A DNA stretch of 64,000 bases from Vulcanimicrobiota bacterium. Its GTDB lineage: Bacteria > Vulcanimicrobiota > Xenobia > Xenobiales > JADMJV01. The stretch covers positions 3,584,149 to 3,648,148 of the forward strand of contig JBFWNU010000001.1 of assembly GCA_050250895.1 (NCBI GenBank), read 5' to 3'. The notes under the pieces were generated by a model, which saw only the letters and a list, made by a program, of their open reading frames with translations, did no database searches and had not been told where the DNA came from. The first letter of the stretch is position 1. Each line of letters starts with the position of its first letter. Shown here piece after piece: positions 1-64,000 of the stretch. A program made the position numbers and the translations under genes.

Positions 1-986
1 CACTCCTCTCTGGTCGCGGCTTCGCCCAGGGCGCGCATGATGGCGCGTCGCGCCAGGTCGAGCTTGAATCGGTTGTGCTCGAGAGGGGCGGCTCCCGACA
101 GCAGGCGGTCGGCCAGTTGGCGAAAACGGCCCGGTTCAGGACGATGGCCTTCGAGCAGTGCCTCGGCTTCGGGCAGCCGCCAGGGCTTGTGAGCCACTCC
201 TCCGAGAGCCACCCGGCAAACGGCCACCCGGTCATCCTCGAAGACCAGGGCGGCCGCCACCGACACCAGGGCGAAAGCGTAGGACCGTCGGTCCCGCACC
301 TTGACATAGCTCCAATGGGTGGCGAAACCGCGAGGCGGCAAAACGATCGATGTGATCAGCTCGTGGGGCTCGAGATTGTTGTCGCGCTGGGGGGTCGTGC
401 CCGGCAACCGGTGAAAGTCGGCCATCGGCAGCCAGCGCCGCCCGTTGAGACCCTCGACCTCGATTCGGGCTTCCAGCGCGGCCAGCGCTACGCACATGTC
501 GGAGGGATGCACGGCCACGCACTCTCGGCTGGCTCCCAGGATGGCATGTTGGCGGTTGCAGCCGTGGAGGGCACCGCAGCCACTGCCCGGTGAGCGCTTA
601 TTGCAGGGCAAGGAAGTATCGTAGAAATAGTGACATCGGGTGCGCTGGCAGAGATTGCCGCCGTTGGTGGCCATGTTGCGCAACTGGGGCGAGGCCCCTG
701 AGAGAATTGCCTCCCGCAGCAGCGGGTAGCGCTTGCGAACCTCGAGATGGTCGGCCGTCTCGGCGTTGGTGGCCAGGGCGCCCAGCACTAGCCACCCCTC
801 CCGGTCGCGAATCTGGCGCAGATCCAGGCGAGTGATATCGATGACCGTCTTGGGACGAGCCACGTCTTCTTTCATGAGATCGACCAGATTGGTGCCGCCG
901 GCGATGTACTGAGAGCCCAGGTTGTGGGCTTTGTGGCGGACCGCCTCGGCCACGGCTTCGGCTCGCTCCAGGCTAAACGTTCTCAT
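1..986 (-). CDS. paoB: Xanthine dehydrogenase family FAD-binding subunit (PaoB/YagS-like); stop codon falls at or just beyond the left window edge
   Basis: Not in the ORF track; hand translation from ATG 986 gives MRTFSLERAEAV...YIAGGTNLVDLMKEDVARPKTVIDIT... and ends HNRFKLDLARRAIMRALGEAATREE; lies directly downstream of the 2Fe-2S subunit. Confidence 0.9.
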   Translation of the reverse strand, partial: MRTFSLERAEAVAEAVRHKAHNLGSQYIAGGTNLVDLMKEDVARPKTVIDITRLDLRQIRDREGWLVLGALATNAETADHLEVRKRYPLLREAILSGASPQLRNMATNGGNLCQRTRCHYFYDTSLPCNKRSPGSGCGALHGCNRQHAILGASRECVAVHPSDMCVALAALEARIEVEGLNGRRWLPMADFHRLPGTTPQRDNNLEPHELITSIVLPPRGFATHWSYVKVRDRRSYAFALVSVAAALVFEDDRVAVCRVALGGVAHKPWRLPEAEALLEGHRPEPGRFRQLADRLLSGAAPLEHNRFKLDLARRAIMRALGEAATREE

Positions 987-1461
987 CTTCGTCCTCTTTC
1001 ACCAAATCCTCGACGGCCGCCAGGATGTTGTCGTAGGCCCCGCAACGGCAAAGGTTGCCGCTGAGCCATTCGCGGATTTCTTCCCGAGTGGTCGCGTGGC
1101 CCTCGGCCAGCAGGGCCACCACCGACAGGATCTGACCCGGCGTGCAATAGCCGCATTGGAAGGCGTCATGGTCGATGAAGGCTTGCTGCACACGATGAAG
1201 CTGGCCGTTTTGGGATAGCCCTTCGATGGTGGTCACCGCCTTGCCGTCACACATGGACGCCAGGGTCAGGCACGAATTGACACGTTTGCCCTCGACTAGC
1301 ACCGTGCAGGCCCCGCACTGGCCGTGGTCGCAGCCCTTCTTGGTGCCGGTCAGATGCAGCCGCTCGCGTAGCGCGTCGAGTAAAGTAACCCAGGGCTCGA
1401 GTTCGAGCTGGTGGTCCTGGCCGTTGACGGTAAGCGTCAGAGCCTGGTCGACTTTCAGCAT
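973..1461 (-). CDS. paoA: (2Fe-2S)-binding subunit of aldehyde/xanthine oxidoreductase (PaoA/YagT-like), no Tat leader
   Basis: GTKKGCDHGQCGACTV, NSCL, FQCGYCTPG and GNLCRCGAY motifs; GGAG SD before ATG. Confidence 0.93.
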   Translation of the reverse strand: MLKVDQALTLTVNGQDHQLELEPWVTLLDALRERLHLTGTKKGCDHGQCGACTVLVEGKRVNSCLTLASMCDGKAVTTIEGLSQNGQLHRVQQAFIDHDAFQCGYCTPGQILSVVALLAEGHATTREEIREWLSGNLCRCGAYDNILAAVEDLVKEDEDENV

Positions 1462-1651
1462 GGTGGTCTCCGTTCTCTTTTAACCAGGGTGACGCCGCAC
1501 GGGCCCGCGCGCCGCCTTTATCGGGATACACACCCCCTATACCAGGGTTGCCCTTTTCCGGGTTGGGATGGGGGCCCCGCATCCGGCCGGGTATTCACCC
1601 CGACAGGTAAGTCAATTCATACTGGAGGTAAGTCTACAACTGGAGATGACC

Positions 1652-1903
1652 ATGGAAAACAAAGAGCTAGAAAGAACCGGTCACAACACGTTGGCTGGCG
1701 CACTGATGGGAACCCTGCTGTTTCTGGGCGGCATCTTTTTGACCGTCTGGACCTGGGGGTTCGGCATCTTTCTGGGAGGGCCGATGATGCTTTTAGGTCT
1801 GGCCCTGCCCTTTATGGAATACAAGATGGCCAAGGAAGGCAAGAGCTGGATCGGCCGGCGCCCGGGTCGTGGCGCCCTCCGCCGACGTAAACACTCGGCC
1901 TGA
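1652..1903 (+). CDS. Small membrane protein with two hydrophobic segments
   Basis: GGAG SD before ATG 1652; hydrophobic core LAGALMGTLLFLGGIFLTVWTWGFGIFLGGPMMLLGLALPF. Confidence 0.7.
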   Translation: MENKELERTGHNTLAGALMGTLLFLGGIFLTVWTWGFGIFLGGPMMLLGLALPFMEYKMAKEGKSWIGRRPGRGALRRRKHSA

Positions 1904-1924
1904 TAACGAAAGGTAGGATTCAAC

Positions 1925-2320
1925 ATGAAAAAGGGACCTTCCCAGCCTCTGCAAGAGGCTTTCGGAAAGCTCGGCTTTCCACGTAATTTACTGGTGGCTT
2001 CGCTGTCGAGCGCCTCGGCCGAGGCGCTGGCGGGTCGGATCGAGCGACCGACCCACATCCTGACCAGCGAGCAAGAACTGGACAAAGCCCTGCAGCCGGC
2101 CGTTTTGGGAAAGCTGGCCGAAGCCTTGTTCAATGAGGGTATTACCTTGCGGGAGTTGCGGCGCGAGTTGTCGCTGGGCTATGTCATCCTGGCCGTCGCC
2201 GTGCCAGAGCGCGAACAAGCCGAGCAACTCGCGGCTTCTCTCTATAAGATGGAGGCCAGGACCATTCGCTACTTCGATGATTACGAGATCGTCGAGATTG
2301 CTCCGGCGGTGCGGCCATGA
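1925..2320 (+). CDS. Hypothetical protein
   Basis: 131-aa ORF in a co-oriented run; ATGA overlap with the next gene. Confidence 0.65.
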   Translation: MKKGPSQPLQEAFGKLGFPRNLLVASLSSASAEALAGRIERPTHILTSEQELDKALQPAVLGKLAEALFNEGITLRELRRELSLGYVILAVAVPEREQAEQLAASLYKMEARTIRYFDDYEIVEIAPAVRP

Positions 2321-2520
2321 CGCCCTGGAAGAACGATGACGCTCGGCGGTTGGGCGCCCGAATGGCGGTCAGTCCGCAGTATCGCGGGCGGCCGTGGCAC
2401 GAGGTTCGACCTCTCTTCAAGCCATATTGGGAATTCGCCTACGGCTATGACACCTGGAATCTGGTCAGTGAGACGGTGCGTCGGGCCTTCGAAATCGCCC
2501 CCGAGCACCCCCGCAAGTAA
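2317..2520 (+). CDS. Small hypothetical protein (Trp/Tyr-rich)
   Basis: Translationally coupled to the upstream ORF; YRGRPWHEV...YW...TWNLVSETVRRAF pattern. Confidence 0.6.
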   Translation: MTPWKNDDARRLGARMAVSPQYRGRPWHEVRPLFKPYWEFAYGYDTWNLVSETVRRAFEIAPEHPRK

Positions 2521-2534
2521 CAAGGAGAAACCCT

Positions 2535-3020
2535 ATGAGTATCAACCTGAAAGCACTTTTGTTGGCCCAGATGCGCGAGTTGCATCACGCTGAAGTCGAG
2601 ATGCTGGGACAACTACCTCGCATGGCCCGCGCGGCTAGCCAGCGAGAATTGCGCCGCCGTTTTGAAGATATCATGCGTGAGACGCAGGAGCGGCGCGTGC
2701 GGGTGGAAGGAAACTTCTTCGAACTCCGCGCCAAGCCGTCGGATGAGCCGGGCGAGCAAGTGATAGCCCTGGTCCGCAGCATCGATAAACTACTGCGCGA
2801 CTTGCCGCTGGGACCTGCCCGCGACACTGCCCTCATCGCGGCCGTGCGCCGGTGGGAGCAGTTTCAGATGACTGGCTACGAGTCGGCGCGCGGAATGGCT
2901 CTCGAGCTGGGACTCTTAGCCGTGGCTCGCCGCCTGGACATGAGCTACAAAGAGCAGGCTCGTGGGGATGAGCAGCTCTCGGAGTTGCTTCCCTGGGTCC
3001 AAAAGGTGATGCGAGCCTGA
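2535..3020 (+). CDS. DUF892/YciE-YciF ferritin-like protein (divergent copy)
   Basis: AAGGAG SD; LRRRFEDIMRETQER, RDTALIAAVRRWEQFQMTGY; recognisably similar to the 48853 copy. Confidence 0.8.
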   Translation: MSINLKALLLAQMRELHHAEVEMLGQLPRMARAASQRELRRRFEDIMRETQERRVRVEGNFFELRAKPSDEPGEQVIALVRSIDKLLRDLPLGPARDTALIAAVRRWEQFQMTGYESARGMALELGLLAVARRLDMSYKEQARGDEQLSELLPWVQKVMRA

Positions 3021-3069
3021 GCGATTGGGCTGCGATCTTTGGTTTGCCTACGAGAGCGGAGCGGTAGCT

Positions 3070-3081
3070 ATCCCCTGGTAT
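3070..3081. promoter_or_regulatory. ATMC-N4-GKAT palindromic box (ATCCCCTGGTAT), candidate regulator site
   Basis: Same motif recurs 60-65 nt upstream of several start codons; here it is part of a TATCCCCTGG direct repeat at 3069-3088. Confidence 0.5.
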
Positions 3082-3140
3082 CCCCTGGTTCGATTCTCGA
3101 GGCGGGCGCACACTTCGACCCCTTCCCTTAACTTAGAGAC

Positions 3141-4124
3141 GTGAACGCGATCCTTCCCAAGCACGTGTTAGGGCCTGGCCATGTGGTTCTGGTCCTTTTG
3201 TCCCTGGTCTTGCTCGAGTGGGGACGGACTCTGCTTTTACCGCTGGGAATGGCTCTGGTTCTCTTGCTCACCTTTCTGCCGGTGCGTAACCTGTGGAAAG
3301 AGAAGATTGGCCTCCCGGGCTCGGGGATCGTGGCCTTTTTGGCCTGTTTAGCCGTGCTGGCCGGTTTCTGTGGGCTGCTGTGGTTTATCTACCACTACCA
3401 CCAGGCCGAGCTGGCGCAATTGCCCCGCGACCTTTCGAGCAGTCTGAAGTCGACCGGAACCTCTGTCAAAGAAGTGACCGATCGTCTGCTCTCGCAAGCC
3501 ACCGCGCTGGAAGCGATTTTGCCAGCTCTGGCCTTCTTTTTCTTCGGACTAGTCGAGTATGATCTGTTGCGCAAACGGTTGCTGGCCGCCCTGCCGTCGC
3601 GCCAGGGCGAGGCTTTGCTCGAGCGAGTCGAGCACACCTCGAGCCTGGTCGGCATCTACTGGCTGGCCCGCACCGCCGCCGGGCTGGTGACCGGGCTGGC
3701 GGTGGGACTGGGCTGCTGGCTGCTCGATATTCCGCTGGCCTTTTTATGGGCCAGCCTGAACTTCTTGTTCAACTACATTCCCACCGTCGGATCGTTGTTG
3801 GCCTCGTTCTTGCCGGCCGCTTACATGCTGGTGCAAGAAGGTCCCGAGCAGGCCGCCCTGACACTGCTGGTGGTTGGGGGCTCGCAGATCGTGTTGGGAA
3901 CCTTCATCGACCCGCTGATTCAGGATCGATTCTTGAAGCTCTCGGCCTTTACGATCTTTCTCGCGGTGTTTGCTTTCGGCTGGATTTGGGGTCCCTGGGG
4001 GGCCCTCATCGGAGTGCCGATCACCTTTATCTTCGGCCTGCTGGCCCGCGAGTTTCCCCGCCTGGAAGCCCTGGGACTGGTGTTGGTAGGTGAAAATCAC
4101 GACGCTGGGACCAGGACCGATTGA
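3141..4124 (+). CDS. AI-2E family (PerM/TqsA-like) transporter
   Basis: Multi-TM; FLFNYIPTVGS and WIWGPWGALIGVP motifs. Confidence 0.88.
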   Translation: MNAILPKHVLGPGHVVLVLLSLVLLEWGRTLLLPLGMALVLLLTFLPVRNLWKEKIGLPGSGIVAFLACLAVLAGFCGLLWFIYHYHQAELAQLPRDLSSSLKSTGTSVKEVTDRLLSQATALEAILPALAFFFFGLVEYDLLRKRLLAALPSRQGEALLERVEHTSSLVGIYWLARTAAGLVTGLAVGLGCWLLDIPLAFLWASLNFLFNYIPTVGSLLASFLPAAYMLVQEGPEQAALTLLVVGGSQIVLGTFIDPLIQDRFLKLSAFTIFLAVFAFGWIWGPWGALIGVPITFIFGLLAREFPRLEALGLVLVGENHDAGTRTD

Positions 4125-4180
4125 CCTGGGTCATACCCGGCTCGGAGCCGCCGAGATAAGCTCATGGAGGAGGTGCAGTC

Positions 4181-4270
4181 ATGCCGAACATTACGAAGGT
4201 TGATCCGCTGGCGGATTGGTACATCGCCGACCAGATCGCCGAAGGCCTCTGTTTTACCGTCGACGACTAG
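4181..4270 (+). CDS. Putative 29-aa peptide MPNITKVDPLADWYIADQIAEGLCFTVDD
   Basis: Strong SD GGAGGAGGTG just upstream of ATG 4181; fills the gap before the oxidoreductase; below the ORF-track size cutoff. Confidence 0.5.
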   Translation: MPNITKVDPLADWYIADQIAEGLCFTVDD

Positions 4271-4306
4271 GTTCCCCATCGACTTCGGTGGAAGGGGTAA
4301 CCAGCC

Positions 4307-5911
4307 ATGAAGACCCACAGCACCGGAGCTCTCACCGTCGAGGAGCGTCGCCAACAGGATACTCGCTACGCCACCAATCCCACCTATGACGTGGTGGTGG
4401 TGGGTACCGGTATGGCCGGGCTCACGGCCGCGGCCCTGCTGGCCAAGAGCGGCCGCAAGGTGTGCATGCTCGAGGCTCACGACATTCCCGGCGGTTATGT
4501 CCACTCGTTTCGCATGGGCGATTTCCACTTCTGCGCCCAGATTCACTACATCTGGGGCGCCGGCCGGGGCGACCGGGTCTGGCGCTTTCTCGAAAAGCTC
4601 GGCCTGGAACAAGACATCCTCTTCGAATCGCTCGACCCCGATGGCTACGATCACATCATTCTGCCCGACCGCAAGCGGGTAAAGATCCCCAACGGTTTCG
4701 AACAGTTGGCCCAGAACATCGAGGCCGCCTATCCCGGCCAGGGCGAGGCCGTGAGGCGCTTCACCCACATTCTCGACAAACTCTCGGACGAGGTCCGCCA
4801 ACTTCCCTCCGAGATCCACTGGTGGCAGTATCTCACCCGCGGCTGGCGCTTTCTTACGCTGCTGCGCTACCACCGCAAGACCTTACAAGAGGTCTTCGAG
4901 GAATGCGGCCTGAGTCGTGAGGCTCAAGCAGTCTTGATCGCCAACTCGGGAAACTTTATGTGCCCGCCCCGGGACCTCTCGATTCTGGCCTACAACGGTC
5001 TCTTTTCAGGCTACAATCGGGGAGCCTACTATCCCCGGCGCCATTTCCGCTACTTCATCGACCGCCTGGTCGAGTTCATCGTCAGCCACGACGGTTGCCA
5101 CGTTTACTATGAAGAGGAAGTGACCGGCATCAAGCTCGCGGGCGAGCGGGTCGAGTCGGTCACCACGGCCGGTGGCAAGACCTTCGCCGCTCCCCTCGTG
5201 TTGTGCAACGCCGACCCCCAGAAGATGTCGCACTTGATCGGGCGTGACCAGTTTCCAGCCTCGGCGTTGCCCGCCCTGAGTTATGACTATTCGTGGACAG
5301 CGGTCACGGTCTACCTGGGCCTGAAAGACATCGACCTGCGCGAGTACGGCTTTGGTCGCCACAATACCTGGCATCTCGAGCAGTGGGACCTCAACCAGAC
5401 CTGGGACGAGGCCATGCGCGCCGACTGGAGCAAGCCGTGGATGTTCATGGCCACCCCCAGTCTGCATACACGCGAAGAGGGCACCACCCCGGAGAATGGT
5501 CAGATTCTAGAACTGGCCACTGGAGCCGATTACGATCACTTTCGCCGGTTGCGCGAGACGGACCCCAAAGCCTATCGGGCCGAAAAGAAGAAGGTCGAGC
5601 AAAAGTTGATCGACCTGGTCGAAGACCACCACGTGCCCGACTTGCGAAAGCATATCGCCCTGCATGTGGCCGGCTCGCCCACCACCAACGAGGACTATTG
5701 CTACGCTCCCCGAGGTCACGCTTATGGACAGCACCTGACCCCCAAAAACATGGGCCTGGGCAGACTGAGGGCCCAGACCCCCTGGAAGAATTTTTTCTGG
5801 TGCAACGCGGCCAGCGGCTACCCCGGCGTCAACGGCACCATCGGAACCGGCATGCAACTCTACATGGACCTCACGGGAGATCGCTTCTGGGACCCGAGCC
5901 AGGACTTGTGA
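4307..5911 (+). CDS. Phytoene dehydrogenase/retinol saturase-like NAD(P)/FAD-dependent oxidoreductase
   Basis: YDVVVVGTGMAGLTAA...EAHDIPGG Rossmann motif; C-terminal GSPTTNEDY...GHAYG and YPGVNG. Confidence 0.85.
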   Translation: MKTHSTGALTVEERRQQDTRYATNPTYDVVVVGTGMAGLTAAALLAKSGRKVCMLEAHDIPGGYVHSFRMGDFHFCAQIHYIWGAGRGDRVWRFLEKLGLEQDILFESLDPDGYDHIILPDRKRVKIPNGFEQLAQNIEAAYPGQGEAVRRFTHILDKLSDEVRQLPSEIHWWQYLTRGWRFLTLLRYHRKTLQEVFEECGLSREAQAVLIANSGNFMCPPRDLSILAYNGLFSGYNRGAYYPRRHFRYFIDRLVEFIVSHDGCHVYYEEEVTGIKLAGERVESVTTAGGKTFAAPLVLCNADPQKMSHLIGRDQFPASALPALSYDYSWTAVTVYLGLKDIDLREYGFGRHNTWHLEQWDLNQTWDEAMRADWSKPWMFMATPSLHTREEGTTPENGQILELATGADYDHFRRLRETDPKAYRAEKKKVEQKLIDLVEDHHVPDLRKHIALHVAGSPTTNEDYCYAPRGHAYGQHLTPKNMGLGRLRAQTPWKNFFWCNAASGYPGVNGTIGTGMQLYMDLTGDRFWDPSQDL

Positions 5912-7190
5912 TCAGCTTGGCCACGCGCTGGCCGCAGCGGGTAGCCCCTTCGAGCCAGGGCGAATTGAGGTAGTCACCGCAGAGATACAGGCCTTGCTCG
6001 CCCTGGTGGGGCAAGAACCTCTTGACCCGGTCGATCTGGTCACAGGTGAACTTGGGCATGGCTTCGGGCCACCGCTGCAGGTCGTGGGGCTCGGGCGAGA
6101 GCCCGGGGTGAAGCTTGACCAGTTCGGCGGCCACCAATCCAAAGAGTTGATTGTCGGGCCGGTCCCAGAGCTTCTCGGCCGCTTCTTCGTGCAGGCCGAC
6201 ATTGACCAGGGCCAGACCCTCATTCGAGCGTCCCTTGATGGCTTCGTTGGTGAACTCGGCGATGACCGAATTCTCGCAATAGGGGATGTAGAAGCAGTGC
6301 GTGTTGCCGAAGCTGGCGGCCGGCACGCGATAAGACAGATTGATGGTGCGCGCGTAGCGGGTCTTCTCGAGCAGGTCCCGATGAGGGTCGGGCCCGTTGC
6401 GCAGGAGTTTGCGGGCTACTCCCGCGGTGGTGGCCAAAACGACCTTGGCGTAGTGCTCTTGCGAGTCGGCGGTGGTGACCAGCCAGCCATCTTCGTGATG
6501 AGCCAGCGAGACCACCCCGTGGTCGGCCTTCACGGTCAACCGAGCGGCCAGGGCGTCAGGGAGTTCTTGCATCTCGCCCGGCGCGTGGAGGATCGAGAAG
6601 TCATAAGCCGGGTCGCTTTTCATGCGAAAAAGCGCGAGAAAGGCAGCCGCACTGGTCTCGCGCGAGCGATAGAACATCATGCAGGTGTGGAAAGCGTCGA
6701 GAATATAGTCGGCGAACTCGGGGCCGATCTGGCGACGGGCCGTATCATAGGCATCGCTATGATTGAGTTCATCAGGGGCCGTGGACAGGTCGAAGAAGTC
6801 GAGGTGCGGATATTGATGGCGCAAGCGCAGGGCGAACTCGGCAAACTTGACCCGACTCCAAAGCTTGAGATAGTCCATGCGAATAATATCGCGAGGTGAG
6901 TCGAAGTTCATGCGGTGAAAGCTGCCGTGGCGATAGAGCATGTGCCCCACCGGGCTGAGGTTCTGCAACTCTACCCCGAGTTCGTCGGAAAGACTCACCA
7001 GGCGAGGGTAGGCCTTGACCAGAAAGTTGGCCCCGAGGTCGAAGGCAAGCCCCTGGTAGCGGCGTGTGGCCATTCGCCCTCCGACTCTGGCCTCGCGTTC
7101 ATAGACCTCTACGGTCTGGCCGGTCTTCTGCAATTCATAGGCACACGTCAGACCAGAGATGCCGGCCCCGATCACGGCTATCCTCTCCAT
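5871..7190 (-). CDS. FAD-dependent oxidoreductase (amine oxidase/HemY-like superfamily)
   Basis: IAVIGAGISGL...EREARVGGR, DLGANF, RWPEAMP, LCGDY...LEGA. Confidence 0.85.
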   Translation of the reverse strand: MERIAVIGAGISGLTCAYELQKTGQTVEVYEREARVGGRMATRRYQGLAFDLGANFLVKAYPRLVSLSDELGVELQNLSPVGHMLYRHGSFHRMNFDSPRDIIRMDYLKLWSRVKFAEFALRLRHQYPHLDFFDLSTAPDELNHSDAYDTARRQIGPEFADYILDAFHTCMMFYRSRETSAAAFLALFRMKSDPAYDFSILHAPGEMQELPDALAARLTVKADHGVVSLAHHEDGWLVTTADSQEHYAKVVLATTAGVARKLLRNGPDPHRDLLEKTRYARTINLSYRVPAASFGNTHCFYIPYCENSVIAEFTNEAIKGRSNEGLALVNVGLHEEAAEKLWDRPDNQLFGLVAAELVKLHPGLSPEPHDLQRWPEAMPKFTCDQIDRVKRFLPHQGEQGLYLCGDYLNSPWLEGATRCGQRVAKLITSPGSGPRSDLP

Positions 7191-7286
7191 GAGCCCCTAT
7201 TTCCCCCTCGCAGCGGAGGTTCCTCGGGGGCCTGAGGGCACCCTCAGACTGGCCTATCGAACCGGGGCGCCCTGGACAGGGGGGGA

Positions 7287-7544
7287 CTACATGACCACAT
7301 GGTGGCATTCGGGCAAGGTAACCTCTTTGGGCAGTCTCGAAGCGAGTCGCGTGTAGGCGGCGGCGCCGTGTTCGGGGCATAGCTGCAGGTGCCGCAAGTC
7401 GATGGTTCGAGAGCGGGCCGAACCGACCGAGATTGCCCCCAGCCACTCCATCAGGCGGGTGACGTTGTCCTGGTCAAGTGTGCCCTTCACCTCGACGGTG
7501 GTAACCTCTTCGCAGAAGTTGACGACGACTCCGATTCCTTTCAT
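7287..7544 (-). CDS. Small STAS-like hypothetical protein
   Basis: VEVKGTLD...TIDLRHL pattern resembles a STAS fold; AAGGGG SD. Confidence 0.5.
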   Translation of the reverse strand: MKGIGVVVNFCEEVTTVEVKGTLDQDNVTRLMEWLGAISVGSARSRTIDLRHLQLCPEHGAAAYTRLASRLPKEVTLPECHHVVM

Positions 7545-7727
7545 GGACGACCCCTTCGCTTCAGACTAGTCTCCCGAGTCTAGCGAAAACGAAGGCTCTG
7601 CCCTAGACCCTGGCGTATCCACCCCGACTATCCCGAAGTAGGGGTACCGCGCAGTACCTCATTGGGATACCCCGGTTCCATCCAGACGATGCAGGAGGCG
7701 GAGGCGGAGTGGGCTTATCCTATAGTC

Positions 7728-8060
7728 ATGCCAAATTCCACTGATCCGTTCGTGCCTTGCAATCGCAGTCGGGCTCCCCTGGCCTGGGAACCCCACATCA
7801 GCATGATCGAAGATCCCGAAGGCCACCTATTGGTCGAAGTGCTCCTACCCGGCGCCGAACATGTGGAGACACAGGTCGAGCCGAACTATATCAGGGTGCG
7901 CGGTCGTCGCAGCAAAACGGTCGTCACCCGCCACCTTCCGCGGGAGTTCGAGCATCACCACTATTTTCCGCGTCCCATCGACCCCGCCAGCGCCAAGGTC
8001 GAGTTTCTTGACGGCATTCTGAGCCTGCGCGCCCAAAGGAGCGAGCATGCGAGTACCTAG
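7728..8060 (+). CDS. Hsp20/alpha-crystallin family protein
   Basis: LVEVLLPG, IRVRGRR, FEHHHYFPRPIDP, AKVEFLDGILSL; TATCCT-N6-ATG supports a start at 7728. Confidence 0.8.
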   Translation: MPNSTDPFVPCNRSRAPLAWEPHISMIEDPEGHLLVEVLLPGAEHVETQVEPNYIRVRGRRSKTVVTRHLPREFEHHHYFPRPIDPASAKVEFLDGILSLRAQRSEHAST

Positions 8061-9360
8061 CGATTTCCTGCTGGGCGCTGCAACCTCGAGTTTCCAGATC
8101 GAAGGTGCCCTGACCGAAGACGGCCGGGGCCCTTCCATCTGGGACGACTTTCCGGCCCTACTGGGTCACAACGGTTCGGTCGCCTGCGATCACTACCACC
8201 GGGTCTCTGAAGATGTGGGCATCCTCAAGGAACTAGGGGTCGATGCCTACCGGTTCTCGCTGGCCTGGCCCCGGATTCTGCCCGACGGCAGGGGCCGGGT
8301 CAACCAGGCGGGCCTCGACTTCTACTCGAGGCTGGTCGACGAACTACTAGAGAACGAAATTCAGCCCTGGGCCACGCTGTATCACTGGGACCTGCCCCTG
8401 ACCCTACACGAGGAGGGGGGCTGGAAGCGCCGCGAGATCGCCGAGGATTTCGCCGAGTACACCACCGTGGTGCTCGACCGTCTGGGAGACCGGGTCAAGC
8501 ACTGGTTTACCCTTAACGAGCCCTGGTGTGTAGCCATCCTGGGCTATCAGACCGGGGAACATGCCCCGGGCGAACAGTGCGATGAAGCCACCGTGCTCAG
8601 GGTCATTCACAATCTCATGCTCGCCCACGCCGCCTCGCTCGAGCGCATCCGTGCCCACGGAAACTATCAGGCAGGCATCGTGCTCAATCCCTGGTTGCCG
8701 CTACCGGTGACGGATTCGCCAGCCGATATCGAAGCTGCGGATCGGGCCTGGGTCGAGCAAGTCGGGTGGTGGTTCCAGCCGCTTTTTCTGGGCAAGTATC
8801 CCGCCGAAGTCTGGTCGGCCCGACAGGGCAACGTGCCCGAGGTTCAGGACGGCGACCTCGAGCGTATTTCGGCTCCCACCGACTTTCTCGGTTTGAATTT
8901 GTATTTCCCGGGCTTCGTGCGGGCTGCCCCCGACGCTCCTCACGGCTATGAGCGGTGCGAAGAGTTCGTTCATTTGCCGCGCACCGATATGGGCTGGCAG
9001 ATTTACTCGCCCATCATGTCCTATTGTCTGCGCGAGGTTCACCGGCGCTATTCGCCCCGCAGCATCTACATCACCGAGAACGGCTGCGCGGTGCCCGACA
9101 TCACCGACGATCGGGGCCAGATTCACGACCTGTGGCGCCAGGAATACCACCGCCATCACCTGCGCGACGCCCTCGACACCCGCGACGACGGAGTGCCTTT
9201 AGACGGCTACTTCGCCTGGTCCTTGATGGACAACTTCGAGTGGCAGTATGGCTTTACCCGGCGGTTCGGTCTCTATTTCATCGACTATGTCACCCTCGAG
9301 CGCATTCCCAAGGCCAGCGCCCGCTGGTACGCCCGGCTCACTCGCCAGCGCAGGCTCTAG
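8047..9360 (+). CDS. GH1 beta-glucosidase
   Basis: FLLGAATSSFQIEG, TLYHWDLP, catalytic TLNEP and ITENG, WSLMDNFEW. Confidence 0.96.
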   Translation: MRVPSDFLLGAATSSFQIEGALTEDGRGPSIWDDFPALLGHNGSVACDHYHRVSEDVGILKELGVDAYRFSLAWPRILPDGRGRVNQAGLDFYSRLVDELLENEIQPWATLYHWDLPLTLHEEGGWKRREIAEDFAEYTTVVLDRLGDRVKHWFTLNEPWCVAILGYQTGEHAPGEQCDEATVLRVIHNLMLAHAASLERIRAHGNYQAGIVLNPWLPLPVTDSPADIEAADRAWVEQVGWWFQPLFLGKYPAEVWSARQGNVPEVQDGDLERISAPTDFLGLNLYFPGFVRAAPDAPHGYERCEEFVHLPRTDMGWQIYSPIMSYCLREVHRRYSPRSIYITENGCAVPDITDDRGQIHDLWRQEYHRHHLRDALDTRDDGVPLDGYFAWSLMDNFEWQYGFTRRFGLYFIDYVTLERIPKASARWYARLTRQRRL

Positions 9361-10697
9361 ACTCCGACCACCTCGACGGCCTGGCGGGCGCGAGTGATGC
9401 AGTCCGACACGCCGACCCCTTCCAAGCCGTTGCCGGCCAGGGCCAGACCCGAATGAAGAGCCATCTGCCGGTCGATGGCCGCCACCAGTTCTTTGTGACC
9501 CACCTGATACTGGGGCAGAGCCTGGGTGTGGCGCACCAGCATGGACTGTTGGGGTGGCCCGCCGAGTTTGAGCAAGGGGCCCAACTCTTCGAGGGCTAGC
9601 TCGCAGAGCGCCTGGTCCTCGAGCAACACGGCGCGCTGGCTCATGGCATTGCCTACATGACAGCGCAAGAGGGCTTTGCCTTCCGGGGCCCGTCCTGGGT
9701 ATTTGAGGTGTGAGTAGGTGCAGGCCGTCAAATGATAGCCCTCGACATGGGGGATGACAAAGCCGCTGCCTCGCAGAGGTCGTCCTATCTGGCATTGCTC
9801 GAAGAGAAAGTGGATGGTCACGGTGGTGGTCGACTCGATCTGACCCAGAGCATCCGAGAGCAGCGGGTCAAAGCGAGTGAGGCGAGCCAGGTGGGGGGCG
9901 GCGCAAGCCAGCACCACCGCCCGGAAGGGGTAGGTTTTGCCCAGGGCTTTGACTTCCCAGCCGGTGGGCGTGGGAGTCAGCTGTTCGACCGGAGTCGCCA
10001 GGCGAACCTCCTCGAGCCGGTCAGCCAGAGCCTGAACCAGGCTTTGCATGCCTTCTCGGGGCGTGACGAACATCGAGCCTTTAGAAGAGCCCGACTTCTT
10101 CATCTGGGCCAGCAAACCGGCGGTGACACTGCCCCTGGACTGCTCGAGTTGGCGGAACATGGGCAGGGTGGCCAGCAAGGACAGGCGCGCCGGGTCGGCG
10201 GCATAGATGCCGCCGATGAGCGGTTGGGCCAGGGTGTCGAGCACCTCGCGACCGAAGCGGCGGGTGACGAAATCGGCGACCGACTCGTCTGCGCTAGCTC
10301 TCGTGGCCGGCACCAGCCATTCTAGCCCGGCTCGCAGCTTGCCACCCAGGGAGAGCAGCGGGGTGCGCACGAAAGGCAGCAACTGGGTGGGCGCCACCAT
10401 CCGGAACCCGTCGGGCAAGGGTTGGATGCGACCTTTGTGAACGACTCCCGGGGGACCCTCGGCCACCGAGGGCACCAGTTCCAGGCCAAGTTCGCGCGCC
10501 AGTTGCACGGCCGCGGGTTTCATCACCAGCAACGAATCGGGGCCGGCTTCCATCAAGCAGCCGTGCTGGCGGACCGTCTGAATGGCCCCGCCCAGGCGCG
10601 GGCTGGCCTCGAACAAGGTGACCGAGGCACCACTCTGGCGCAGCTGATAAGCAGCCGTCAGCCCACTGATGCCTCCACCGATGACGGCGACTTGCAT
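9357..10697 (-). CDS. hemY: Protoporphyrinogen/coproporphyrinogen oxidase (HemY type)
   Basis: GGGISGL, EAGPDS, DESVADFVTRRFG, GIYAADP, LPQYQVGH, GVGVSDCI. Confidence 0.92.
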   Translation of the reverse strand: MQVAVIGGGISGLTAAYQLRQSGASVTLFEASPRLGGAIQTVRQHGCLMEAGPDSLLVMKPAAVQLARELGLELVPSVAEGPPGVVHKGRIQPLPDGFRMVAPTQLLPFVRTPLLSLGGKLRAGLEWLVPATRASADESVADFVTRRFGREVLDTLAQPLIGGIYAADPARLSLLATLPMFRQLEQSRGSVTAGLLAQMKKSGSSKGSMFVTPREGMQSLVQALADRLEEVRLATPVEQLTPTPTGWEVKALGKTYPFRAVVLACAAPHLARLTRFDPLLSDALGQIESTTTVTIHFLFEQCQIGRPLRGSGFVIPHVEGYHLTACTYSHLKYPGRAPEGKALLRCHVGNAMSQRAVLLEDQALCELALEELGPLLKLGGPPQQSMLVRHTQALPQYQVGHKELVAAIDRQMALHSGLALAGNGLEGVGVSDCITRARQAVEVVGV

Positions 10698-10698
10698 G

Positions 10699-11829
10699 TT
10701 ACACCTCCCCGGTGAGCCAACTCGGTGCTTGCACCTGTTGGGGTGCGCGGCCGAGGGTCACCGCGATGATCAGGATAAAGAAAAGTCCGGCCAGGGTCTG
10801 CAGACCGGCCCCGGCCGCGAAGACCTCTCGGCCATAGGCCTGGCTCAGTTCGAACTGTCCGCCGATGCGCAACAGGTTGCCCAGGGTCAACAGTCCCAGC
10901 AACCAGGCGGGGTTGACCGGCAAGGTCCGCGACTCGAACGCCGGGACCAGATGCAGAGCCATTCCGAACATCATGGTCAGCAAGAAGCCCGAGGCCATCA
11001 GATGCCGTGCCGGGCCGTCGACGCCCACGAAGAAGGCCGCGATGGCGGCGGCGACCAGCCAGCCATAGGCCGTAAGGAGATAGGCCCGCAGCCAGGCGGG
11101 CGCCTGCGGCTGGCGGACAGGCTTGCGGAAGGGGCTCAGCGCGCCGAGATAGACGCACACTCCGAAAGAGGTCAACAGCGAGCCGGCCTCGATCCCGAAA
11201 GCCTGCAGGGCCAGTCCTGCATTCCACATCGCCACCGAGTAAGGCAGCAGCTCGAGATCGGGGTCGAGCCCCAGCATCTGGGGATGCACCCGCAGTCCGA
11301 TGCCGGCCACATAGAGAGCCGCAAATCCCCACAGCAACAGATGGTGGGCCAGGGGGTGGAGCAGGCCCACCAGCAACCATATCACCCCGGTAGCCATGAA
11401 GACGGCGTGTAGACGGTTCAGGCTTCGCTCTTTAGGGTCGGCCTCGGCGAGAGCCACCTGGCCTCGAGTCTTCTTGAGCACGGCCATGAAGGCCAGCACT
11501 CCGAAGATTTCCAGACCCTGGCGCGGGCCAGGGGCGACCTGGGCCAACTCCAGCAACAGTCCACTCACCAGGGCCAGCCAGGAGGCTACAGCCACCTGGG
11601 GAATGGCCAGTTCGACCTTAAGAAAGCGCGGCAGTACCAAGAGAGCCACGCCCAGGGTGAAGAGCATGACGAAGCCTTTCACCTGAAGCACGGCATGAGC
11701 CGAGAGCATCTCGACCCAAGACTCCATGGAGGCGATGCCGGCCAGGCCCAGCCCCATGCGAGTGCCGAGCAACGTGCCGGCCGCCAGGGCCAGCAGCGCG
11801 CTGGCCAGGAAGAGTCGATGCACTTTCAT
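10699..11829 (-). CDS. NnrS-like multi-pass membrane protein
   Basis: Many TM helices; HAVLQVKGF, HHLLLWGF and RHLMASGF repeats of the H-x5-GF pattern seen in NnrS-like proteins. Confidence 0.6.
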   Translation of the reverse strand: MKVHRLFLASALLALAAGTLLGTRMGLGLAGIASMESWVEMLSAHAVLQVKGFVMLFTLGVALLVLPRFLKVELAIPQVAVASWLALVSGLLLELAQVAPGPRQGLEIFGVLAFMAVLKKTRGQVALAEADPKERSLNRLHAVFMATGVIWLLVGLLHPLAHHLLLWGFAALYVAGIGLRVHPQMLGLDPDLELLPYSVAMWNAGLALQAFGIEAGSLLTSFGVCVYLGALSPFRKPVRQPQAPAWLRAYLLTAYGWLVAAAIAAFFVGVDGPARHLMASGFLLTMMFGMALHLVPAFESRTLPVNPAWLLGLLTLGNLLRIGGQFELSQAYGREVFAAGAGLQTLAGLFFILIIAVTLGRAPQQVQAPSWLTGEV

Positions 11830-12968
11830 TGTAGGGCTAACTCCCGGGGTTGATAGTTGCAGTAGGGGTCTTCATCGTGAAGGTCGCCGGTGAGAGCGAA
11901 GGCGCGCGAGCGTGAGCCGGCGCAGACCTCCTTGTATTCGCAGCGGGCGCAGCGCCCCTTGAGCATCGAGGGATCGCGCAGCTGGCGAAAGAGGGGAGCG
12001 TCGCGATAGATGTCGACCAGCGATTCGCGGCGCACATTGCCGGCGCTGACCGGGAGAAATCCGCTCGGGAAGACCTCGCCCAGGTGCGAGATGAAGACGA
12101 AGCCGTTGGCGGCATTAATGTTCATGGGGGTGCGTCGAAGGTCTACCTTCGAGACGAGGCCGCGCGTTTGCACCAGCTGCTCCAGTTCGGCTTTGAGGTG
12201 ACGATAGAGAGGGTGGTCGGGAGGCGTCTCGCCCGCCGCTCGCTGCAGCACCACCCGTTTGAAGTGATGGCCTTCGGTAGTTTTCACGCTGAGATAGCGG
12301 TTGGCATCGACCAGAAAGTGCATCACGGCTTCGCATTCGTCGGCGGTCAGATCCTGCTCGCTGCGAGCCCGGCCGGTGGGGACCAGGAAGAAGACGCTCC
12401 AGGTCATGGCTCCCAACTCCTGGATTTGGGCAAAGAGCTGGCCCAGCGTATCGAGGTTGTGACGGGTCACGGTCGAGTTGACCTGGACTTTGAGACCGAT
12501 CTCCCGGGCTGTCTTCCAGCCGTCGAGGGTCAGCTGATACGAACCGGCCACGCCGCGAAAGGCGTCATGGGCCGCGGCTGTGGGGGCATCCAGGCTCAGC
12601 GAAATGGCCCGGGCTCCAGCTGCTTTAATCTTGTCTAGATTGGCTCGGTTGAGCAGCGGGGTGGCCGATGGAGAGACGGCCGCAACCAGGCCGATTTCGG
12701 AGGCGTAGGCCACCAGTTCGTAAAGATCGGGGCGCTTGAACGGGTCCCCCCCGGTAAAGACCACGATGGGAGAGGGCAGACCGAATTGGCGAATCTGGTC
12801 GAGCAGGGTCTTGCCTTCTTTGGTGGTCAAAGCCTGGGGGTGGTGTTGGGGCTGGGCCATGGCGCGGCAATGCAGACAGGCCAGATCGCAGGCCTGGGTG
12901 ACTTCCCAGATGACCATGAACGGGCGCTGGTCGCGGGCCGCGCGAGGCTGCCGAATGAGAGGCTTCAT
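11826..12968 (-). CDS. Radical SAM/SPASM protein (TIGR04053/NirJ-AhbD-like, heme-biosynthesis associated)
   Basis: WEVTQACDLACLHCRA (CxxxCxxC), TGGDP, PSGFLP, CARCEYKEVCAGSRSRA...DPYC. Confidence 0.9.
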   Translation of the reverse strand: MKPLIRQPRAARDQRPFMVIWEVTQACDLACLHCRAMAQPQHHPQALTTKEGKTLLDQIRQFGLPSPIVVFTGGDPFKRPDLYELVAYASEIGLVAAVSPSATPLLNRANLDKIKAAGARAISLSLDAPTAAAHDAFRGVAGSYQLTLDGWKTAREIGLKVQVNSTVTRHNLDTLGQLFAQIQELGAMTWSVFFLVPTGRARSEQDLTADECEAVMHFLVDANRYLSVKTTEGHHFKRVVLQRAAGETPPDHPLYRHLKAELEQLVQTRGLVSKVDLRRTPMNINAANGFVFISHLGEVFPSGFLPVSAGNVRRESLVDIYRDAPLFRQLRDPSMLKGRCARCEYKEVCAGSRSRAFALTGDLHDEDPYCNYQPRELALQ

Positions 12969-13002
12969 ACTCGCATCATGGCGGCCTTTGCTCGGTGCCG
13001 AA

Positions 13003-13016
13003 ATGATCTATGTCAG
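13003..13016 (-). promoter_or_regulatory. FNR/DNR-like box (CTGAC-ATAG-ATCAT on the minus strand) upstream of the radical SAM-NnrS-hemY operon
   Basis: Resembles TTGAT-N4-ATCAA; centred at -41.5 from ATG 12968, which has a CATGAT -10-like hexamer 6 nt upstream. Confidence 0.7.
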
Positions 13017-13017
13017 G

Positions 13018-14004
13018 TCACCGCTGGCTGTGGAAGCTAGCCCGGGGGTCTTGACTCGAGGCCTTGCCGGCCTCGAGCACGGCCAAACGCATGGTTACCG
13101 CTCCGGCGGTGCCGAGCAAGCCGGCCAGCCTCTTCTTCCAGAGCGACTTGCCGGGCAAGAGACCCAGCACCAGACTGGCGGCGGTCATGGAGCCAGCCCA
13201 ACGCCACATCCGCCCCGACCTGCCCTGGTTCCAGGGCCGACCGACCCGCTCGACTCTTGAGCTTTCGATTTGTACGGCCCGCATGGCCACCAGCTCCGCC
13301 ACCTTGCCGGCTGTGCCGAAACGTTCGAGGGCCGGATCCAACAGTCCCAGCCAGGGAGCCAACGAGCCCAGCGAGGCCATGCACGAAGCCACGAACAGAG
13401 GCGGCAAGGACCGGCGGGACTGTTGCCAGATGGGCACCGTGGTGCAGGCGACCAGAACCCCCGGATAGGCGCACTGCAGGGCTGCGAAAAGCCCCGCTTT
13501 AAGACCGGATACCGCGGCCAGCCAGCGCATCCAGGCCGGTCCGCGGTCGAGCAGGACGGCTCCGCCGGTGGTGATTCCGTTGAAGGCCAGCACCCACGAG
13601 CCGACGCTCATGGGCGAGCTCGGGCGAAAGACCCGCAGCATGTTGAGAAAGCGCTCGGGGCGGCCCAGGTCTTCGATGAGCAGGGCCGAGCCGACCCCGG
13701 TGCCGATCAGGTTAAGCCAGCGAAGTTTCTTTACCAAGGAGCAGGGCGCGCCCCAAAGCTGGCCCACCGCGGCGAGCGTCCCGGCGGCCCCGGCCACCCC
13801 GCCGAAGTAGAAATAGAGCGGAACAGACGCTTCCCACACCGGTTGTTTCAACAGCGGCAGATCGTAATAGGTGGGATCATCTTCGTGCTCGCCCGGGATT
13901 TGGCGATAGGTGGGGTATTTCTCTGGTCGGGCCTCGGCCTGACCAGAACCGGCCCCGGTTAGCTGCGCTCGCTCTGGGTCCAGGCCGCGCCCATTAACGC
14001 TCAT
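13018..14004 (-). CDS. NrfD/PsrC-family membrane anchor of formate dehydrogenase
   Basis: YYDLPLLKQPVW, DLGRPERFLNMLRVFRPSSPMSVGSW, TTVPIW. Confidence 0.9.
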   Translation of the reverse strand: MSVNGRGLDPERAQLTGAGSGQAEARPEKYPTYRQIPGEHEDDPTYYDLPLLKQPVWEASVPLYFYFGGVAGAAGTLAAVGQLWGAPCSLVKKLRWLNLIGTGVGSALLIEDLGRPERFLNMLRVFRPSSPMSVGSWVLAFNGITTGGAVLLDRGPAWMRWLAAVSGLKAGLFAALQCAYPGVLVACTTVPIWQQSRRSLPPLFVASCMASLGSLAPWLGLLDPALERFGTAGKVAELVAMRAVQIESSRVERVGRPWNQGRSGRMWRWAGSMTAASLVLGLLPGKSLWKKRLAGLLGTAGAVTMRLAVLEAGKASSQDPRASFHSQR

Positions 14005-14779
14005 GGCGGTTCTCCATCGAGAAGGCAGCTACGGCCAACATACCGAGGGCGGCGAGCAAGGCGGTCTGCCACGACTGTCCCACCGTCTTCTGAGGAGCGG
14101 TCGGATTGGGGGGGAGGTTGTACAGTTCGGGTCGCTCGGTCAGTAGGAAGAAGGCATTCAAAGGCCCGGTGCCTTCGGTATCGGTGCCGTAGAGATAAGC
14201 CTCTGTCCTACCCTGACCGTGCAGCTGCTTGACCCGCTCGCGGGCATAGTCTTGCAGCTCGTCGAGTTCGCCAAAGCGGATCGACTGGGTGGGGCAGGCC
14301 TTGGCGCAGGCCGGTTGCTGGTCGTCTTTAAGACGGTCGTAGCACATGGTGCATTTCCAGGCCCGGCCGTCCTCTCCTCGCCGGTCGATGACCCCGAAAG
14401 GGCAGCCCGAGACGCAGTAGCCGCAGCCGTTGCAGATGTCTGACTGGACATAGACGGTGTCGAATTCGGTGCGGATGATCGCTCCGGTGGGGCAGTTTTC
14501 GAGGCAGCCGGCCAGATTGCAATGCTTGCAGACATCGCTGTGCATCAGCCAGCTAAAGAGCTGACCGTTCTCTGCTTGCTCGGCGGTCATGGCCGCGGGA
14601 CGCTCGACAAAGGCCACGTGTCTCCAGGTCGAGGCACCGAGATGGCCGGTGTTGTCGTATGACATGGCCGTGAAGTCGTAGCCGTCGGCGGGCAGCTGGT
14701 TCCACTCTTTGCAGGCCACCTCGCAGGCTTTGCAGCCGATGCAGAGGGAGGTGTCGGTGAAAAATCCTTTGCTCGACAT
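13994..14779 (-). CDS. Formate dehydrogenase beta subunit (4Fe-4S dicluster, FdnH/FdoH-like) with C-terminal TM
   Basis: CIGCKACEVAC, CKHC...CLENCP, CNGCGYCVSGCP, KCTMCYDR...PACAKACP. Confidence 0.93.
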   Translation of the reverse strand: MSSKGFFTDTSLCIGCKACEVACKEWNQLPADGYDFTAMSYDNTGHLGASTWRHVAFVERPAAMTAEQAENGQLFSWLMHSDVCKHCNLAGCLENCPTGAIIRTEFDTVYVQSDICNGCGYCVSGCPFGVIDRRGEDGRAWKCTMCYDRLKDDQQPACAKACPTQSIRFGELDELQDYARERVKQLHGQGRTEAYLYGTDTEGTGPLNAFFLLTERPELYNLPPNPTAPQKTVGQSWQTALLAALGMLAVAAFSMENRHER

Positions 14780-17700
14780 CAGGTCTCTTCTCCTTGCTTG
14801 GGTCCGGGAGCCACCACCTGATGACTGCCTTCGTCTCGTCCTCGGGCAACCTCAGGCAAGTCACGCTCGCCGCCCGGAGCGGGGCGAGCCAGGGGCCCGC
14901 TGGTGGTCGACCGGCGTTGGCGGCTGCGTCGCCCGGGCTGGATATCGGCCGTGAAAGCCTTGGATTCTTGGATCGAGACGTTGGGGTCAGCCACAAAGCC
15001 GATCAGCTCGTTGGCGGCGTCGCCGGTGACTTCGCCTTTAGAACCCCAATGATAGGGCAGGCCGATGACCTCGATGGAGCGGTTGCCCACCCGGCGGGGA
15101 CGCATCCGATGGGTGACCAGCACCCGGGCCTCGATCTCGCCACGGGCGGTGGTGATGGTGGCCCAGCCTCCGTTCTCCAACTGGCGCAATTCGGCCAGAC
15201 TGGGCGAGACCTCGCAGAACATCTCGGGTTGGAGTTCAGACAACCAGGGCAGCCAACGACTCATGCCGCCGGCCGTATGATGTTCGGTGAGCCGATAGGT
15301 CGTCACGGCGAACGGGAAGCGGGGGTCGGCGATGGGGCGATGATAGGGGTTGCTGCGCCGGGCCCATTCCATCCGGGCGGGATTGGTTTGCTGCTCGTAG
15401 AGCAGGTTTTTCATAGGCGATTCCTGAGGCTCGTAGTGGGTTGGCAAGGGCCCGTCCAGGAGTCCGTTGGGAGCGTAGAGCCAGCCGCGGGCATCGGCCT
15501 GCATGATGAACGGCGTGTCGCCGGCGATGGTGTCGAGCCCTTCGGCCTGCTCACCCGGGGTATACGAGGGAGGTCGATCCGGCAGAAAGTCCGGGTTGTC
15601 ATAGCCGGTCCAGCTCTGCTGCTCGGCATCCCACCAGACATATTTCTTGCGCTCTGACCACGGCTTGCCTTGTGGATCGGCCGAGGCCCGGTTATAGAGA
15701 AGCCGGCGGTTTGACGGCCAGGCCCAACCCCACTCGCTGGCCACCCACGACTGTTCTTGGCGCGGTCTGCGGTCGGCCGAGCGGTTCTTTCCGCCCGCGA
15801 AGCAACCCGAGTAGATCCAGCATCCGCAGGCGGTCGAGCCGTCGGCTTGGAGTTCGAGGAAGCCGTCAACCGGGCTGCCGTCTTCGACCCGAAAGCCGTT
15901 GATCTCGCGCAGAATCGCCTCGGCGTCGGGCTCCTGGTGGGAGCCATGGACGGGATAGTCCCAGGTCAGCTCCAAGAGGGGGCGGTCTTTGGGCTCAACA
16001 GAGCCGCTGTAGAGATGACGCAGCCGGCGTCCCAGGTGGTACACGAAGTGCAGCTCACTGCGGCAGTCGCCGGGAGGGTCGACGGCCGCATGGTGCCACT
16101 GCAGCAGGCGCTGGGTGTTGGTGAAGCTGCCGTCCTTTTCGACGTGCGAGGCGCAGGGGAAGAAGAAGACCTCGGTGGCGATCTCTTCGCTCTTGACCTC
16201 TCCTCGGTCGAACTCGCTGCCGCAGCGCCAGAATTCGGCCGTTTCAATCAGGCTAAAGTCCCGCACCACGAGCCAGTCGAGGTTGCGCAAGCCCTTACGC
16301 TGAAGAGACCCGTGCATCGAGCCGACCACCGGGTTCTCACCCATGACGAAGTAGCCTTTGACCTTGCCGTCCACCATGTCGGCGACCGTCACCATGTGCG
16401 AGTGATCACCGGTCAGATGGGGCAGGTAATCGTAGCAAAAATCGTTGTCGCTGGTGGCATGCTCGCCCCAATACGCCTTCAGCAGCGAGACCATGTATTT
16501 CGGAAACTCGGACCACCAGCCCGACCCGGATTCGTTGTACTCGATGTATTTCTCGAGACTGACATCGCGTTGGGCCTGCGGCATGGGCAGATAACCCGGC
16601 AGTAAGTTGTAGAGGGTGGGGATGTCGGTCGAGCCCTGAATCGAGGCGTGACCCCGCAGTGCCAGAATGCCGCCCCCGGGGCGCCCGATGTTGCCCAGCA
16701 AAAGTTGCACGATCGAGGCGGCCCGGATGTATTGGACCCCCACCGTGTGCTGGGTCCAACCGACCGCGTAGCAGAAGGCCGAGGTTCGCTCGGGGTTGGA
16801 ATTCTCACACAGCGTTCGCGCCACCTCGAGGAACAACTCAGCGTCGATGCCGCAGATTTCGCTGACCACTTCAGGGGTATAGCGAGAATAGTGCCGTCGC
16901 ACGATTTGAAAGACGCAGTGGGGGTCTTGCAGGGTCCAATCGAACTCTTCGGCCCCGTGCTGCACTCCCCGCTGCGAGCGGGGCTCGCCCGAGAACATTT
17001 CGCGCTGACCGGCGGCCGGGGCCACGCCCGTCCCCCGATAGCGCCAGGAGGCGATGTCATACTGGCCCTCTTCCGCATCCCAACCAGAGAAGAGCCCGTT
17101 CAGGTCTTCGGTGTCGCGAAAGTCCTCGGTCACCAGCACGGGCGCGTTGGTATAGTGGAGCACATACTCCTTGAAGTAGAGTTCGTTCTCGAGGATGTAA
17201 CGGATGAGGCCGCCCAGGAAAGCGATATCGGTTCCGGGTCGGATGGGCACGTGCAAGTCAGCCATGGCGCTGGTGCGGGTGAAGCGCGGATCGACATGGA
17301 TGAGTTTGGCTCCTTTGAGCTTGGCCTCCATGACCCACTGAAATCCCACCGGGTGGCATTCGGCCATGTTCGAGCCCTGAATGATGATGCAGTCAGAGTT
17401 CTCTAAATCTTGCTGAAAGGTGGTGGCGCCCCCGCGACCAAAGGAAGTTCCCAGACCGGGAACGGTGGAAGAATGTCATATCCGGGCCTGGTTCTCGATC
17501 TGGATCGCCCCCAGTGCGGTGAACAGTTTCTTGATGAGGTAGTTCTCTTCGTTGTCGAGGGTAGCGCCCCCCAGGTGGGCGATAGACAGGGTGCGCCGCA
17601 GAGGGTGGCCGTCTTCGTCCTCGTCTTCCCAGTGGGCGTCTCGGGTGGTCTTGACCCTCTCGGCCACCATGTCCATGGCCTTGTCCAGAGGGATGGCTTC

Positions 17701-18036
17701 CCAGTGGGTGCCGTGGGGTCGGCGATAGAGCACACTGGTTTCGCGATGCGACCCGTTGACCAGCTGATAAGTGGCTGCCCCTTTGGGGCACAGGCGACCT
17801 CGCGAAATCGGTGAGTCGGGGTCACCCTCGATGCTCGAGATTTTGCCTTTCTCGACGTGCACGAGCTGACCGCAGCCAACCGCACAATAAGGGCAAACCG
17901 AGCGGACGGCCCGGTCAGCTCGGCGGGTTCGGGCTTGAACCTTCTCGGTCTGGCGCGAGCGCGCCGTCTCGCCTCGAGCAAAGAGGTCGGCGTGCTTGAT
18001 CTGTTTGAGAAGCGGCCAGCGGTCAAAGATGCTCAT
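14779..18036 (-). CDS. Selenocysteine-containing formate dehydrogenase alpha subunit (Mo/W-bisPGD), 1085 aa; joins ORFs 17476..18078 and 14779..17367 through an in-frame TGA
   Basis: CPYCAVGCG...LCPKG, then ENQARI-[TGA 17476-17478]-HSSTVPGLGTSFGRGGATT continuing in frame; ALRGHASIQG; TTYRLTEHH; GGAGA SD before ATG 18036. Confidence 0.95.
17447..17463 (-). promoter_or_regulatory. Bacterial SECIS hairpin
   Basis: GUUCCC-GGUCU-GGGAAC stem-loop beginning 12 nt after the UGA; GGUCU core as in the fdhF-type SECIS. Confidence 0.85.
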
Positions 18037-18110
18037 GGTCTCTCCAGTGTGACAGCGACCGGCCCGAGCCAGCCACATACGGCAGGCTCGGGCCGGCCCA
18101 TACCAGGGGA

Positions 18111-19604
18111 CTAGGCCGCTGGCGACAACTGTCGCTTAGGGGCCGGGCGCGAGGTCCGGGGGGCGCGCAGGCGGGTCAGCTCCCAATCGAGTAGGGCGCG
18201 AGAGATCGGCAGCAACGAAAGGGTCAACCAGCCGGCTCCCAGCCAGGAGTATCCGCCCGCCAGAGTCGCCAGGCCCAGTAGCCAGGTGACGGCGGTGGCC
18301 CAATAGGGCAGAGCGCTGGCCTTGACCAAGCGAGCAAACTTATCGGTTCGCTGGAAGCTCTTGTCAGACTGAACGAACAACTCGAGCCAGCTGAGGGCGC
18401 CGATCAGGCCCAGTCCCAGGTGGCTGGCCATGGCCTTGAGCCAGCAGGTCGGGCCTACTCCGGCCCTTCGGCCCGTAATCGCCATGAGGGCAAAGGTTCC
18501 CAGGACATAGATACCGATTCCCAGCACCGACAGCGCCACCAGGGGCCGCACCTGTTGCAAGTGGGCGGGCGAGGTCATCAGCCAGAGACTGGCTCCGATG
18601 GCGGTCACGATGTTCCAGAGCAGGGGGTTGGCCCAGGCCGTCAACTGGAAGGTGAGCACCAGCTTCTGCTTGAGTCCGATATTGGGTGAGGTCAACACCT
18701 CGCGCAGGCTCTGGGCGTTGCCCAGCACCCAGCGACGGCGTTGCTTGGCCAGAGCGTCACTGGTTTCGGGCATGACCCCGCGGGCCAGTCGCTCGGGCAC
18801 GTAGACGCCGTGGTATCCGGCCTGCTGCAAGCGAACTCCCAGGTCGGCATCTTCGGTCAGGCCAGCCTCGGGCCAGCCACCCACGTCCTTGAGGGCAGAC
18901 AGCGAGATGAAGGCCGCTGTCCCTGTGGCCAACACGCTATCATAACGGTTGGCCGCCTGCATGTAGAGGTCGAAGAAGTGACGGTACTCGATCGTCAAGC
19001 CGCAGTCCAATCCCCCGTTGCGATAGGCCTGGGGGTATTGCACCAGGGCTACCCCCTCACCAAAATGGGCTACTCCTTCCCTTAACATCTCCGGACGGAC
19101 TTGATAGTCGGCGTCGAGGACCAGCACGTAGCGAGCCTGCGGGTTGGTCAGCTCGAGCGCGATATTGAGGGCGCCGGCCTTGGCTCCCTCGACGTTATCA
19201 TAGTGGAAGAAACGAAATCGTTCTCCCAGCTCGTGACAGTAGCGAGCGACCGGCTCGTAAAGTTCGGCCTTTTTGGTATTGTTGTCGAGCACGATCACTT
19301 CGAAGTTGTCGTAGTCCACCGCTGCCAAACTCGAGAGCGTCTGGCAGACCAGTTCAGGGGGCTCTTCGTAGGTCGCAATCTGCACCGATACCATCGGTTG
19401 TTCTCGAGACGGCTTGACCGTGACCTCGGGTGCTGGTGCGGGGGTAGCCAACACCAGCCGGCCCACCACCAATACGGCGGTGGCAACCAGGTGAAGAACT
19501 GCCACGGCCAGCGCCGCGGACGGCGCAAAAGCGACCAAACCTAACCACAGCAATAGGGCCGACAGCCAAATCTTGGCTCCGGCAGAGAGAGAAATTCTGT
19601 TCAT
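18111..19604 (-). CDS. GT2 family processive glycosyltransferase (NdvB/cellulose-synthase-like)
   Basis: VLDNNT, GAKAGALN, LDADY, QYPQAY, LTEDADLG, KQRRRW (QxxRW); flanking TM helices; start approximate. Confidence 0.88.
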   Translation of the reverse strand: MNRISLSAGAKIWLSALLLWLGLVAFAPSAALAVAVLHLVATAVLVVGRLVLATPAPAPEVTVKPSREQPMVSVQIATYEEPPELVCQTLSSLAAVDYDNFEVIVLDNNTKKAELYEPVARYCHELGERFRFFHYDNVEGAKAGALNIALELTNPQARYVLVLDADYQVRPEMLREGVAHFGEGVALVQYPQAYRNGGLDCGLTIEYRHFFDLYMQAANRYDSVLATGTAAFISLSALKDVGGWPEAGLTEDADLGVRLQQAGYHGVYVPERLARGVMPETSDALAKQRRRWVLGNAQSLREVLTSPNIGLKQKLVLTFQLTAWANPLLWNIVTAIGASLWLMTSPAHLQQVRPLVALSVLGIGIYVLGTFALMAITGRRAGVGPTCWLKAMASHLGLGLIGALSWLELFVQSDKSFQRTDKFARLVKASALPYWATAVTWLLGLATLAGGYSWLGAGWLTLSLLPISRALLDWELTRLRAPRTSRPAPKRQLSPAA

Positions 19605-19860
19605 AACACGGCTATTGTTGTCCTGGGAGAAGCCGAACAACCAGGTTCTCCAGTATGAAACAGGGAGTATGCGAGGGTAGCTATACCGGGGCGGGGATCG
19701 GTGGGATGCCTGGGTTTCATCCCCCGGCGGCGCGCCGTCCGACCAGGCTTGCGTTATGGTCGAGCCGTTAGGCTGCCCCGGCTTCATCCGCTCGGACCTT
19801 CAGGTAGCGGATCCGACCACCTACACTAATTGAGAAGAATCTATTTCTCTGGAGGATACC

Positions 19861-20385
19861 ATGAGAGAACACCTACCATCCGGAAACGGAGACCATCGCT
19901 CGCGAAGCGAAATGTTGGGCGATTTAAAAGACGAGTCCATCCGCCAGGCCCGCAAGGCCGGCGAGAAACTCTCGGAAGAGGCTCGCCAGGCGGCTCGCCG
20001 CCTCAAGACTGGAGCGCGTCATCGGGCCGAGGACGGCAAGTCGGAATTAGTCGAGCAGATCCATCAGGTCGGGGGAGCCTTCAAGAAGGTGGCCCGCGAA
20101 CTGAGAACCCAGGAAAAGACCCGATTGGCGGCCTACGCTAGCGGGATGGGCGGGGTGCTCGACCGCACTGCCGATTACCTCGACGACCGCGAGTTGGAAG
20201 ACATTCTGGAGGCTGCCGAAGAGACGGTGCGAGCCCACCTGCCGGCCGTCTGCGCCGCGGCGGCCATCGGCGGTTTCGCGGCCGCCCGTTTCTTGCGCTC
20301 GACCCCGCGTCGGCGGCAATTGCCAGCCCTGCGAGACGACGGACTGATCCAGTCGCGTCTGCCCGCTGTGATCGAGGAGGTGTAA
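19861..20385 (+). CDS. Hypothetical stress-cluster protein with C-terminal membrane anchor
   Basis: GGAGG SD; ADYLDDRELEDILEAAEETVRAH...GFAAARFLRS; usual first gene before holin-X/DUF3618. Confidence 0.8.
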   Translation: MREHLPSGNGDHRSRSEMLGDLKDESIRQARKAGEKLSEEARQAARRLKTGARHRAEDGKSELVEQIHQVGGAFKKVARELRTQEKTRLAAYASGMGGVLDRTADYLDDRELEDILEAAEETVRAHLPAVCAAAAIGGFAAARFLRSTPRRRQLPALRDDGLIQSRLPAVIEEV

Positions 20386-20389
20386 GACG

Positions 20390-20797
20390 ATGAATGTCGT
20401 TGAGGAAAGACCGATGGTGGGCAACGGAGCCACTATCAAAAACACTGTCCATCGACTGACGCACGGCTTTTCAGAACTGGCCCGACAGGAGGTCGAGCTG
20501 GCCAAGGTCGAGCTGCGAGAAACCGCTCACGAGGTGGCTCGGGATTCGAGTCTGGCCGCCACCGGACTGGGTCTGGCCCTGGTCGGCCTGATGAGCCTGG
20601 TGGCCGCTGCCATCCTGGCTTTGAGCCTTCTGATGCCGGCCTGGGCAGCGGCCCTGATTATGGGGGTAGTGGTTCTGGCTATCGCCGGTATCGTATCGAA
20701 ACTGGGCGTCGACAAGCTAAAGAATGCCGACCTGGCGCCGCAGACCCTGCAGAGCATGCAAGAAAACAAGAGATGGTTAAAGGAGACAATTTCATGA
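20390..20797 (+). CDS. Phage-holin-family (holin-X/DUF1469-like) membrane protein
   Basis: LARQEVELAKVEL, two TMs with PAWAAALI, PQTLQSMQENKRWLKE; GGAGG SD. Confidence 0.88.
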   Translation: MNVVEERPMVGNGATIKNTVHRLTHGFSELARQEVELAKVELRETAHEVARDSSLAATGLGLALVGLMSLVAAAILALSLLMPAWAAALIMGVVVLAIAGIVSKLGVDKLKNADLAPQTLQSMQENKRWLKETIS

Positions 20798-21558
20798 AGA
20801 ACATGACCGAAACCCAAAAGATCCGCAGCGAGATCGAAGAAACTCGCCGCGACATCGGCGAAGCCGTAGATGAACTGCAACATCGCTTCGAACCCGAAAA
20901 CCTCAAGGCCGAAGCCAAATTGAAGATCGCCCAGATGAGCGACACGGCGTCTACGACGGCGCGCAACTTGCTGGATTCGACTTCGGCAGCCCTCGAAACC
21001 GGAGCGTCCAAAGGTGTGCGCGCCATTCGTCGCAATCCTGGTCCGGCGGTGCTGATCGGCCTGGGACTAGCCTGGTTGGCTTCAGGCCGTGGCCGCAATC
21101 GACAGAAGGCCGCCCTCGAGCATGCCAGAAACGCCGCCGAAGACGCAGTGGATCACGCTTCGGCGCAGGTCGCCCGCGTCAATGAGAAAGCCAAGAATCG
21201 GTTGGCTGACGCCTACGCCCGCTTTGAAGAAGTCGGCAGTGAGCGCCCCATGGCGGTGTTGGCCGGCTCGTTCGCGGTGGGCATCGGTCTGGGCATGCTG
21301 GTACCCATGACTCGCTCCGAAAGGGCCTGGATGGGGGAGACCCGCGAACGGCTAGCCGAGCAAGCGGTGGAGTTCGCCCATGACATCAAGGACGTGGCCA
21401 CCAATTCACTGACCGCCGCTTTCGACAAAGCTGTCGACGAGATGCGCCACAGCGACTTGCCTTCTGAATCGGCTGCCGAGGCCGAGCGGATCGCCCAGGC
21501 AGCGGTCGAAGAGGCTCAAGTCACAGCCGAACAAGAGATGGAACAGCGCGTCTCGTGA
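20794..21558 (+). CDS. DUF3618 domain protein
   Basis: IRSEIEETRRDIGEAVDELQHRFEP; RRNPGPAVLIGLGLAWL; LVPMTRSERAWMG. Confidence 0.85.
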   Translation: MKNMTETQKIRSEIEETRRDIGEAVDELQHRFEPENLKAEAKLKIAQMSDTASTTARNLLDSTSAALETGASKGVRAIRRNPGPAVLIGLGLAWLASGRGRNRQKAALEHARNAAEDAVDHASAQVARVNEKAKNRLADAYARFEEVGSERPMAVLAGSFAVGIGLGMLVPMTRSERAWMGETRERLAEQAVEFAHDIKDVATNSLTAAFDKAVDEMRHSDLPSESAAEAERIAQAAVEEAQVTAEQEMEQRVS

Positions 21559-22046
21559 ATTGGGAAGCCCTGCTGAGTAACATCGGGCACCCCATCTTGG
21601 CGGCACTGATCGTGCTGCCGATCGCTCTGGATAGGGAGCGCAAGACCCAGATCATGGGCTTGCGCACCTATCCATTGTTGGCCATGGGGGCTTGTTCTTA
21701 TGTATTGGTGGCCCTGACCTTCACCGGCGACTCGGTCGATGCCCGGGCTCGAATCATCCAGGGGCTACTGACCGGTATCGGCGTGTTCGGCGGAGGCGCC
21801 ATCCTCAAGGATGGCAACTCCGTCAAAGGGACAGCCTGTGCGGCCAGCGTCTGGATCACCGGAGCGGTGGGCACCGCCGTGGCCTTTCACGTCTACGAAT
21901 TGGCCGTGCTCCTGGGCATCGGTAACTTCGTCACCTTACGCCTCTTGGGCAGTGCCAAGGACTCGATCAATGGTGATGATGGAGGCGCTAACAGGACGGA
22001 TTCGGAGCCGAACGACGAGGAGGTCTCCCTGGATTTCTTACCTTGA
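21555..22046 (+). CDS. MgtC/SapB family membrane protein
   Basis: GLRTYPL, ARIIQGLLTGIGVFGGGAIL, VKGTACAASVW. Confidence 0.9.
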   Translation: MNWEALLSNIGHPILAALIVLPIALDRERKTQIMGLRTYPLLAMGACSYVLVALTFTGDSVDARARIIQGLLTGIGVFGGGAILKDGNSVKGTACAASVWITGAVGTAVAFHVYELAVLLGIGNFVTLRLLGSAKDSINGDDGGANRTDSEPNDEEVSLDFLP

Positions 22047-22739
22047 GAGGCTAGGTATCTTCTCGGGCTCCTCATCCGGGGTTTCTAGCAGATTCAAGCG
22101 ATAGGCAGTAATCACCGCGGTGGCCCGACACGAAGCCCCTAGCTTTCCGATCACGCTATGGGCGTATTTCTTGATGGTCGATTCGGCCAAGCAGAGCTGG
22201 TCGGCCAGTTCGCGATAGGGCACACCCGTCGCCATATACTCGAGGATTTCCAGTTCTCGTCTAGTGAGGCGGGCCCGATTACGACCGGGTCCGTCGGGTG
22301 GTTGCTGCACCCAGGGCAAGGCTCTGAGGACCCGCAACAACATGTCGCGTGGCACCTGAACGGTGCGTCCCCGCGCGGCCGCCTTCACGGCGGCGGTGAT
22401 CTCCTCGCCGGTGCTCTCCTTGAGCAGATAGCCTCGGGCTCCGGCTACCAGGGCTTCGACCAGGCTAGCCTCGTTGTCGGTGATGGTGAAGACCACGGTG
22501 GCCGCTTTGGGCCGCTCTTCGCGCAAGCGCCGAATCACTGCGGGACCACGCGCTCCTAGCGGATGAAGGTCGATCAGGATGACCTGGGCCCCATGGTTGT
22601 CGATGGCAGCGTAGGCGTCCGCGATGTCGCTACCTTCAGCGATCAGCTCCAGGCCATGTTCTGGAATGAGCAAGGCCCGCAGGCCCTCGCGAACGATCGG
22701 ATGGCTATCGATCAGTGCTACTCGTACATTGTCGTTCAT
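22038..22739 (-). CDS. NarL/FixJ (LuxR-type HTH) response regulator
   Basis: DSHPIVREG, ILID, GYLLK receiver motifs; LTRRELEIL...LCLAESTIKKY...KLG HTH. Confidence 0.93.
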   Translation of the reverse strand: MNDNVRVALIDSHPIVREGLRALLIPEHGLELIAEGSDIADAYAAIDNHGAQVILIDLHPLGARGPAVIRRLREERPKAATVVFTITDNEASLVEALVAGARGYLLKESTGEEITAAVKAAARGRTVQVPRDMLLRVLRALPWVQQPPDGPGRNRARLTRRELEILEYMATGVPYRELADQLCLAESTIKKYAHSVIGKLGASCRATAVITAYRLNLLETPDEEPEKIPSLSR

Positions 22740-22799
22740 TGGCTTTGGCCCCCTAAAATCGAGCCGGACATTGACGGCTCGAAGCTCGATTGTAGCAGT

Positions 22800-22811
22800 A
22801 TCCCGGGGGAT
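22800..22811. promoter_or_regulatory. ATMC-N4-GKAT box (ATCCCGGGGGAT) upstream of the NarL-type regulator
   Basis: 61 nt from ATG 22739; an additional 8-bp inverted repeat TCGAGCCG-N8-CGGCTCGA lies at 22759-22782. Confidence 0.5.
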
Positions 22812-22873
22812 GAGTGTAATAGTCGAGAGGGTGCCAGCGGGGCATCCTCATGGGGGGCATCCCTTGCGAAGAG

Positions 22874-23767
22874 CTAGTTGCGGGCGGCGCTTGGCTCTTT
22901 TTTCCTGCGGCCGTCACTGTCAGAAACCATGTGCATGGTGAGTTGGGGAAAGGGGATGGTGATGCCGGCCCGGTCGAACGCCTTTTTTACCCGCTTACGG
23001 TACTCGCGTCCGGTCCCCCATTGCTGCAGCGGCAAAGTGCGCAACCTGACTCGGATGACCATCGACGAGTCGGCCAACTCATTGAGGCCCATCAACTCGA
23101 GTTCGTCGATGACGATCTCTTTCCAGATTTCGTCCTGGCGCATCTCGGCGCCAACCTGCTTAAGGACTTCCTCGACCTTGTCGATGTCGCTGTCATAGGC
23201 GACGCCGATGTCGAGAACGGCCGCCGACCAGCCGTGGGTCGAGTTGGATAGTGTCTTGATCTCGCCGTTAGGGAAGACGTGCACCGTGCCGTCGAGGTCG
23301 CGCAAGACGGTGGTCCTGAAGTTGATGGCTTCGACAATTCCGCCTTTGCCATTGATGGTGGCGTGGTCGCCAATCGAGATCTGGTTCTCGAGGATGATGA
23401 AGATGCCCGCCAGAAAGTCGCGCACCAGGTTTTGGGCGCCGAAACCGATGGCCAGGCCGACCACCCCGGCCCCGGCCAGAATCGGGCGGATGTCGACTCC
23501 GATTTCGTCGAGAGCGACCACGGCGGTAATGGCCCAGATGAAGAGCAGCAATGCTTGCGTCACCATGCCTACCACGGTCTCGGCGCGCTGGGCCGCCCCG
23601 GGGCTGGCCCGGCGTTTTCGTTCTACAAACTTGGTCTTGAAGTGGGCTACGCCTTTTTGCACTCCGAGGACGGCCAGGCGGGCAATCAGGATGATAAGTA
23701 AGACCCGGGCGGCGGTCGCCAGCCAGGTGGTCCAATCGATTTTCGTCGCTATGAAAAAGTTGTCCAT
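22874..23767 (-). CDS. MscS family mechanosensitive channel (YbiO-like)
   Basis: ILAGAGVVGLAIGFGAQNLVRDFLAG, LENQISIGD, RDLDGTVHVFPNG, GITIPFPQ. Confidence 0.95.
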   Translation of the reverse strand: MDNFFIATKIDWTTWLATAARVLLIILIARLAVLGVQKGVAHFKTKFVERKRRASPGAAQRAETVVGMVTQALLLFIWAITAVVALDEIGVDIRPILAGAGVVGLAIGFGAQNLVRDFLAGIFIILENQISIGDHATINGKGGIVEAINFRTTVLRDLDGTVHVFPNGEIKTLSNSTHGWSAAVLDIGVAYDSDIDKVEEVLKQVGAEMRQDEIWKEIVIDELELMGLNELADSSMVIRVRLRTLPLQQWGTGREYRKRVKKAFDRAGITIPFPQLTMHMVSDSDGRRKKEPSAARN

Positions 23768-23826
23768 GCCGCCAGGCTAACCTCTCGCGCGAGACATCGC
23801 CTCGTTCAAGAGGAGATCGCGGATGC

Positions 23827-23838
23827 ATCCGAGGGGAT
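23827..23838. promoter_or_regulatory. ATMC-N4-GKAT box (ATCCGAGGGGAT) between divergent mscS and ligD-pol
   Basis: 60 nt from ATG 23767. Confidence 0.5.
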
Positions 23839-23886
23839 AGGGGTTGGTGTGTGTTTTCTCGCCGCCCCATGTGTCAAGATGACCGC

Positions 23887-24777
23887 ATGCCCGACCCGAT
23901 CGAAGGTGTCCAGCTCACCCACCCTGAGCGAGAACTCTACCCTGAAGCCGGTTTAACCAAGCTCGATGTGGCCCATTATTACCGCCAGGTCGGCGGCCGG
24001 ATCTTGCCGCACCTTCAGAGTCGGCCCCTCACTCTCTTGCGTTGCCCGGCCGGTCGAGAGCGGGACTGTTTCTACCAGAAGCACGACAGCAAAGGGATGC
24101 CTTCGGCCGTGCGAACGATCTCTATCGAGGAGAAGAGCGGGCGCGGCACTTACCTTTACATCGAAGAGGTGCAGGGCCTGATCGCCCTGGTGCAGATGGA
24201 CACGCTCGAGTTTCACCCGTGGGGAGCCCGAACCGACCGGCTGGAACGCCCTGACCGCATGGTGTTCGATCTCGATCCCGGCCCCCAGTTGGGTCTGGTC
24301 GATGTCAGTGGGGCAGCGTTGGCCGTCCGGGGCCTGCTCGAGGAACTCGAACTGCAGTCGTTTGTACGCTTATCCGGAGGGAAAGGGATTCACGTAGTGG
24401 CGCCGCTTCTGCGCAATCACGACTGGGATGAAGTGAAGACCTTCGCGCGCGGCGTGGCCGAGCGGCTGGCCCGAACCGAGCCCTCGCGCTACACCACCAA
24501 TCCTCGCAAGTCGGAACGTCAGGGACGAATCTTCGTGGACTATCTACGCAACAGCCGGGGAGCTACCTCGATCGCCAGCTATTCATGCCGGGCCCGAGCG
24601 GGGGGGCCGCTGGCCTGGCCCGTGAGTTGGAGCGAACTCGAAGACGGTACCGCCCGACCGAGAACGGTGTCCGACATCCTCGACCACGACCTACCCGAGG
24701 ATCCCTGGCAGGACTTTTTCACTCTGCGCCAGGCCCTGAAGAAGAGGGCCCGACGGCAGCTAGGGCGAGGGGCTTAG
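23887..24777 (+). CDS. Stand-alone LigD primase-polymerase domain protein (NHEJ)
   Basis: LTHPERELYP, TKLDVAHYY, FYQKH, PDRMVFDLDPG, SGGKGIHV, IFVDYLRN. Confidence 0.93.
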   Translation: MPDPIEGVQLTHPERELYPEAGLTKLDVAHYYRQVGGRILPHLQSRPLTLLRCPAGRERDCFYQKHDSKGMPSAVRTISIEEKSGRGTYLYIEEVQGLIALVQMDTLEFHPWGARTDRLERPDRMVFDLDPGPQLGLVDVSGAALAVRGLLEELELQSFVRLSGGKGIHVVAPLLRNHDWDEVKTFARGVAERLARTEPSRYTTNPRKSERQGRIFVDYLRNSRGATSIASYSCRARAGGPLAWPVSWSELEDGTARPRTVSDILDHDLPEDPWQDFFTLRQALKKRARRQLGRGA

Positions 24778-24909
24778 GGATGCCCCGAGCTACCGACCCT
24801 TTCGGAGTCTAAAGTGGAGAATCGCCGAAACGACAATCCTTCTGATAGAATAGCTGCGCGGCGCAAGTGGAACGCTAACGGAGCGTGGGCTAGGCTAAGT
24901 TCGGAGGAT

Positions 24910-25107
24910 ATGCACAATCCAATGATGATTTTTTCTAGTTTAGATACAGCCATCAAAGAGGGCTTTCACTGGCTTGAGTACCGCGCTGACCTCGGCGTGC
25001 ATCTGGTCGAGCGGGTCTTCATCAGAGTCGATGGCCAACTGACCCGGGCGCTGGCTCTGGCGAAGGCCGAGCGGATCCCCGAGCCCGCTTCATCGGCCAG
25101 CCGGTAA
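24910..25107 (+). CDS. Small hypothetical protein
   Basis: GGAGG upstream; plausible globular sequence IFSSLDTAIKEGFHWLEY...; start uncertain. Confidence 0.5.
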   Translation: MHNPMMIFSSLDTAIKEGFHWLEYRADLGVHLVERVFIRVDGQLTRALALAKAERIPEPASSASR

Positions 25108-25235
25108 CCTCTGCCGGAGGAGCGCGGTCGGTGGGTCGCGCCTTCTTTCTGCGATCGGATGGGTGGCCTGGCTACCAAGGAGTCTTACCAATCAGGCTTA
25201 CCTGCGGCAGGCTAGAGAAGAACGGAGGCAAGCAC

Positions 25236-25760
25236 ATGGCTAAGACAGAGAAGAAGATTTCCTGGTGGTCCGCCAGTATCGTTACCATACTTTTGCTGGC
25301 GGCCGGTGCGTTCGGCGTCTGGAAGTTGAATGGAGGCGCCGCGCCTTTTGAGAAGCAGGCCACCCAGCCGAACCCCGAGCAAGACCTGATGGTCCTCACC
25401 CAATATCCCGATCACTTCGTCGGCCAGCGGATTTCGTCGACGGCCCAGATCGAAGAGGTGGTGGACGAGCGCATGGTCTGGCTGACCGATGAGGTGGGTC
25501 GACAGCACGTGTTGGCAATCATCCTGCCGCTCGAGTCGCTTCGACCCGGTCAGGCCGTAACACTGCGCGGCACCCTTTATCGAGCTGACGACACTCACAC
25601 TTTGAACACCGATGGGCTCAGCGAAGAGGCACTCGCGCTCCTGCACCGCACCAAGTATTACATGCGGGTGGACGCTATTGCGCCGGTCGACGAGTCGGCC
25701 TCGGATTGGCGCGAGGATTCACCCCTGGAACCCGAGCGCGTGCCGCAGGTGGCCAACTAG
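25236..25760 (+). CDS. Membrane-anchored hypothetical protein (possible OB-fold)
   Basis: GGAGG SD; N-terminal TM; YPDHFVGQRISSTAQIEEV...GQAVTLRGTL. Confidence 0.7.
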   Translation: MAKTEKKISWWSASIVTILLLAAGAFGVWKLNGGAAPFEKQATQPNPEQDLMVLTQYPDHFVGQRISSTAQIEEVVDERMVWLTDEVGRQHVLAIILPLESLRPGQAVTLRGTLYRADDTHTLNTDGLSEEALALLHRTKYYMRVDAIAPVDESASDWREDSPLEPERVPQVAN

Positions 25761-26695
25761 CGCTGTCCCCCCAACATGCCCGTGGTGGTGTAGAAAGGCG
25801 CCCAAAAGGCAACCAGCGCCAGCGCTACCGGCAGGCCGAGCAAGAGCAGAGCCAGCGGCCGGCACAAGCGTTGGGCTTTCTCGGTGAGGTATTCTACCTC
25901 GGTCTCGAGGATGTTGGCCCCCAACAACAACTCGTCGGCCAGGTGGTGCTCGCTCGTGAGCGCCACCCGCACCACCGGGTCGAGCCCCAGCCCGGCACTG
26001 GCCCCAGCCAGGTCCAGGCCTCGCTCCATCAGCACCGAAAGCTGTTGGAACGGGGCGCTCTCGCCTGGTTCGAGCACGGCTTCGGCCAGGGGCAAAGACT
26101 CGTGCAGACTGCGACCGCCCGCGATCAAAGTGGCCATCGAACGCAGCCACAGACTCTGCTGAGCCTTGCGCCGAATGTGCGTCAACCAGGGCAACGCCGC
26201 GAGCACGCGGGCGCGGGCCTGCGTCCAGGTATGCAGCGCCGCCGTGGCCGCTGCCAGGGCGATGGCCGCGACTTGTAACCAGACCGCGTTCGGCGGCGAT
26301 AGATTGGCCGCCACCAACATCGGCCACACTACCACCGGCAGAATGTAGCCCAGCAGAAACACGAGCAGACAGACAATTCCGTCGAGCACCATCAGAGGAT
26401 AAGAAAGTGCCGCTACCAACCGGCGATCGAGCCGGTCCTTGAGTTCGAGCCAGTCAGAAAGGCTGCTCAGCACGGCCGCCGGCTCGGGGGTGCGTTCGGC
26501 CGTGGTCACCACCGCTCGGTAATACTCCGAGAATCGCTCGGGTTGGCGGGCCAGGGCCTGGCCCAGGGTGTCGCCCGAGGCCACCGCTTCGGCCAACTCA
26601 GGTTCACCCACCAGTCGAAGCGCTTCATCGAGCGGTTGACCCAATCGGCAGCTGATGGCCAGAAAGCGCGTGGCTTCTACCAATTGCAGGCTCAT
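25757..26695 (-). CDS. Type II secretion F (GspF/PilC) family protein, cassette B position 3
   Basis: RLGQPLDEAL, SGDTLGQALARQPERFS, AALSYP, second domain GRSLHESL...GLDLA; ATGA overlap. Confidence 0.85.
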   Translation of the reverse strand: MSLQLVEATRFLAISCRLGQPLDEALRLVGEPELAEAVASGDTLGQALARQPERFSEYYRAVVTTAERTPEPAAVLSSLSDWLELKDRLDRRLVAALSYPLMVLDGIVCLLVFLLGYILPVVVWPMLVAANLSPPNAVWLQVAAIALAAATAALHTWTQARARVLAALPWLTHIRRKAQQSLWLRSMATLIAGGRSLHESLPLAEAVLEPGESAPFQQLSVLMERGLDLAGASAGLGLDPVVRVALTSEHHLADELLLGANILETEVEYLTEKAQRLCRPLALLLLGLPVALALVAFWAPFYTTTGMLGGQR

Positions 26696-27411
26696 GGATG
26701 GATCCCCGGATAGGCCTGCCACCACAACAGGGCCACCAAAAGTCCCAGACCTACCAGCAACACGGGCTCGAGCCACCCCAACAGCCAACCCCAACCCCAG
26801 TCGGCCCGCCGCTCCAGCAGAGCGGCCACGCGACCGGCCGCTCCCGGCAGCCTCAGCAGTGGAGCCAGCGGATCGCGACCAAAGGCCTGCTCCAAGGTGG
26901 CTCCTCGCTCGAGTTGTTGGCAGACCATCCCAGCCTCGGTGCGCCACCGTTTGAGGCCGGCCCGTTCCCGGGCCAGTTTGGCCGCCGTCGGCAGCGGATA
27001 GCCCTGAGCCGTCAGCACCTCGAGCCAGATGAGAAAGTCGGCTTGCTCCCGCCAGGGTGGCATCGGGCGATACCAGAGCGCGAGCGGCACCAGGGCCAGA
27101 GTCATCCCGACCACCATCGTCCCCTGCCCTAAACCGAGCGCTAACAGGCTCCACAAAGCCAGCACCAAAAGGGGATAGGCTAGCTCGACCCCCAGCCGGC
27201 GGCCTCGCCCCCGAGCCATTTCGGCGCCGCGAGCGCGGGCCTCGAGGGTCGTCACCAGGTCGTCACTTTCGTGATCCAACCCCAGCACCTCGGCCACCGA
27301 GTCGCCTCGGGCCAGGCGCTCGGCCAGATCGGGGCGCGAGCAGGCGACGGCTTCGGGCAGGGTCAGTCCCTGACGCAGCCGGCGAGCGGTCTTGCGATCG
27401 AAATCGTTCAC
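26692..27411 (-). CDS. GspF/PilC family protein (compact, 239 aa), cassette B position 2
   Basis: QGLTLPEAV, ELAYP, QGYPLPTA, LERGATLEQAF, WLEPVLLV; GTGA overlap. Confidence 0.75.
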   Translation of the reverse strand: MNDFDRKTARRLRQGLTLPEAVACSRPDLAERLARGDSVAEVLGLDHESDDLVTTLEARARGAEMARGRGRRLGVELAYPLLVLALWSLLALGLGQGTMVVGMTLALVPLALWYRPMPPWREQADFLIWLEVLTAQGYPLPTAAKLARERAGLKRWRTEAGMVCQQLERGATLEQAFGRDPLAPLLRLPGAAGRVAALLERRADWGWGWLLGWLEPVLLVGLGLLVALLWWQAYPGIHP

Positions 27412-28913
27412 GGCAGCAAGAACTCTCCAAAGCCTACCGTCAGCACATGTTGATACGGCATGATACAGAGCACGCAAACCGCCAGAACCACCACGCCGGC
27501 GGCCACCGTCAGTCCGGTATCGACCTGTTCGCCCAGTCGAATGATGGCGTTTTCGTATTCTTCATTTTGCAGTCGTGAGGCCGCCTCGAGGGCCTCGGGC
27601 AGCTGGCCGCTGGCCTCGCCCGCCCGGATGAGAAAGTGGACGCGGGGGGGAAAGAACTCGGCGAATTCCTCCAGCAACTGGCTGATTCCCGAGCCCCGGT
27701 GGGCGGCCTTGCGCAGCTGGTCGGCCAGGCGGCGTTCTTCCAACGCCTGGCTGGCGATCTCGAGGGCAGCCGTGGTGGGAATACCCAAACGCAACAGGCC
27801 CGACAAGGTTCCCAACAACTGAGCTCGCTGTCCCAGGCGAGCCAGCCGGGCCGGAAAGAGCCGGGCCGAGATGGCCGTGAACAGCCGTCCGCGCACGTCA
27901 GGCAGAAACGCGAGCACCAGGAAGAGCACTGCCGCCATGGCCATGAGAAAGCCGTTCTCGAACAGTCCTTGCAGCCACAGCGAGGCTCTCACCGAGAGCG
28001 GCGATGGACCGGGTTGATCGTGGAGCATCGAGGCCAGCGGGGCCAGGGTATAGGTCATGTTGAAGGCCAGGATCAAGAAGGCCATCACCACCAGAGCCAG
28101 ATGGCGCACCGCCAGCATGGGGCGTTTGCGGCTTTCGAGGTGGGCCAGTTGCCGCAGGGCCGCCGGCAGCGAGGCCGAGTGGGTGAGTTCGAGCAGGCGG
28201 GGCCAATAGGACGGAAAGGTCACTCGCCTGCGCAAGGCCGTCGAGAGATGTTCGCCCCGGGCCACCGCCTGGCCGATATCGGCTAAGCCAAGGTTGTTCG
28301 AGATCCTGGCCAGCAGCGCGTTTTCTTCCAGGGTCACGCGAAGGTCCTCGAGCGCCTCGGCCAGACTCAAGCCCATCTCCAGGCGGCCGGCCAGTTCGGC
28401 CGCCAACAGCTCGCGGTCGAGCGACTGGCCCCGCGAGATCAACAGGTCGAGGTTGGCCCAGGCGATTTGCAGCGCGCCGGTGATGAGCGCCGTCAAGACC
28501 AGCGGACCCCAGATCAGTTCTCCCTCGTCATCGGGCACCAGCATGAGCAGCAGCACGAGCTGTACGACCAGGGCCAAAAACCAGTGGCCCACCAGCGCCA
28601 GCCGGCGACGCCACGGCGGATCCTCGTCGCGATAGGCGGCCAGCCAGCTGTGGATCAAGAGAAACCAGAGGGTCAGGATGACCATGCACAGGGCCACGGT
28701 CGAATCGAGGCCCGCGCTGACCAGACCGGCCAGCAGTACCATGGCGGCCACGGTCGGATTGGCCAGGCTATCGATGAAGCGTCGGGTCACCACCAGGGCG
28801 CCCAGGGCAAAAAGCCCGAAGAAGTAGCCCAGGGTCGGATTGGCGCCGTAGTTGAACCAGCAGAACAGATAGAACAGGCCCCAGCCGCGCACTAAAAAGA
28901 TGGGTCGCTTCAC
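27408..28913 (-). CDS. GspF/PilC family protein with extra N-terminal TM region, cassette B position 1
   Basis: LEMGLSLAEAL, RGEHLSTAL, GIPTTAAL, GEASGQLPEAL; about 170-aa hydrophobic N-terminal extension; GTGA overlap. Confidence 0.82.
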   Translation of the reverse strand: MKRPIFLVRGWGLFYLFCWFNYGANPTLGYFFGLFALGALVVTRRFIDSLANPTVAAMVLLAGLVSAGLDSTVALCMVILTLWFLLIHSWLAAYRDEDPPWRRRLALVGHWFLALVVQLVLLLMLVPDDEGELIWGPLVLTALITGALQIAWANLDLLISRGQSLDRELLAAELAGRLEMGLSLAEALEDLRVTLEENALLARISNNLGLADIGQAVARGEHLSTALRRRVTFPSYWPRLLELTHSASLPAALRQLAHLESRKRPMLAVRHLALVVMAFLILAFNMTYTLAPLASMLHDQPGPSPLSVRASLWLQGLFENGFLMAMAAVLFLVLAFLPDVRGRLFTAISARLFPARLARLGQRAQLLGTLSGLLRLGIPTTAALEIASQALEERRLADQLRKAAHRGSGISQLLEEFAEFFPPRVHFLIRAGEASGQLPEALEAASRLQNEEYENAIIRLGEQVDTGLTVAAGVVVLAVCVLCIMPYQHVLTVGFGEFLLP

Positions 28914-29254
28914 GGCCAGTTGGCCTCTCTTTGACAATGAGTCGAGCCGGCCTCGCCGACGCAGGTCAAGCGCCACCGTTTGCCGCCCAGCGGGATGGCC
29001 TCGACGGTGAAGCCCTGCCCCGGGGCGAGCCTGGGCGAGACGAACTGGCGGGCCGTGGTCCAGCGGCCAGTCGTGAGCATCTTGCGGGCGTAGGCGAGGC
29101 CCGACTCGGCCATCACCTCGGCTGCCTGAGCACGCTTGTGAGCTTCCACGGTACTTCTGGCCTGACCGGTATAGATGTGCAAGGTCAAGAAAAAGGTCAA
29201 ATAGACCACCGCCAGTTGCATCACCAGGATCAAGGAGAGGCCGCGTTTCTTCAC
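28910..29254 (-). CDS. PilX/GspK-like minor pilin (no Glu5), cassette B
   Basis: KKRG/LSLILV class III-like signal; AEVMAESGLAYA PilX-like motif. Confidence 0.72.
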   Translation of the reverse strand: MKKRGLSLILVMQLAVVYLTFFLTLHIYTGQARSTVEAHKRAQAAEVMAESGLAYARKMLTTGRWTTARQFVSPRLAPGQGFTVEAIPLGGKRWRLTCVGEAGSTHCQREANWP

Positions 29255-29676
29255 GGAGTGGCTCCCGAGTAGCGATAGGGCAGGCGCTGCCGGCAGGCCA
29301 GGTATTCGAGCTCGAGGGTCAACCAGGTCTGGCCGTGGCGCTTGACCACCGCGAATTCGCGGACGGGATAGGGGGTCAACGAGTGTTCACCGTGGCGGTC
29401 ACGAAGCAGCAGCTTCTGGTCTTGCCAGCGAAGGTGCGAGCCATCGGCAAAATTCAGACCGTGACAATCGGCATCGGCCCGGTGTTTGCCGGGCAGGGCC
29501 AGGCGGCCGTGGAGCCTGGCTACCAGGGCCCGCGACTCGGCGCGCACGTCGGCCTGAACGGTGGCGATGCGATGCTCGTTGAGGGTGGTGCACAGCGCGG
29601 CAAAGAGTGGTCCCGCCAGCGTGACGATCACTGCCAGCACCACTAGCAACTCGACCAGGGTGAAGGCTCGTCTCAC
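29251..29676 (-). CDS. Prepilin-type N-methylation domain protein (PilW/GspJ-like), cassette B
   Basis: MRRA/FTLVELLVVLAVI. Confidence 0.9.
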   Translation of the reverse strand: MRRAFTLVELLVVLAVIVTLAGPLFAALCTTLNEHRIATVQADVRAESRALVARLHGRLALPGKHRADADCHGLNFADGSHLRWQDQKLLLRDRHGEHSLTPYPVREFAVVKRHGQTWLTLELEYLACRQRLPYRYSGATP

Positions 29677-30413
29677 GGCTTCACCTTCAAGAAGCCGAGT
29701 TCGACCTGGCGCTCTCCGCCGTAGGTGGTGACCAGGCGAATCTGTTTGAAGTCGCTGGGGGCCAATTGTGGTTCGAGGGTGTCATCGAGATAGCGACCCT
29801 CGACCTCGGTGCGGATGCGACCGCCCCGGTAGTCGACCACTACCACCTGGCCGCGGTGTTTCTGGTCGAGTTGCAGCTTGCCATCCTGACCCAGCTGATA
29901 GGCAACCGGACTGAGTTGGTCGGCTTGAGCCAGCAGTACCCGGTCGACTGCCTCGACCGGTTGGTTGTAGAGCTGCACCTGGCCCCGAGCGTCCACCGTA
30001 TGGGCCTCGCCCTGTTCCGGCAGGTAGTCAGCCAGCCATTGGTAGTCGACCACCAGTTGGCGACCCCGCCACTCGGCCGGCAGCCGCAGCCGACTGCCCC
30101 GGCGTTCGAGCGGCGAGCCGGCGGGTGTTCCGTCAGGCCAGAAGAGGCGCAGGCTGCCTTCGACCACCACGACCTGGCCCAGGTCGATCCAGCCGTCGGC
30201 ACCCACCCTCAGCAATCGCGGCGCGACCATGTTGAAGTCGGCCTTGAGCAAGGACTGGCGCGTCTGTTCGCAGGTCTGGGCGGCGAAGCGATAGTCTTTC
30301 TCGCGGGCCAAACTACCCAGCAGATGCCAGGTGAGGGGTTGGATAGCGGCCAGAATCGCCAGGATCGCGATACAGATCATCAGCTCGATGAGCGTAAACC
30401 CCCGTGGTCGCAT
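29673..30413 (-). CDS. Prepilin-type N-methylation domain protein (large, PilV/GspI position), cassette B
   Basis: MRPRG/FTLIELMICIAILAIL. Confidence 0.9.
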   Translation of the reverse strand: MRPRGFTLIELMICIAILAILAAIQPLTWHLLGSLAREKDYRFAAQTCEQTRQSLLKADFNMVAPRLLRVGADGWIDLGQVVVVEGSLRLFWPDGTPAGSPLERRGSRLRLPAEWRGRQLVVDYQWLADYLPEQGEAHTVDARGQVQLYNQPVEAVDRVLLAQADQLSPVAYQLGQDGKLQLDQKHRGQVVVVDYRGGRIRTEVEGRYLDDTLEPQLAPSDFKQIRLVTTYGGERQVELGFLKVKP

Positions 30414-30447
30414 CGCCGCCGTTTCCGTGAACAATCAGCAACTCCTT

Positions 30448-32556
30448 CTACCAGGCCGCTTTGTAGGCGCAGCGCAGGCTGTGTTCGGTCCTGAGCTGAC
30501 GATAGGCTTGCTGCAAGCTGGTCCACTCGCGGGCAGTGAGTGCGCTGACCTTGCCGTCGGCGGCCAGGCGCGTGCCCGATTCGAGTTCGGCTCGCATGCG
30601 CACCAGGTTGGCCGGAAGGTCGCGATCGACCGTGGGTTCGGGCCTGGCCTGGCGCAAGTAGCAGCGAACGGAACGGCGCCCCACTACCAACCACAAGTTC
30701 TTGCCCTCGACCAGTTCTCGGGCCGGTTCGCCAGGGGGCAGGATGAACCCGGCCGTGGCCACGGGAGTGGCCTCGACCACCGTGAGACGATTGCCTTCGA
30801 TGGTGATGCGCCGCCCATCCAGCAAGCGGCCGCCTCCGGGCCACAGGCTGACCAACGGACCCGGACATGGCCGGCTGTCGTCACCGGCAAAGAGGCGTCC
30901 GTCGGCCGTGGCCGCCAACAACAAGCCCTTGCTGGTGGTGGCCGCGGCCAATACCGGCGAGCCGAAAGCCCGGGGAGGATTGGCGAAATCGCGCACGGTG
31001 CCGTCGAGGGAGCTGCTCACCACCCGAGCCCCGCGAAAATGGACCGAGGTCACCGGGCCGTCGTGGCGGCCCACCAGACGAGGTCGCGAGGCGGTGCCGT
31101 CGCGGACCTCGACCCGGCCGTCGAGATAGCCCAGGGCGATCGACTCCTTGGCGAAGGCGAAACAGGCCAATCCCGGCAGCTCCAGCTGGCGCCACGAGCC
31201 GGTTTCCAGCAGTTGGGCTCTCCCGTCGGCGCTACGCACCCCCAGCCAGTCTTCGCGAGGGCTCAGCGCCACTTGCTCGATCTCGTCCTGGCTGCGCACC
31301 AACCCGCCCAGAGGCGTCTCGAGCGCAGGCAAACCTTGGCGTTGTCGCTCGCCGGCTCGAGCTTCAATCTCGGCCGCCTCGAGATAGGCTCGCAATCGCT
31401 GGGTGGCATCGGCCTGAACCGGCTGCGGGGTCGGGACCACCTCGGCCGGGGCCGACGCTTCTTCCTGACCGGACCGCTCTTCCACCTTGCTTTTGAGGCT
31501 CTGCGTGGTAAGCATGGTCAAGCCTAACAGGACCACCAGAAAGACGGTGGAGATGGCCACGGTGGCTGTGTGGCGCCGCAGAAACAGGTTGAGTTGATAG
31601 GCCGTCGTCCAGGGCTTTTTCACCAGCAACGGTTGGCGTTGCTCCCAGCGTCGCAAGTCTTCCATCACCTCACCGGCGCTGGCCGGACGTTGTTGCGGGT
31701 CGAGCGCCAGGCAAGCCTCGATGATGGCGGCCAGCTCGGCCGGCACGGCCGGATTGAGCTCGCGCACTCCCACCAGTGGAGAGTTCATCAGAGTGTCGGT
31801 ATAGAACGCCAGCCGCTCACCGGCATCGGTGAGGTGGCTCAACTGGTTGCGCGAGGCCAGCGGAATGCGGGGCAACTGGCCGGTCAAAAGCGAATAGATG
31901 GTGGCCCCCAGACTGTAGATATCCCAGCTCGAATTGGGGCCGGTCTCGACCTGGCCCAGAGCGGCCCCGGCCTGCTCGGGGGCCATGTAACCCACCGTAC
32001 CCAGACTGCTCTGGCTACCCCCCGCCTGTAGCGATTGGCCGAAATCGACCAGCCGGGCACGCCCTTCGCCATCGAGCAGGACGTTGACCGGCTTGAGGTC
32101 GCAATGAAGCATGCCTTTCTGGTGGATAAAGTTGAGCGCCTCGGCGATCTGATAGAACCAGCTGACCACCAGTTCGGGGGTGCGTTCTTCAGGGTTCTTG
32201 TCGCCCAACGACCCACCCGTCAACAGCGGCATGACCAGATAGGCGGGCTCGTGATTGAGGTCGGCGTCGAGCAGGGTCACGATGTTGGGGTGCTCGGCCA
32301 CATCGCGCAGTCGCTCGATCTCCTGGCGAAAGTATTCCCAGTCGAGACCGAAAGGGCGGGTGAAGATTTTGACTGCCACCTTCTGTCCGGTGCGCTCCTG
32401 GGTGCCCGACCACACTTCGCCAAAGGTACCCGCGCCCATCAAAGCCTCGAGCCGCACCCCGGGGATCTTATAGTCGACATCGCGCGACAGCTCACGCAGC
32501 TCGTGCTGCTCGTCGGCAGCTTGAAAGAGAGTGGCGTCGATAGGTTGCTCGGCCAT
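30448..32556 (-). CDS. Hanks-type Ser/Thr protein kinase with hydrophobic helix and C-terminal WD40-like repeats (702 aa)
   Basis: GAGTFGEVW, VAVK, HCDLKPVN, DFG, GTVGYMAPE, DIYSLG; HDGPVTSVHF...SSSLDGTVRD; ATG 32556 immediately follows the upstream stop. Confidence 0.93.
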   Translation of the reverse strand: MAEQPIDATLFQAADEQHELRELSRDVDYKIPGVRLEALMGAGTFGEVWSGTQERTGQKVAVKIFTRPFGLDWEYFRQEIERLRDVAEHPNIVTLLDADLNHEPAYLVMPLLTGGSLGDKNPEERTPELVVSWFYQIAEALNFIHQKGMLHCDLKPVNVLLDGEGRARLVDFGQSLQAGGSQSSLGTVGYMAPEQAGAALGQVETGPNSSWDIYSLGATIYSLLTGQLPRIPLASRNQLSHLTDAGERLAFYTDTLMNSPLVGVRELNPAVPAELAAIIEACLALDPQQRPASAGEVMEDLRRWEQRQPLLVKKPWTTAYQLNLFLRRHTATVAISTVFLVVLLGLTMLTTQSLKSKVEERSGQEEASAPAEVVPTPQPVQADATQRLRAYLEAAEIEARAGERQRQGLPALETPLGGLVRSQDEIEQVALSPREDWLGVRSADGRAQLLETGSWRQLELPGLACFAFAKESIALGYLDGRVEVRDGTASRPRLVGRHDGPVTSVHFRGARVVSSSLDGTVRDFANPPRAFGSPVLAAATTSKGLLLAATADGRLFAGDDSRPCPGPLVSLWPGGGRLLDGRRITIEGNRLTVVEATPVATAGFILPPGEPARELVEGKNLWLVVGRRSVRCYLRQARPEPTVDRDLPANLVRMRAELESGTRLAADGKVSALTAREWTSLQQAYRQLRTEHSLRCAYKAAW

Positions 32557-32558
32557 GG

Positions 32559-33494
32559 CTACAACCAGCGATCCGAGCCGGCGAAGACCACCGGCAGCCA
32601 GGCCACCAGCAAGACCAGCAGCACGACGAGCCCGGCTCCGGCCAAAAGGCGAGGCTCGGCCAGGGCCAGTTCGCGCTTGTGCAGATGTTCGAGTTCTTGT
32701 TCCATCAACTCGGCGCACTCGAAGAGAGCGATGGGAAGAGCGTCGTGTTGCAGCTTCTGGCGGGAGGCGCCCAATAACAGGGGGTGCAGCCGAGCTTCGG
32801 CGAGCAGTCGGCTGAGTTCGCTGCCCTGGCGGGTCTGCTCGGCTAGCCCGCCAAAGAACTCTCTGAGTTCGGGCCCGGCGACTTCGGCCGCCATGGCCAG
32901 ACTCTCGGGCAGAGGCTTGCCAGCGGCTAGCAGGGTGGCCACCGTGCGAGCCCACAACACCTGGTCGCCCAGTCGCCGGACCCGGGCCACCGGAGCAGCC
33001 AGCAACCAGCGGGCGGCTACCCAGACCACCGCCAGCAAGGCCAGCAGCAACAGCCGCGAACTGGCCAGCCCGGCCAGGGTCTCCAGCCTGGCTTCGTGGG
33101 CCAGCGGTACGATGGTGGTGGGCACGATGCTGAGCAGCAAGACCGCTCCCAACACGGTCACCGCCCCCAGCAACAGGGTGGGATAGGTCAGGGCGGCCTG
33201 CGTCTTGCAACGCACCTGCTCGACCCCCTCGAGCCAACGGCTGAGCCGGTCGAGTTCCTGGGCGGGTTGGCTCGAGGCCATGGCCGCTTCGACCAGGCCG
33301 CGGTAGGCGGGCGAAAAAAGACGCGGACGCCGGGCCAGGGCCTGGGCCAGGTCGTCTCCCTGCTCGAGGTCCGCGGCCAGCTGACCCAGCCAGCGGGGCC
33401 CGTCGGCGCGCTTGAGCCCCTCGGCCAGAGGAAAGCCCAGGCGCACCAGAGTGGCCAGTTGGCGGGTCACGTCGAGAAGTTCGCTGGTCTTCAT
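32559..33494 (-). CDS. GspF/PilC family protein, cassette A position 3
   Basis: TRQLATLVRLGFPLAEGL, QGDDLAQALARRPRLFS, AALTYP, AGKPLPESL; ATGA overlap. Confidence 0.88.
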   Translation of the reverse strand: MKTSELLDVTRQLATLVRLGFPLAEGLKRADGPRWLGQLAADLEQGDDLAQALARRPRLFSPAYRGLVEAAMASSQPAQELDRLSRWLEGVEQVRCKTQAALTYPTLLLGAVTVLGAVLLLSIVPTTIVPLAHEARLETLAGLASSRLLLLALLAVVWVAARWLLAAPVARVRRLGDQVLWARTVATLLAAGKPLPESLAMAAEVAGPELREFFGGLAEQTRQGSELSRLLAEARLHPLLLGASRQKLQHDALPIALFECAELMEQELEHLHKRELALAEPRLLAGAGLVVLLVLLVAWLPVVFAGSDRWL

Positions 33495-34456
33495 CCCAGG
33501 TTTCCAATCAGTTGATACAACGGCAAGAACATGCCGATGATGATGAGGCCGGCCAGCAGCCCCAATCCCAGCAGGGCCAGGGGCTCGATGAGGGTGATGC
33601 CGCGCGAGGTGGCATGCTCGAAATCGTGACGCAGAAAGCGCGCCACCCGGTCCAACGACCCCTGCGGCAAGCCCTTGGCCTCGGCCACACCGATCAGCCA
33701 GGCGGTGCCGTCGAGCACCAGACGATTGGGCTCGAGGGCCTGGCTCAAGCTCGCACCCCCGGCCAGCGCTTGGGACAGCTCCTGCAGATGGCTGCGAAAC
33801 AGCGGCGAGCGGCACGGCTCGGCTGCTCGCCGGCACGCCTCGGGCAGAGGCTCACCGTGGGCCAAAAAGAACTCGAGCCAGGACAAGAAGATGATGGTGT
33901 CGCGCCGGCGGAACCACTCGCCGATCAACGGCAGGCGGTGGCGAACACCGTCGCCCACTGTCGACTCGGACAAGAGCAGCCAGGCCCCGGTAAGAAACAA
34001 GACTCCCAACAGGACGACGAGCGGATTGCTCAGAGCTCGATGCAGAAAGAGCAGCAAAATGGTCGGAGCCGGCAGGGTTAGATAGAAGCCTTCCAAGAGG
34101 GGCGACAGCTGGCCACCCAAAACCCGGATCAAGAACACCGCCACCAACACGGCTGCCACCAACACCAACCTGGGATAGACCAGCGAGCTACGCACCGACT
34201 CAGAAACCTGCTCCGTCTGGGCCAGGGTGCGGGCCAGTTGTTCGAGCCCGGCCGGCAGCTCGTCGGTCTGCTCGACCTGCTCGACGGCCCGCACTACCCA
34301 GTCGGGCGCGTGGCCCGCCGCCAGGACCGCGTGCAGGGCCTGTCCGCGGGCAGCCAGTTCGGCCCCCGGGTGATGGAGCGTCTCGAGCGCCTCGGGCAGG
34401 GTTGCGCCCATGCGCAATTGATGGGCAAGACTCATGAGAACCTGACTGTCGGTCAT
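33491..34456 (-). CDS. GspF/PilC family protein, cassette A position 2
   Basis: MGATLPEAL, SSLVYP, LPAPTILL, RLPLIG, GGASLSQAL, LIEP...GMFLPLYQL. Confidence 0.9.
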   Translation of the reverse strand: MTDSQVLMSLAHQLRMGATLPEALETLHHPGAELAARGQALHAVLAAGHAPDWVVRAVEQVEQTDELPAGLEQLARTLAQTEQVSESVRSSLVYPRLVLVAAVLVAVFLIRVLGGQLSPLLEGFYLTLPAPTILLLFLHRALSNPLVVLLGVLFLTGAWLLLSESTVGDGVRHRLPLIGEWFRRRDTIIFLSWLEFFLAHGEPLPEACRRAAEPCRSPLFRSHLQELSQALAGGASLSQALEPNRLVLDGTAWLIGVAEAKGLPQGSLDRVARFLRHDFEHATSRGITLIEPLALLGLGLLAGLIIIGMFLPLYQLIGNLG

Positions 34457-35646
34457 GGCAAGAAGACCTCGCTGGCGGCCAGTTGATAGATGTCTACCAG
34501 CACCCCGAAAGTGGCTACGCCCAGGCTACCGACAGCCAGACCAAAGCAGGCCAAAATGGCCACGCCAGCCCGGACCTGGGCACGATGGCTCTGCAATTCA
34601 TAGGTGGCCCGAAGTTGTTCGGCAGTGACCTCAAGGACCTCGTCGAGATTGCCCAGGCGTTGGCCCTGTTCGATTAGCCAGGCCAACTGCTCGTCCTGTA
34701 ACAGCGGCTCGGTTCGATACAGTTCGGGCAGGTCTTCATACGAACTGCTTTTCCAGCGGGCCCGATGGGTCACCTGGCCGCAGTTCATGGCCAGGGTAGT
34801 GAGCCGCGACCCGCTCAACTGGCTGGCCAGGCCCGCCTGGGCGGCCACCAGACTGCGAAAGAGGCGGCGGTCGCGGGCGGGCCGTCCCCAGCCAGCCAGC
34901 CACGTATTCCACGGTCCGTCTTCGAAGTAGGCGAGAATCAGTATCCCCGCCACGGCGGCCAGAAACAGTCCGACATAGGCTCCCACCCAGCCGAGTTGGT
35001 AATAGTCACTGTGAGCCTGAGCGCCTTCCAACAATTGGGTGAAGGTGGGGGCGATGTAGTTGCGATAGAAGATCATAATTCCCATCATCATGACGAAAAC
35101 CGTGGCCAAGTAGGCGGTGGCTAAAGGCTTGACGCCCAGGTCTTGCGACTCGACCCTGGCCAGGATTCGCAAAGTCGAAACCATTTGCTCGGGCTGGGTT
35201 TCTTCGAGCAATTGGATCCAGATGGAGGGAAAGTAGTTCGTCCGGGCCATCGCACCCACCAACGAGCTGCCGTGGGAAACGCCTTCGGCCAGTCCCTCGA
35301 GGGCCGATGGCAGTCGAGCGTAGGCAGTCTTGAAGTGCGCGCGGCTGTGGGCGTGCAGGTGCTGCAGCGCTTCCGCCAGTGGCACGCCCATCTCGAGCAG
35401 GTCGGCTAGCTCGAGGGCGAAGACAGCCCGATCATCGCGGTCGCTGCGCCCGCGCACTAGTCCATAGCAGAACGGAATCCCGATCAGGCCGTAAAAGATC
35501 CAGTTACGGCGAAAGAAAATGGCCATCTCAGGGCTGTTCTGTTCGGCCCAAAGCCACAGACCCACCAGCAACAGAGTGATGACGGTGGCCGCGAAGGTGA
35601 TCTTGGCGCGGGCTTTGCGAACGCCCGCTGCGCCCAGTTCTTTCAC
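34453..35646 (-). CDS. GspF/PilC family protein with extra N-terminal TMs, cassette A position 1
   Basis: LEMGVPLAEAL, HGSSLVGAM, IAPTFTQLL, GQRLGNLDEVL; GTGA overlap; start approximate. Confidence 0.82.
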   Translation of the reverse strand: MKELGAAGVRKARAKITFAATVITLLLVGLWLWAEQNSPEMAIFFRRNWIFYGLIGIPFCYGLVRGRSDRDDRAVFALELADLLEMGVPLAEALQHLHAHSRAHFKTAYARLPSALEGLAEGVSHGSSLVGAMARTNYFPSIWIQLLEETQPEQMVSTLRILARVESQDLGVKPLATAYLATVFVMMMGIMIFYRNYIAPTFTQLLEGAQAHSDYYQLGWVGAYVGLFLAAVAGILILAYFEDGPWNTWLAGWGRPARDRRLFRSLVAAQAGLASQLSGSRLTTLAMNCGQVTHRARWKSSSYEDLPELYRTEPLLQDEQLAWLIEQGQRLGNLDEVLEVTAEQLRATYELQSHRAQVRAGVAILACFGLAVGSLGVATFGVLVDIYQLAASEVFLP

Positions 35647-35987
35647 CGGACCACCTCCTCGAGGCGATGGCGCTCTTTGCCGGCTACCCCCACCGAAACG
35701 ACCTTCCAGCCTCCGCTGGCGGGGCTTGCGGTCAGCTCGAAGTAGCCGCCCTGGAACGAAGGTGAACGCCACTGGTGGGCCGGCCGCAGCTCGCCTCGAC
35801 CGGCCATTCCGCGCGCATAGTCAAGCCCGGCCACCGCCAGCGAATGGGCGCGATGTTGTTGCGAGTCGAGCTTGAGGCGATGGTGGGCGGCCTCGAGCGA
35901 GGCGACCGTGCTCCATTCGAGGATAATCAGGAGTGTCATGATTCCCAGGACAGTGATCAGGGCCAATCCCCGGCGACGGTTTCTCAC
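35643..35987 (-). CDS. PilX/GspK-like minor pilin (no Glu5), cassette A
   Basis: RRRG/LALITVLGI; AHSLAVAGLDYA; same length (114 aa) as the cassette B copy. Confidence 0.75.
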   Translation of the reverse strand: MRNRRRGLALITVLGIMTLLIILEWSTVASLEAAHHRLKLDSQQHRAHSLAVAGLDYARGMAGRGELRPAHQWRSPSFQGGYFELTASPASGGWKVVSVGVAGKERHRLEEVVR

Positions 35988-36391
35988 AGGTCGTAGATCC
36001 CCCGATATCTCAAAGTGCGATCGCGCTCTGGAGGGCACGACAAAACGATATTGACCACCAGATGAGGTTGGCGCTGGTGAACCAGAAACGAATCGACCCG
36101 AGCGGTGGTGAGGGAGCGCCCGTCGAGCGTCAGGTTGCCGTCTTGCCAGCGCAGCTTCGAACCGTCGCGAAAATCCAGCCCGGCGTTGTCGGAGGTGATG
36201 GTATAGCCGTCTTTCACCTTGCGCTTGATGTGCTCGAGGGCCTGGCGACTCTCGAGGCGCAGGTCGGCCTCCTGGCGAAAAACCTTGCCTTCGCGCACCA
36301 GCCACATCATCGAGTCGAAGATGGGAAAGGTGATGATGGCCATGATGGCCATCACGATGACCACTTCGATCAGGGTAAAAGCGCGTCTCAT
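35984..36391 (-). CDS. Prepilin-type N-methylation domain protein (PilW/GspJ-like), cassette A
   Basis: MRRA/FTLIEVVIVMAIMAII; GLDFRDGSKLRWQD matches GLNFADGSHLRWQD of the cassette B copy. Confidence 0.9.
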   Translation of the reverse strand: MRRAFTLIEVVIVMAIMAIITFPIFDSMMWLVREGKVFRQEADLRLESRQALEHIKRKVKDGYTITSDNAGLDFRDGSKLRWQDGNLTLDGRSLTTARVDSFLVHQRQPHLVVNIVLSCPPERDRTLRYRGIYDL

Positions 36392-37131
36392 GGCGCCACC
36401 TTCAAGCCGAAGAGTTCCATCTTCAGGCCGTCGCCATAAGCCTCTTCGACGGTGAATCGTTTGACCACGCCGAGGCCCTTGACCGGCTCGAGCCCGGGGC
36501 CGGCGAACTGGCCGCGCACCAGGTTGCGAACCGAGACACCCTGGTAGTCGATGCAAACCACCTTGCCTTCGAGCGAACCGTCCAGCGACAGAAGGTCGTC
36601 TTGCAACCGATACTGCGAGGGGGGGACGAGGCTGAGGCGATCACCCTGGGCCAACCACACGCGTTCGACCCGGGTCACGGCTCCGTTCTCGAGGGCCACC
36701 CGGCCGTTTTGAACACGATGCGCTTCACCCTGGTCGGCCACATAAAAGGCATAATCGACGATGACCTTCTGTCCGGCTAATTTGGGTTCGAGCTGGAGCC
36801 TGCCGCTGTCGACCTTGACCTCGGACGGACCGGCCAGGTCGGCCCCGGCCAACGAGCGCACCTTCAGGCTGGCTGGCTCGAGCGAGCCGTGGGGCAACTG
36901 CACCCAACCATCGTCGCCCACCGTCACCAGCGCCGGTGGCAACTGCTCGAAAGGCAGCGCCCGCAGCGCCTCGAGTTGATTTTCGGCGTTGCGCAGGGCG
37001 AAGCGGTAGTCGGCTTGTCTGAGCAGCCGGGCATGCCCGCGATGAACGCTAAAAGGAACCGAGAACAGGATGGCCATGATGGCAATGCAGATCATCAGTT
37101 CGATCAAAGTGAAGGCGCGTTGGCCAGGCAA
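36388..37131 (-). CDS. Prepilin-type N-methylation domain protein (large), cassette A
   Basis: QRA/FTLIELMICIAIMAIL; colinear with 29673..30413; TTG start uncertain. Confidence 0.88.
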   Translation of the reverse strand: MPGQRAFTLIELMICIAIMAILFSVPFSVHRGHARLLRQADYRFALRNAENQLEALRALPFEQLPPALVTVGDDGWVQLPHGSLEPASLKVRSLAGADLAGPSEVKVDSGRLQLEPKLAGQKVIVDYAFYVADQGEAHRVQNGRVALENGAVTRVERVWLAQGDRLSLVPPSQYRLQDDLLSLDGSLEGKVVCIDYQGVSVRNLVRGQFAGPGLEPVKGLGVVKRFTVEEAYGDGLKMELFGLKVAP

Positions 37132-37257
37132 GACGGACCCCCAGGAGAAAGTTAGTCTATTCTTTCCGATTTGAGCCCCGCTCAATCATGAAATTTGCCC
37201 AATGAGCAAGATGGGCGTTTTTAGCATGGTTTCAGGGCTTCGACCTAGGCTGGGGTC

Positions 37258-37650
37258 ATGATTGTCCATGCCTTGCCCAGAACCCATACCGCCGCTCCCC
37301 GACCGTCCGCCCCGCCTGGGGGCGACTCTTGGGGCGACCGCGTCGATATCGGCGGCGGAGCCGCGGCCGGCATCCTGACCCTGGTCATGGCCGGTGGCGC
37401 TCACGCCTTCGCCCATACCATGGGCAGCCCCGGTCTGGCTTTCGGGGCTGACGCTTTCATCGGAGCCAGCACCGGCTTTCAGATGGCCGAACAACTCGGT
37501 AAGTCCAAAACCGCCGGAGCGCTCATCGGCCTCGGAGTGGGAGCGGGCCTGGCTGCCGCCGGTGTTTACGGTGGCTGGCCCGGAGCCTTTGGGGCCGCCG
37601 CTCTGGCGGCCGTAGTCCGAGGGGTGGTCGTGCCGCGCCTGGTCCAGTAG
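37258..37650 (+). CDS. Gly/Ala-rich membrane protein (glycine-zipper-like)
   Basis: TAGGCT-N6-ATG; Pro-rich leader, DRVDIG, then GxxxG-rich hydrophobic helices; abuts the next gene (TAG-ATG). Confidence 0.7.
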   Translation: MIVHALPRTHTAAPRPSAPPGGDSWGDRVDIGGGAAAGILTLVMAGGAHAFAHTMGSPGLAFGADAFIGASTGFQMAEQLGKSKTAGALIGLGVGAGLAAAGVYGGWPGAFGAAALAAVVRGVVVPRLVQ

Positions 37651-38259
37651 ATGCGGCATGATTGGGAAGAGAACTATCAGGAAGGGGATACCCCCTGGGA
37701 TAGCGGCCAACCCGAGTTGATGCTGGTCGAAGCCGTCGAGGCCGGTCTGCTCCCCCCCGGTCGCGCTCTCGAGTTGGGCTGCGGCACGGGCACGAACGCA
37801 GCCTATCTGGCCGAGGCCGGCTATGAGGTCATCGGAGTCGACCTCTCCGAGACCGCCATCGAAAAGGCGCGAGCCAAAGCCTCGCAGGTTGCCTTCATGG
37901 TGCTCGACATCATGGCCGAGAGCCTGCCCCCGGGCCCGTTCGACCTGGTCTTTGACCGGGGTTGCTTTCACGTTTTCTCAGAGCCGGACAAGCAGGCACG
38001 CTTCGTTGAACGAGTGGCCTCGGTGCTCAGGCCTCACGGTGCCTGGCTGAGCTTGCTCGGCTCGACCGAGGGGGCCCCGCGCGAGCACGGGCCGCCCCGT
38101 CGCAGCGCTCGCGAGATTGTAGCTGCCATCGAGCCCGCTCTCGCGATCGTCAGCTTGCGGGCGGCCGCCTTTCACGACACGCACGGTAACCCACCGGCCT
38201 GGTTCTGCCTGTCGCGGCGCCGTCAACAACCCGCCCAGCCTTCCACGCCGCCGTTCTAG
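37651..38259 (+). CDS. Class I SAM-dependent methyltransferase (TPMT/Methyltransf_25-like)
   Basis: [38 protein letters not shown]. Confidence 0.92.
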
Positions 38260-38295
38260 CCAGGACGGCAAGCCACGGCCCACGAACCCACCAGC

Positions 38296-39501
38296 GTGAC
38301 CGTTTCTGACCTGCTCGAGAAGCTGGTGCCCCCCGATGATTTCGATGCTCGACCGGCCGTCGATGCTTTGCTTGGTTTGGCCCAGGCCCAGCGGGCCAGC
38401 GACCTGCATCTGCGCCCCACCCAGGGCAAGGTCGAAGTGTTGATGCGCCTCGACGGCGTGCTCTGCCCGCGCTTCGAGATTCCGATTGAAGCCTACCCGC
38501 GCCTGCTCGTGGGCATCAAGAACGCGGCCCGACTGGCTTCTTACAAAAAGGCCGTGCCGCAGGACGGTCGCCTGACCCACGGCGACGTCGAGATGCGAGT
38601 GGCCACCGTGCCCACGCATTTTGGCGAGAAGGTGGTGGTGCGCCTGGTGGCTGGTGTCGGCCTCATCCCCTCGGTCGCCAGGCTGGGGTTCACCGCTCCC
38701 GAGTTGGCCGCCCTCGAGACCATGGCTTTCCAACCCCAGGGCCTGGTGCTGGCCACGGGCCCGGCCGGAAGCGGCAAGACCACCACCTTGCTCTCGGTGC
38801 TGCGCTGGTTGGTAGACAAGCATCGCCAGCGCTACTCGGCCGCTCTCAACGTGGTCACCCTCGAGGACCCGGTCGAGTGCGTGTTGCCCGAACTGTCCCA
38901 GACGGCCATCCAACCCGAGCTGGGTATGACCTTTGCCAGTGGCCTGCGCTCGCTGCTGCGCCAGGACCCCGAGGTGATCCTGGTGGGAGAAATCCGCGAC
39001 GGCGAGACAGCCGGGGCGGTGACCCAGTGCAGCCTGACCGGCCATCTAGTCTTCTCGACTCTGCACACCCGCGACAGCGTCGGCGTCGTGCCTCGCATGC
39101 TCGAGCTCGGGGTCGAGCCTTACCAGTTGGCGGCCGGGCTGGTGGGCGTGATCTATCAGCGGCTGGTGCGTGTGCTCTGCCCCGACTGCCGCTATCTTGT
39201 CGACCCCGAGGTCCGCCTGGTTAGCGAATGCCGGGCCGCCGGGCTCTCGCTGTCTACGGTCTATGGCCCGGGCGGCTGCCCGGCCTGTAACCAGACCGGC
39301 TATCGTGGTCGCACGGCCGTGCCCGAGTTGCTCTCGGTCGACGACACGTTCCGCCAACTCATCCTCGAGCGGGCCTCGCTACGCTCGCTGCTCGAGCGGG
39401 CGCGCCAGCAGGGCACGGTGCCTCTGCGTCAGGCCGGGCTGGCCCGAGTAGCCTCAGGCGTGACCAGCTATGACGAGCTGTGCCGAGTGGTGCCCGGGTG
39501 A
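38296..39501 (+). CDS. GspE/PilB family assembly ATPase lacking the N-terminal N1 domain
   Basis: ASDLHL, PQDGR, Walker A GPAGSGKTTT, TLEDPVE, LRQDPEVILVGEIRD, TGHLVFSTLH, Zn motif CPDC...CPAC, GYRGR. Confidence 0.95.
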   Translation: MTVSDLLEKLVPPDDFDARPAVDALLGLAQAQRASDLHLRPTQGKVEVLMRLDGVLCPRFEIPIEAYPRLLVGIKNAARLASYKKAVPQDGRLTHGDVEMRVATVPTHFGEKVVVRLVAGVGLIPSVARLGFTAPELAALETMAFQPQGLVLATGPAGSGKTTTLLSVLRWLVDKHRQRYSAALNVVTLEDPVECVLPELSQTAIQPELGMTFASGLRSLLRQDPEVILVGEIRDGETAGAVTQCSLTGHLVFSTLHTRDSVGVVPRMLELGVEPYQLAAGLVGVIYQRLVRVLCPDCRYLVDPEVRLVSECRAAGLSLSTVYGPGGCPACNQTGYRGRTAVPELLSVDDTFRQLILERASLRSLLERARQQGTVPLRQAGLARVASGVTSYDELCRVVPG

Positions 39502-40332
39502 GCGACGGCTTTGCCGTCGAGAGGGGAGCGACGGCTGCGCCGTCGAGGAAGGAGCCGGGGCCTTCGGCCGGAGATGGGAGCGACGGCTTTGCCGTCGAGA
39601 GGGGAGCGACGGCTGCGCCGTCGAGGAAGGAGCCGGGGCCTTCGGCCGGAGATGGGAGCGACGGCTGCGCCGTCGAGAGAGGAGCGAGGTTCGCTTTGGC
39701 TCACCTCGAGTTCTTGGAGGAGTCGACGCTTCGCGTCGTAATCCAGGCGCAGCTTCGCCGCTGAAGCCTGGGGCCTTCGGCCTGGGGGGAGCGACGGCGG
39801 GCTTTCCGCTAGAGGGGAGCGACGGCTGCGCCGTCGAGGAAGGAGCCTGGGGCAATCGGCCAGGAGATGGGAGCCTCGCGGTGCTCGGAGGGGGGAGCGA
39901 CGGCTGCGCCGTCGAGAGAGGAGCGAGGTTCGCTTTGGCTCACCTCGAGTTCTTGGAGGAGTCGACGCTTCGCGTCGTAATCCAGGCGCGGCTTCGCCGC
40001 TGAAGCCTGGGGCCTTCGGCCTGGGGGGAGCGACGGCTGCGCCGTCGAGGAAGGAGCCTGGGGCATTCGGCCAGGAGATGGGAGCCTCGCGGTGCTCGGA
40101 GGGGGGAGCGACGGCTGCGCCGTCGAGGAAGGAGCCGGGGCCTTCGGCCGGAGAGGGGAGCGACGGCTGCGCCGTCGAGATAGGAGCGAGGTTCGCTTTG
40201 GCTCACCTCGAGTTTTTTGGAGGAGTCGACGCTTCGCGTTCGTAATCCAGGCGCGGCTTCGCCGCAGAAGCCTGGGGCCTTCGGCCTGTGGGAGCCTGCG
40301 GCCGTCGAGGGGGGGCCGGGGCCTTTGGCCGT
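39500..40332 (+). repeat. Mosaic array of directly oriented palindromic modules (REP/BIME-like)
   Basis: GAGCGACGGC(TGC/TTT)GCCGTCGAG at 39500, 39526, 39578, 39604, 39656, 39817, 39895, 40028, 40106 and 40158, plus degenerate copies; 107-108-bp module at 39682, 39921 and 40184. Confidence 0.95.
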
Positions 40333-40374
40333 GGACTGGACTGGGGCGGCGTGGTCGAGTAAGCTGAGCCAGGC

Positions 40375-40587
40375 ATGAACGAACGGAAGATTCAACCGAC
40401 AGATCCCCAGCTTGAGGCCGAGCAAGGTCGGGTTGCCCTTTGGCTATCAATCGACGATCTACGCTGGCTGTCGAGACATTGCTGTTGCCCGGCCGAAGCC
40501 TCCGAAGAGGAGAGAGCGCGTTGCGCCCGGCTTCGCTTTCGCGCCGCGGCGGCATTGCACAAGAGCGAAGTTTCTCTTGAGGCCTAA
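40375..40587 (+). CDS. Small Cys-rich hypothetical protein
   Basis: 70 aa; HCCCP...RCARLRFRA. Confidence 0.55.
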   Translation: MNERKIQPTDPQLEAEQGRVALWLSIDDLRWLSRHCCCPAEASEEERARCARLRFRAAAALHKSEVSLEA

Positions 40588-41033
40588 CCGATACCGCGTT
40601 TGGCTAGAAGGCGGGACCGTTCACTACGATGATCGCGTCGATGGCAAACTTGAGATTCCGATGAGCGGGGTGAGACTGGTCGGAGAGTCCACCGATCAGT
40701 CCGGACCCTACGTCGACGATTGGTTTCTCTGCCTGGTCGACCCGGAATGTTGGTATGAGATTTCCTGCTATGCCGATGGCTTCAAAGAGTTTCTTCTCGC
40801 TCTGTCAACCTTTTTAGGCGAGGAGCTTGAACTCAAGCTTTATAACTCGGCCGACTTTAACTCGCGAATCCTCTGGCCAAGTTCGGTTCGTGACGAGCCC
40901 GCTCTTCGAGTATCAGTCTCGGTGGTTGGGCTTGCAGGTCGAGCAGAACTATTCGCCGGTAACTCAGCGAGTGTTCAATGAGTGCCAGACCGGGGGTAGG
41001 GTGGCAGGTCGAGAGCGTGGAGCCAGGGGGTGA
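40577..41033 (+). pseudogene. Hypothetical protein, probably frameshifted near 40900
   Basis: One frame reads ...GESTDQSGPYVDDWFL...NSADFNSRILWPSSVRDEP; a more natural continuation PLFEYQSRWLG... lies in the next frame. Confidence 0.4.
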
Positions 41034-42330
41034 AGAGGGTCGAGAGGTCCTGGCCGCTGACCTGACTGGCCGTTTGCTCGAAGTCGGCGGTGGCTGCGTT
41101 GCTGTTGCGGTGGGCGGCCAGGTGGGTCTTGAGGATGTCGAAGAAGGCGTGATCGCCAACCTCGAGCCGCAGGGCGTGCAGGCAGAGGGCGCCGCGCAGA
41201 TAGACCTGGGGCATGAGGATTCCCGCCGGGCCAGGGTCGGCGATGGGGGCGCCCAGGGGAGCCCGCTGGATGTGCTCGTAGGCCCCGCGCAGGGTGTCGT
41301 TGAACGCCTGCTGACCCTGGCTGTGCTCGAGCCATAGCCAGGAGGCGTAGGTAGCAAAGCCCTCGTTGAGCCAGATGTCCTTCCAGGCCTCGACGCTGAC
41401 CGAGTCACCAAACCACTGATGCGCCAGCTCGTGGGCCACCACCAGCTCGGGGTTTTCGCGGTGGGTCGAGGCGCTGCCATAGACGGGCAGCGTCTGGGTC
41501 TCGAGGGCCCCGCGGAAGGGCACGTTGACCACCGCGCTGCCGAAGCCGTCGAAGGGATAGTCGCCCAGGCGCTGGCTAAAGAAGTCGATCATCTCGGGCG
41601 AGCGCAGGTGGGGCGCTTTGACCTCGTCGGACAGTTCCGGAGCGAAGTAGTGGCGAATCGGCACGCTGCCTGCCTGATCCACCGGCTCGAACTCGCCGAT
41701 CAAGACGGTGCTGAGATAGCTGGCCATCGGGTCGCGGGCCTCCCAGTGATAAGTGGTGTGATCGCCCAGGTCGACGGTGCGGATCAGACTGCCATTGGCC
41801 ACGCCCATGAACGGCTTGGGCACCGTCAGGTGAAAACTGTAGGTCGCCTTGTCGGCTGGGTGGTCGTTGACCGGATACCAGGTCGAGGCGCCGTTGGGTT
41901 GGCTGACTACGAACGAGCCCTGGTCGTGGTGGATCCAGCCAGTGGGAGCGGGGAAAGAAGGACCCGGAACCGGCTTGGGACGCCCGCTGTAGTTCACCAC
42001 CACCTCGAAGGGCTGGCCCTCGGCCAGGGGATGGGCCGGGGTGATATGGAGTTCGTCTCCGTCGCGCTCGATGGTGGCCAGCTCGCGGTCGACCTTGACC
42101 TCGGCCACTCGCAAGCCCTTCAGGTCAAGGTTGAAGCTCTCGAGGTCTTGAGTGGCCCGGGCCTGCATAGTGGTCGAGCCAGTGATGTAGTTGTCGGCCG
42201 GGTCCACGCTGAGATCGATGGCATAGTGCTGGGCGTCGTAGCCGCCGTTGCCCTGGCCGGGAAAATACGGATCAGGCCCGGCCGGACTGCCGGACCGCGC
42301 AAGGCTGACCGGCCCGGCGTGGACTTTCAT
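40975..42330 (-). CDS. M1 family zinc aminopeptidase
   Basis: DPYFPGQGNGGYD, WYPVNDHPADKA, ALETQ, HELAHQWFGD...WLNEGFA, YLRGA. Confidence 0.95.
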   Translation of the reverse strand: MKVHAGPVSLARSGSPAGPDPYFPGQGNGGYDAQHYAIDLSVDPADNYITGSTTMQARATQDLESFNLDLKGLRVAEVKVDRELATIERDGDELHITPAHPLAEGQPFEVVVNYSGRPKPVPGPSFPAPTGWIHHDQGSFVVSQPNGASTWYPVNDHPADKATYSFHLTVPKPFMGVANGSLIRTVDLGDHTTYHWEARDPMASYLSTVLIGEFEPVDQAGSVPIRHYFAPELSDEVKAPHLRSPEMIDFFSQRLGDYPFDGFGSAVVNVPFRGALETQTLPVYGSASTHRENPELVVAHELAHQWFGDSVSVEAWKDIWLNEGFATYASWLWLEHSQGQQAFNDTLRGAYEHIQRAPLGAPIADPGPAGILMPQVYLRGALCLHALRLEVGDHAFFDILKTHLAAHRNSNAATADFEQTASQVSGQDLSTLFTPWLHALDLPPYPRSGTH

Positions 42331-42405
42331 TCCAGCAGACTAACAGGCGCATTCGGACGGAATGTTGCTCGTTGGTGAACGGGTGGCTACCTGGCTCAAC
42401 CCGAG

Positions 42406-42792
42406 CTAGCGCCGGCCCATTGCAGCAGCCACTCGAGCACACCGACCTCGAAGCCGCGCTCGAGTTCGCGACCGCGGCGGTCGCGCCCGCCACACCAATC
42501 CGTGGGGAGCAACCCCGCTCACCCGTAGGATGCCGTTGTGAATGTTCTTGTGACAGCGCGAACAAACCACGATGAGATTCTCCGGCACGGTCGGTCCGCC
42601 CCGGCAGTAGAAGACCACATGATGCACATCGAGCCAGAGCCGATTCGGGCAACCCGGACACGAGCACCTATAGCCGTCGCGCCGTAGCACTGCCCGGCGT
42701 TGCGCCGGAGTGGCCTGACGCGTGCTGGGATTGAACCTCAACCGTCCGGCCAGTTGCAACTTCGACTCGCCCGGACACACGTGTGTCTGCAT
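42406..42792 (-). CDS. HNH endonuclease domain, probably a remnant of a longer gene
   Basis: RRAVLRRDGYRCSCPGC...DVHHV...GGPTVPENLIVVCSRCHKNIH; no convincing start or SD. Confidence 0.75.
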   Translation of the reverse strand: MQTHVCPGESKLQLAGRLRFNPSTRQATPAQRRAVLRRDGYRCSCPGCPNRLWLDVHHVVFYCRGGPTVPENLIVVCSRCHKNIHNGILRVSGVAPHGLVWRARPPRSRTRARLRGRCARVAAAMGRR

Positions 42793-42984
42793 TGCCAGCG
42801 CCTCGATCGGAGCGGCCAGCTCCTGGGCGGCTTCAGAGGGGTTGAGCCGGCGTGTTTGTGGTCCAATGTCCCTGGCTGCACTCTGGGTGGGTTGGCGTAA
42901 AAAATTCTACCCACGTGGGCGCGGCGGCCTTGGGTCAGGCAATGAGATTCGGTTCTATGGAGCGAAGCGTGAGGAACTGGGGAC

Positions 42985-43608
42985 ATGACGACTTCACTGA
43001 CCATGTGCGAGGCTGATTTTCTCGGCTACCTGAAAGGCATAAAATTCCTGGTTGCCGTTGCAAAGTGCGTTCCGATTGATAGGTTTCCTGTTGATGAAAA
43101 GCTCAATAGCGCCCTAACTTCGCTAACGCCGGTCTTTGAGGTGGCTCTGGAGGAGTTGTCCTTTCTAGCCGGCATGGCCGAGGCCGCAACTGCATTTGTA
43201 CGACGTGACCTGCGCGTAGGCTTGCTCTCAGGGCAAGACGACTACTACGACCGCGACGCGGTCGACACCATTCTCACGCTTTACTCGGGAGAACGCCGCC
43301 TTCAAAATTTTCTATATAATGATTGGTCGCGCTTTCTGGATGAGACGAGACCTGTTCTGACCCGGCTGCTCGGTGAGTTGGCTGTCGCCTTGATGGCGCT
43401 TCGAATTGAGCAAGGGCTCGACCTTGAGAACCCGCTCCCGGGCGTGGTGAAGGCGATGCGTGAACCGTTAATTGAGATGGAGAGGTCCCTGCAACCACCC
43501 GTGACTGACGGACTGAGAGCTTGGCTCTCGATGACATCAAATAACTTTGAGGCCCCGCCCTCAAAGCGATTGCTGCAGTGGGTCCAGGAATTTGTCGGGG
43601 ACGGGTAG
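42985..43608 (+). CDS. Hypothetical protein, visibly lower GC than its neighbours
   Basis: 207-aa ATG ORF with many A/T-ending codons; no recognisable motif. Confidence 0.6.
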   Translation: MTTSLTMCEADFLGYLKGIKFLVAVAKCVPIDRFPVDEKLNSALTSLTPVFEVALEELSFLAGMAEAATAFVRRDLRVGLLSGQDDYYDRDAVDTILTLYSGERRLQNFLYNDWSRFLDETRPVLTRLLGELAVALMALRIEQGLDLENPLPGVVKAMREPLIEMERSLQPPVTDGLRAWLSMTSNNFEAPPSKRLLQWVQEFVGDG

Positions 43609-43677
43609 TTTCGAGGGCGCGGCAGTCGAGCCTGAGCCCACAAGTGGTGGCCGTGGTGGCGAGGCTCCGGTTGGTGG

Positions 43678-44433
43678 TCAGCGACAGAACGCCTGAGGCA
43701 CCAGACCTCCGGTTGCCAGGCGGCGCCCCACTACCGGTGTGTAGTTCTGTTGGGAGTAGATCCACACCAGCATCTGGTGGTCCCGCTGAGTTAGTTGGCC
43801 GGGATAGTCTTGCTCGGAGTGATACATGATATCGCCGGCGAAGTCGGAGTGGTCTAGCCCCAGGACATGGCCGAGTTCGTGGGTCATGATGCGAGAGAGT
43901 TGGGGCAGGTCGCGCCCGTCGGGACGGACCCTGATGTCGCTCGGAACCACCTGCTGAGCCGAACGGGACATCCGGGTTTCGGCGCGGCTGCCGGGGGAGA
44001 GCCCGCGGCCCGACCAGTCTACCGTCAGGTCGGCCGGCCCGTCAGACAGGGCAAAGAAGGTTCCCAGGCCGGCCTGGTTCCAGGCGGTGATGGCGTTGGC
44101 CACGGCCGGCGCGTAGCGCCGGTCGCCCGGGTTGATGGTCAAGGGCAGCACGGTGGGGTCGACCCGGATGGGGCGGCCGCCGCTGCTGATAAACGCATAG
44201 CCGGCGGGCCGGCCATCGGGCGAGGTTGTCTGGGGCGGGGCCGGTAGGGGAGGGGCGGGCTGACGGCGAGGGAACCCTCGCGGCGAGCGACTGCCGCCTC
44301 CGACCTGGATCACCACGCCGCCGACCCGAATGCCGCCGGCGCGGTGGAGAAGATCGTTGAGAATAGAGCCTTTGTCTGCCAGAGCGGGTTGAGCCACCAG
44401 CAGCGCTAAACATAGAGCCAAAACCAATCGCAT
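43678..44433 (-). CDS. Secreted matrixin (M10/metzincin) metalloprotease
   Basis: Signal peptide ending AQPALA; HELGHVLGLDH plus Met-turn DIMY. Confidence 0.92.
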   Translation of the reverse strand: MRLVLALCLALLVAQPALADKGSILNDLLHRAGGIRVGGVVIQVGGGSRSPRGFPRRQPAPPLPAPPQTTSPDGRPAGYAFISSGGRPIRVDPTVLPLTINPGDRRYAPAVANAITAWNQAGLGTFFALSDGPADLTVDWSGRGLSPGSRAETRMSRSAQQVVPSDIRVRPDGRDLPQLSRIMTHELGHVLGLDHSDFAGDIMYHSEQDYPGQLTQRDHQMLVWIYSQQNYTPVVGRRLATGGLVPQAFCR

Positions 44434-44483
44434 ACCCCCATTGTATAACGGGGGCGCGGCCCACGTGTGACAGTTACTGACGC

Positions 44484-44504
44484 CGGCTCAGTCAGGCTGA
44501 GCCG
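44484..44504 (-). terminator. Hairpin downstream of the small membrane-protein gene (possible terminator)
   Basis: CGGCTCAG-N5-CTGAGCCG, 5 nt past the stop; no U-tract. Confidence 0.3.
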
Positions 44505-44509
44505 CCGGC

Positions 44510-44647
44510 CTAATTGGCCCAGATGGCGCCGCCGATCAGCACGGCCAGGTGAAACACGAGGATGGCGACGCACAACCAGATCCAGAGGCTGGCCGACTTG
44601 CCAACCGGAGCGTTTGATGGGGTCTTGAGTTCTTCTTTGTAGTTCAT
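44510..44647 (-). CDS. 45-aa single-TM small protein MNYKEELKTPSNAPVGKSASLWIWLCVAILVFHLAVLIGGAIWAN
   Basis: GGAGG SD 8 nt before ATG; hand translation; absent from the ORF track. Confidence 0.65.
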   Translation of the reverse strand: MNYKEELKTPSNAPVGKSASLWIWLCVAILVFHLAVLIGGAIWAN

Positions 44648-44718
44648 AGGAAAAGCCTCCAACTCCAGGCTAGCGCGCAAGCGCGCCGCTCAACCACCGG
44701 AATCGGCATACCCGCCCC

Positions 44719-45858
44719 CTATCCGCCGGTTGGCTCATCCCCGGAGACCAAGCCTTGCAGCCGCTCGAGAGCCTGCCGCTCGAACGGCTCGAGGCGTGAC
44801 CCCATGGGCTTGAGCGGCCGCAGTTGCCGGCCGGCCGAGCGGACGGGCTGGTGTGAGGGCTCGGGCAGCAGGCGCTGGATCAGCCTGTTCAAGCGCAAAT
44901 TCAGGCCAGGGAACAGAGCGTGAAAGCGAGTTCCCAGCGTGGGTTCCCAGCCGTACAAGATTTCTGGCTTACCAGCCAGAGCAGCCTCTACGAAATCGTG
45001 GGCAGCTCGTCGGCTGTCGGCCGCCAGGGCCGGATGAACGGCGGCCCGAGAGAACCAGGCATACTCGCTCTCGGCGTCGCCGCCAAATCTGGCGTTGACG
45101 TGCGATCCGGTGCGCATCAGACCGGGAACGGCGGTAGTGACGGTAATGCCGCACCGGTCTAGCTCGAGCGTCAATCCCTCGGAGAGGGCGACCGCCGCAG
45201 CCTTAGCGCAGTTATAGGCCAGCAGATGGGGGGCCGGCATCTTGCCGCTCAGCGAGGTGATGTTCAGGATGCGCCCTCCCTGTGCCTTCAGGTCAGGTAG
45301 GGCTTCCAGGCAGGTATTGAGGATACCCCAGAAGTTGACGTTGAGGCACTCGTGAAAGTCTTTCTCGGTGAGTGCTTCCAGAGGGGCCACCTTGATGATT
45401 CCAGCATTGTTCACCAGAATGCGGACCGTCCCCAGTTCGGAACGGATGCGGGCCATCATGGCGTGGACTTGCTCGCGATGGGCCACATCACAGACATAGC
45501 CGCGAACGTCGTAGCCGCGCTCGCGCAACTGGTTTTCGGTGGTCTCGACGGTGTCGGGCGTGCGGGCGCAAAAGGCCACCCGCGCTCCCCGGGAGGCCAG
45601 TTCTTCGACCAGGCAAAGACCCAGTCCGCGGCTGCCGCCGGTGACCAGGGCCACCTGGTCGTTCAGGGCGTCGTGCTCGCGAAGCTGGGCCAACTTCTGA
45701 TAGACCGGGCAGTATCCCGATAGACCTCGAAAGACCAGCGCTGCGCCCAGCAACGTGCCGGTCCAGGAGCGGTCCCAGGAGCGGGCTGCCAGCAACGCTC
45801 CCAGGCCTGTCGAGAGCAGCCGCTCGCTGCTACTAGGGATGGAATGGTGGGTGCTCAT
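44719..45858 (-). CDS. SDR family oxidoreductase with N-terminal DUF2892/YgaP-like segment
   Basis: RGLSGYCPVY; TGGSRGLG, VNNAG, YNCAK, PGLMRTGS. Confidence 0.92.
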   Translation of the reverse strand: MSTHHSIPSSSERLLSTGLGALLAARSWDRSWTGTLLGAALVFRGLSGYCPVYQKLAQLREHDALNDQVALVTGGSRGLGLCLVEELASRGARVAFCARTPDTVETTENQLRERGYDVRGYVCDVAHREQVHAMMARIRSELGTVRILVNNAGIIKVAPLEALTEKDFHECLNVNFWGILNTCLEALPDLKAQGGRILNITSLSGKMPAPHLLAYNCAKAAAVALSEGLTLELDRCGITVTTAVPGLMRTGSHVNARFGGDAESEYAWFSRAAVHPALAADSRRAAHDFVEAALAGKPEILYGWEPTLGTRFHALFPGLNLRLNRLIQRLLPEPSHQPVRSAGRQLRPLKPMGSRLEPFERQALERLQGLVSGDEPTGG

Positions 45859-45915
45859 ACCTCCAGCCTGGCCCAGACCGACGGAACCAGCCAGGCACGC
45901 ACGGATACAGGTCGT

Positions 45916-46665
45916 CTATCCGGGGGTATCCCTGTCGAGAGCACTGCGGACGTAGTCGCGCAGCTGCCTGGCGTTCTCCACCGCATGCGCCTGATCGTCG
46001 TTGTTGAAGTAGGCATAGACATCCACGCCCTGCTCGAGCAGGTCGGCCAGACGACCAGCGTCGGCGGTCAGCTTCTGGTGGGTATAGCTGCCCTGATAAT
46101 GATTGCCGTGATATCGCAAGTAGGTCCAGTCGGTGGTCAGCCGCCAGGGGTGGCCCTCGAGCATGTCGTGAATGACCAGCGCGGCCTTGTGTTCTTGCAG
46201 CACGTCGAAGACATCCTCGCACAGCCAGCTCGGGTCGCGAATTTCTACTGCCCACCGTTTGGCCCGCGGCCCCGCCTGCGTGAGAAACTGGTCGAGTCTC
46301 TCATGGTCGGCCTTCCAATGGGGAGGCAGTTGCACCAGGATCGGACCCATGCGAGACCCCAGCACCTCCACCCGCTCGAGAAAATTCCCAACCGTTTGTT
46401 CGGGGTCGAGCAGGTGTTTCAGGTGGGAGCCATAGCGGCTGAATTTGAGGGCGAACACGTAGTCTGATTCGACTTGCTTGGCCCAATCCTGGACCGTTTC
46501 TCTTTTGGGTAAACCGTAGAAGGTACGGTTCACCTCGAGAGTATCGAAGTGACGGCTGTAATAGTTCAACCTGCGGGACCGGGTAAGATCGGCGGGATAA
46601 AAGCGGCCCTGCCAGTGGTCATAGTCAAACCCCGAGGTGCCCACGGCCAATCTGCCTTGGCTCAA
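45916..46665 (-). CDS. DUF72 domain protein
   Basis: VGTSGFDYDHW, EVNRTFY, ILVQLPP, YLRYHG, YAYFNND; TTGA overlap with the upstream gene. Confidence 0.93.
   Translation of the reverse strand: MSQGRLAVGTSGFDYDHWQGRFYPADLTRSRRLNYYSRHFDTLEVNRTFYGLPKRETVQDWAKQVESDYVFALKFSRYGSHLKHLLDPEQTVGNFLERVEVLGSRMGPILVQLPPHWKADHERLDQFLTQAGPRAKRWAVEIRDPSWLCEDVFDVLQEHKAALVIHDMLEGHPWRLTTDWTYLRYHGNHYQGSYTHQKLTADAGRLADLLEQGVDVYAYFNNDDQAHAVENARQLRDYVRSALDRDTPG
45918..45929. promoter_or_regulatory. ATMC-N4-GKAT box (ATCCGGGGGTAT) upstream of the SDR gene
   Basis: 60 nt from ATG 45858; overlaps the 3' end of the DUF72 gene. Confidence 0.45.
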
Positions 46666-47018
46666 GCCGAAAGGCTCCGCCTGAGAGACTCGATTTCGTC
46701 CGAGTCGGGTTCTTGCTCGAAGAGATGAACCGGCTTGGCCTGCTGGCGAAACCACTCGACGTGTTCGCTTCCGTCGGCTCCCGGGGCAATGAGCAGGGCA
46801 TCACATCCTTTGGCCCCCCCTGGCTCGCCAGCGGTCAGGGCACGGACCGTCAGGCCCGCTGCCGTGAGCTTTTGTTCGAGGGCGGTGTGTCCGCCGACCA
46901 GGGCTACTACAGGATCCTTCCCGGGTGGTTCGGCCGACTCTGCGGGTACGGCTGCCCCTTCATCCTGGGGCTCGACGTAGTCGGTCACCCCCAGCCGGTT
47001 CTCCTCTGCTTTAGCCAT
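46662..47018 (-). CDS. Hypothetical protein
   Basis: GGAGG SD; in an operon between DUF1360 and DUF72. Confidence 0.7.
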   Translation of the reverse strand: MAKAEENRLGVTDYVEPQDEGAAVPAESAEPPGKDPVVALVGGHTALEQKLTAAGLTVRALTAGEPGGAKGCDALLIAPGADGSEHVEWFRQQAKPVHLFEQEPDSDEIESLRRSLSA

Positions 47019-47034
47019 CGAATTGCCTCCTCAC

Positions 47035-47511
47035 TCAAGCGGCGTAACGGTACCAAATCACGTTGAGAACGTCCACCCCTGCTGACAGGCACAGCGAGGT
47101 CGCCACAGCCCGGGTCAGGCGCGGGGCTAGCAAATATCCGGTGGCCGCGCCGGCTGCCACCCAGAAGCCACTGCAGTAGGGGCAGGTGGACAATTCTCCG
47201 ATGGCGCGCTGGACGCCGTCTCCACGTGGCTCTTCTTTGACTGCTCCCTTTCCGAGACCCTTGACGTAGCGAACGAAAGGCGCCCGCAAAGGGGCCAGCA
47301 CTTGATCGTGAGCCAGGGTGCGCGCAGCCTTATGACTGGCCACTCCCAGGCAGACCAGCTCCTTCACTGAGGGAAGTTCAGTAGGTAGTCGGCCCCGGCG
47401 GTGGGCGCACCAGAGCAAACCTCCAAAGAGCGCGGCAAAGGTGCCCGCCACCGTCGCCAGGCCGACCAGGGGCATCCCCTGGCCGCCGCCATATTCTTGC
47501 TCCAGGGTCAT
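47035..47511 (-). CDS. DUF1360 domain membrane protein
   Basis: LGVASHKAARTLAHDQVLAPLRAPF, AIGELSTCPYCSGFW. Confidence 0.88.
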   Translation of the reverse strand: MTLEQEYGGGQGMPLVGLATVAGTFAALFGGLLWCAHRRGRLPTELPSVKELVCLGVASHKAARTLAHDQVLAPLRAPFVRYVKGLGKGAVKEEPRGDGVQRAIGELSTCPYCSGFWVAAGAATGYLLAPRLTRAVATSLCLSAGVDVLNVIWYRYAA

Positions 47512-48473
47512 GCCACGGCGGCCCCGACCTCGGTCAGAATCTGCTTGTGGTAGAAGTCGATGAAGGAGGCCTGGTCGGGGCCCACCTGGTGGATGCTCAG
47601 GCCAGTATAGCCGGCTTTGCGATACTTATCGATCATTTCAAGATGAGCCGACGGGTCGGGCCCGCACACGATCTTCTCGAAGACATCGTCTCGGCTGACC
47701 ATCTTGCATGCTTGTTCGAAGTGAGCCGGGTTGGGAAGCAAAGCCTTGAGTTCGCCTTTGACGCCGGTCTGGGGCCAGTATTTGTAGGCGATCTCTTCGG
47801 CCCGGCTGCGAGACTCGTGATAGCAGACGACCATCTGGCCATAGCGAGGCTTGTCGCGACCGCCTCGCTCGTCAAAGTGCTCAAGCAAGCTCTTGGAGGG
47901 AGCCAGGCAGATGAGTCCATCGGCCTTGTTGGCCGCCAGACTGATCGCCTTTTTCCCGCCCCCGGCCACGTAGATGGGGGGGAGTTTCTCTGGCAAAGTG
48001 TAGATGCGCGCGTTCTCTACCGAGAAGTACTGGCCATAGTGCGACACCTCTTCACCGGTGAGCAGTTGTCGGAGGATGTCGATGGATTCCTCCAGCATCT
48101 CCAGCCGGATATCGGTTGCCGGCCAGCGTTTGGCTACGATATGTTCGTTGAGAGCCTCCCCGCTGCCCAGGCCGAGAAAGAAGCGACCCTCCAGCATGCT
48201 AGCCGAGGTCGCGGCCGCCTGGGCCACGATGGCCGGGTGATACCGAAAGGTCGGGCAAGTAACGGCCGTGCCGATTTCGATTCGCTGAGTGGCTTGCGAG
48301 AGGGCTCCCAGCACGTTCCAAACGAACGGGCTCTGCCCCTGGACGTCGAGCCAGGGATGGAAATGATCCGAGATAAAGCAGAATTCAAAGCCAGCCTTCT
48401 CGGCCCGAGCTGCGTTCTCGACCAGGGTTTTGGGGGGGTGCTCTTCACACATTAGACTGTATCCGATTTTCAT
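47508..48473 (-). CDS. LLM-class oxidoreductase (TIGR03557, F420-G6PD-like family)
   Basis: ISDHFHPW, QGQSPFVW, TAVTCPT, GLGSGEALNEH. Confidence 0.93.
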   Translation of the reverse strand: MKIGYSLMCEEHPPKTLVENAARAEKAGFEFCFISDHFHPWLDVQGQSPFVWNVLGALSQATQRIEIGTAVTCPTFRYHPAIVAQAAATSASMLEGRFFLGLGSGEALNEHIVAKRWPATDIRLEMLEESIDILRQLLTGEEVSHYGQYFSVENARIYTLPEKLPPIYVAGGGKKAISLAANKADGLICLAPSKSLLEHFDERGGRDKPRYGQMVVCYHESRSRAEEIAYKYWPQTGVKGELKALLPNPAHFEQACKMVSRDDVFEKIVCGPDPSAHLEMIDKYRKAGYTGLSIHQVGPDQASFIDFYHKQILTEVGAAVA

Positions 48474-48852
48474 AACGACGCCCTTCTTGAGATCTGACCC
48501 ATAGTATGGCAGGCCCCGACGGCCAAGGCCTCGTCCAGAGGGAGCCAGCCCGGGTATACCGGGTTTCCTCTACCCAGCGAGAGCGCCGCCCGTTCTAGTA
48601 ACAGAACGAGCGGCGCTGGGAACCAGAATGGATAGGGAACGGAGGAACCGATTGACCCACGCTACCGGGGGGAACCTCGCGAGGTTACCCGCCCGGGGAT
48701 ACGATCGGCCCATCCTCTGGTTGGGGAACGCGATCGGGAGAGCAACCTGAGGATGCTCTGGTCGGATACCAGGGCGGCTGGGGCGACGCGACACCGAAAG
48801 TTAGGCTCGGGAAAGTCCCTGACGGGGGCCAGAAAAAAGGAGAGTGTTACCA

Positions 48853-49341
48853 ATGCAGATTAGCAACTTCAAAGACCTCTACATCCAGCAACTCAGAGAC
48901 CTTTACAACGCCGAGCAGCAACTCACCAAAGCCCTGCCAAAGATGGCCGAAGCGGCCCAGAACAGCGACCTGCGCCAGGCCTTTCAGAGCCATCTAAAAG
49001 AGACCGAGAATCAGCTCAAGCGGCTCGAGAAGATCTTTACCGATCTCAACGAGAAGCCGGGCAGCCACAAGTGCGAGGCCATGCAAGGTCTGGTCAAAGA
49101 AGGCGAAGAGATTATCAAGAACGCCCGTGAGGGCGGAGTCCGTGACGCCGGACTGATCGCCGCCGCCCAGCGTGTCGAACACTATGAAATGGCCGGCTAT
49201 GGCTCCGTCCGAGAGTTTGCCCGCATGCTCGGTCAAACCGAACACGCCCGATTGCTGCAAGAGACCCTCGACGAAGAGGGCCAGGCTGACAAGAAGCTCA
49301 ACTCCCTGGCCGAGAAAATCAACTCGGTCGCTGTGAGATAG
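48853..49341 (+). CDS. yciF: YciF/DUF892 ferritin-like stress protein
   Basis: LRDLYNAEQQLTKALPKMA, HLKET, CEAMQGLVKEG, AAAQRVEHYEMAGYG; AGGAG SD. Confidence 0.94.
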   Translation: MQISNFKDLYIQQLRDLYNAEQQLTKALPKMAEAAQNSDLRQAFQSHLKETENQLKRLEKIFTDLNEKPGSHKCEAMQGLVKEGEEIIKNAREGGVRDAGLIAAAQRVEHYEMAGYGSVREFARMLGQTEHARLLQETLDEEGQADKKLNSLAEKINSVAVR

Positions 49342-49365
49342 ATCGGCTGCAGTCCACCGATCTTT

Positions 49366-49389
49366 GGGCTCCCGCGGGAGCCCTTTTTT
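49366..49389 (+). terminator. Rho-independent terminator after yciF
   Basis: GGGCTCCC-GC-GGGAGCCC followed by TTTTTT. Confidence 0.85.
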
Positions 49390-49507
49390 CTTGGTTATCA
49401 GTCAGTGAGATGGACCTCTGGATGCCCCGTCCCCCGCCCGGCGAGGGGGGCGCCCCCCACGCCAGTGGGAGATGATCGGTTTGTAAATTCATAAAAGGAG
49501 GGTCACC

Positions 49508-50017
49508 ATGAACCTGAGAAACCTCATTGTAGCTGGCCTGCTGGGCCTGTCGACCTTCTTACTCGGTTGCGACCAGACCGCCGACAATTCAGCTTACACT
49601 GCACCGCCGGACAACACCGTCGTGGCCGAGCGCGACGACACCACCGAGGCGTCCGCCTATCACTATCCCGAAGCTGGGCAGACCGACATTAAAGACCGGA
49701 CCATCACCGAGCCGGCCAATTCGCTAGACGATGATCAACAGGCTCGGCTCGAGGATCGCGGCCCCCGTGACGCCCTTTCGGCGCAGACTTCGCTGACCGC
49801 CCAGCGCGACGAATTTCTAGATCGCCTGCAGGCACGTGCCGAAGCGATGGAGGACCGAACCGACTTGACCGAGGCAGAGCAGAAATGGCTCGACTCGGTC
49901 CACCAGCGCATCGACCTGGTGGCCAAACTGAGCGATCAACTGACCTCTGAACTCGATGAGTTCGACGAGGTCGTCAGTGAGCGCATCGAAGAGGACCGGG
50001 CCACGGCCAACCGCTAG
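49508..50017 (+). CDS. Predicted lipoprotein
   Basis: AAGGAGG SD; MNLRNLIVAGLLGLSTFLLG-C lipobox; acidic helical body. Confidence 0.8.
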   Translation: MNLRNLIVAGLLGLSTFLLGCDQTADNSAYTAPPDNTVVAERDDTTEASAYHYPEAGQTDIKDRTITEPANSLDDDQQARLEDRGPRDALSAQTSLTAQRDEFLDRLQARAEAMEDRTDLTEAEQKWLDSVHQRIDLVAKLSDQLTSELDEFDEVVSERIEEDRATANR

Positions 50018-50018
50018 C

Positions 50019-50512
50019 ATGGATCGGGACATCGTAGTCATTGGTGGTTCCGCGGGAAGCCTGACGGCACTTCGCGCCTCCTTTCCGCCTTGAATCCCGA
50101 CTACCTCGGAATGATCGCCATCGTCACCCACACAGGCGACGAGCATCAGACTCTACTGCCCAATATCTTGGCGCGCCACTGCGTGCTGCCGGTAGTAGAG
50201 GCCACCGATGGCCTGGCGATCCAGGCCGGACGGGTCATGGTGGCTTCTCCGGGCCATCACTTGATGACTCGCTATCGTTGTCGTACCGGCCATGTTTTTA
50301 CCGAGTTGTCGTTGGCGATGGAGCAGGACGTGGCGGTCGAGAGTTCTCTTTGGGCCGCCTTACGAGGGCTGGAGGAGGGGGCTGACTTGGCCTTGCAAAT
50401 GAGCCAGCGGGCGTCCTTTCAAGGCACACCTCGGGCCGGAGAGGCCCACCTGCGCCACCACGAGTTGACCGAGCACGCTCGCAATCTCAGAGCTGTGCTC
50501 GAACGACTTTAG
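50019..50512 (+). pseudogene. Stand-alone CheB methylesterase-like gene, frameshifted and internally deleted
   Basis: MDRDIVVIGGSAGSLTALRA then a frameshift near 50078; continues IAIVTH...ATDG...PGHHL and jumps directly to the C-terminal RYRCRTGH...SLWAALRGLEE. Confidence 0.8.
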
Positions 50513-53367
50513 GTGGCCTGGGCCGGTTCGAGCCTCACCAACAGATGATAGGAATTCGCCACCGGTTGCTTGTGCACTTTGACTTGATAGCCGGCCGATG
50601 GGCTCGCTTGGGTGGTATTCCAGGTGAAGCTGAAGTCGCTGTCGTTTGAGCAGCGTTCGGCCAATCGAGAGGCCAGCTCCGAGGCCGCTCCCCAATCGGC
50701 GAGCCGCCAGGGCGAGTCGCCACTTCGGGCTGGCCGAGGTGCGAACTCACGAAAGAATGCAGAGTTGTATTCCAGAATCCGCTGGCCATCGTCGACCACC
50801 AGCAAGGGAGACGTGACCTGTTCGAGCAGCCACTGATTCAACTGATGCCGTTCCTCGGCCAACCGCGTGGCCTTTGTCTTCTCGTCAACATCCACAAAGG
50901 CGATGACCACTCCGTCGATGCGGGCGTCCTCGGTCCGGTAGGGCCGGATCTGGATAGAATAGAGCCGCCCCTGATTGTCTGTCTGTTCGAAGCTGAAAGG
51001 CATCAAGGACTCGGTCACCTGCTCGATGTGGTGCTCTAGTTCGAGTAGTTCAAGGTTGGGACGGACCTGGTTGAAGGGGCGCCCCACGTCACCCGGAATG
51101 AGATTGAGTAGCACGCGGGCAGTAGGCGTAAAGCGGCGAATGACCTGGTTGGAATCGAGAATGACTACCGGGACATCCACACTGGTGAGAATGTTGTTCA
51201 GATCGCCATTGACCCGATGCAATTCGAGGTTGCGTTCGTGAAGCTCTTCGTTGATCGTCGCCAATTCTTCATTGGTAGATTGCAGCTCTTCCTTGGCTGT
51301 TTCGAGTTCTTCGTTCGCGCTTTGCAGCTCTTCGTTGGCCGACTGGGTTTCTTCGTTGGCGGCCTTGAGTTCTTCGTTGGCGGTCTCTCGTTCTTGAATG
51401 ATGGAACTTAGATACTCTCGTGTGGCTAGCAGTTCGTCACGCAGATAGAGGACCTCGCTCTCCTCCTTGGGTAAGGGGAGCGCCGGATCCGGCGGGCCAG
51501 ACAAGCCAGCCTGGGGGCGGGCCTCTTCAAAAAGGATAAGCAGATATTCTTCGCGGGAGTCAAACAGCCGAATGGGCAACACCTGCAGGTTGAGATGGCG
51601 AAAGCCACCGTTGGAGCGAACCTGAATCTCGGGGATGCAGACCGGTGACTGACTTTCGCGGGCTCGGGCTACCGCCTCGCGCAAGGGCCCGAGCAAGCCT
51701 TCGCGGGCCATCTTCAAGATGTCGTGAGTGGCTACCCCCGCTGCCGGTTCGAGATAAAGACCGGTGCGTCCCCGAAACTGAACCACTTCGAGATTGTCGT
51801 TGATGATCACTCCCGGAGGGGCATACCGCGCCAGGATCAGACGATCGGCCTGCTTTTGGACCTCGTAGCCATCGTCCCGTGATACGTTCTGAGTACTGAG
51901 AGGATAGAGACTGGGCGAGGCAGTCCGCGACGGCGCGTGCAGATCCATCAGCGGAGGGGTGGGCACTCCTTTGCGCCGATACACCTTCAGCTTCTTGTCG
52001 ACGGTGCTAAAGAGCGTCTCGCAGCGGGTGACGCTCTCGGATTTGCCCAATAGTAAATAGCCCCCCGGCCGGAGGGCGTAGTGCATACTCTCGAGAGCCC
52101 TACGTTGAAGAGTGGGTCCTAGATAGATCAACAGATTGCGGCAACTGATCAGGTCGAGATTGGGAAAGGGCGGGTCCCGGGTCACGTCTTGTCTGGCGAA
52201 GACGCACATGTCGCGCACGGTTTTGCTGATCTGATAACCCTTCGGCGTCTTCATGAAATAGCGGCGATAGCATTCAGGCAGGTTCTCGACCACGGCATCT
52301 GGATATCGACCGGCCCTGGCCTTGACCAGGGAAGACTCGTTGAGGTCAGTGGCAAAGATTTGCATCCAGGCTGTCTGCCGTCGTTCTCGCAAGATTTCGA
52401 GCAGCACGATAGCCAGAGAGTAGGCCTCGTCACCGCGCGAGCAGCCCGCCACCCAGATTCTCAGCGAGTCGGTTGCTCGACTCTCGAGCCAACGCGGCAA
52501 GATATCTTGGCGCAGCCCATCGAAGACATCCTGGTCGCGGAAGAGTTCGGTCACGTCGACCAGGAGTTCTTCGTAGAGGACGGGCACCTCCGAGGGATCG
52601 CTGCGGAGCAGTTCGTAATACTCTTCAAACGAACTGGCTTGACGCATCAACAGGCGCTTGATCAAGCGACGGCGGATGGTGGTGGCTTTGTAGCCCGAAA
52701 AGTCTACTCCGGCGGCGCGGGCCACAAACCGAAAGATATCGGCCAGCACCTTGGGATCGTTGGCGAATTCGTCATTTTGGGGATCGCAACTGGAGAGGGG
52801 ATGACCCGCCAGGCGGGCTACCTCGGCGGCCAGTTCGAGGGGCGTGAGGGCCAGATCCACGTAGCCGGTCGCGAGGGCATGGCGGGGCATCTCGGTGAAC
52901 TGGGCGCTGCCTTCGTGCTGTACCAAGACGATGCCGCCTTCGGCGTGAACCCCGGCAATGGCCTCGCTGCCGTCGCTGCCCGCGCCGGACAGTAGGATGA
53001 TGATGGTTCGGCTGCCAAAGGCGCCAGACAGGTTGCGAAAGAGGTCGTCCATGGCACTGGCCGTTGGGGGTGGAGCCACCGGCTCGAAGAGGTTATCGCC
53101 GTCAATCTGCAGGCTCAGGCCCTCGGGCACCACCAGGACGAGCCCTGGCTCGAGTTGGCACGATTCTGAGGCTAACTCGATTCGTTGCTGAACCTGTTGG
53201 CTCAACCGAGCGCGCAGTTCGTCACTGGATAGACCTCGAGAAGCCACCACATAGCACACATTCAAATCAGGATCGACGTGGCGGAGAAACTCGACCAGGG
53301 GCTCGCTGCCCCCCTCGGCCAGACCGACACCTACCACCAGGGGAGTGGCGGTCGGCTCGTTTTGCAT
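50509..53367 (-). CDS. CheB/CheR fusion protein with PAS domains and coiled coil, no kinase domain
   Basis: LSGAGSDG, GVDFSGYKATTIRRR, RIWVAGCSRGDEAYS, DLISCRNLLIY, NEELQSANEELETAKEELQSTNEEL. Confidence 0.93.
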   Translation of the reverse strand: MQNEPTATPLVVGVGLAEGGSEPLVEFLRHVDPDLNVCYVVASRGLSSDELRARLSQQVQQRIELASESCQLEPGLVLVVPEGLSLQIDGDNLFEPVAPPPTASAMDDLFRNLSGAFGSRTIIILLSGAGSDGSEAIAGVHAEGGIVLVQHEGSAQFTEMPRHALATGYVDLALTPLELAAEVARLAGHPLSSCDPQNDEFANDPKVLADIFRFVARAAGVDFSGYKATTIRRRLIKRLLMRQASSFEEYYELLRSDPSEVPVLYEELLVDVTELFRDQDVFDGLRQDILPRWLESRATDSLRIWVAGCSRGDEAYSLAIVLLEILRERRQTAWMQIFATDLNESSLVKARAGRYPDAVVENLPECYRRYFMKTPKGYQISKTVRDMCVFARQDVTRDPPFPNLDLISCRNLLIYLGPTLQRRALESMHYALRPGGYLLLGKSESVTRCETLFSTVDKKLKVYRRKGVPTPPLMDLHAPSRTASPSLYPLSTQNVSRDDGYEVQKQADRLILARYAPPGVIINDNLEVVQFRGRTGLYLEPAAGVATHDILKMAREGLLGPLREAVARARESQSPVCIPEIQVRSNGGFRHLNLQVLPIRLFDSREEYLLILFEEARPQAGLSGPPDPALPLPKEESEVLYLRDELLATREYLSSIIQERETANEELKAANEETQSANEELQSANEELETAKEELQSTNEELATINEELHERNLELHRVNGDLNNILTSVDVPVVILDSNQVIRRFTPTARVLLNLIPGDVGRPFNQVRPNLELLELEHHIEQVTESLMPFSFEQTDNQGRLYSIQIRPYRTEDARIDGVVIAFVDVDEKTKATRLAEERHQLNQWLLEQVTSPLLVVDDGQRILEYNSAFFREFAPRPARSGDSPWRLADWGAASELASRLAERCSNDSDFSFTWNTTQASPSAGYQVKVHKQPVANSYHLLVRLEPAQAT

Positions 53368-53422
53368 ACACCATCATTAGCCGCGGGTTTGGAAGCACCT
53401 CTTTGGAGGGAAATCTTCCAAT

Positions 53423-56008
53423 ATGGTGCGAAACCAGACCTCTGATTTCACCCTGTCGGTGGCGCTGGCGGTCTCTCCTACTGCTGTCGAGCCTCTGCTG
53501 ACACTACTTCGGCGCTGGCCCGTCGACAACAGGGTCCAACTTCTGCTCCATGGTCTCCCCTGGGATCCCGAACCCAGCACTCCCTGGCCGGTACGCTACC
53601 TGAACGCGCCGGTCCGACCCCTCGGGGGACACCTTTACCTGGCCCATCCCGAACAGCCAGTTCGGTTCGAGAACGGCGTGACGCTCATGTTGGGCGAACC
53701 GGTGGGAATGCCGGTCGACACCCTGTTCGCTTCTCTGCCGGGCCGTCAGACGTTGGCCTGCGTCATTGGCGATCTCGGCATCGATGGCCACGAGGGCCTC
53801 AAAGCTTTACGCCGTCGAGGCGGGGTGATCGTCGCCTGCGATGGCGGCAAGAGAGTCCATCCCGCCATCCGACAACTGGTGGATCGGATGATCTCCATCG
53901 AGCAGCTACCGGGCCTGCTCCAACAACTTCTCTTCGAGAAGGAGAGCACCGAGGATATGGCCAGAGTGCGGGCAGCCGGGCCGTGTTCGACCGTGGTCGC
54001 GGACGATCTGTTCGGTCGCGTTTTGTGGCGTCGGCGAGCTCTGGCTGGCGGCCTTTCGGTTCCTGAATACATCGCTCTCTTGGAGGGCCCCTCCGAGCGT
54101 GAAGAGCTGAGTCTCGAGCTGGAACGGACACCGGGTCGGTTTTGGCGTCACCCCCAGCCACTCGAGCGACTCGCCTCGGTCTTGAAGGACCGGTTTGCCC
54201 GCCAGGGGCCCGGCGAGTTCCGGGCCTGGGTGCCGCAATGCCACACCGGTGAGGACGCCTACGCTGTGGCCACCATCCTTCGAGAAGCACTCGACCAGAC
54301 CGGACTGGCACAGGTCCCCTTACGGGTCTTCGGCACCGACCTTGATCCCCGGGACCTGACCCGAGCTCGAAGCGGACGCTTGGAGGTCGAGCCAGACCTG
54401 ATCGAACAGCTACAGGTGTGCTTGCCCCACCTGGAGGGGGGAGCGCAGGGATGGCGGCTGGGGGGGCGACTGAGGGAATCCTGTGTATTCTCGGTTCATC
54501 ACCTGCTCGACGATCCTCCCTTTCGGCACCTCGACCTGCTGGCTCTACCCGGGTTGGCGAGTTGCGGTGAGACCCTGCAAGCTTTGTTGTTGCCCCTATT
54601 GCGATGGGCTCTCAAGTCCGACGGGCTCTTGTTCACCGGTGAGGCCAGCCCGGCCGAACTGGAACAGTTCATCGCCGTAGACGGTCGGGCCGGAATCTAC
54701 CGACCGCTGAGTCGCGATCGGCGCATTTCCTCGGTTCTTCCCCTCAAGTGGACCAGGGTGACCGCTGGAGGTCCGATGGTGGATGGCTCGACCACCGAGC
54801 ACCTGGATTGGGCCATCGAAGAACTCACCAGCGCCCGGGACCGCCAGGCTCGTCTCGACGAGAGCCTTCAACTGAGAGTGGGGCAGCTCAGACAGACGCG
54901 CCAGGACCTGCTCGCGGCCAACCAGCAACTAAAGCGTGAAGCCGAAGAAAAAGACCGCTTCATCGCAACTTTGGCCCACGAATTGCGCAATCCCCTGGCG
55001 CCTATCGTGAACTGCTTGCATCTCCTGGCCGAGGGGCACATCGAGGACCAGACGGAGTTTGTCGATATGCTGGGTTCTCAGGCCCGTCACCTCTCGCGAC
55101 TGGTGGATGACCTGCTCGATGTCTCTCGCATGCAGAGGGGGATCTTGCCTGTCGAGCTCGAGCCCCTGGAGCTGCGCTCGCTGGTGATTGAGGCTGTCCG
55201 TCTCTGGACCCTCAGTGGCCGTCGGCGCGGACCGGTCAGGCTGCAGGTGACCGAAGAGGAGTTGCCCGTGTTGGCCGACCAGGAACGCATCAAGCAGGTT
55301 CTCTATAACTTGCTCAACAACTCGGCTTCGCATAGCCCCAGTGAAAAGCCGATTGTGGTTAGCTTGGAGATGGACGACCGCGAAGCGGTGCTGTCGGTGA
55401 TAGACTACGGAAGCGGTATCCCCCAGGCGATGATCGACAAGATCTTCGAACCGTTCGTGCAAGCCGAAAAAGGCCGCGACCGAGCGCTGGGAGGACTGGG
55501 AATCGGCTTGTCGTTGGTCAAAGCCATCGTCGAGCGCCACCAGGGAACCATCGCTGCCGAAAGCCCTGGCGAAGGTCTGGGGACCACCATGACCTTGCGT
55601 CTGCCGGTCCGCGACTTCAGCCTGCCCCAAAAGCAAGAGCAAGAGGTCGTTGTCGGCCATCGGACGCACCGGGTGTTGCTGGTCGAGGACAACCCGATCG
55701 TGGCCCGTTCTACCATCATGATGCTTCGATCTTGGGGCCACGAGGTTTGTCACGCCCGCGATGGGGAAAGCGCGTTGGTCCGAGCCAGAGAGTTTCTTCC
55801 GACCGCTGCTATTCTCGATATCGGCTTGCCAGGCCGAGATGGCTATCAAGTCCTCGAGGATCTGTTGACCATCGATGATGTCGAGTTCGAGACGACGGTG
55901 GCCTTGAGCGGCTATGAGGCCAGAAGCGATCCACGCTGCCAACTGTTCGACCATTACATGACCAAGCCCGCCAAGCTGGAAGTGTTGCGCGCGATCCTGG
56001 CGCGTTAG
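53423..56008 (+). CDS. Hybrid sensor histidine kinase/response regulator with degenerate CheB- and CheR-like N-terminus
   Basis: RAWVPQCHTGEDAY, HHLLDDPPF, FIATLAHELRNPL, NLLNNS, DYGSGI, GGLGIGL, receiver VEDN...LDIGLP...TKP. Confidence 0.92.
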   Translation: MVRNQTSDFTLSVALAVSPTAVEPLLTLLRRWPVDNRVQLLLHGLPWDPEPSTPWPVRYLNAPVRPLGGHLYLAHPEQPVRFENGVTLMLGEPVGMPVDTLFASLPGRQTLACVIGDLGIDGHEGLKALRRRGGVIVACDGGKRVHPAIRQLVDRMISIEQLPGLLQQLLFEKESTEDMARVRAAGPCSTVVADDLFGRVLWRRRALAGGLSVPEYIALLEGPSEREELSLELERTPGRFWRHPQPLERLASVLKDRFARQGPGEFRAWVPQCHTGEDAYAVATILREALDQTGLAQVPLRVFGTDLDPRDLTRARSGRLEVEPDLIEQLQVCLPHLEGGAQGWRLGGRLRESCVFSVHHLLDDPPFRHLDLLALPGLASCGETLQALLLPLLRWALKSDGLLFTGEASPAELEQFIAVDGRAGIYRPLSRDRRISSVLPLKWTRVTAGGPMVDGSTTEHLDWAIEELTSARDRQARLDESLQLRVGQLRQTRQDLLAANQQLKREAEEKDRFIATLAHELRNPLAPIVNCLHLLAEGHIEDQTEFVDMLGSQARHLSRLVDDLLDVSRMQRGILPVELEPLELRSLVIEAVRLWTLSGRRRGPVRLQVTEEELPVLADQERIKQVLYNLLNNSASHSPSEKPIVVSLEMDDREAVLSVIDYGSGIPQAMIDKIFEPFVQAEKGRDRALGGLGIGLSLVKAIVERHQGTIAAESPGEGLGTTMTLRLPVRDFSLPQKQEQEVVVGHRTHRVLLVEDNPIVARSTIMMLRSWGHEVCHARDGESALVRAREFLPTAAILDIGLPGRDGYQVLEDLLTIDDVEFETTVALSGYEARSDPRCQLFDHYMTKPAKLEVLRAILAR

Positions 56009-56138
56009 GTAGTGGCCGAATGACCATCCTCCCCCGGATGGGCACCTCGCACCCCTCGGGCGGGCGCTTGACTCTGAGAGGCGGGCTATGGTGGTGAGAG
56101 TACGACCTCAGCGTCGAAACCACTAAGGAGAAAACATC

Positions 56139-56534
56139 ATGAAATCTAACCCTCAAACCGAAACCCGTTGGGACAAGGTGCGCGAAGGATTCCGTCGCGA
56201 CTGGGAGCAGACCCGCAACGACTTTGGCTCGGACCGGGCCCGGGACCTGGACCAGGATGTCAGCGACACGATGCGCCAAGCGTTCGGTAACGAGCCGATC
56301 CCGAAAGACGCGACTTTCGAACGCTACGAGCCAGCTTTTCGCTACGGACACGAAGCTCGTTCTCGCTACAACGAGGACTGGACTCCCGCAATTGGCAACC
56401 GACTCGAGCGCGACTATCAGGGCGATTGGCAGACCGACAGATCATACGTGAAGTACGGCTATCTCTACGGCCAGGGCAACCGCGGTCAGGCTGAAGCCAT
56501 GCGTGGTCAGGGTCAATCCCGTCCTCGGAGCTAG
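56139..56534 (+). CDS. Hypothetical protein (Trp/Tyr/Arg-rich)
   Basis: AAGGAG SD; WDKVREGFRRDWEQT, YEPAFRYG. Confidence 0.8.
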   Translation: MKSNPQTETRWDKVREGFRRDWEQTRNDFGSDRARDLDQDVSDTMRQAFGNEPIPKDATFERYEPAFRYGHEARSRYNEDWTPAIGNRLERDYQGDWQTDRSYVKYGYLYGQGNRGQAEAMRGQGQSRPRS

Positions 56535-56567
56535 GAATTATCGCAAACCCGATAGATACATTCGTAG

Positions 56568-56595
56568 GGGCCCTCCGCCTGGGGGGCCCTTTCTC
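56568..56595 (+). terminator. Probable terminator between convergent genes
   Basis: GGGCCCTCC-GCCT-GGGGGGCCC followed by TTTCTC. Confidence 0.6.
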
Positions 56596-56604
56596 GTCGT
56601 TCGT

Positions 56605-58026
56605 CTAGAGCACGAGATCGGTCAAGCAGTTGCTCCATTCGAGAAGGCACGAGGGGAAGAGCCCGAGCAACAGGGTCGCCAGCGTGCAGGCCCCACAGGC
56701 CAATTGATGACCAATCCCCGTGTGGATGGGTATCGGCAGAGTCGGCTGGTCGGTCAGATAGACTCGGGACAGCACCCGCAGGTAGTAATACAGGCCGATG
56801 GCCATGTTGATGACGGCTACCACAGCCAGGCTGTCGTAGCCGCCGGCCATGGCCGCCCGCAACAGAAAGACCTTGCCGGCGAAGCCAGCCAGAGGGGGGA
56901 TGCCAGCCAGCGAAAGCAGAGCGATGGCCAGCACGGCGGCCGCTGCCGGGCTGTTCCAGGCCGCGCCCTCGAGGACTTCGAGGTCAGCCTTGCCGAAGCA
57001 TCGTTCCCAGCGCCCGACAATTGCAAAGGCAGCCAGGTTCATGAGTAGATAGGCGCCCAGATAGTAGCCCACGGCCTGGTTGTCGAGCACGACCACCCCC
57101 ATCAGGATATAGCCGGCCTGGGCGATGCTCGAATAGGCGAGCAGCCGTTTGAGGCTGGTCTGTCGCAAAGCTGCCAGATTGCCCCAGGTCATGGTCAGGC
57201 CGGCCATGACCGCCAGGGCCACTGGCCAGCCGGGCTGGTGGCGCAGAGCTAGTTCGAGAAACCGTATCAGTCCGGCAAAGCCAGCCAGTTTCGGCAGCAC
57301 CGACAGAAATCCGGCTACGGGAGCAGTAGCGCCAGCATAGACATCCGGCGCCCAGAAGTGAAACGGCACCAGGGTGGCTTCGAAGGCATAGCCGACCGTC
57401 ACCAGAGCTACGGCCAGCACCACCCAGATCGGTTCGATTTGTCCGGCCCAGAGAACGGTCCCGATGGTGACCAGATTGAGGCTGCCGGTCAGACCATAGA
57501 GGAAGGTCAACCCGTAGGCCATAATGGCCAGCGCCACGGCCGAGTAGATGAACAACTTGTAGGTAGCCTCGTTGCCGGCCCGACTAGTGCGCTCCAGGGC
57601 CACCATAAGATAAGACGCCATCGCTAATAGCTGAAGGAAGAGGACAATCAGGCCGAGGTCCACGCTGGCCGCCAGTCCGACCCCGCCAAGAGTGGCCATG
57701 ACCAGAGCCACCGGTGCGTGCGGGTGCGGGTGGCGGCCCGAGAAGTACGAATCCATCAGAGCCAGCGAAATCAAGGCCGCGCCGGTGAGTAACACCTTGA
57801 ATCCAATGGCTAGCCCGTCGACGGCATAGGTTCCGCAGAACACCTGTCGCGAAGGCTGGCCCACCATGACCAGGCTGGTCGCCATGGCCGCCGTCAAACC
57901 CGCGGCTGCGACCCAGGTGGGCAAAGCCCGTCTCTGCTTGGTCCAACCGGCTAGCGGTACCAGCATCAGGGCGGTGGTGGCCAGAATCAATTCGGGCACG
58001 ATGGTGCCCAGGTTCATACAGCTCAT
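56605..58026 (-). CDS. nuoN: NADH-quinone oxidoreductase subunit N-like antiporter module
   Basis: PELIL, LYGLTGS, VPFHFWAPDVYAGA, KRLLAYSSIAQAGY, LSLAGIPPLAGFAGK, YYYLR. Confidence 0.92.
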   Translation of the reverse strand: MSCMNLGTIVPELILATTALMLVPLAGWTKQRRALPTWVAAAGLTAAMATSLVMVGQPSRQVFCGTYAVDGLAIGFKVLLTGAALISLALMDSYFSGRHPHPHAPVALVMATLGGVGLAASVDLGLIVLFLQLLAMASYLMVALERTSRAGNEATYKLFIYSAVALAIMAYGLTFLYGLTGSLNLVTIGTVLWAGQIEPIWVVLAVALVTVGYAFEATLVPFHFWAPDVYAGATAPVAGFLSVLPKLAGFAGLIRFLELALRHQPGWPVALAVMAGLTMTWGNLAALRQTSLKRLLAYSSIAQAGYILMGVVVLDNQAVGYYLGAYLLMNLAAFAIVGRWERCFGKADLEVLEGAAWNSPAAAAVLAIALLSLAGIPPLAGFAGKVFLLRAAMAGGYDSLAVVAVINMAIGLYYYLRVLSRVYLTDQPTLPIPIHTGIGHQLACGACTLATLLLGLFPSCLLEWSNCLTDLVL

Positions 58027-59465
58027 CCGCCAGCCCCGCCGATCAGGCCCAGCCAGGTGGCCGGAAGCAGTCCGATCCAGAGTGAGAGAAGCAGTAGCGG
58101 AGCCAGGGTGGCCCACTCCAGGGGCCGGGGCGCGGCGATGGCTCTTTCCGACTCGGGTTCCTGCAAAAGCAGGGTGACTACCACCTTCAGGTATAGACCG
58201 GTGGCCAGCAACAGGCCCAGGGCGCCCAGGCAGGCCGCTGCGGGATTGACGGCCAGGGTGGCTGCCAGCACCTGGAACTCGGCAATGAATCCTGACAGGC
58301 CGGGCAGGCCAAGCGAACCAAAGGCGAGCAAAGCGGTCAGGCCTCCCCAGCCCGAGCGTCCCCGCAGAAGACCGGCCAGCTCGGACAATTCGCGGGTGCC
58401 GGTGCGCTCTCTTAGCATGCCCACCAAAAAGAACATGCCTCCCGTCAAAAGGCCATGGCTGAAGGTCTGCAGGACAGCCCCGTTGCGAGCCAGGGTCTGC
58501 ACCGCCGGGTCGGGGCTCAAAGCGGCTGCCGAAACTCCCATCAAGACGAAGGCCATATGCCCGATCGAGCTATAGGCTACCAGGCGTTTGAGGTCGGTCT
58601 GTCCCAGGGCCGCCAGAATGCCGTAGAGTAGAGACCCCACGCTCAGATACAGCAGGGCCAGGGCCCAGCTTCGCAAAGCCGCGGCCACCGTGGGCAAGAT
58701 CACCAGCATGCCGTAGGCCCCCAGCTTGAGTTGCAAGCCGGCCAGCACCACGCTGCCTTCGGTCGGAGCCTCGACGTGAGCGTCGGGCAACCAGTTATGA
58801 AGAGGTAGGATGGGCAGCTTCACACCAAATCCCACCATCAATCCGAGCAACACCACAGCGGCTCTGGCGGGGTGGTCAGCCAGGGGTTGAGCCGCCACGA
58901 TGGCGTCAAGCGAAAAGCTGCCCACCGGCAGCGCCAGGGCGAGCAACGAGAGTAGCATGGCCAGACTGCCGGCTCTGGTGTAGAGAAAGAACTTCAGGGC
59001 CGCATAGCGTCGCTGGCTGTGTCCGAAGATGCCGATGACGAAGTACATCGGCACCAGGGCCACCTCGAAGAAGAGATAGAACAGCAGCAGGTCGCGGGCA
59101 CAAAAGACGCCGAGTAGACCGGTTTCCATCAAGAGGAAGAGAGCAGCGTGGGTGCGAGCCCGCTCCGGTTGGCGGTCCAGTCTATAATTGATGACCAGCA
59201 CCATTAATAACGTGGTGAGCAGGACCAGGGCCAGGGAGATGCCCGACAGGGCCACATCGTAACGCGCCCCCACGGCCGGGATCCATTCGAGGGTCTGGCG
59301 CCACTGCAGACCCTGACCTCGGGTCTGGTACCCTCCCAGGAGGATCAGGCTCAGAGCGGCTGTCAGGACGGTGCCCAGCAGGGCGAGCCACCGGGCCGCA
59401 CGCTCCGGAAAGGCGAGCACCAGCAGGGCCGCCAGCAGCGGCAGAAAGATCGTCAGACTCAACAT
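58023..59465 (-). CDS. nuoM: NADH-quinone oxidoreductase subunit M
   Basis: FFEVALVPMYF, KFFLYT, VKLPILPLHNWLPDAHVEAPT, DLKRLVAYSS, GLPGLSGFIAEF. Confidence 0.95.
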   Translation of the reverse strand: MLSLTIFLPLLAALLVLAFPERAARWLALLGTVLTAALSLILLGGYQTRGQGLQWRQTLEWIPAVGARYDVALSGISLALVLLTTLLMVLVINYRLDRQPERARTHAALFLLMETGLLGVFCARDLLLFYLFFEVALVPMYFVIGIFGHSQRRYAALKFFLYTRAGSLAMLLSLLALALPVGSFSLDAIVAAQPLADHPARAAVVLLGLMVGFGVKLPILPLHNWLPDAHVEAPTEGSVVLAGLQLKLGAYGMLVILPTVAAALRSWALALLYLSVGSLLYGILAALGQTDLKRLVAYSSIGHMAFVLMGVSAAALSPDPAVQTLARNGAVLQTFSHGLLTGGMFFLVGMLRERTGTRELSELAGLLRGRSGWGGLTALLAFGSLGLPGLSGFIAEFQVLAATLAVNPAAACLGALGLLLATGLYLKVVVTLLLQEPESERAIAAPRPLEWATLAPLLLLSLWIGLLPATWLGLIGGAGG

Positions 59466-59478
59466 CGATAAACTCCTC

Positions 59479-61245
59479 TCATAACCAGAAAGTCGCTCCC
59501 AGCACGGCCGCTAGGGTCCAGGCGAATAGCCCGGCCACATAGAGATATAGCTTGCCGTTCTGGAGCTGACCCAGGCCCTTTCCGGCCACCGCCAACTCGA
59601 AGGCACCGCGGTCTACCCAGTGGCGCCACAATCGGCCGTCCACCGCCCCGGCAAATTTGGCCGTGCCGAGGGTGAGTCGGCCCAGCAGACGGCTGGTGCC
59701 GTCGAAAGCTTTCTCTGTCCCGACCTCGAAATAGCCGCCAGACTGTACCTTGCGGGCGGTCCAGACGGCGGTCTCGGCCAGAATGTGCTCGCACCAACCG
59801 GCCGCTCGGGCCAACATCGTGGCCGCTCTGGCCGTGCCCCCGGCAGCCTGTTGAAGGCCGGTGGCCAACCAGCCAAAAGGTTGAGGGGCCGCCCCCAGCC
59901 CGGCCCCTCCGACCAGCCCGGCTAGACCGCAGGCCGGGCCCGCGAGCTTGAGCCACAAAGGGGTGGGGGGATGGCCGGCGATGGCCGGGCCGAGGCCGGT
60001 GGCGGCCGCCGCCAGGATCAGGGCGGGAAGACTGCGCCCCAGGCCCGGACTTTCGAAGGCTCTCGAGCCCTGGCTGAAGAGGGTTCCCAAAAGGCGGCCC
60101 ATGTAGACACCGGCCAGCAGGATCAGCAACAGCATCAAGCCCGGCCAGGGCGCGCCCTGGCGGTGAGCCAGCGCGAGGATGCGGTCTTCGCTGAAATAGC
60201 CTGAGAGAGGGAAGATTCCGGCCAGGGCCAGCCCGGCTAACAGCATGGCTACGCCGACCATGGGCAGGCGTCGCCCCGCGCCGGCCAGCTTGCCCAGGGA
60301 GCGGGTACCCCCGGCGTGCTCCAGGCACCCGGCCCCTAAGAACAACGCCCCTTTGAAACTGCCGTGGGCCAGCAGGTGGGCGATTGCCGCGGCCGGGCCG
60401 GCCAGCCCCAGGGCCACCATCATCTCGCCTAGTTGGGAAACGGTCGACCAGGCCAGAATTGCCTTGAGATCGTCGGCCGAGGTGGCTGCCAGCGCCCCAA
60501 CCAGGGCTGTGGCCGCCCCCAGCACGGCCAGCGGCATCAGCAACTCGTCTAAAAGTGCAGAGAAGCGCACCAACAGATAGACTCCGGCCGTCACCATGGT
60601 GGCCGCATGCAGCAGGGCCGAGACAGGTGTCGGTGCAGCCATGGCTTTGGGTAGCCAGGAGGAGAAGGGCAGCTGAGCGCTCTTGCCCAGAGCTGCCAAC
60701 ACCAGCAGCCCGGCCAACAGGCGCGAACCGGGGGGGATGGCGGCCATCTCGGTGGTTTGGTACTGGACCAGCGCGTAGGCAAGGCCTAGCAGCAAGCACA
60801 GGTCGGTGGCCCGGGTCATCAGCAGGGCCTGGCGAGCGGCCGCGGCCGAACCGTAGCCGATCAGCATGAACGACGCGAGCCCGACTGCCTCCCAGGCGAA
60901 AAAGAGCAGCACCGTCGAGCCTGAGAGAAAGAGCAGCGCCATGGCCCCCACAAAGAAGGATAACCAGCCGTAGAATCCGCTGCTGCTATCGTCCTGGGCT
61001 GCGTACACGGCTACCAGCAGCGCCACTCCAAAGAGTAGCAGCAGCAGGCTGCGGGCCAGGGGGTCTAAGGTCAGGATCAGTTCCAGGTCGAATCCCGACA
61101 CCGAGAACCACAAAACCCTCCAATCGCTGTCGGGCAGAGCGGCCAGACCGAGCAGGGCCAGACCACTGGCCACCGGCAGGGCCCAGCGGTGGCGCACCAG
61201 GGCCGCCACCCAGGCCAGAGCTGGTAGAAGCCACAGGCTGGTCAT
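59479..61245 (-). CDS. nuoL: NADH-quinone oxidoreductase subunit L
   Basis: WEAVGLASFMLIGY, GKSAQLPFSSWLPKAMAAPTPVSALLHAATMV, STVSQLG, C-terminal QLQNGKLYLY; ATGA overlap with nuoK. Confidence 0.93.
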   Translation of the reverse strand: MTSLWLLPALAWVAALVRHRWALPVASGLALLGLAALPDSDWRVLWFSVSGFDLELILTLDPLARSLLLLLFGVALLVAVYAAQDDSSSGFYGWLSFFVGAMALLFLSGSTVLLFFAWEAVGLASFMLIGYGSAAAARQALLMTRATDLCLLLGLAYALVQYQTTEMAAIPPGSRLLAGLLVLAALGKSAQLPFSSWLPKAMAAPTPVSALLHAATMVTAGVYLLVRFSALLDELLMPLAVLGAATALVGALAATSADDLKAILAWSTVSQLGEMMVALGLAGPAAAIAHLLAHGSFKGALFLGAGCLEHAGGTRSLGKLAGAGRRLPMVGVAMLLAGLALAGIFPLSGYFSEDRILALAHRQGAPWPGLMLLLILLAGVYMGRLLGTLFSQGSRAFESPGLGRSLPALILAAAATGLGPAIAGHPPTPLWLKLAGPACGLAGLVGGAGLGAAPQPFGWLATGLQQAAGGTARAATMLARAAGWCEHILAETAVWTARKVQSGGYFEVGTEKAFDGTSRLLGRLTLGTAKFAGAVDGRLWRHWVDRGAFELAVAGKGLGQLQNGKLYLYVAGLFAWTLAAVLGATFWL

Positions 61246-61550
61246 CCCGATAGCTCCGAGAACTTGTCGATCTGCACGGTGCGTCGATTGCGATAGAACA
61301 ACATCATCAAAGCCAGTCCCACGCCCATTTCGACGGCTCCTACGGTGACGATGACGATGGTGAAGATCTGCCCTGAATAGTCGCCGGGATTGACCAATCT
61401 CCAGAAAGCGACCAGGTTGAGGCCGATGGCATTGAGCAAGACCTCGATACCCATCAAGATCATGACGGCGGTCCGCTGGGCTAGCACGGCGTACACGCCG
61501 ATACCGAACAGGATGGCCCCCACCACCAGATAAGCGGTCAAGGGGATCAT
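61242..61550 (-). CDS. nuoK: NADH-quinone oxidoreductase subunit K
   Basis: LFGIG, MGIEVLLNA, GQIF, AVEMGVGLAL. Confidence 0.95.
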   Translation of the reverse strand: MIPLTAYLVVGAILFGIGVYAVLAQRTAVMILMGIEVLLNAIGLNLVAFWRLVNPGDYSGQIFTIVIVTVGAVEMGVGLALMMLFYRNRRTVQIDKFSELSG

Positions 61551-62197
61551 GAGGTGATCTCCGGAGGCGGCTCGTCGACTGCCACATAAGCTTCTCGACT
61601 GGGGTCATCGGGATGGCTGGTGGGTCGAGCCGCGTAAACAGCGCCAAAGATGCCCGTGAGGATCAACAGCCCCGCACCTTCGAACCCGAGCATATACTTG
61701 CCCATCAGCAAGTTTCCCACTTGGCGAGGAGAGTCGAGGTCGGGCCGCTGATCGCGCACGGGGAAGGCGGGTTTCCAGAGGAGCAGGATCGTCAGGCCCA
61801 TCGCGCTCAACATCCCCATCCAGGCCGCTGGCTGCTTGATGGGCGTGGTCATGCTCATGTCCATATCCATATCTCCCTCGTGCTCGGACGGCTTGATTCC
61901 GAGACTGAAGAACCTTTCGACCGGGTTCATCTCCATGTCGGCCATCATCGCCCCTCCAGGGTCCCCCGAGAACAAGACCATGTAGAGGATCATCACCAGC
62001 ATCCCCCCGACGTACATCATGACCTGCAGCAGCGCCAGCAGGTCGGCCTGGAGAAGCACGAACAGGCCTGCCACGCCGATAAAGGAAGCCATTAGAAAGA
62101 TGCCGCTCCGAAACATGCTCATGGTCGTTGCCATGCCGAGGGCCCCGGCGATGCTAATCAGAGCGCAAACCACGAAGGCTACCCATTGGAACGTCAT
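61547..62197 (-). CDS. nuoJ: NADH-quinone oxidoreductase subunit J with Met-rich insertion
   Basis: AGLFVLLQADLLALLQVMMYVGG, VGNLLMGKYMLGFE...GAV; ATGA overlap. Confidence 0.9.
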   Translation of the reverse strand: MTFQWVAFVVCALISIAGALGMATTMSMFRSGIFLMASFIGVAGLFVLLQADLLALLQVMMYVGGMLVMILYMVLFSGDPGGAMMADMEMNPVERFFSLGIKPSEHEGDMDMDMSMTTPIKQPAAWMGMLSAMGLTILLLWKPAFPVRDQRPDLDSPRQVGNLLMGKYMLGFEGAGLLILTGIFGAVYAARPTSHPDDPSREAYVAVDEPPPEITS

Positions 62198-63090
62198 GCT
62201 GGACCCACTCCTAGTAGAATGAGGCCCCCTACCACCAGCACGTTGACCAGGCCGATGGGAGTGAGAACCTTCCAGGACAATTCCAGCATACGAGCCGTGC
62301 TCAGAGGTTGAAATTGGCGACCGAGCCAGACCATCAGGGCGGCCATGGCCAGAGTTTTGAGCACCATCCAGAGCCAGCCCGGCAGCACGGGGCCAAGCCA
62401 GCCGCCCAGAAAGAGGACGGCCCCCATGGCCGCAACCACGAATAACAGGCCCGCTAAGGAGAGCTTCCACATCAAGGCCTTCCAGCCCCCATAAAGGGGC
62501 AGCAGGCCGTGATCGATGGTGCCCGCCAAAGCTTCTTGAAACGGTGCCCGAAAGCATTGCATGAGTCCCGTGACCAGGTAAAGGGCAAACCCGATCGGCT
62601 GGAGTAGGAGGAAGGGAAGTTGGCGCTGAGCTTCTACGATGGCGACGGTCGAGAGACTTCGGGCCATCATGATGGCCCCGATATAGGCCAACCCCAGCGG
62701 AACGACATAGGCCACCAGTTGAGCGGTGGCCCGATAATAGACCTCGACCCCGTTCCTCTGATTGGTGCCCCAGCCGCCCAGGGAAAGACCCAGTACGAAG
62801 ATGTCCACCACCACCAGAAAATAGAACACGCCGATGGTCAAGTCGGCCACTACCAGGCCGGGTCCGAAGGGAATGACCACGGCTCCCAGAGCCACGGACA
62901 TCAGCGCTAGAATCGGGCCGGCGGGATACATCCAGCGGTCGGCCCTGTCCGGTTGCTGATCTGGAGAGAGTTGAATGGAGGTAGCCGGTCCAGGGTCGGC
63001 GTGGGCCGGCAGCAGGCGCGTTTCGAGCCACCCGCAGGCCAGTGCGCCGAGCGCCAGGACCAACAGGGCGGTGAGGGCGGGTCCGATCAC
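62194..63090 (-). CDS. nuoH: NADH-quinone oxidoreductase subunit H (divergent)
   Basis: PDRADRW...AVVIPFG, ADLTIGV, RATAQLVAY, SLSTVAIVEAQ, RAPF, LFLGGW, SWKVLTP; GTGA overlap. Confidence 0.88.
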   Translation of the reverse strand: MIGPALTALLVLALGALACGWLETRLLPAHADPGPATSIQLSPDQQPDRADRWMYPAGPILALMSVALGAVVIPFGPGLVVADLTIGVFYFLVVVDIFVLGLSLGGWGTNQRNGVEVYYRATAQLVAYVVPLGLAYIGAIMMARSLSTVAIVEAQRQLPFLLLQPIGFALYLVTGLMQCFRAPFQEALAGTIDHGLLPLYGGWKALMWKLSLAGLLFVVAAMGAVLFLGGWLGPVLPGWLWMVLKTLAMAALMVWLGRQFQPLSTARMLELSWKVLTPIGLVNVLVVGGLILLGVGPA

Positions 63091-63404
63091 TCCCACCGAA
63101 GACCCCCCTGGCCCCAGGCGTAGGCGATGCCGGCCGAGAGAATGGCGATGAAGACCAGCATGTCCAGAAAAGCGCTCACCCCGATGTCGGCGAAGACCAC
63201 TCCCCACGGATACATGAAGATCATCTCCATGTCGAAGGAGAGAAAGATGAGAGAAAAAACGACGAAGCCGAAACGGTAGTTCTTCCAGGCCGGGTCTGGC
63301 TCGGGATGCTTGACCTCCCAGCCCGACAAAGCGGCTGCCAATAGCGCCAGTCCGGCTACCATCAAGATGACCATGGCGACGACGGCGTAGTGGTGAGAGA
63401 GCAT
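63087..63404 (-). CDS. nuoA: NADH-quinone oxidoreductase subunit A (short loop)
   Basis: FLSFDMEMIFMYPW, GIAYAWGQGGLRWE. Confidence 0.9.
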   Translation of the reverse strand: MLSHHYAVVAMVILMVAGLALLAAALSGWEVKHPEPDPAWKNYRFGFVVFSLIFLSFDMEMIFMYPWGVVFADIGVSAFLDMLVFIAILSAGIAYAWGQGGLRWE

Positions 63405-63482
63405 CCTCTCGATCCTAGAGGTGAGGGGAAAGCCCCGTCCGCATCGGGTGGGATGGGACCGGGGCATCCCCGAGTTCGGATC

Positions 63483-64000
63483 CTACGCTTGTTGTCTGCC
63501 CGCGACGACTCGTCCATCTTTAGAGGGATGGTGGACCGCCCCTGAGGTCGACCCCGCCGGGGGGGAATTGTAGACCATGGTGCGATGGGTGTGGGCGGCC
63601 ATCGCCTTTTCTACCCCTTCCGGAAACAGCTTATGAAAGGCCATCGCGACCTTGCCCGCGCCTCCCACCACGACTTCCGGCTCAGGGTCGAAAATCAACT
63701 GTGGTGGTCGGCCACTGGCACGTCTTCAAAGCGTCCCAGAGCGGACACCCCTGCATTGTTGATCCAGACATCGATATGGCCAAAACGTTGCATGGCCGCC
63801 CCGGCCCGGGCCTCGACCTGCTCGGGACGACTGACGTCGGTGGGGACGGCCAGCGTCTGTCCTCCGCGCCGCTGGCACTCGCGCGCGATGTCTTCTAACG
63901 TGTCGTGACTGCGGGCGGCTAGAACCTGGGCTGTAGTTCGGCCAGCTTGAGGGCGGCGCCTTCGCCGAAGCCGCTAGAGGCGCCGGTGATGACCACGGTT
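63483..64000 (-). pseudogene. SDR oxidoreductase pseudogene (5' end beyond the window)
   Basis: TVVITGASSGFG, frameshift near 63930, VLAARS...FGHIDVWINNAG...DHHS-stop, then directly the C-terminal PEPEVVVGGAGK segment; the YxxxK core is missing. Confidence 0.82.

Follow-up and report, generated by a model that had tools for sequence, protein, structure and literature searches.

A candidate compact type IV filament machine with three diverged GspF/PilC-family platform genes in Vulcanimicrobiota

On balance, we favour the view that a 13-gene operon in the window (the 64,000-nt stretch of Vulcanimicrobiota bacterium DNA analysed here) encodes a compact machine of the type IV filament kind that is specific to this lineage, in which three platform paralogs, F1, F2 and F3, co-assemble into the platform and two types of module have been fused. 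A GspF/PilC platform is normally encoded by one gene. The components place the system in the type IV filament superfamily (TFF/T4F): N_methyl pilins, a GspF/PilC platform, a PilB/GspE-family ATPase and a prepilin peptidase in the genome. Literature searches found no description of this cassette architecture.

Results

Two cassettes of the same gene order

Thirteen minus-strand genes spanning 25757-37131 are arranged as P1-P2-P3-F1-F2-F3, a Ser/Thr kinase, and P1-P2-P3-F1-F2-F3, the order that the earlier note had read from the sequence; the pilin lengths agree, and the peptides that it quoted recur in the translations. Cassette A consists of two prepilin-type pilins, A1 (P1 family; 36388-37131, 247 aa; N_methyl 6.6e-8) and A2 (P2 family; 35984-36391, 135 aa; N_methyl 1.2e-6), the pilin-like A3 (P3 family; 35643-35987, 114 aa), which has no Pfam match, and the platform paralogs F1A (34453-35646, 397 aa), F2A (33491-34456, 321 aa; T2SSF 2.8e-23) and F3A (32559-33494, 311 aa; T2SSF 2.1e-31). 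Cassette B consists of B1 (P1 family; 29673-30413, 246 aa; N_methyl 4e-9), B2 (P2 family; 29251-29676, 141 aa; N_methyl 2.1e-5), B3 (P3 family; 28910-29254, 114 aa), which resembles A3 by BLASTP, F1B (27408-28913, 501 aa; T2SSF 1.1e-14), a shortened F2B (26692-27411, 239 aa; T2SSF 2e-9) and F3B (25757-26695, 312 aa; T2SSF 2.1e-18). Start and stop codons overlap by 4 nt at 11 of the 12 junctions, the sole exception being a 34-nt gap between the kinase gene and B1.

All six F proteins score above the Pfam cut-off for PF00482 (T2SSF) and align over their full length with two-domain platforms; F1A, F2A, F3A and F3B each have two T2SSF stretches, and F2B has one partial stretch. PF07963 (N_methyl) is above the cut-off in A1, A2, B1 and B2. 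BLASTP between the cassettes reproduced, at all six positions, the position-specific similarity that had been claimed: identity is 39% for A1 and B1 (7e-38), 36% for A2 and B2 (4e-14), 29% for A3 and B3 (4e-8), 31% for F1A and F1B (1e-16), 37% over 65 aa for F2A and F2B (2e-6), and 34% for F3A and F3B (6e-28), with E values of at least 8e-5 for all cross-position F pairs.

F1, F2 and F3 are anciently diverged platform paralogs

The earlier note had argued that F1, F2 and F3 diverged before the cassette was duplicated, and had expected three clades by position. We built a tree of 111 platform proteins, including 70 other platform genes of the source genome, and the six window proteins indeed group by position rather than by cassette. 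F1 (14 rows, support 99), F2 (14 rows, support 89) and F3 (13 rows, support 100) each form one side of a branch, and the three are jointly split from the 70 other platforms with support 93. F1B, for which four additional N-terminal TM helices are predicted, is placed in the F1 clade. F2B, which lacks the loop between TMS1 and TMS2 in the alignment, has the longest end branch of the tree (1.71). The two cytoplasmic T2SSF domains and all three TM segments of the core are retained in F1 and F3. In an AF2 model of F1A (pLDDT 77.4), helices 6-37 and 39-65 form an N-terminal helical hairpin that precedes the GspF fold; Foldseek matched the model to that of PilC (3jc8_Ca, E 6.3e-4) and to the cytoplasmic domains of PilC, EpsF, OutF and TcpE (TMt 0.67-0.80).

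In PulF, a Tyr-Pro pair in TMS1 and a Glu-Pro pair in TMS3 are described as lining the channel (PMC10790770). We mapped these positions by alignment to the source genome's own platforms, not to PulF, and found that they hardly vary among the 70 other platforms (Y 96%, P 100%, E 96%, P 99%). The F2 clade is canonical (Y 13/14, P 14/14, E 14/14, P 11/14), and F2A has both pairs. In the F3 clade, the TMS1 position is Tyr in nine and His in four of the 13 proteins, and the TMS3 position is Glu in five, Gly in four, Ala in three and another residue in one, with the proline kept at both sites in all 13. In the F1 clade, Arg replaces Tyr in 13 of the 14 proteins, Pro is absent at both sites, and the TMS3 position is Glu (7), Asp (6) or Gly (1). 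Judged from these residues, the three paralogs appear sub-functionalised at the PulF channel motifs, each with its own signature. F1A is unlike the F1 consensus, in that Tyr is kept and Gly-Val stands at the place of the clade's Glu or Asp, which weakens the motif argument for cassette A of the window.

Pilin-like proteins

The AF2 model of A1 (pLDDT 89.9) contains two inserted beta-sandwich domains. A Foldseek search with A1 returned no match at E <= 0.001. The best pilin matches to the A1 core are the minor pseudopilins GspI (3ci0_I; Z 7.4, 79 aligned, rmsd 2.5), EpsI (Z 6.9) and XcpV (Z 6.5), over alignments of 79-81 residues. For residues 132-200, the similarity is to Ig-like domains of phage necks (Z 9.0). 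All of these P1 fold matches are middling (Z 6.5-9.0). A3 has a basic, hydrophobic N-terminus with one predicted TM helix (residues 7-25), and in an alignment of 20 relatives the P3 family has a hydrophobic N-terminus in which Glu5 is not conserved. The label PilX-like, which had been given to A3 and B3, is not supported: PilX_N (PF14341) matches none of the 20 family members, and N_methyl matches are weak and confined to three of the 20. Scanning the window for the motif gave E5-type prepilin N-termini in A1, A2, B1 and B2 only; with three pilin-like genes per cassette and no further E5 prepilin in that scan, no major pseudopilin GspG was identified in the operon.

The ATPase and the kinase

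The short GspE/PilB-type ATPase gene lies on the plus strand (38296-39501, 401 aa). Its T2SSE match (PF00437, 4.6e-94) covers residues 21-397, and Pfam gave no match to an N-terminal domain family. The protein clusters with the cassette ATPases of relatives (14 rows, support 99) and away from eight other GspE-like proteins of the source genome, in which it is the only member of this clade.

The kinase gene (30448-32562, minus strand, 704 aa; Pkinase PF00069 3.6e-43, with a weak WD40 match) encodes a kinase domain, one TM helix (residues 333-351) and a C-terminal WD40/beta-propeller-like region. Kinases of the same layout are encoded directly upstream of P1 in three other genomes (G006, G008 and G012). 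The window kinase is 44% identical over 433 aa to that of G006, and was the best match when the G006 kinase was used to search the source genome (4.1e-93; next 4.6e-84).

Conservation and module types

Relatives retain the cassette under selection, as both the synteny and the dN/dS checks suggested in the earlier note indicate. The order P1-P2-P3-F1-F2-F3 is identical in all 12 loci fetched from relatives, with a gene for a short, apparently N1-less GspE-type ATPase after F3 in all ten loci where the contig allows. In 11 of the relatives' cassettes, 58 of 66 junctions have a start codon that shares 4 or 1 nt with the preceding stop codon. Pairwise omega, which could be computed for 34 of 36 comparisons covering all seven gene families, ranges from 0.06 to 0.53, indicating purifying selection. 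The P1 family is present in 17 of the 44 genomes of the class, and within the phylum, 14 of 401 genomes, the source genome included, have an F1 orthologue at full strength (E < 1e-100); the P1 profile had no match in 401 genomes of the phylum that includes Phycisphaerae (six candidates scored per genome). A genome of the same genus (G001, 98% complete) has neither a P1 nor an F1 orthologue, and the system is thus dispensable.

The cassettes fall into two types. Type A modules have the ATPase gene at the 3' end, with three further loci of this type (L105, L107 and L109). Type B modules, ordered ATPase-kinase-P1-P2-P3-F1-F2-F3, also occur in three other genomes of the family; the kinase gene is directly upstream of P1 in all four type B cassettes (those of the source genome, G006, G008 and G012), and the ATPase gene is directly upstream of that kinase gene in two of the four. 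Among the kinase-linked cassettes, the three that could be concatenated for completeness of their genes form one side of a branch (SH-aLRT 94). In two other genomes the two types occupy different contigs; in the source genome they are fused. The two copies in the window are old module types rather than a simple, recent local duplicate. No tree places the A and B copies as sisters, and branches are long, such that the depth of the duplication is uncertain. Similarly, the ATPase gene is divergent as had been described, but this is not the original arrangement: the gene is part of the operon in relatives, and its position in the source genome is therefore derived.

Other pilus components of the genome

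As the earlier note had stated for the window, the genome's prepilin peptidase, secretin and PilM genes all lie elsewhere: the single PF01478 match is at C1:2278795-2279166, the secretin family has two matches, at C1:929853 and C1:2282742, both over 1.3 Mb away from the window, and PilM matches are at C1:2279774, C1:2099990 and C4:544654. The canonical T4aP locus is at C1:2.273-2.283 Mb. No major pilin, secretin, PilMNO or GspL/M gene was identified in the cassettes examined (among the alignment and GspL/M families, the search covered PilM).

Discussion

We propose that the ancestral unit was a coupled operon of three minor-type pilins, three anciently diverged full-length platforms and one N1-less GspE-type ATPase, in which P1 would carry an adhesin-like double beta-sandwich insert and P3, alongside P2, would lack Glu5. 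Type A has its ATPase last, and type B starts with the ATPase and a membrane-spanning Ser/Thr kinase, whose outer domain would resemble a beta-propeller; in the source genome both are fused into the 13-gene operon, and the single ATPase gene, inverted upstream, would serve both. F1, F2 and F3 would co-assemble, most simply 1:1:1, replacing the homotrimer that has been proposed for PulF and ComGB (PMC10790770, PMC12019362), and the resulting platform would dock on the ATPase hexamer, as has been proposed for the trimeric T2SS platform (PMC10790770). P1-P3, processed by the genome's single prepilin peptidase, would be assembled into either a short pseudopilus or a short complex acting as tip or primer, possibly then extended by a major pilin encoded elsewhere, and the kinase would control the use of module B. 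Such a heterotrimeric platform is plausible, given that the F genes strictly occur together, are translationally coupled and differ in the motifs in complementary ways, and the same features hint that each platform may be matched to its own pilins. The cassette may represent a natural three-subunit form of a platform whose subunit number is still debated.

A stricter version, which we offer tentatively and consider unlikely to hold in full, is that the 1:1:1 platform is obligate and fully asymmetric, its channel presenting Tyr from F2, Tyr or His from F3 and Arg from F1, above Glu from F2, a residue that varies in F3, and Glu or Asp from F1. Each of three pilin-binding grooves would take one specific pilin (P1, P2 or P3), building a defined three-pilin tip, and the kinase would pick platform A or B for the shared ATPase.

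Co-assembly is not the only arrangement that could account for three platform genes. F1, F2 and F3 might instead form homotrimers that engage a common ATPase in turn, each serving a single pilin or step (e.g. initiation versus elongation), which would fit both the oligomeric state proposed for characterised platforms and the equal numbers of F and pilin genes in the cassettes examined. We consider this possible but unlikely, since neither channel proline is present in F1 and the Glu is often missing from F3, such that trimers of F1 only or F3 only would miss features described as essential for PulF; moreover, tight translational coupling suggests equimolar synthesis. Another possibility is that F2 is the sole true platform, with F1, and perhaps F3, acting as an accessory scaffold or stator in place of GspL/M or PilM/N/O. 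Indeed, F2 alone keeps both motifs, F1 has an added membrane hairpin (F1A model) or four extra TM helices (F1B prediction), the window has no PilM-family gene (PilM being the family searched for among these parts), and the cassette ATPase appears to lack N1, the domain that binds GspL in T2SS (10.64898/2026.05.07.723501). We nonetheless think this improbable, because the domains and TM segments that F1 and F3 keep are the ATPase- and protomer-contacting parts in the PulF model. Lastly, module B, or one copy, could be redundant and decaying, and the fused operon an accidental rearrangement with no function in its own right, given that module B evolves faster (end branch 1.49-1.64), F2B is shortened, the ATPase gene has been lost from between the modules and G001 lacks the system, but this is very improbable, since all 13 frames are open, the 4-nt overlaps and a high GC3 (0.74-0.82) are kept, Tyr-Pro and Glu-Pro are intact in F2B, and kinase-bearing type B modules are kept in three other genomes.

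The co-assembling machine that we favour resembles T2SS (GspE, GspF, GspI-J-K; Pul/Eps/Xcp) in its GspE-type ATPase, GspF-family platform and few minor-type pilins, one of them without Glu5. It differs in having three different full-length platform genes per cassette rather than one, in that GspC, D, G, L and M were not identified beside it (the family searches covered GspD but not GspC, L or M), and in its apparently N1-less ATPase, the two inserted beta-sandwich domains of P1 and the departure of F1 and F3 from the channel motifs. It differs from type IVa pili in that the PilM and secretin matches, and the canonical locus, are elsewhere in the genome. The sole well-known case of a platform built from different paralogous gene products is TadB-TadC (CpaG-CpaH) of Tad/T4c systems. 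TadB-TadC has been modelled as a trimer of heterodimers, with one pilin contacted per platform unit and three pilins entering together (PMC10790770, PMC12019362). However, TadB and TadC have one T2SSF domain each, having arisen when a single gene split in two (Denise et al., 10.1101/576694), whereas each of the three cassette F genes corresponds to a full two-domain platform; in addition, the cassette ATPase is GspE/PilB-type by Pfam, and TadZ, RcpA and Flp-type pilins were not seen (these were not searched as families). Several platform paralogs per genome are also found in archaea, such as Haloferax, where PilB1-C1 and PilB3-C3 are encoded in separate operons and each PilC pairs with its own PilB (PMC6491452); the cassette differs in combining three platforms with one ATPase in one operon.

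Organization of the operon

The 13 genes of the operon occupy positions 37131 to 25757 of the minus strand, with a Ser/Thr kinase gene between two modules of three pilin-like and three GspF/PilC platform genes. Module A begins with A1 (247 aa), A2 (135 aa) and A3 (114 aa), followed by the platform paralogs F1A (397 aa), F2A (321 aa) and F3A (311 aa); next comes the kinase (704 aa; protein kinase and a weak WD40 match in Pfam), and module B then repeats the order with B1 (246 aa), B2 (141 aa), B3 (114 aa), F1B (501 aa), F2B (239 aa) and F3B (312 aa). All six platform proteins match T2SSF in Pfam, and A1, A2, B1 and B2 are N_methyl pilins. The gene lengths, coordinates and peptides quoted in the earlier note are all correct; its term "PilX-like" for A3 and B3 holds as a resemblance only, PilX_N being matched by 0/20 family members.

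Start and stop codons overlap by 4 nt at 11 of the 12 operon junctions, the sole gap being the 34 nt between the kinase gene and B1, and GC3 is 0.74-0.82 in every one of the 13 frames. Scans for promoters (1 versus 1.2) and terminators (9 versus 9.1) gave counts at the shuffled expectation. A search of sequencing runs returned two DNA runs from one study, with small shares (0.16 and 0.09), and listed no RNA run. Divergent from the operon, at 38296-39501, is a gene for a T2SSE ATPase of 401 aa in which Pfam matches no N-terminal domain. Between A1 and this gene, on the plus strand like the ATPase and 36 nt upstream of it, lies a gene for a SAM-dependent methyltransferase (TPMT/Methyltransf_25; 37651-38259); no such gene adjoins the cassettes of 12 relatives (L013-L024).

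Conservation and distribution of the cassette

Compact and conserved, the cassette makes up a type IV filament gene set in which the platform is present as three old paralogs. Full-length matches to F1A, 27-32% identical, occur in 13 of 40 relatives, and in 12/12 loci fetched from relatives the genes for the pilin families P1, P2 and P3 and for the platforms F1, F2 and F3 follow one another in this order on a single strand, bearing out the expectation that synteny would reveal a conserved cassette. An ATPase gene follows F3 in 10 of these loci, and the contigs of the other two end before that point. Three further loci, from the related genome G006 and from two more families of the class, have the same layout. 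At 58 of 66 junctions in 11 cassettes, stop and start codons share 4 or 1 nt; two of the misses, both in L018, rest on estimated coordinates. Of 36 pairwise comparisons, 34 yielded a Nei-Gojobori omega, which was 0.06-0.53; the ATPase had the lowest values, and the F1, F2 and F3 genes were all below 1.

Among 401 genomes of the phylum, the F1 profile at E < 1e-100 matched 14, which all belong to the window's taxonomic order, and none of the 297 genomes of the largest family (f15). The P1 profile matched 17 of 44 genomes of the class and gave no match in a genome of the same genus (G001) that is 98% complete. Two other families of the phylum have a variant order, P1-P2-P3-F1-F(2/3)-ATPase-F (L106 in G057, L110 in G048, L111 in G066 and L112 in G054), with four platform genes in G057. 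Among 1.84 billion representative proteins the P1 profile found only 65 matches at E <= 1e-30 and 94 at E <= 1e-10, and we therefore consider the P1 family rare. No P1 was found in 401 genomes of the phylum with a record titled Phycisphaerae (6 candidates scored per genome). An ATPase-based search of genome contigs with generic GspE/PilB patterns returned, as its best 80 loci, sequences from many phyla that were at most 45% identical, with no cassette orthologue; likewise, searching metagenome contigs with the P1 alignment through a generic pilin N-terminal pattern yielded a true P1 in 0/19 loci, whose family scores were 14-37 versus at least 190 for true P1 members.

Three old platform paralogs

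Similarity between the two modules is specific to position, as the earlier note had proposed. By BLASTP, A1 and B1 are 39% identical (7e-38), A2 and B2 36% (4e-14) and A3 and B3 29% (4e-8); among the platforms, F1A and F1B are 31% identical (1e-16), F2A and F2B 37% over 65 aa (2e-6), and F3A and F3B 34% (6e-28), with E >= 8e-5 for all cross-position F pairs. We built a FastTree phylogeny of 111 proteins (35 encoded in cassettes of relatives, the six of the window and the 70 remaining platform ORFs of the window's genome, G000; two partial rows were dropped), in which F1 (14 rows, support 99), F2 (14 rows, support 89) and F3 (13 rows, support 100) each form one side of a branch, and the three jointly split from the 70 other G000 platforms (support 93). 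Clustering by cassette, which would have spoken against specialization by position, was not found. A recent tandem duplication is rejected, the modules being 29-39% identical and sisters in none of the trees.

Two types of module, one linked to a kinase

Two types of module exist, type A with an ATPase gene at its 3' end and type B headed by genes for an ATPase and a Ser/Thr kinase, and the operon in the window is the two fused. In G008 the order ATPase-kinase-P1-P2-P3-F1-F2-F3 is found on one strand with every junction tight. G012 has ATPase-kinase-P1-P2-P3-F1, ending at the contig end, as well as a type-A operon. G006 has a second cassette on another contig, without an ATPase gene, in which a Ser/Thr kinase with WD40-like matches lies directly upstream of P1; there is no ATPase gene within 5 kb upstream of this kinase, which is 44% identical to the window kinase over 433 aa and has it as its best match in G000. 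Both module types thus occur on separate contigs in G006 (L108, L109) and G012 (L022, L133). Thirteen cassettes were placed in a tree from concatenated P1, F1, F2 and F3, with loci lacking any one of these proteins, L133 among them, excluded; in it the three kinase-linked cassettes form one side of a branch (SH-aLRT 94). An earlier cassette tree without G008 carried a long-branch warning. Given the 13-cassette tree and the kinase-linked cassettes in relatives, copy B belongs to an old lineage of type-B modules.

We considered whether the kinase is a conserved neighbor of type A, and rejected this because the genes upstream of P1 differ across the type-A loci: a PRK-like gene in L013, DUF5685 in L021, a Na/Ca exchanger in L023, an FAD oxidoreductase in L109, and genes with no match in L020 and L105. 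This makes the kinase a feature of type B alone, and it may control module B.

In a tree of ATPases, those of the cassettes group in a single clade (14 rows, support 99) that excludes eight further GspE-like proteins of G000; one row, L020_A (wrong frame, branch length 10), was disregarded. The window ATPase lies in a polytomy of this tree and is assignable to neither type A nor type B. In both G000 and G006, two cassettes are accompanied by a single ATPase of the cassette clade.

Channel motifs and predicted folds

How many platform subunits serve in type IV pilus and type II secretion machines is a model-based debate between dimer and trimer (PMC10790770). For PulF a homotrimer has been proposed whose channel, lined by TMS1 and TMS3, narrows at two conserved motifs, Tyr-Pro in TMS1 and Glu-Pro in TMS3, and each of whose cytoplasmic domains docks on a single N2 domain of the hexameric ATPase (PMC10790770). 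The 70 other G000 platforms retain these residues (TMS1 Tyr 96% and Pro 100%; TMS3 Glu 96% and Pro 99%), as largely does F2 (TMS1 Tyr 13/14, Pro 14/14; TMS3 Glu 14/14, Pro 11/14). F3 has Tyr in 9 and His in 4 of 13 at TMS1, and Glu in 5, Gly in 4, Ala in 3 and one other residue at TMS3, with Pro in 13/13 at both. F1 has Arg at TMS1 in 13/14, and Glu (7), Asp (6) or Gly (1) at TMS3, the Pro being lost from both; F1A is the exception within its clade, with Tyr-Leu and Gly-Val.

The N-terminus of F1A is extended by a helical hairpin (AF2 model, pLDDT 77.4), F1B has four extra predicted TM helices, and F2B has lost the TMS1-TMS2 loop and retained both motifs. Modeled F1 cytoplasmic domains (AF2) match PilC, EpsF, OutF and TcpE with TMt 0.67-0.80. 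A complex prediction for F1A residues 62-397 with F2A and F3A, using separate alignments and no controls, gave a partner F1 score of 0.27 against a mark of 0.32, and is evidence neither way.

In the P1 model (pLDDT 89.9) a long helix at the N-terminus is combined with a small sheet and two inserted beta-sandwiches. The P1 core best matches the pilins GspI (Z 7.4), EpsI (6.9) and XcpV (6.5), and the insert at residues 132-200 resembles phage neck Ig-like domains (Z 9.0), all middling values. Foldseek found no match to the P1 model in the PDB at E <= 0.001, and a protein atlas search with A1 returned nothing beyond generic pilin clusters and some weakly similar phage-tail-like structures (TM <= 0.38). 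The P3 N-terminus is basic and hydrophobic, without a conserved Glu5. Within G000 the sole clear relatives of A1-A3 and B1-B3 are each other (E <= 1e-5), the few remaining matches (3.8e-5 to 5.4e-4) being pilin-like ORFs elsewhere. A major pilin is absent from every cassette examined.

A possible three-part platform

We propose that F1, F2 and F3 assemble together, in the simplest case as 1:1:1, on a single ATPase hexamer, where they would incorporate P1-P3 into a tip or primer complex. In a model for Tad, each platform unit is bound to a single pilin, with three pilins entering at once (PMC12019362), an analogy that makes a 3:3 match of platforms to pilins attractive. Exactly three distinct full-length platform genes, translationally coupled, beside one ATPase and three pilins offer a direct handle on the question of subunit number, and the cassette bears equally on how platforms pass pilins to the filament, part of the same model-based debate. 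Should F1, F2 and F3 co-purify 1:1:1, the trimer model would gain independent support; moreover, distinct subunits allow each position to be labeled, mutated and cross-linked separately, which a homotrimer would not permit. The exchange of the channel Tyr-Pro for Arg in one of the subunits is of relevance to the ion-channel role that has been proposed. In the literature covered we found no description of several full-length platform paralogs in one bacterial operon, although loci of this kind may be listed in the supplementary tables of Denise et al. and of Paoli et al. 2022 (TXSScan on large Eremiobacterota genomes). The Denise et al. preprint (10.1101/576694) mentions TadB/TadC and some archaeal platform duplications, and describes other duplicates as rare (8% of systems), de-replicated rather than studied.

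Genomic context

Platform genes have undergone a very large expansion in G000 (9.5 Mb, 17 contigs), in which 149 T2SSF domain matches correspond to 76 platform-like ORFs. Almost all are single at their locus, the sole tandem pair outside the operon being at C7:19325-21812. The same genome has 32 T2SSE matches, nine of them near-full-length at E <= 1e-93, one prepilin peptidase, two secretins and three PilM-family matches, with a canonical T4aP locus at C1:2.273-2.283 Mb. All matches to secretin, PilM and prepilin peptidase lie outside the window (C1:3584149-3648148), in agreement with the absence of these genes reported from the sequence. With 76 platforms versus about nine near-full-length GspE/PilB-type ATPases, one prepilin peptidase and two secretins, sharing of ATPases, peptidase and secretins is implied; together with the kinase-linked second module, this suggests a modular use of shared parts in a little-studied phylum.

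The operon is flanked by genes unrelated to the cassette, one with a LigD primase-polymerase domain (23851-24777, plus strand; 2.7e-87) and one for an M1-family peptidase (40975-42330, minus strand). Just downstream of the ATPase gene, at 39500-40309, is a tandem array of 26/78/130-bp units, through which spurious ORFs run on both strands; each unit contains a short GC-rich palindrome, and the array has the appearance of a REP-type repeat.
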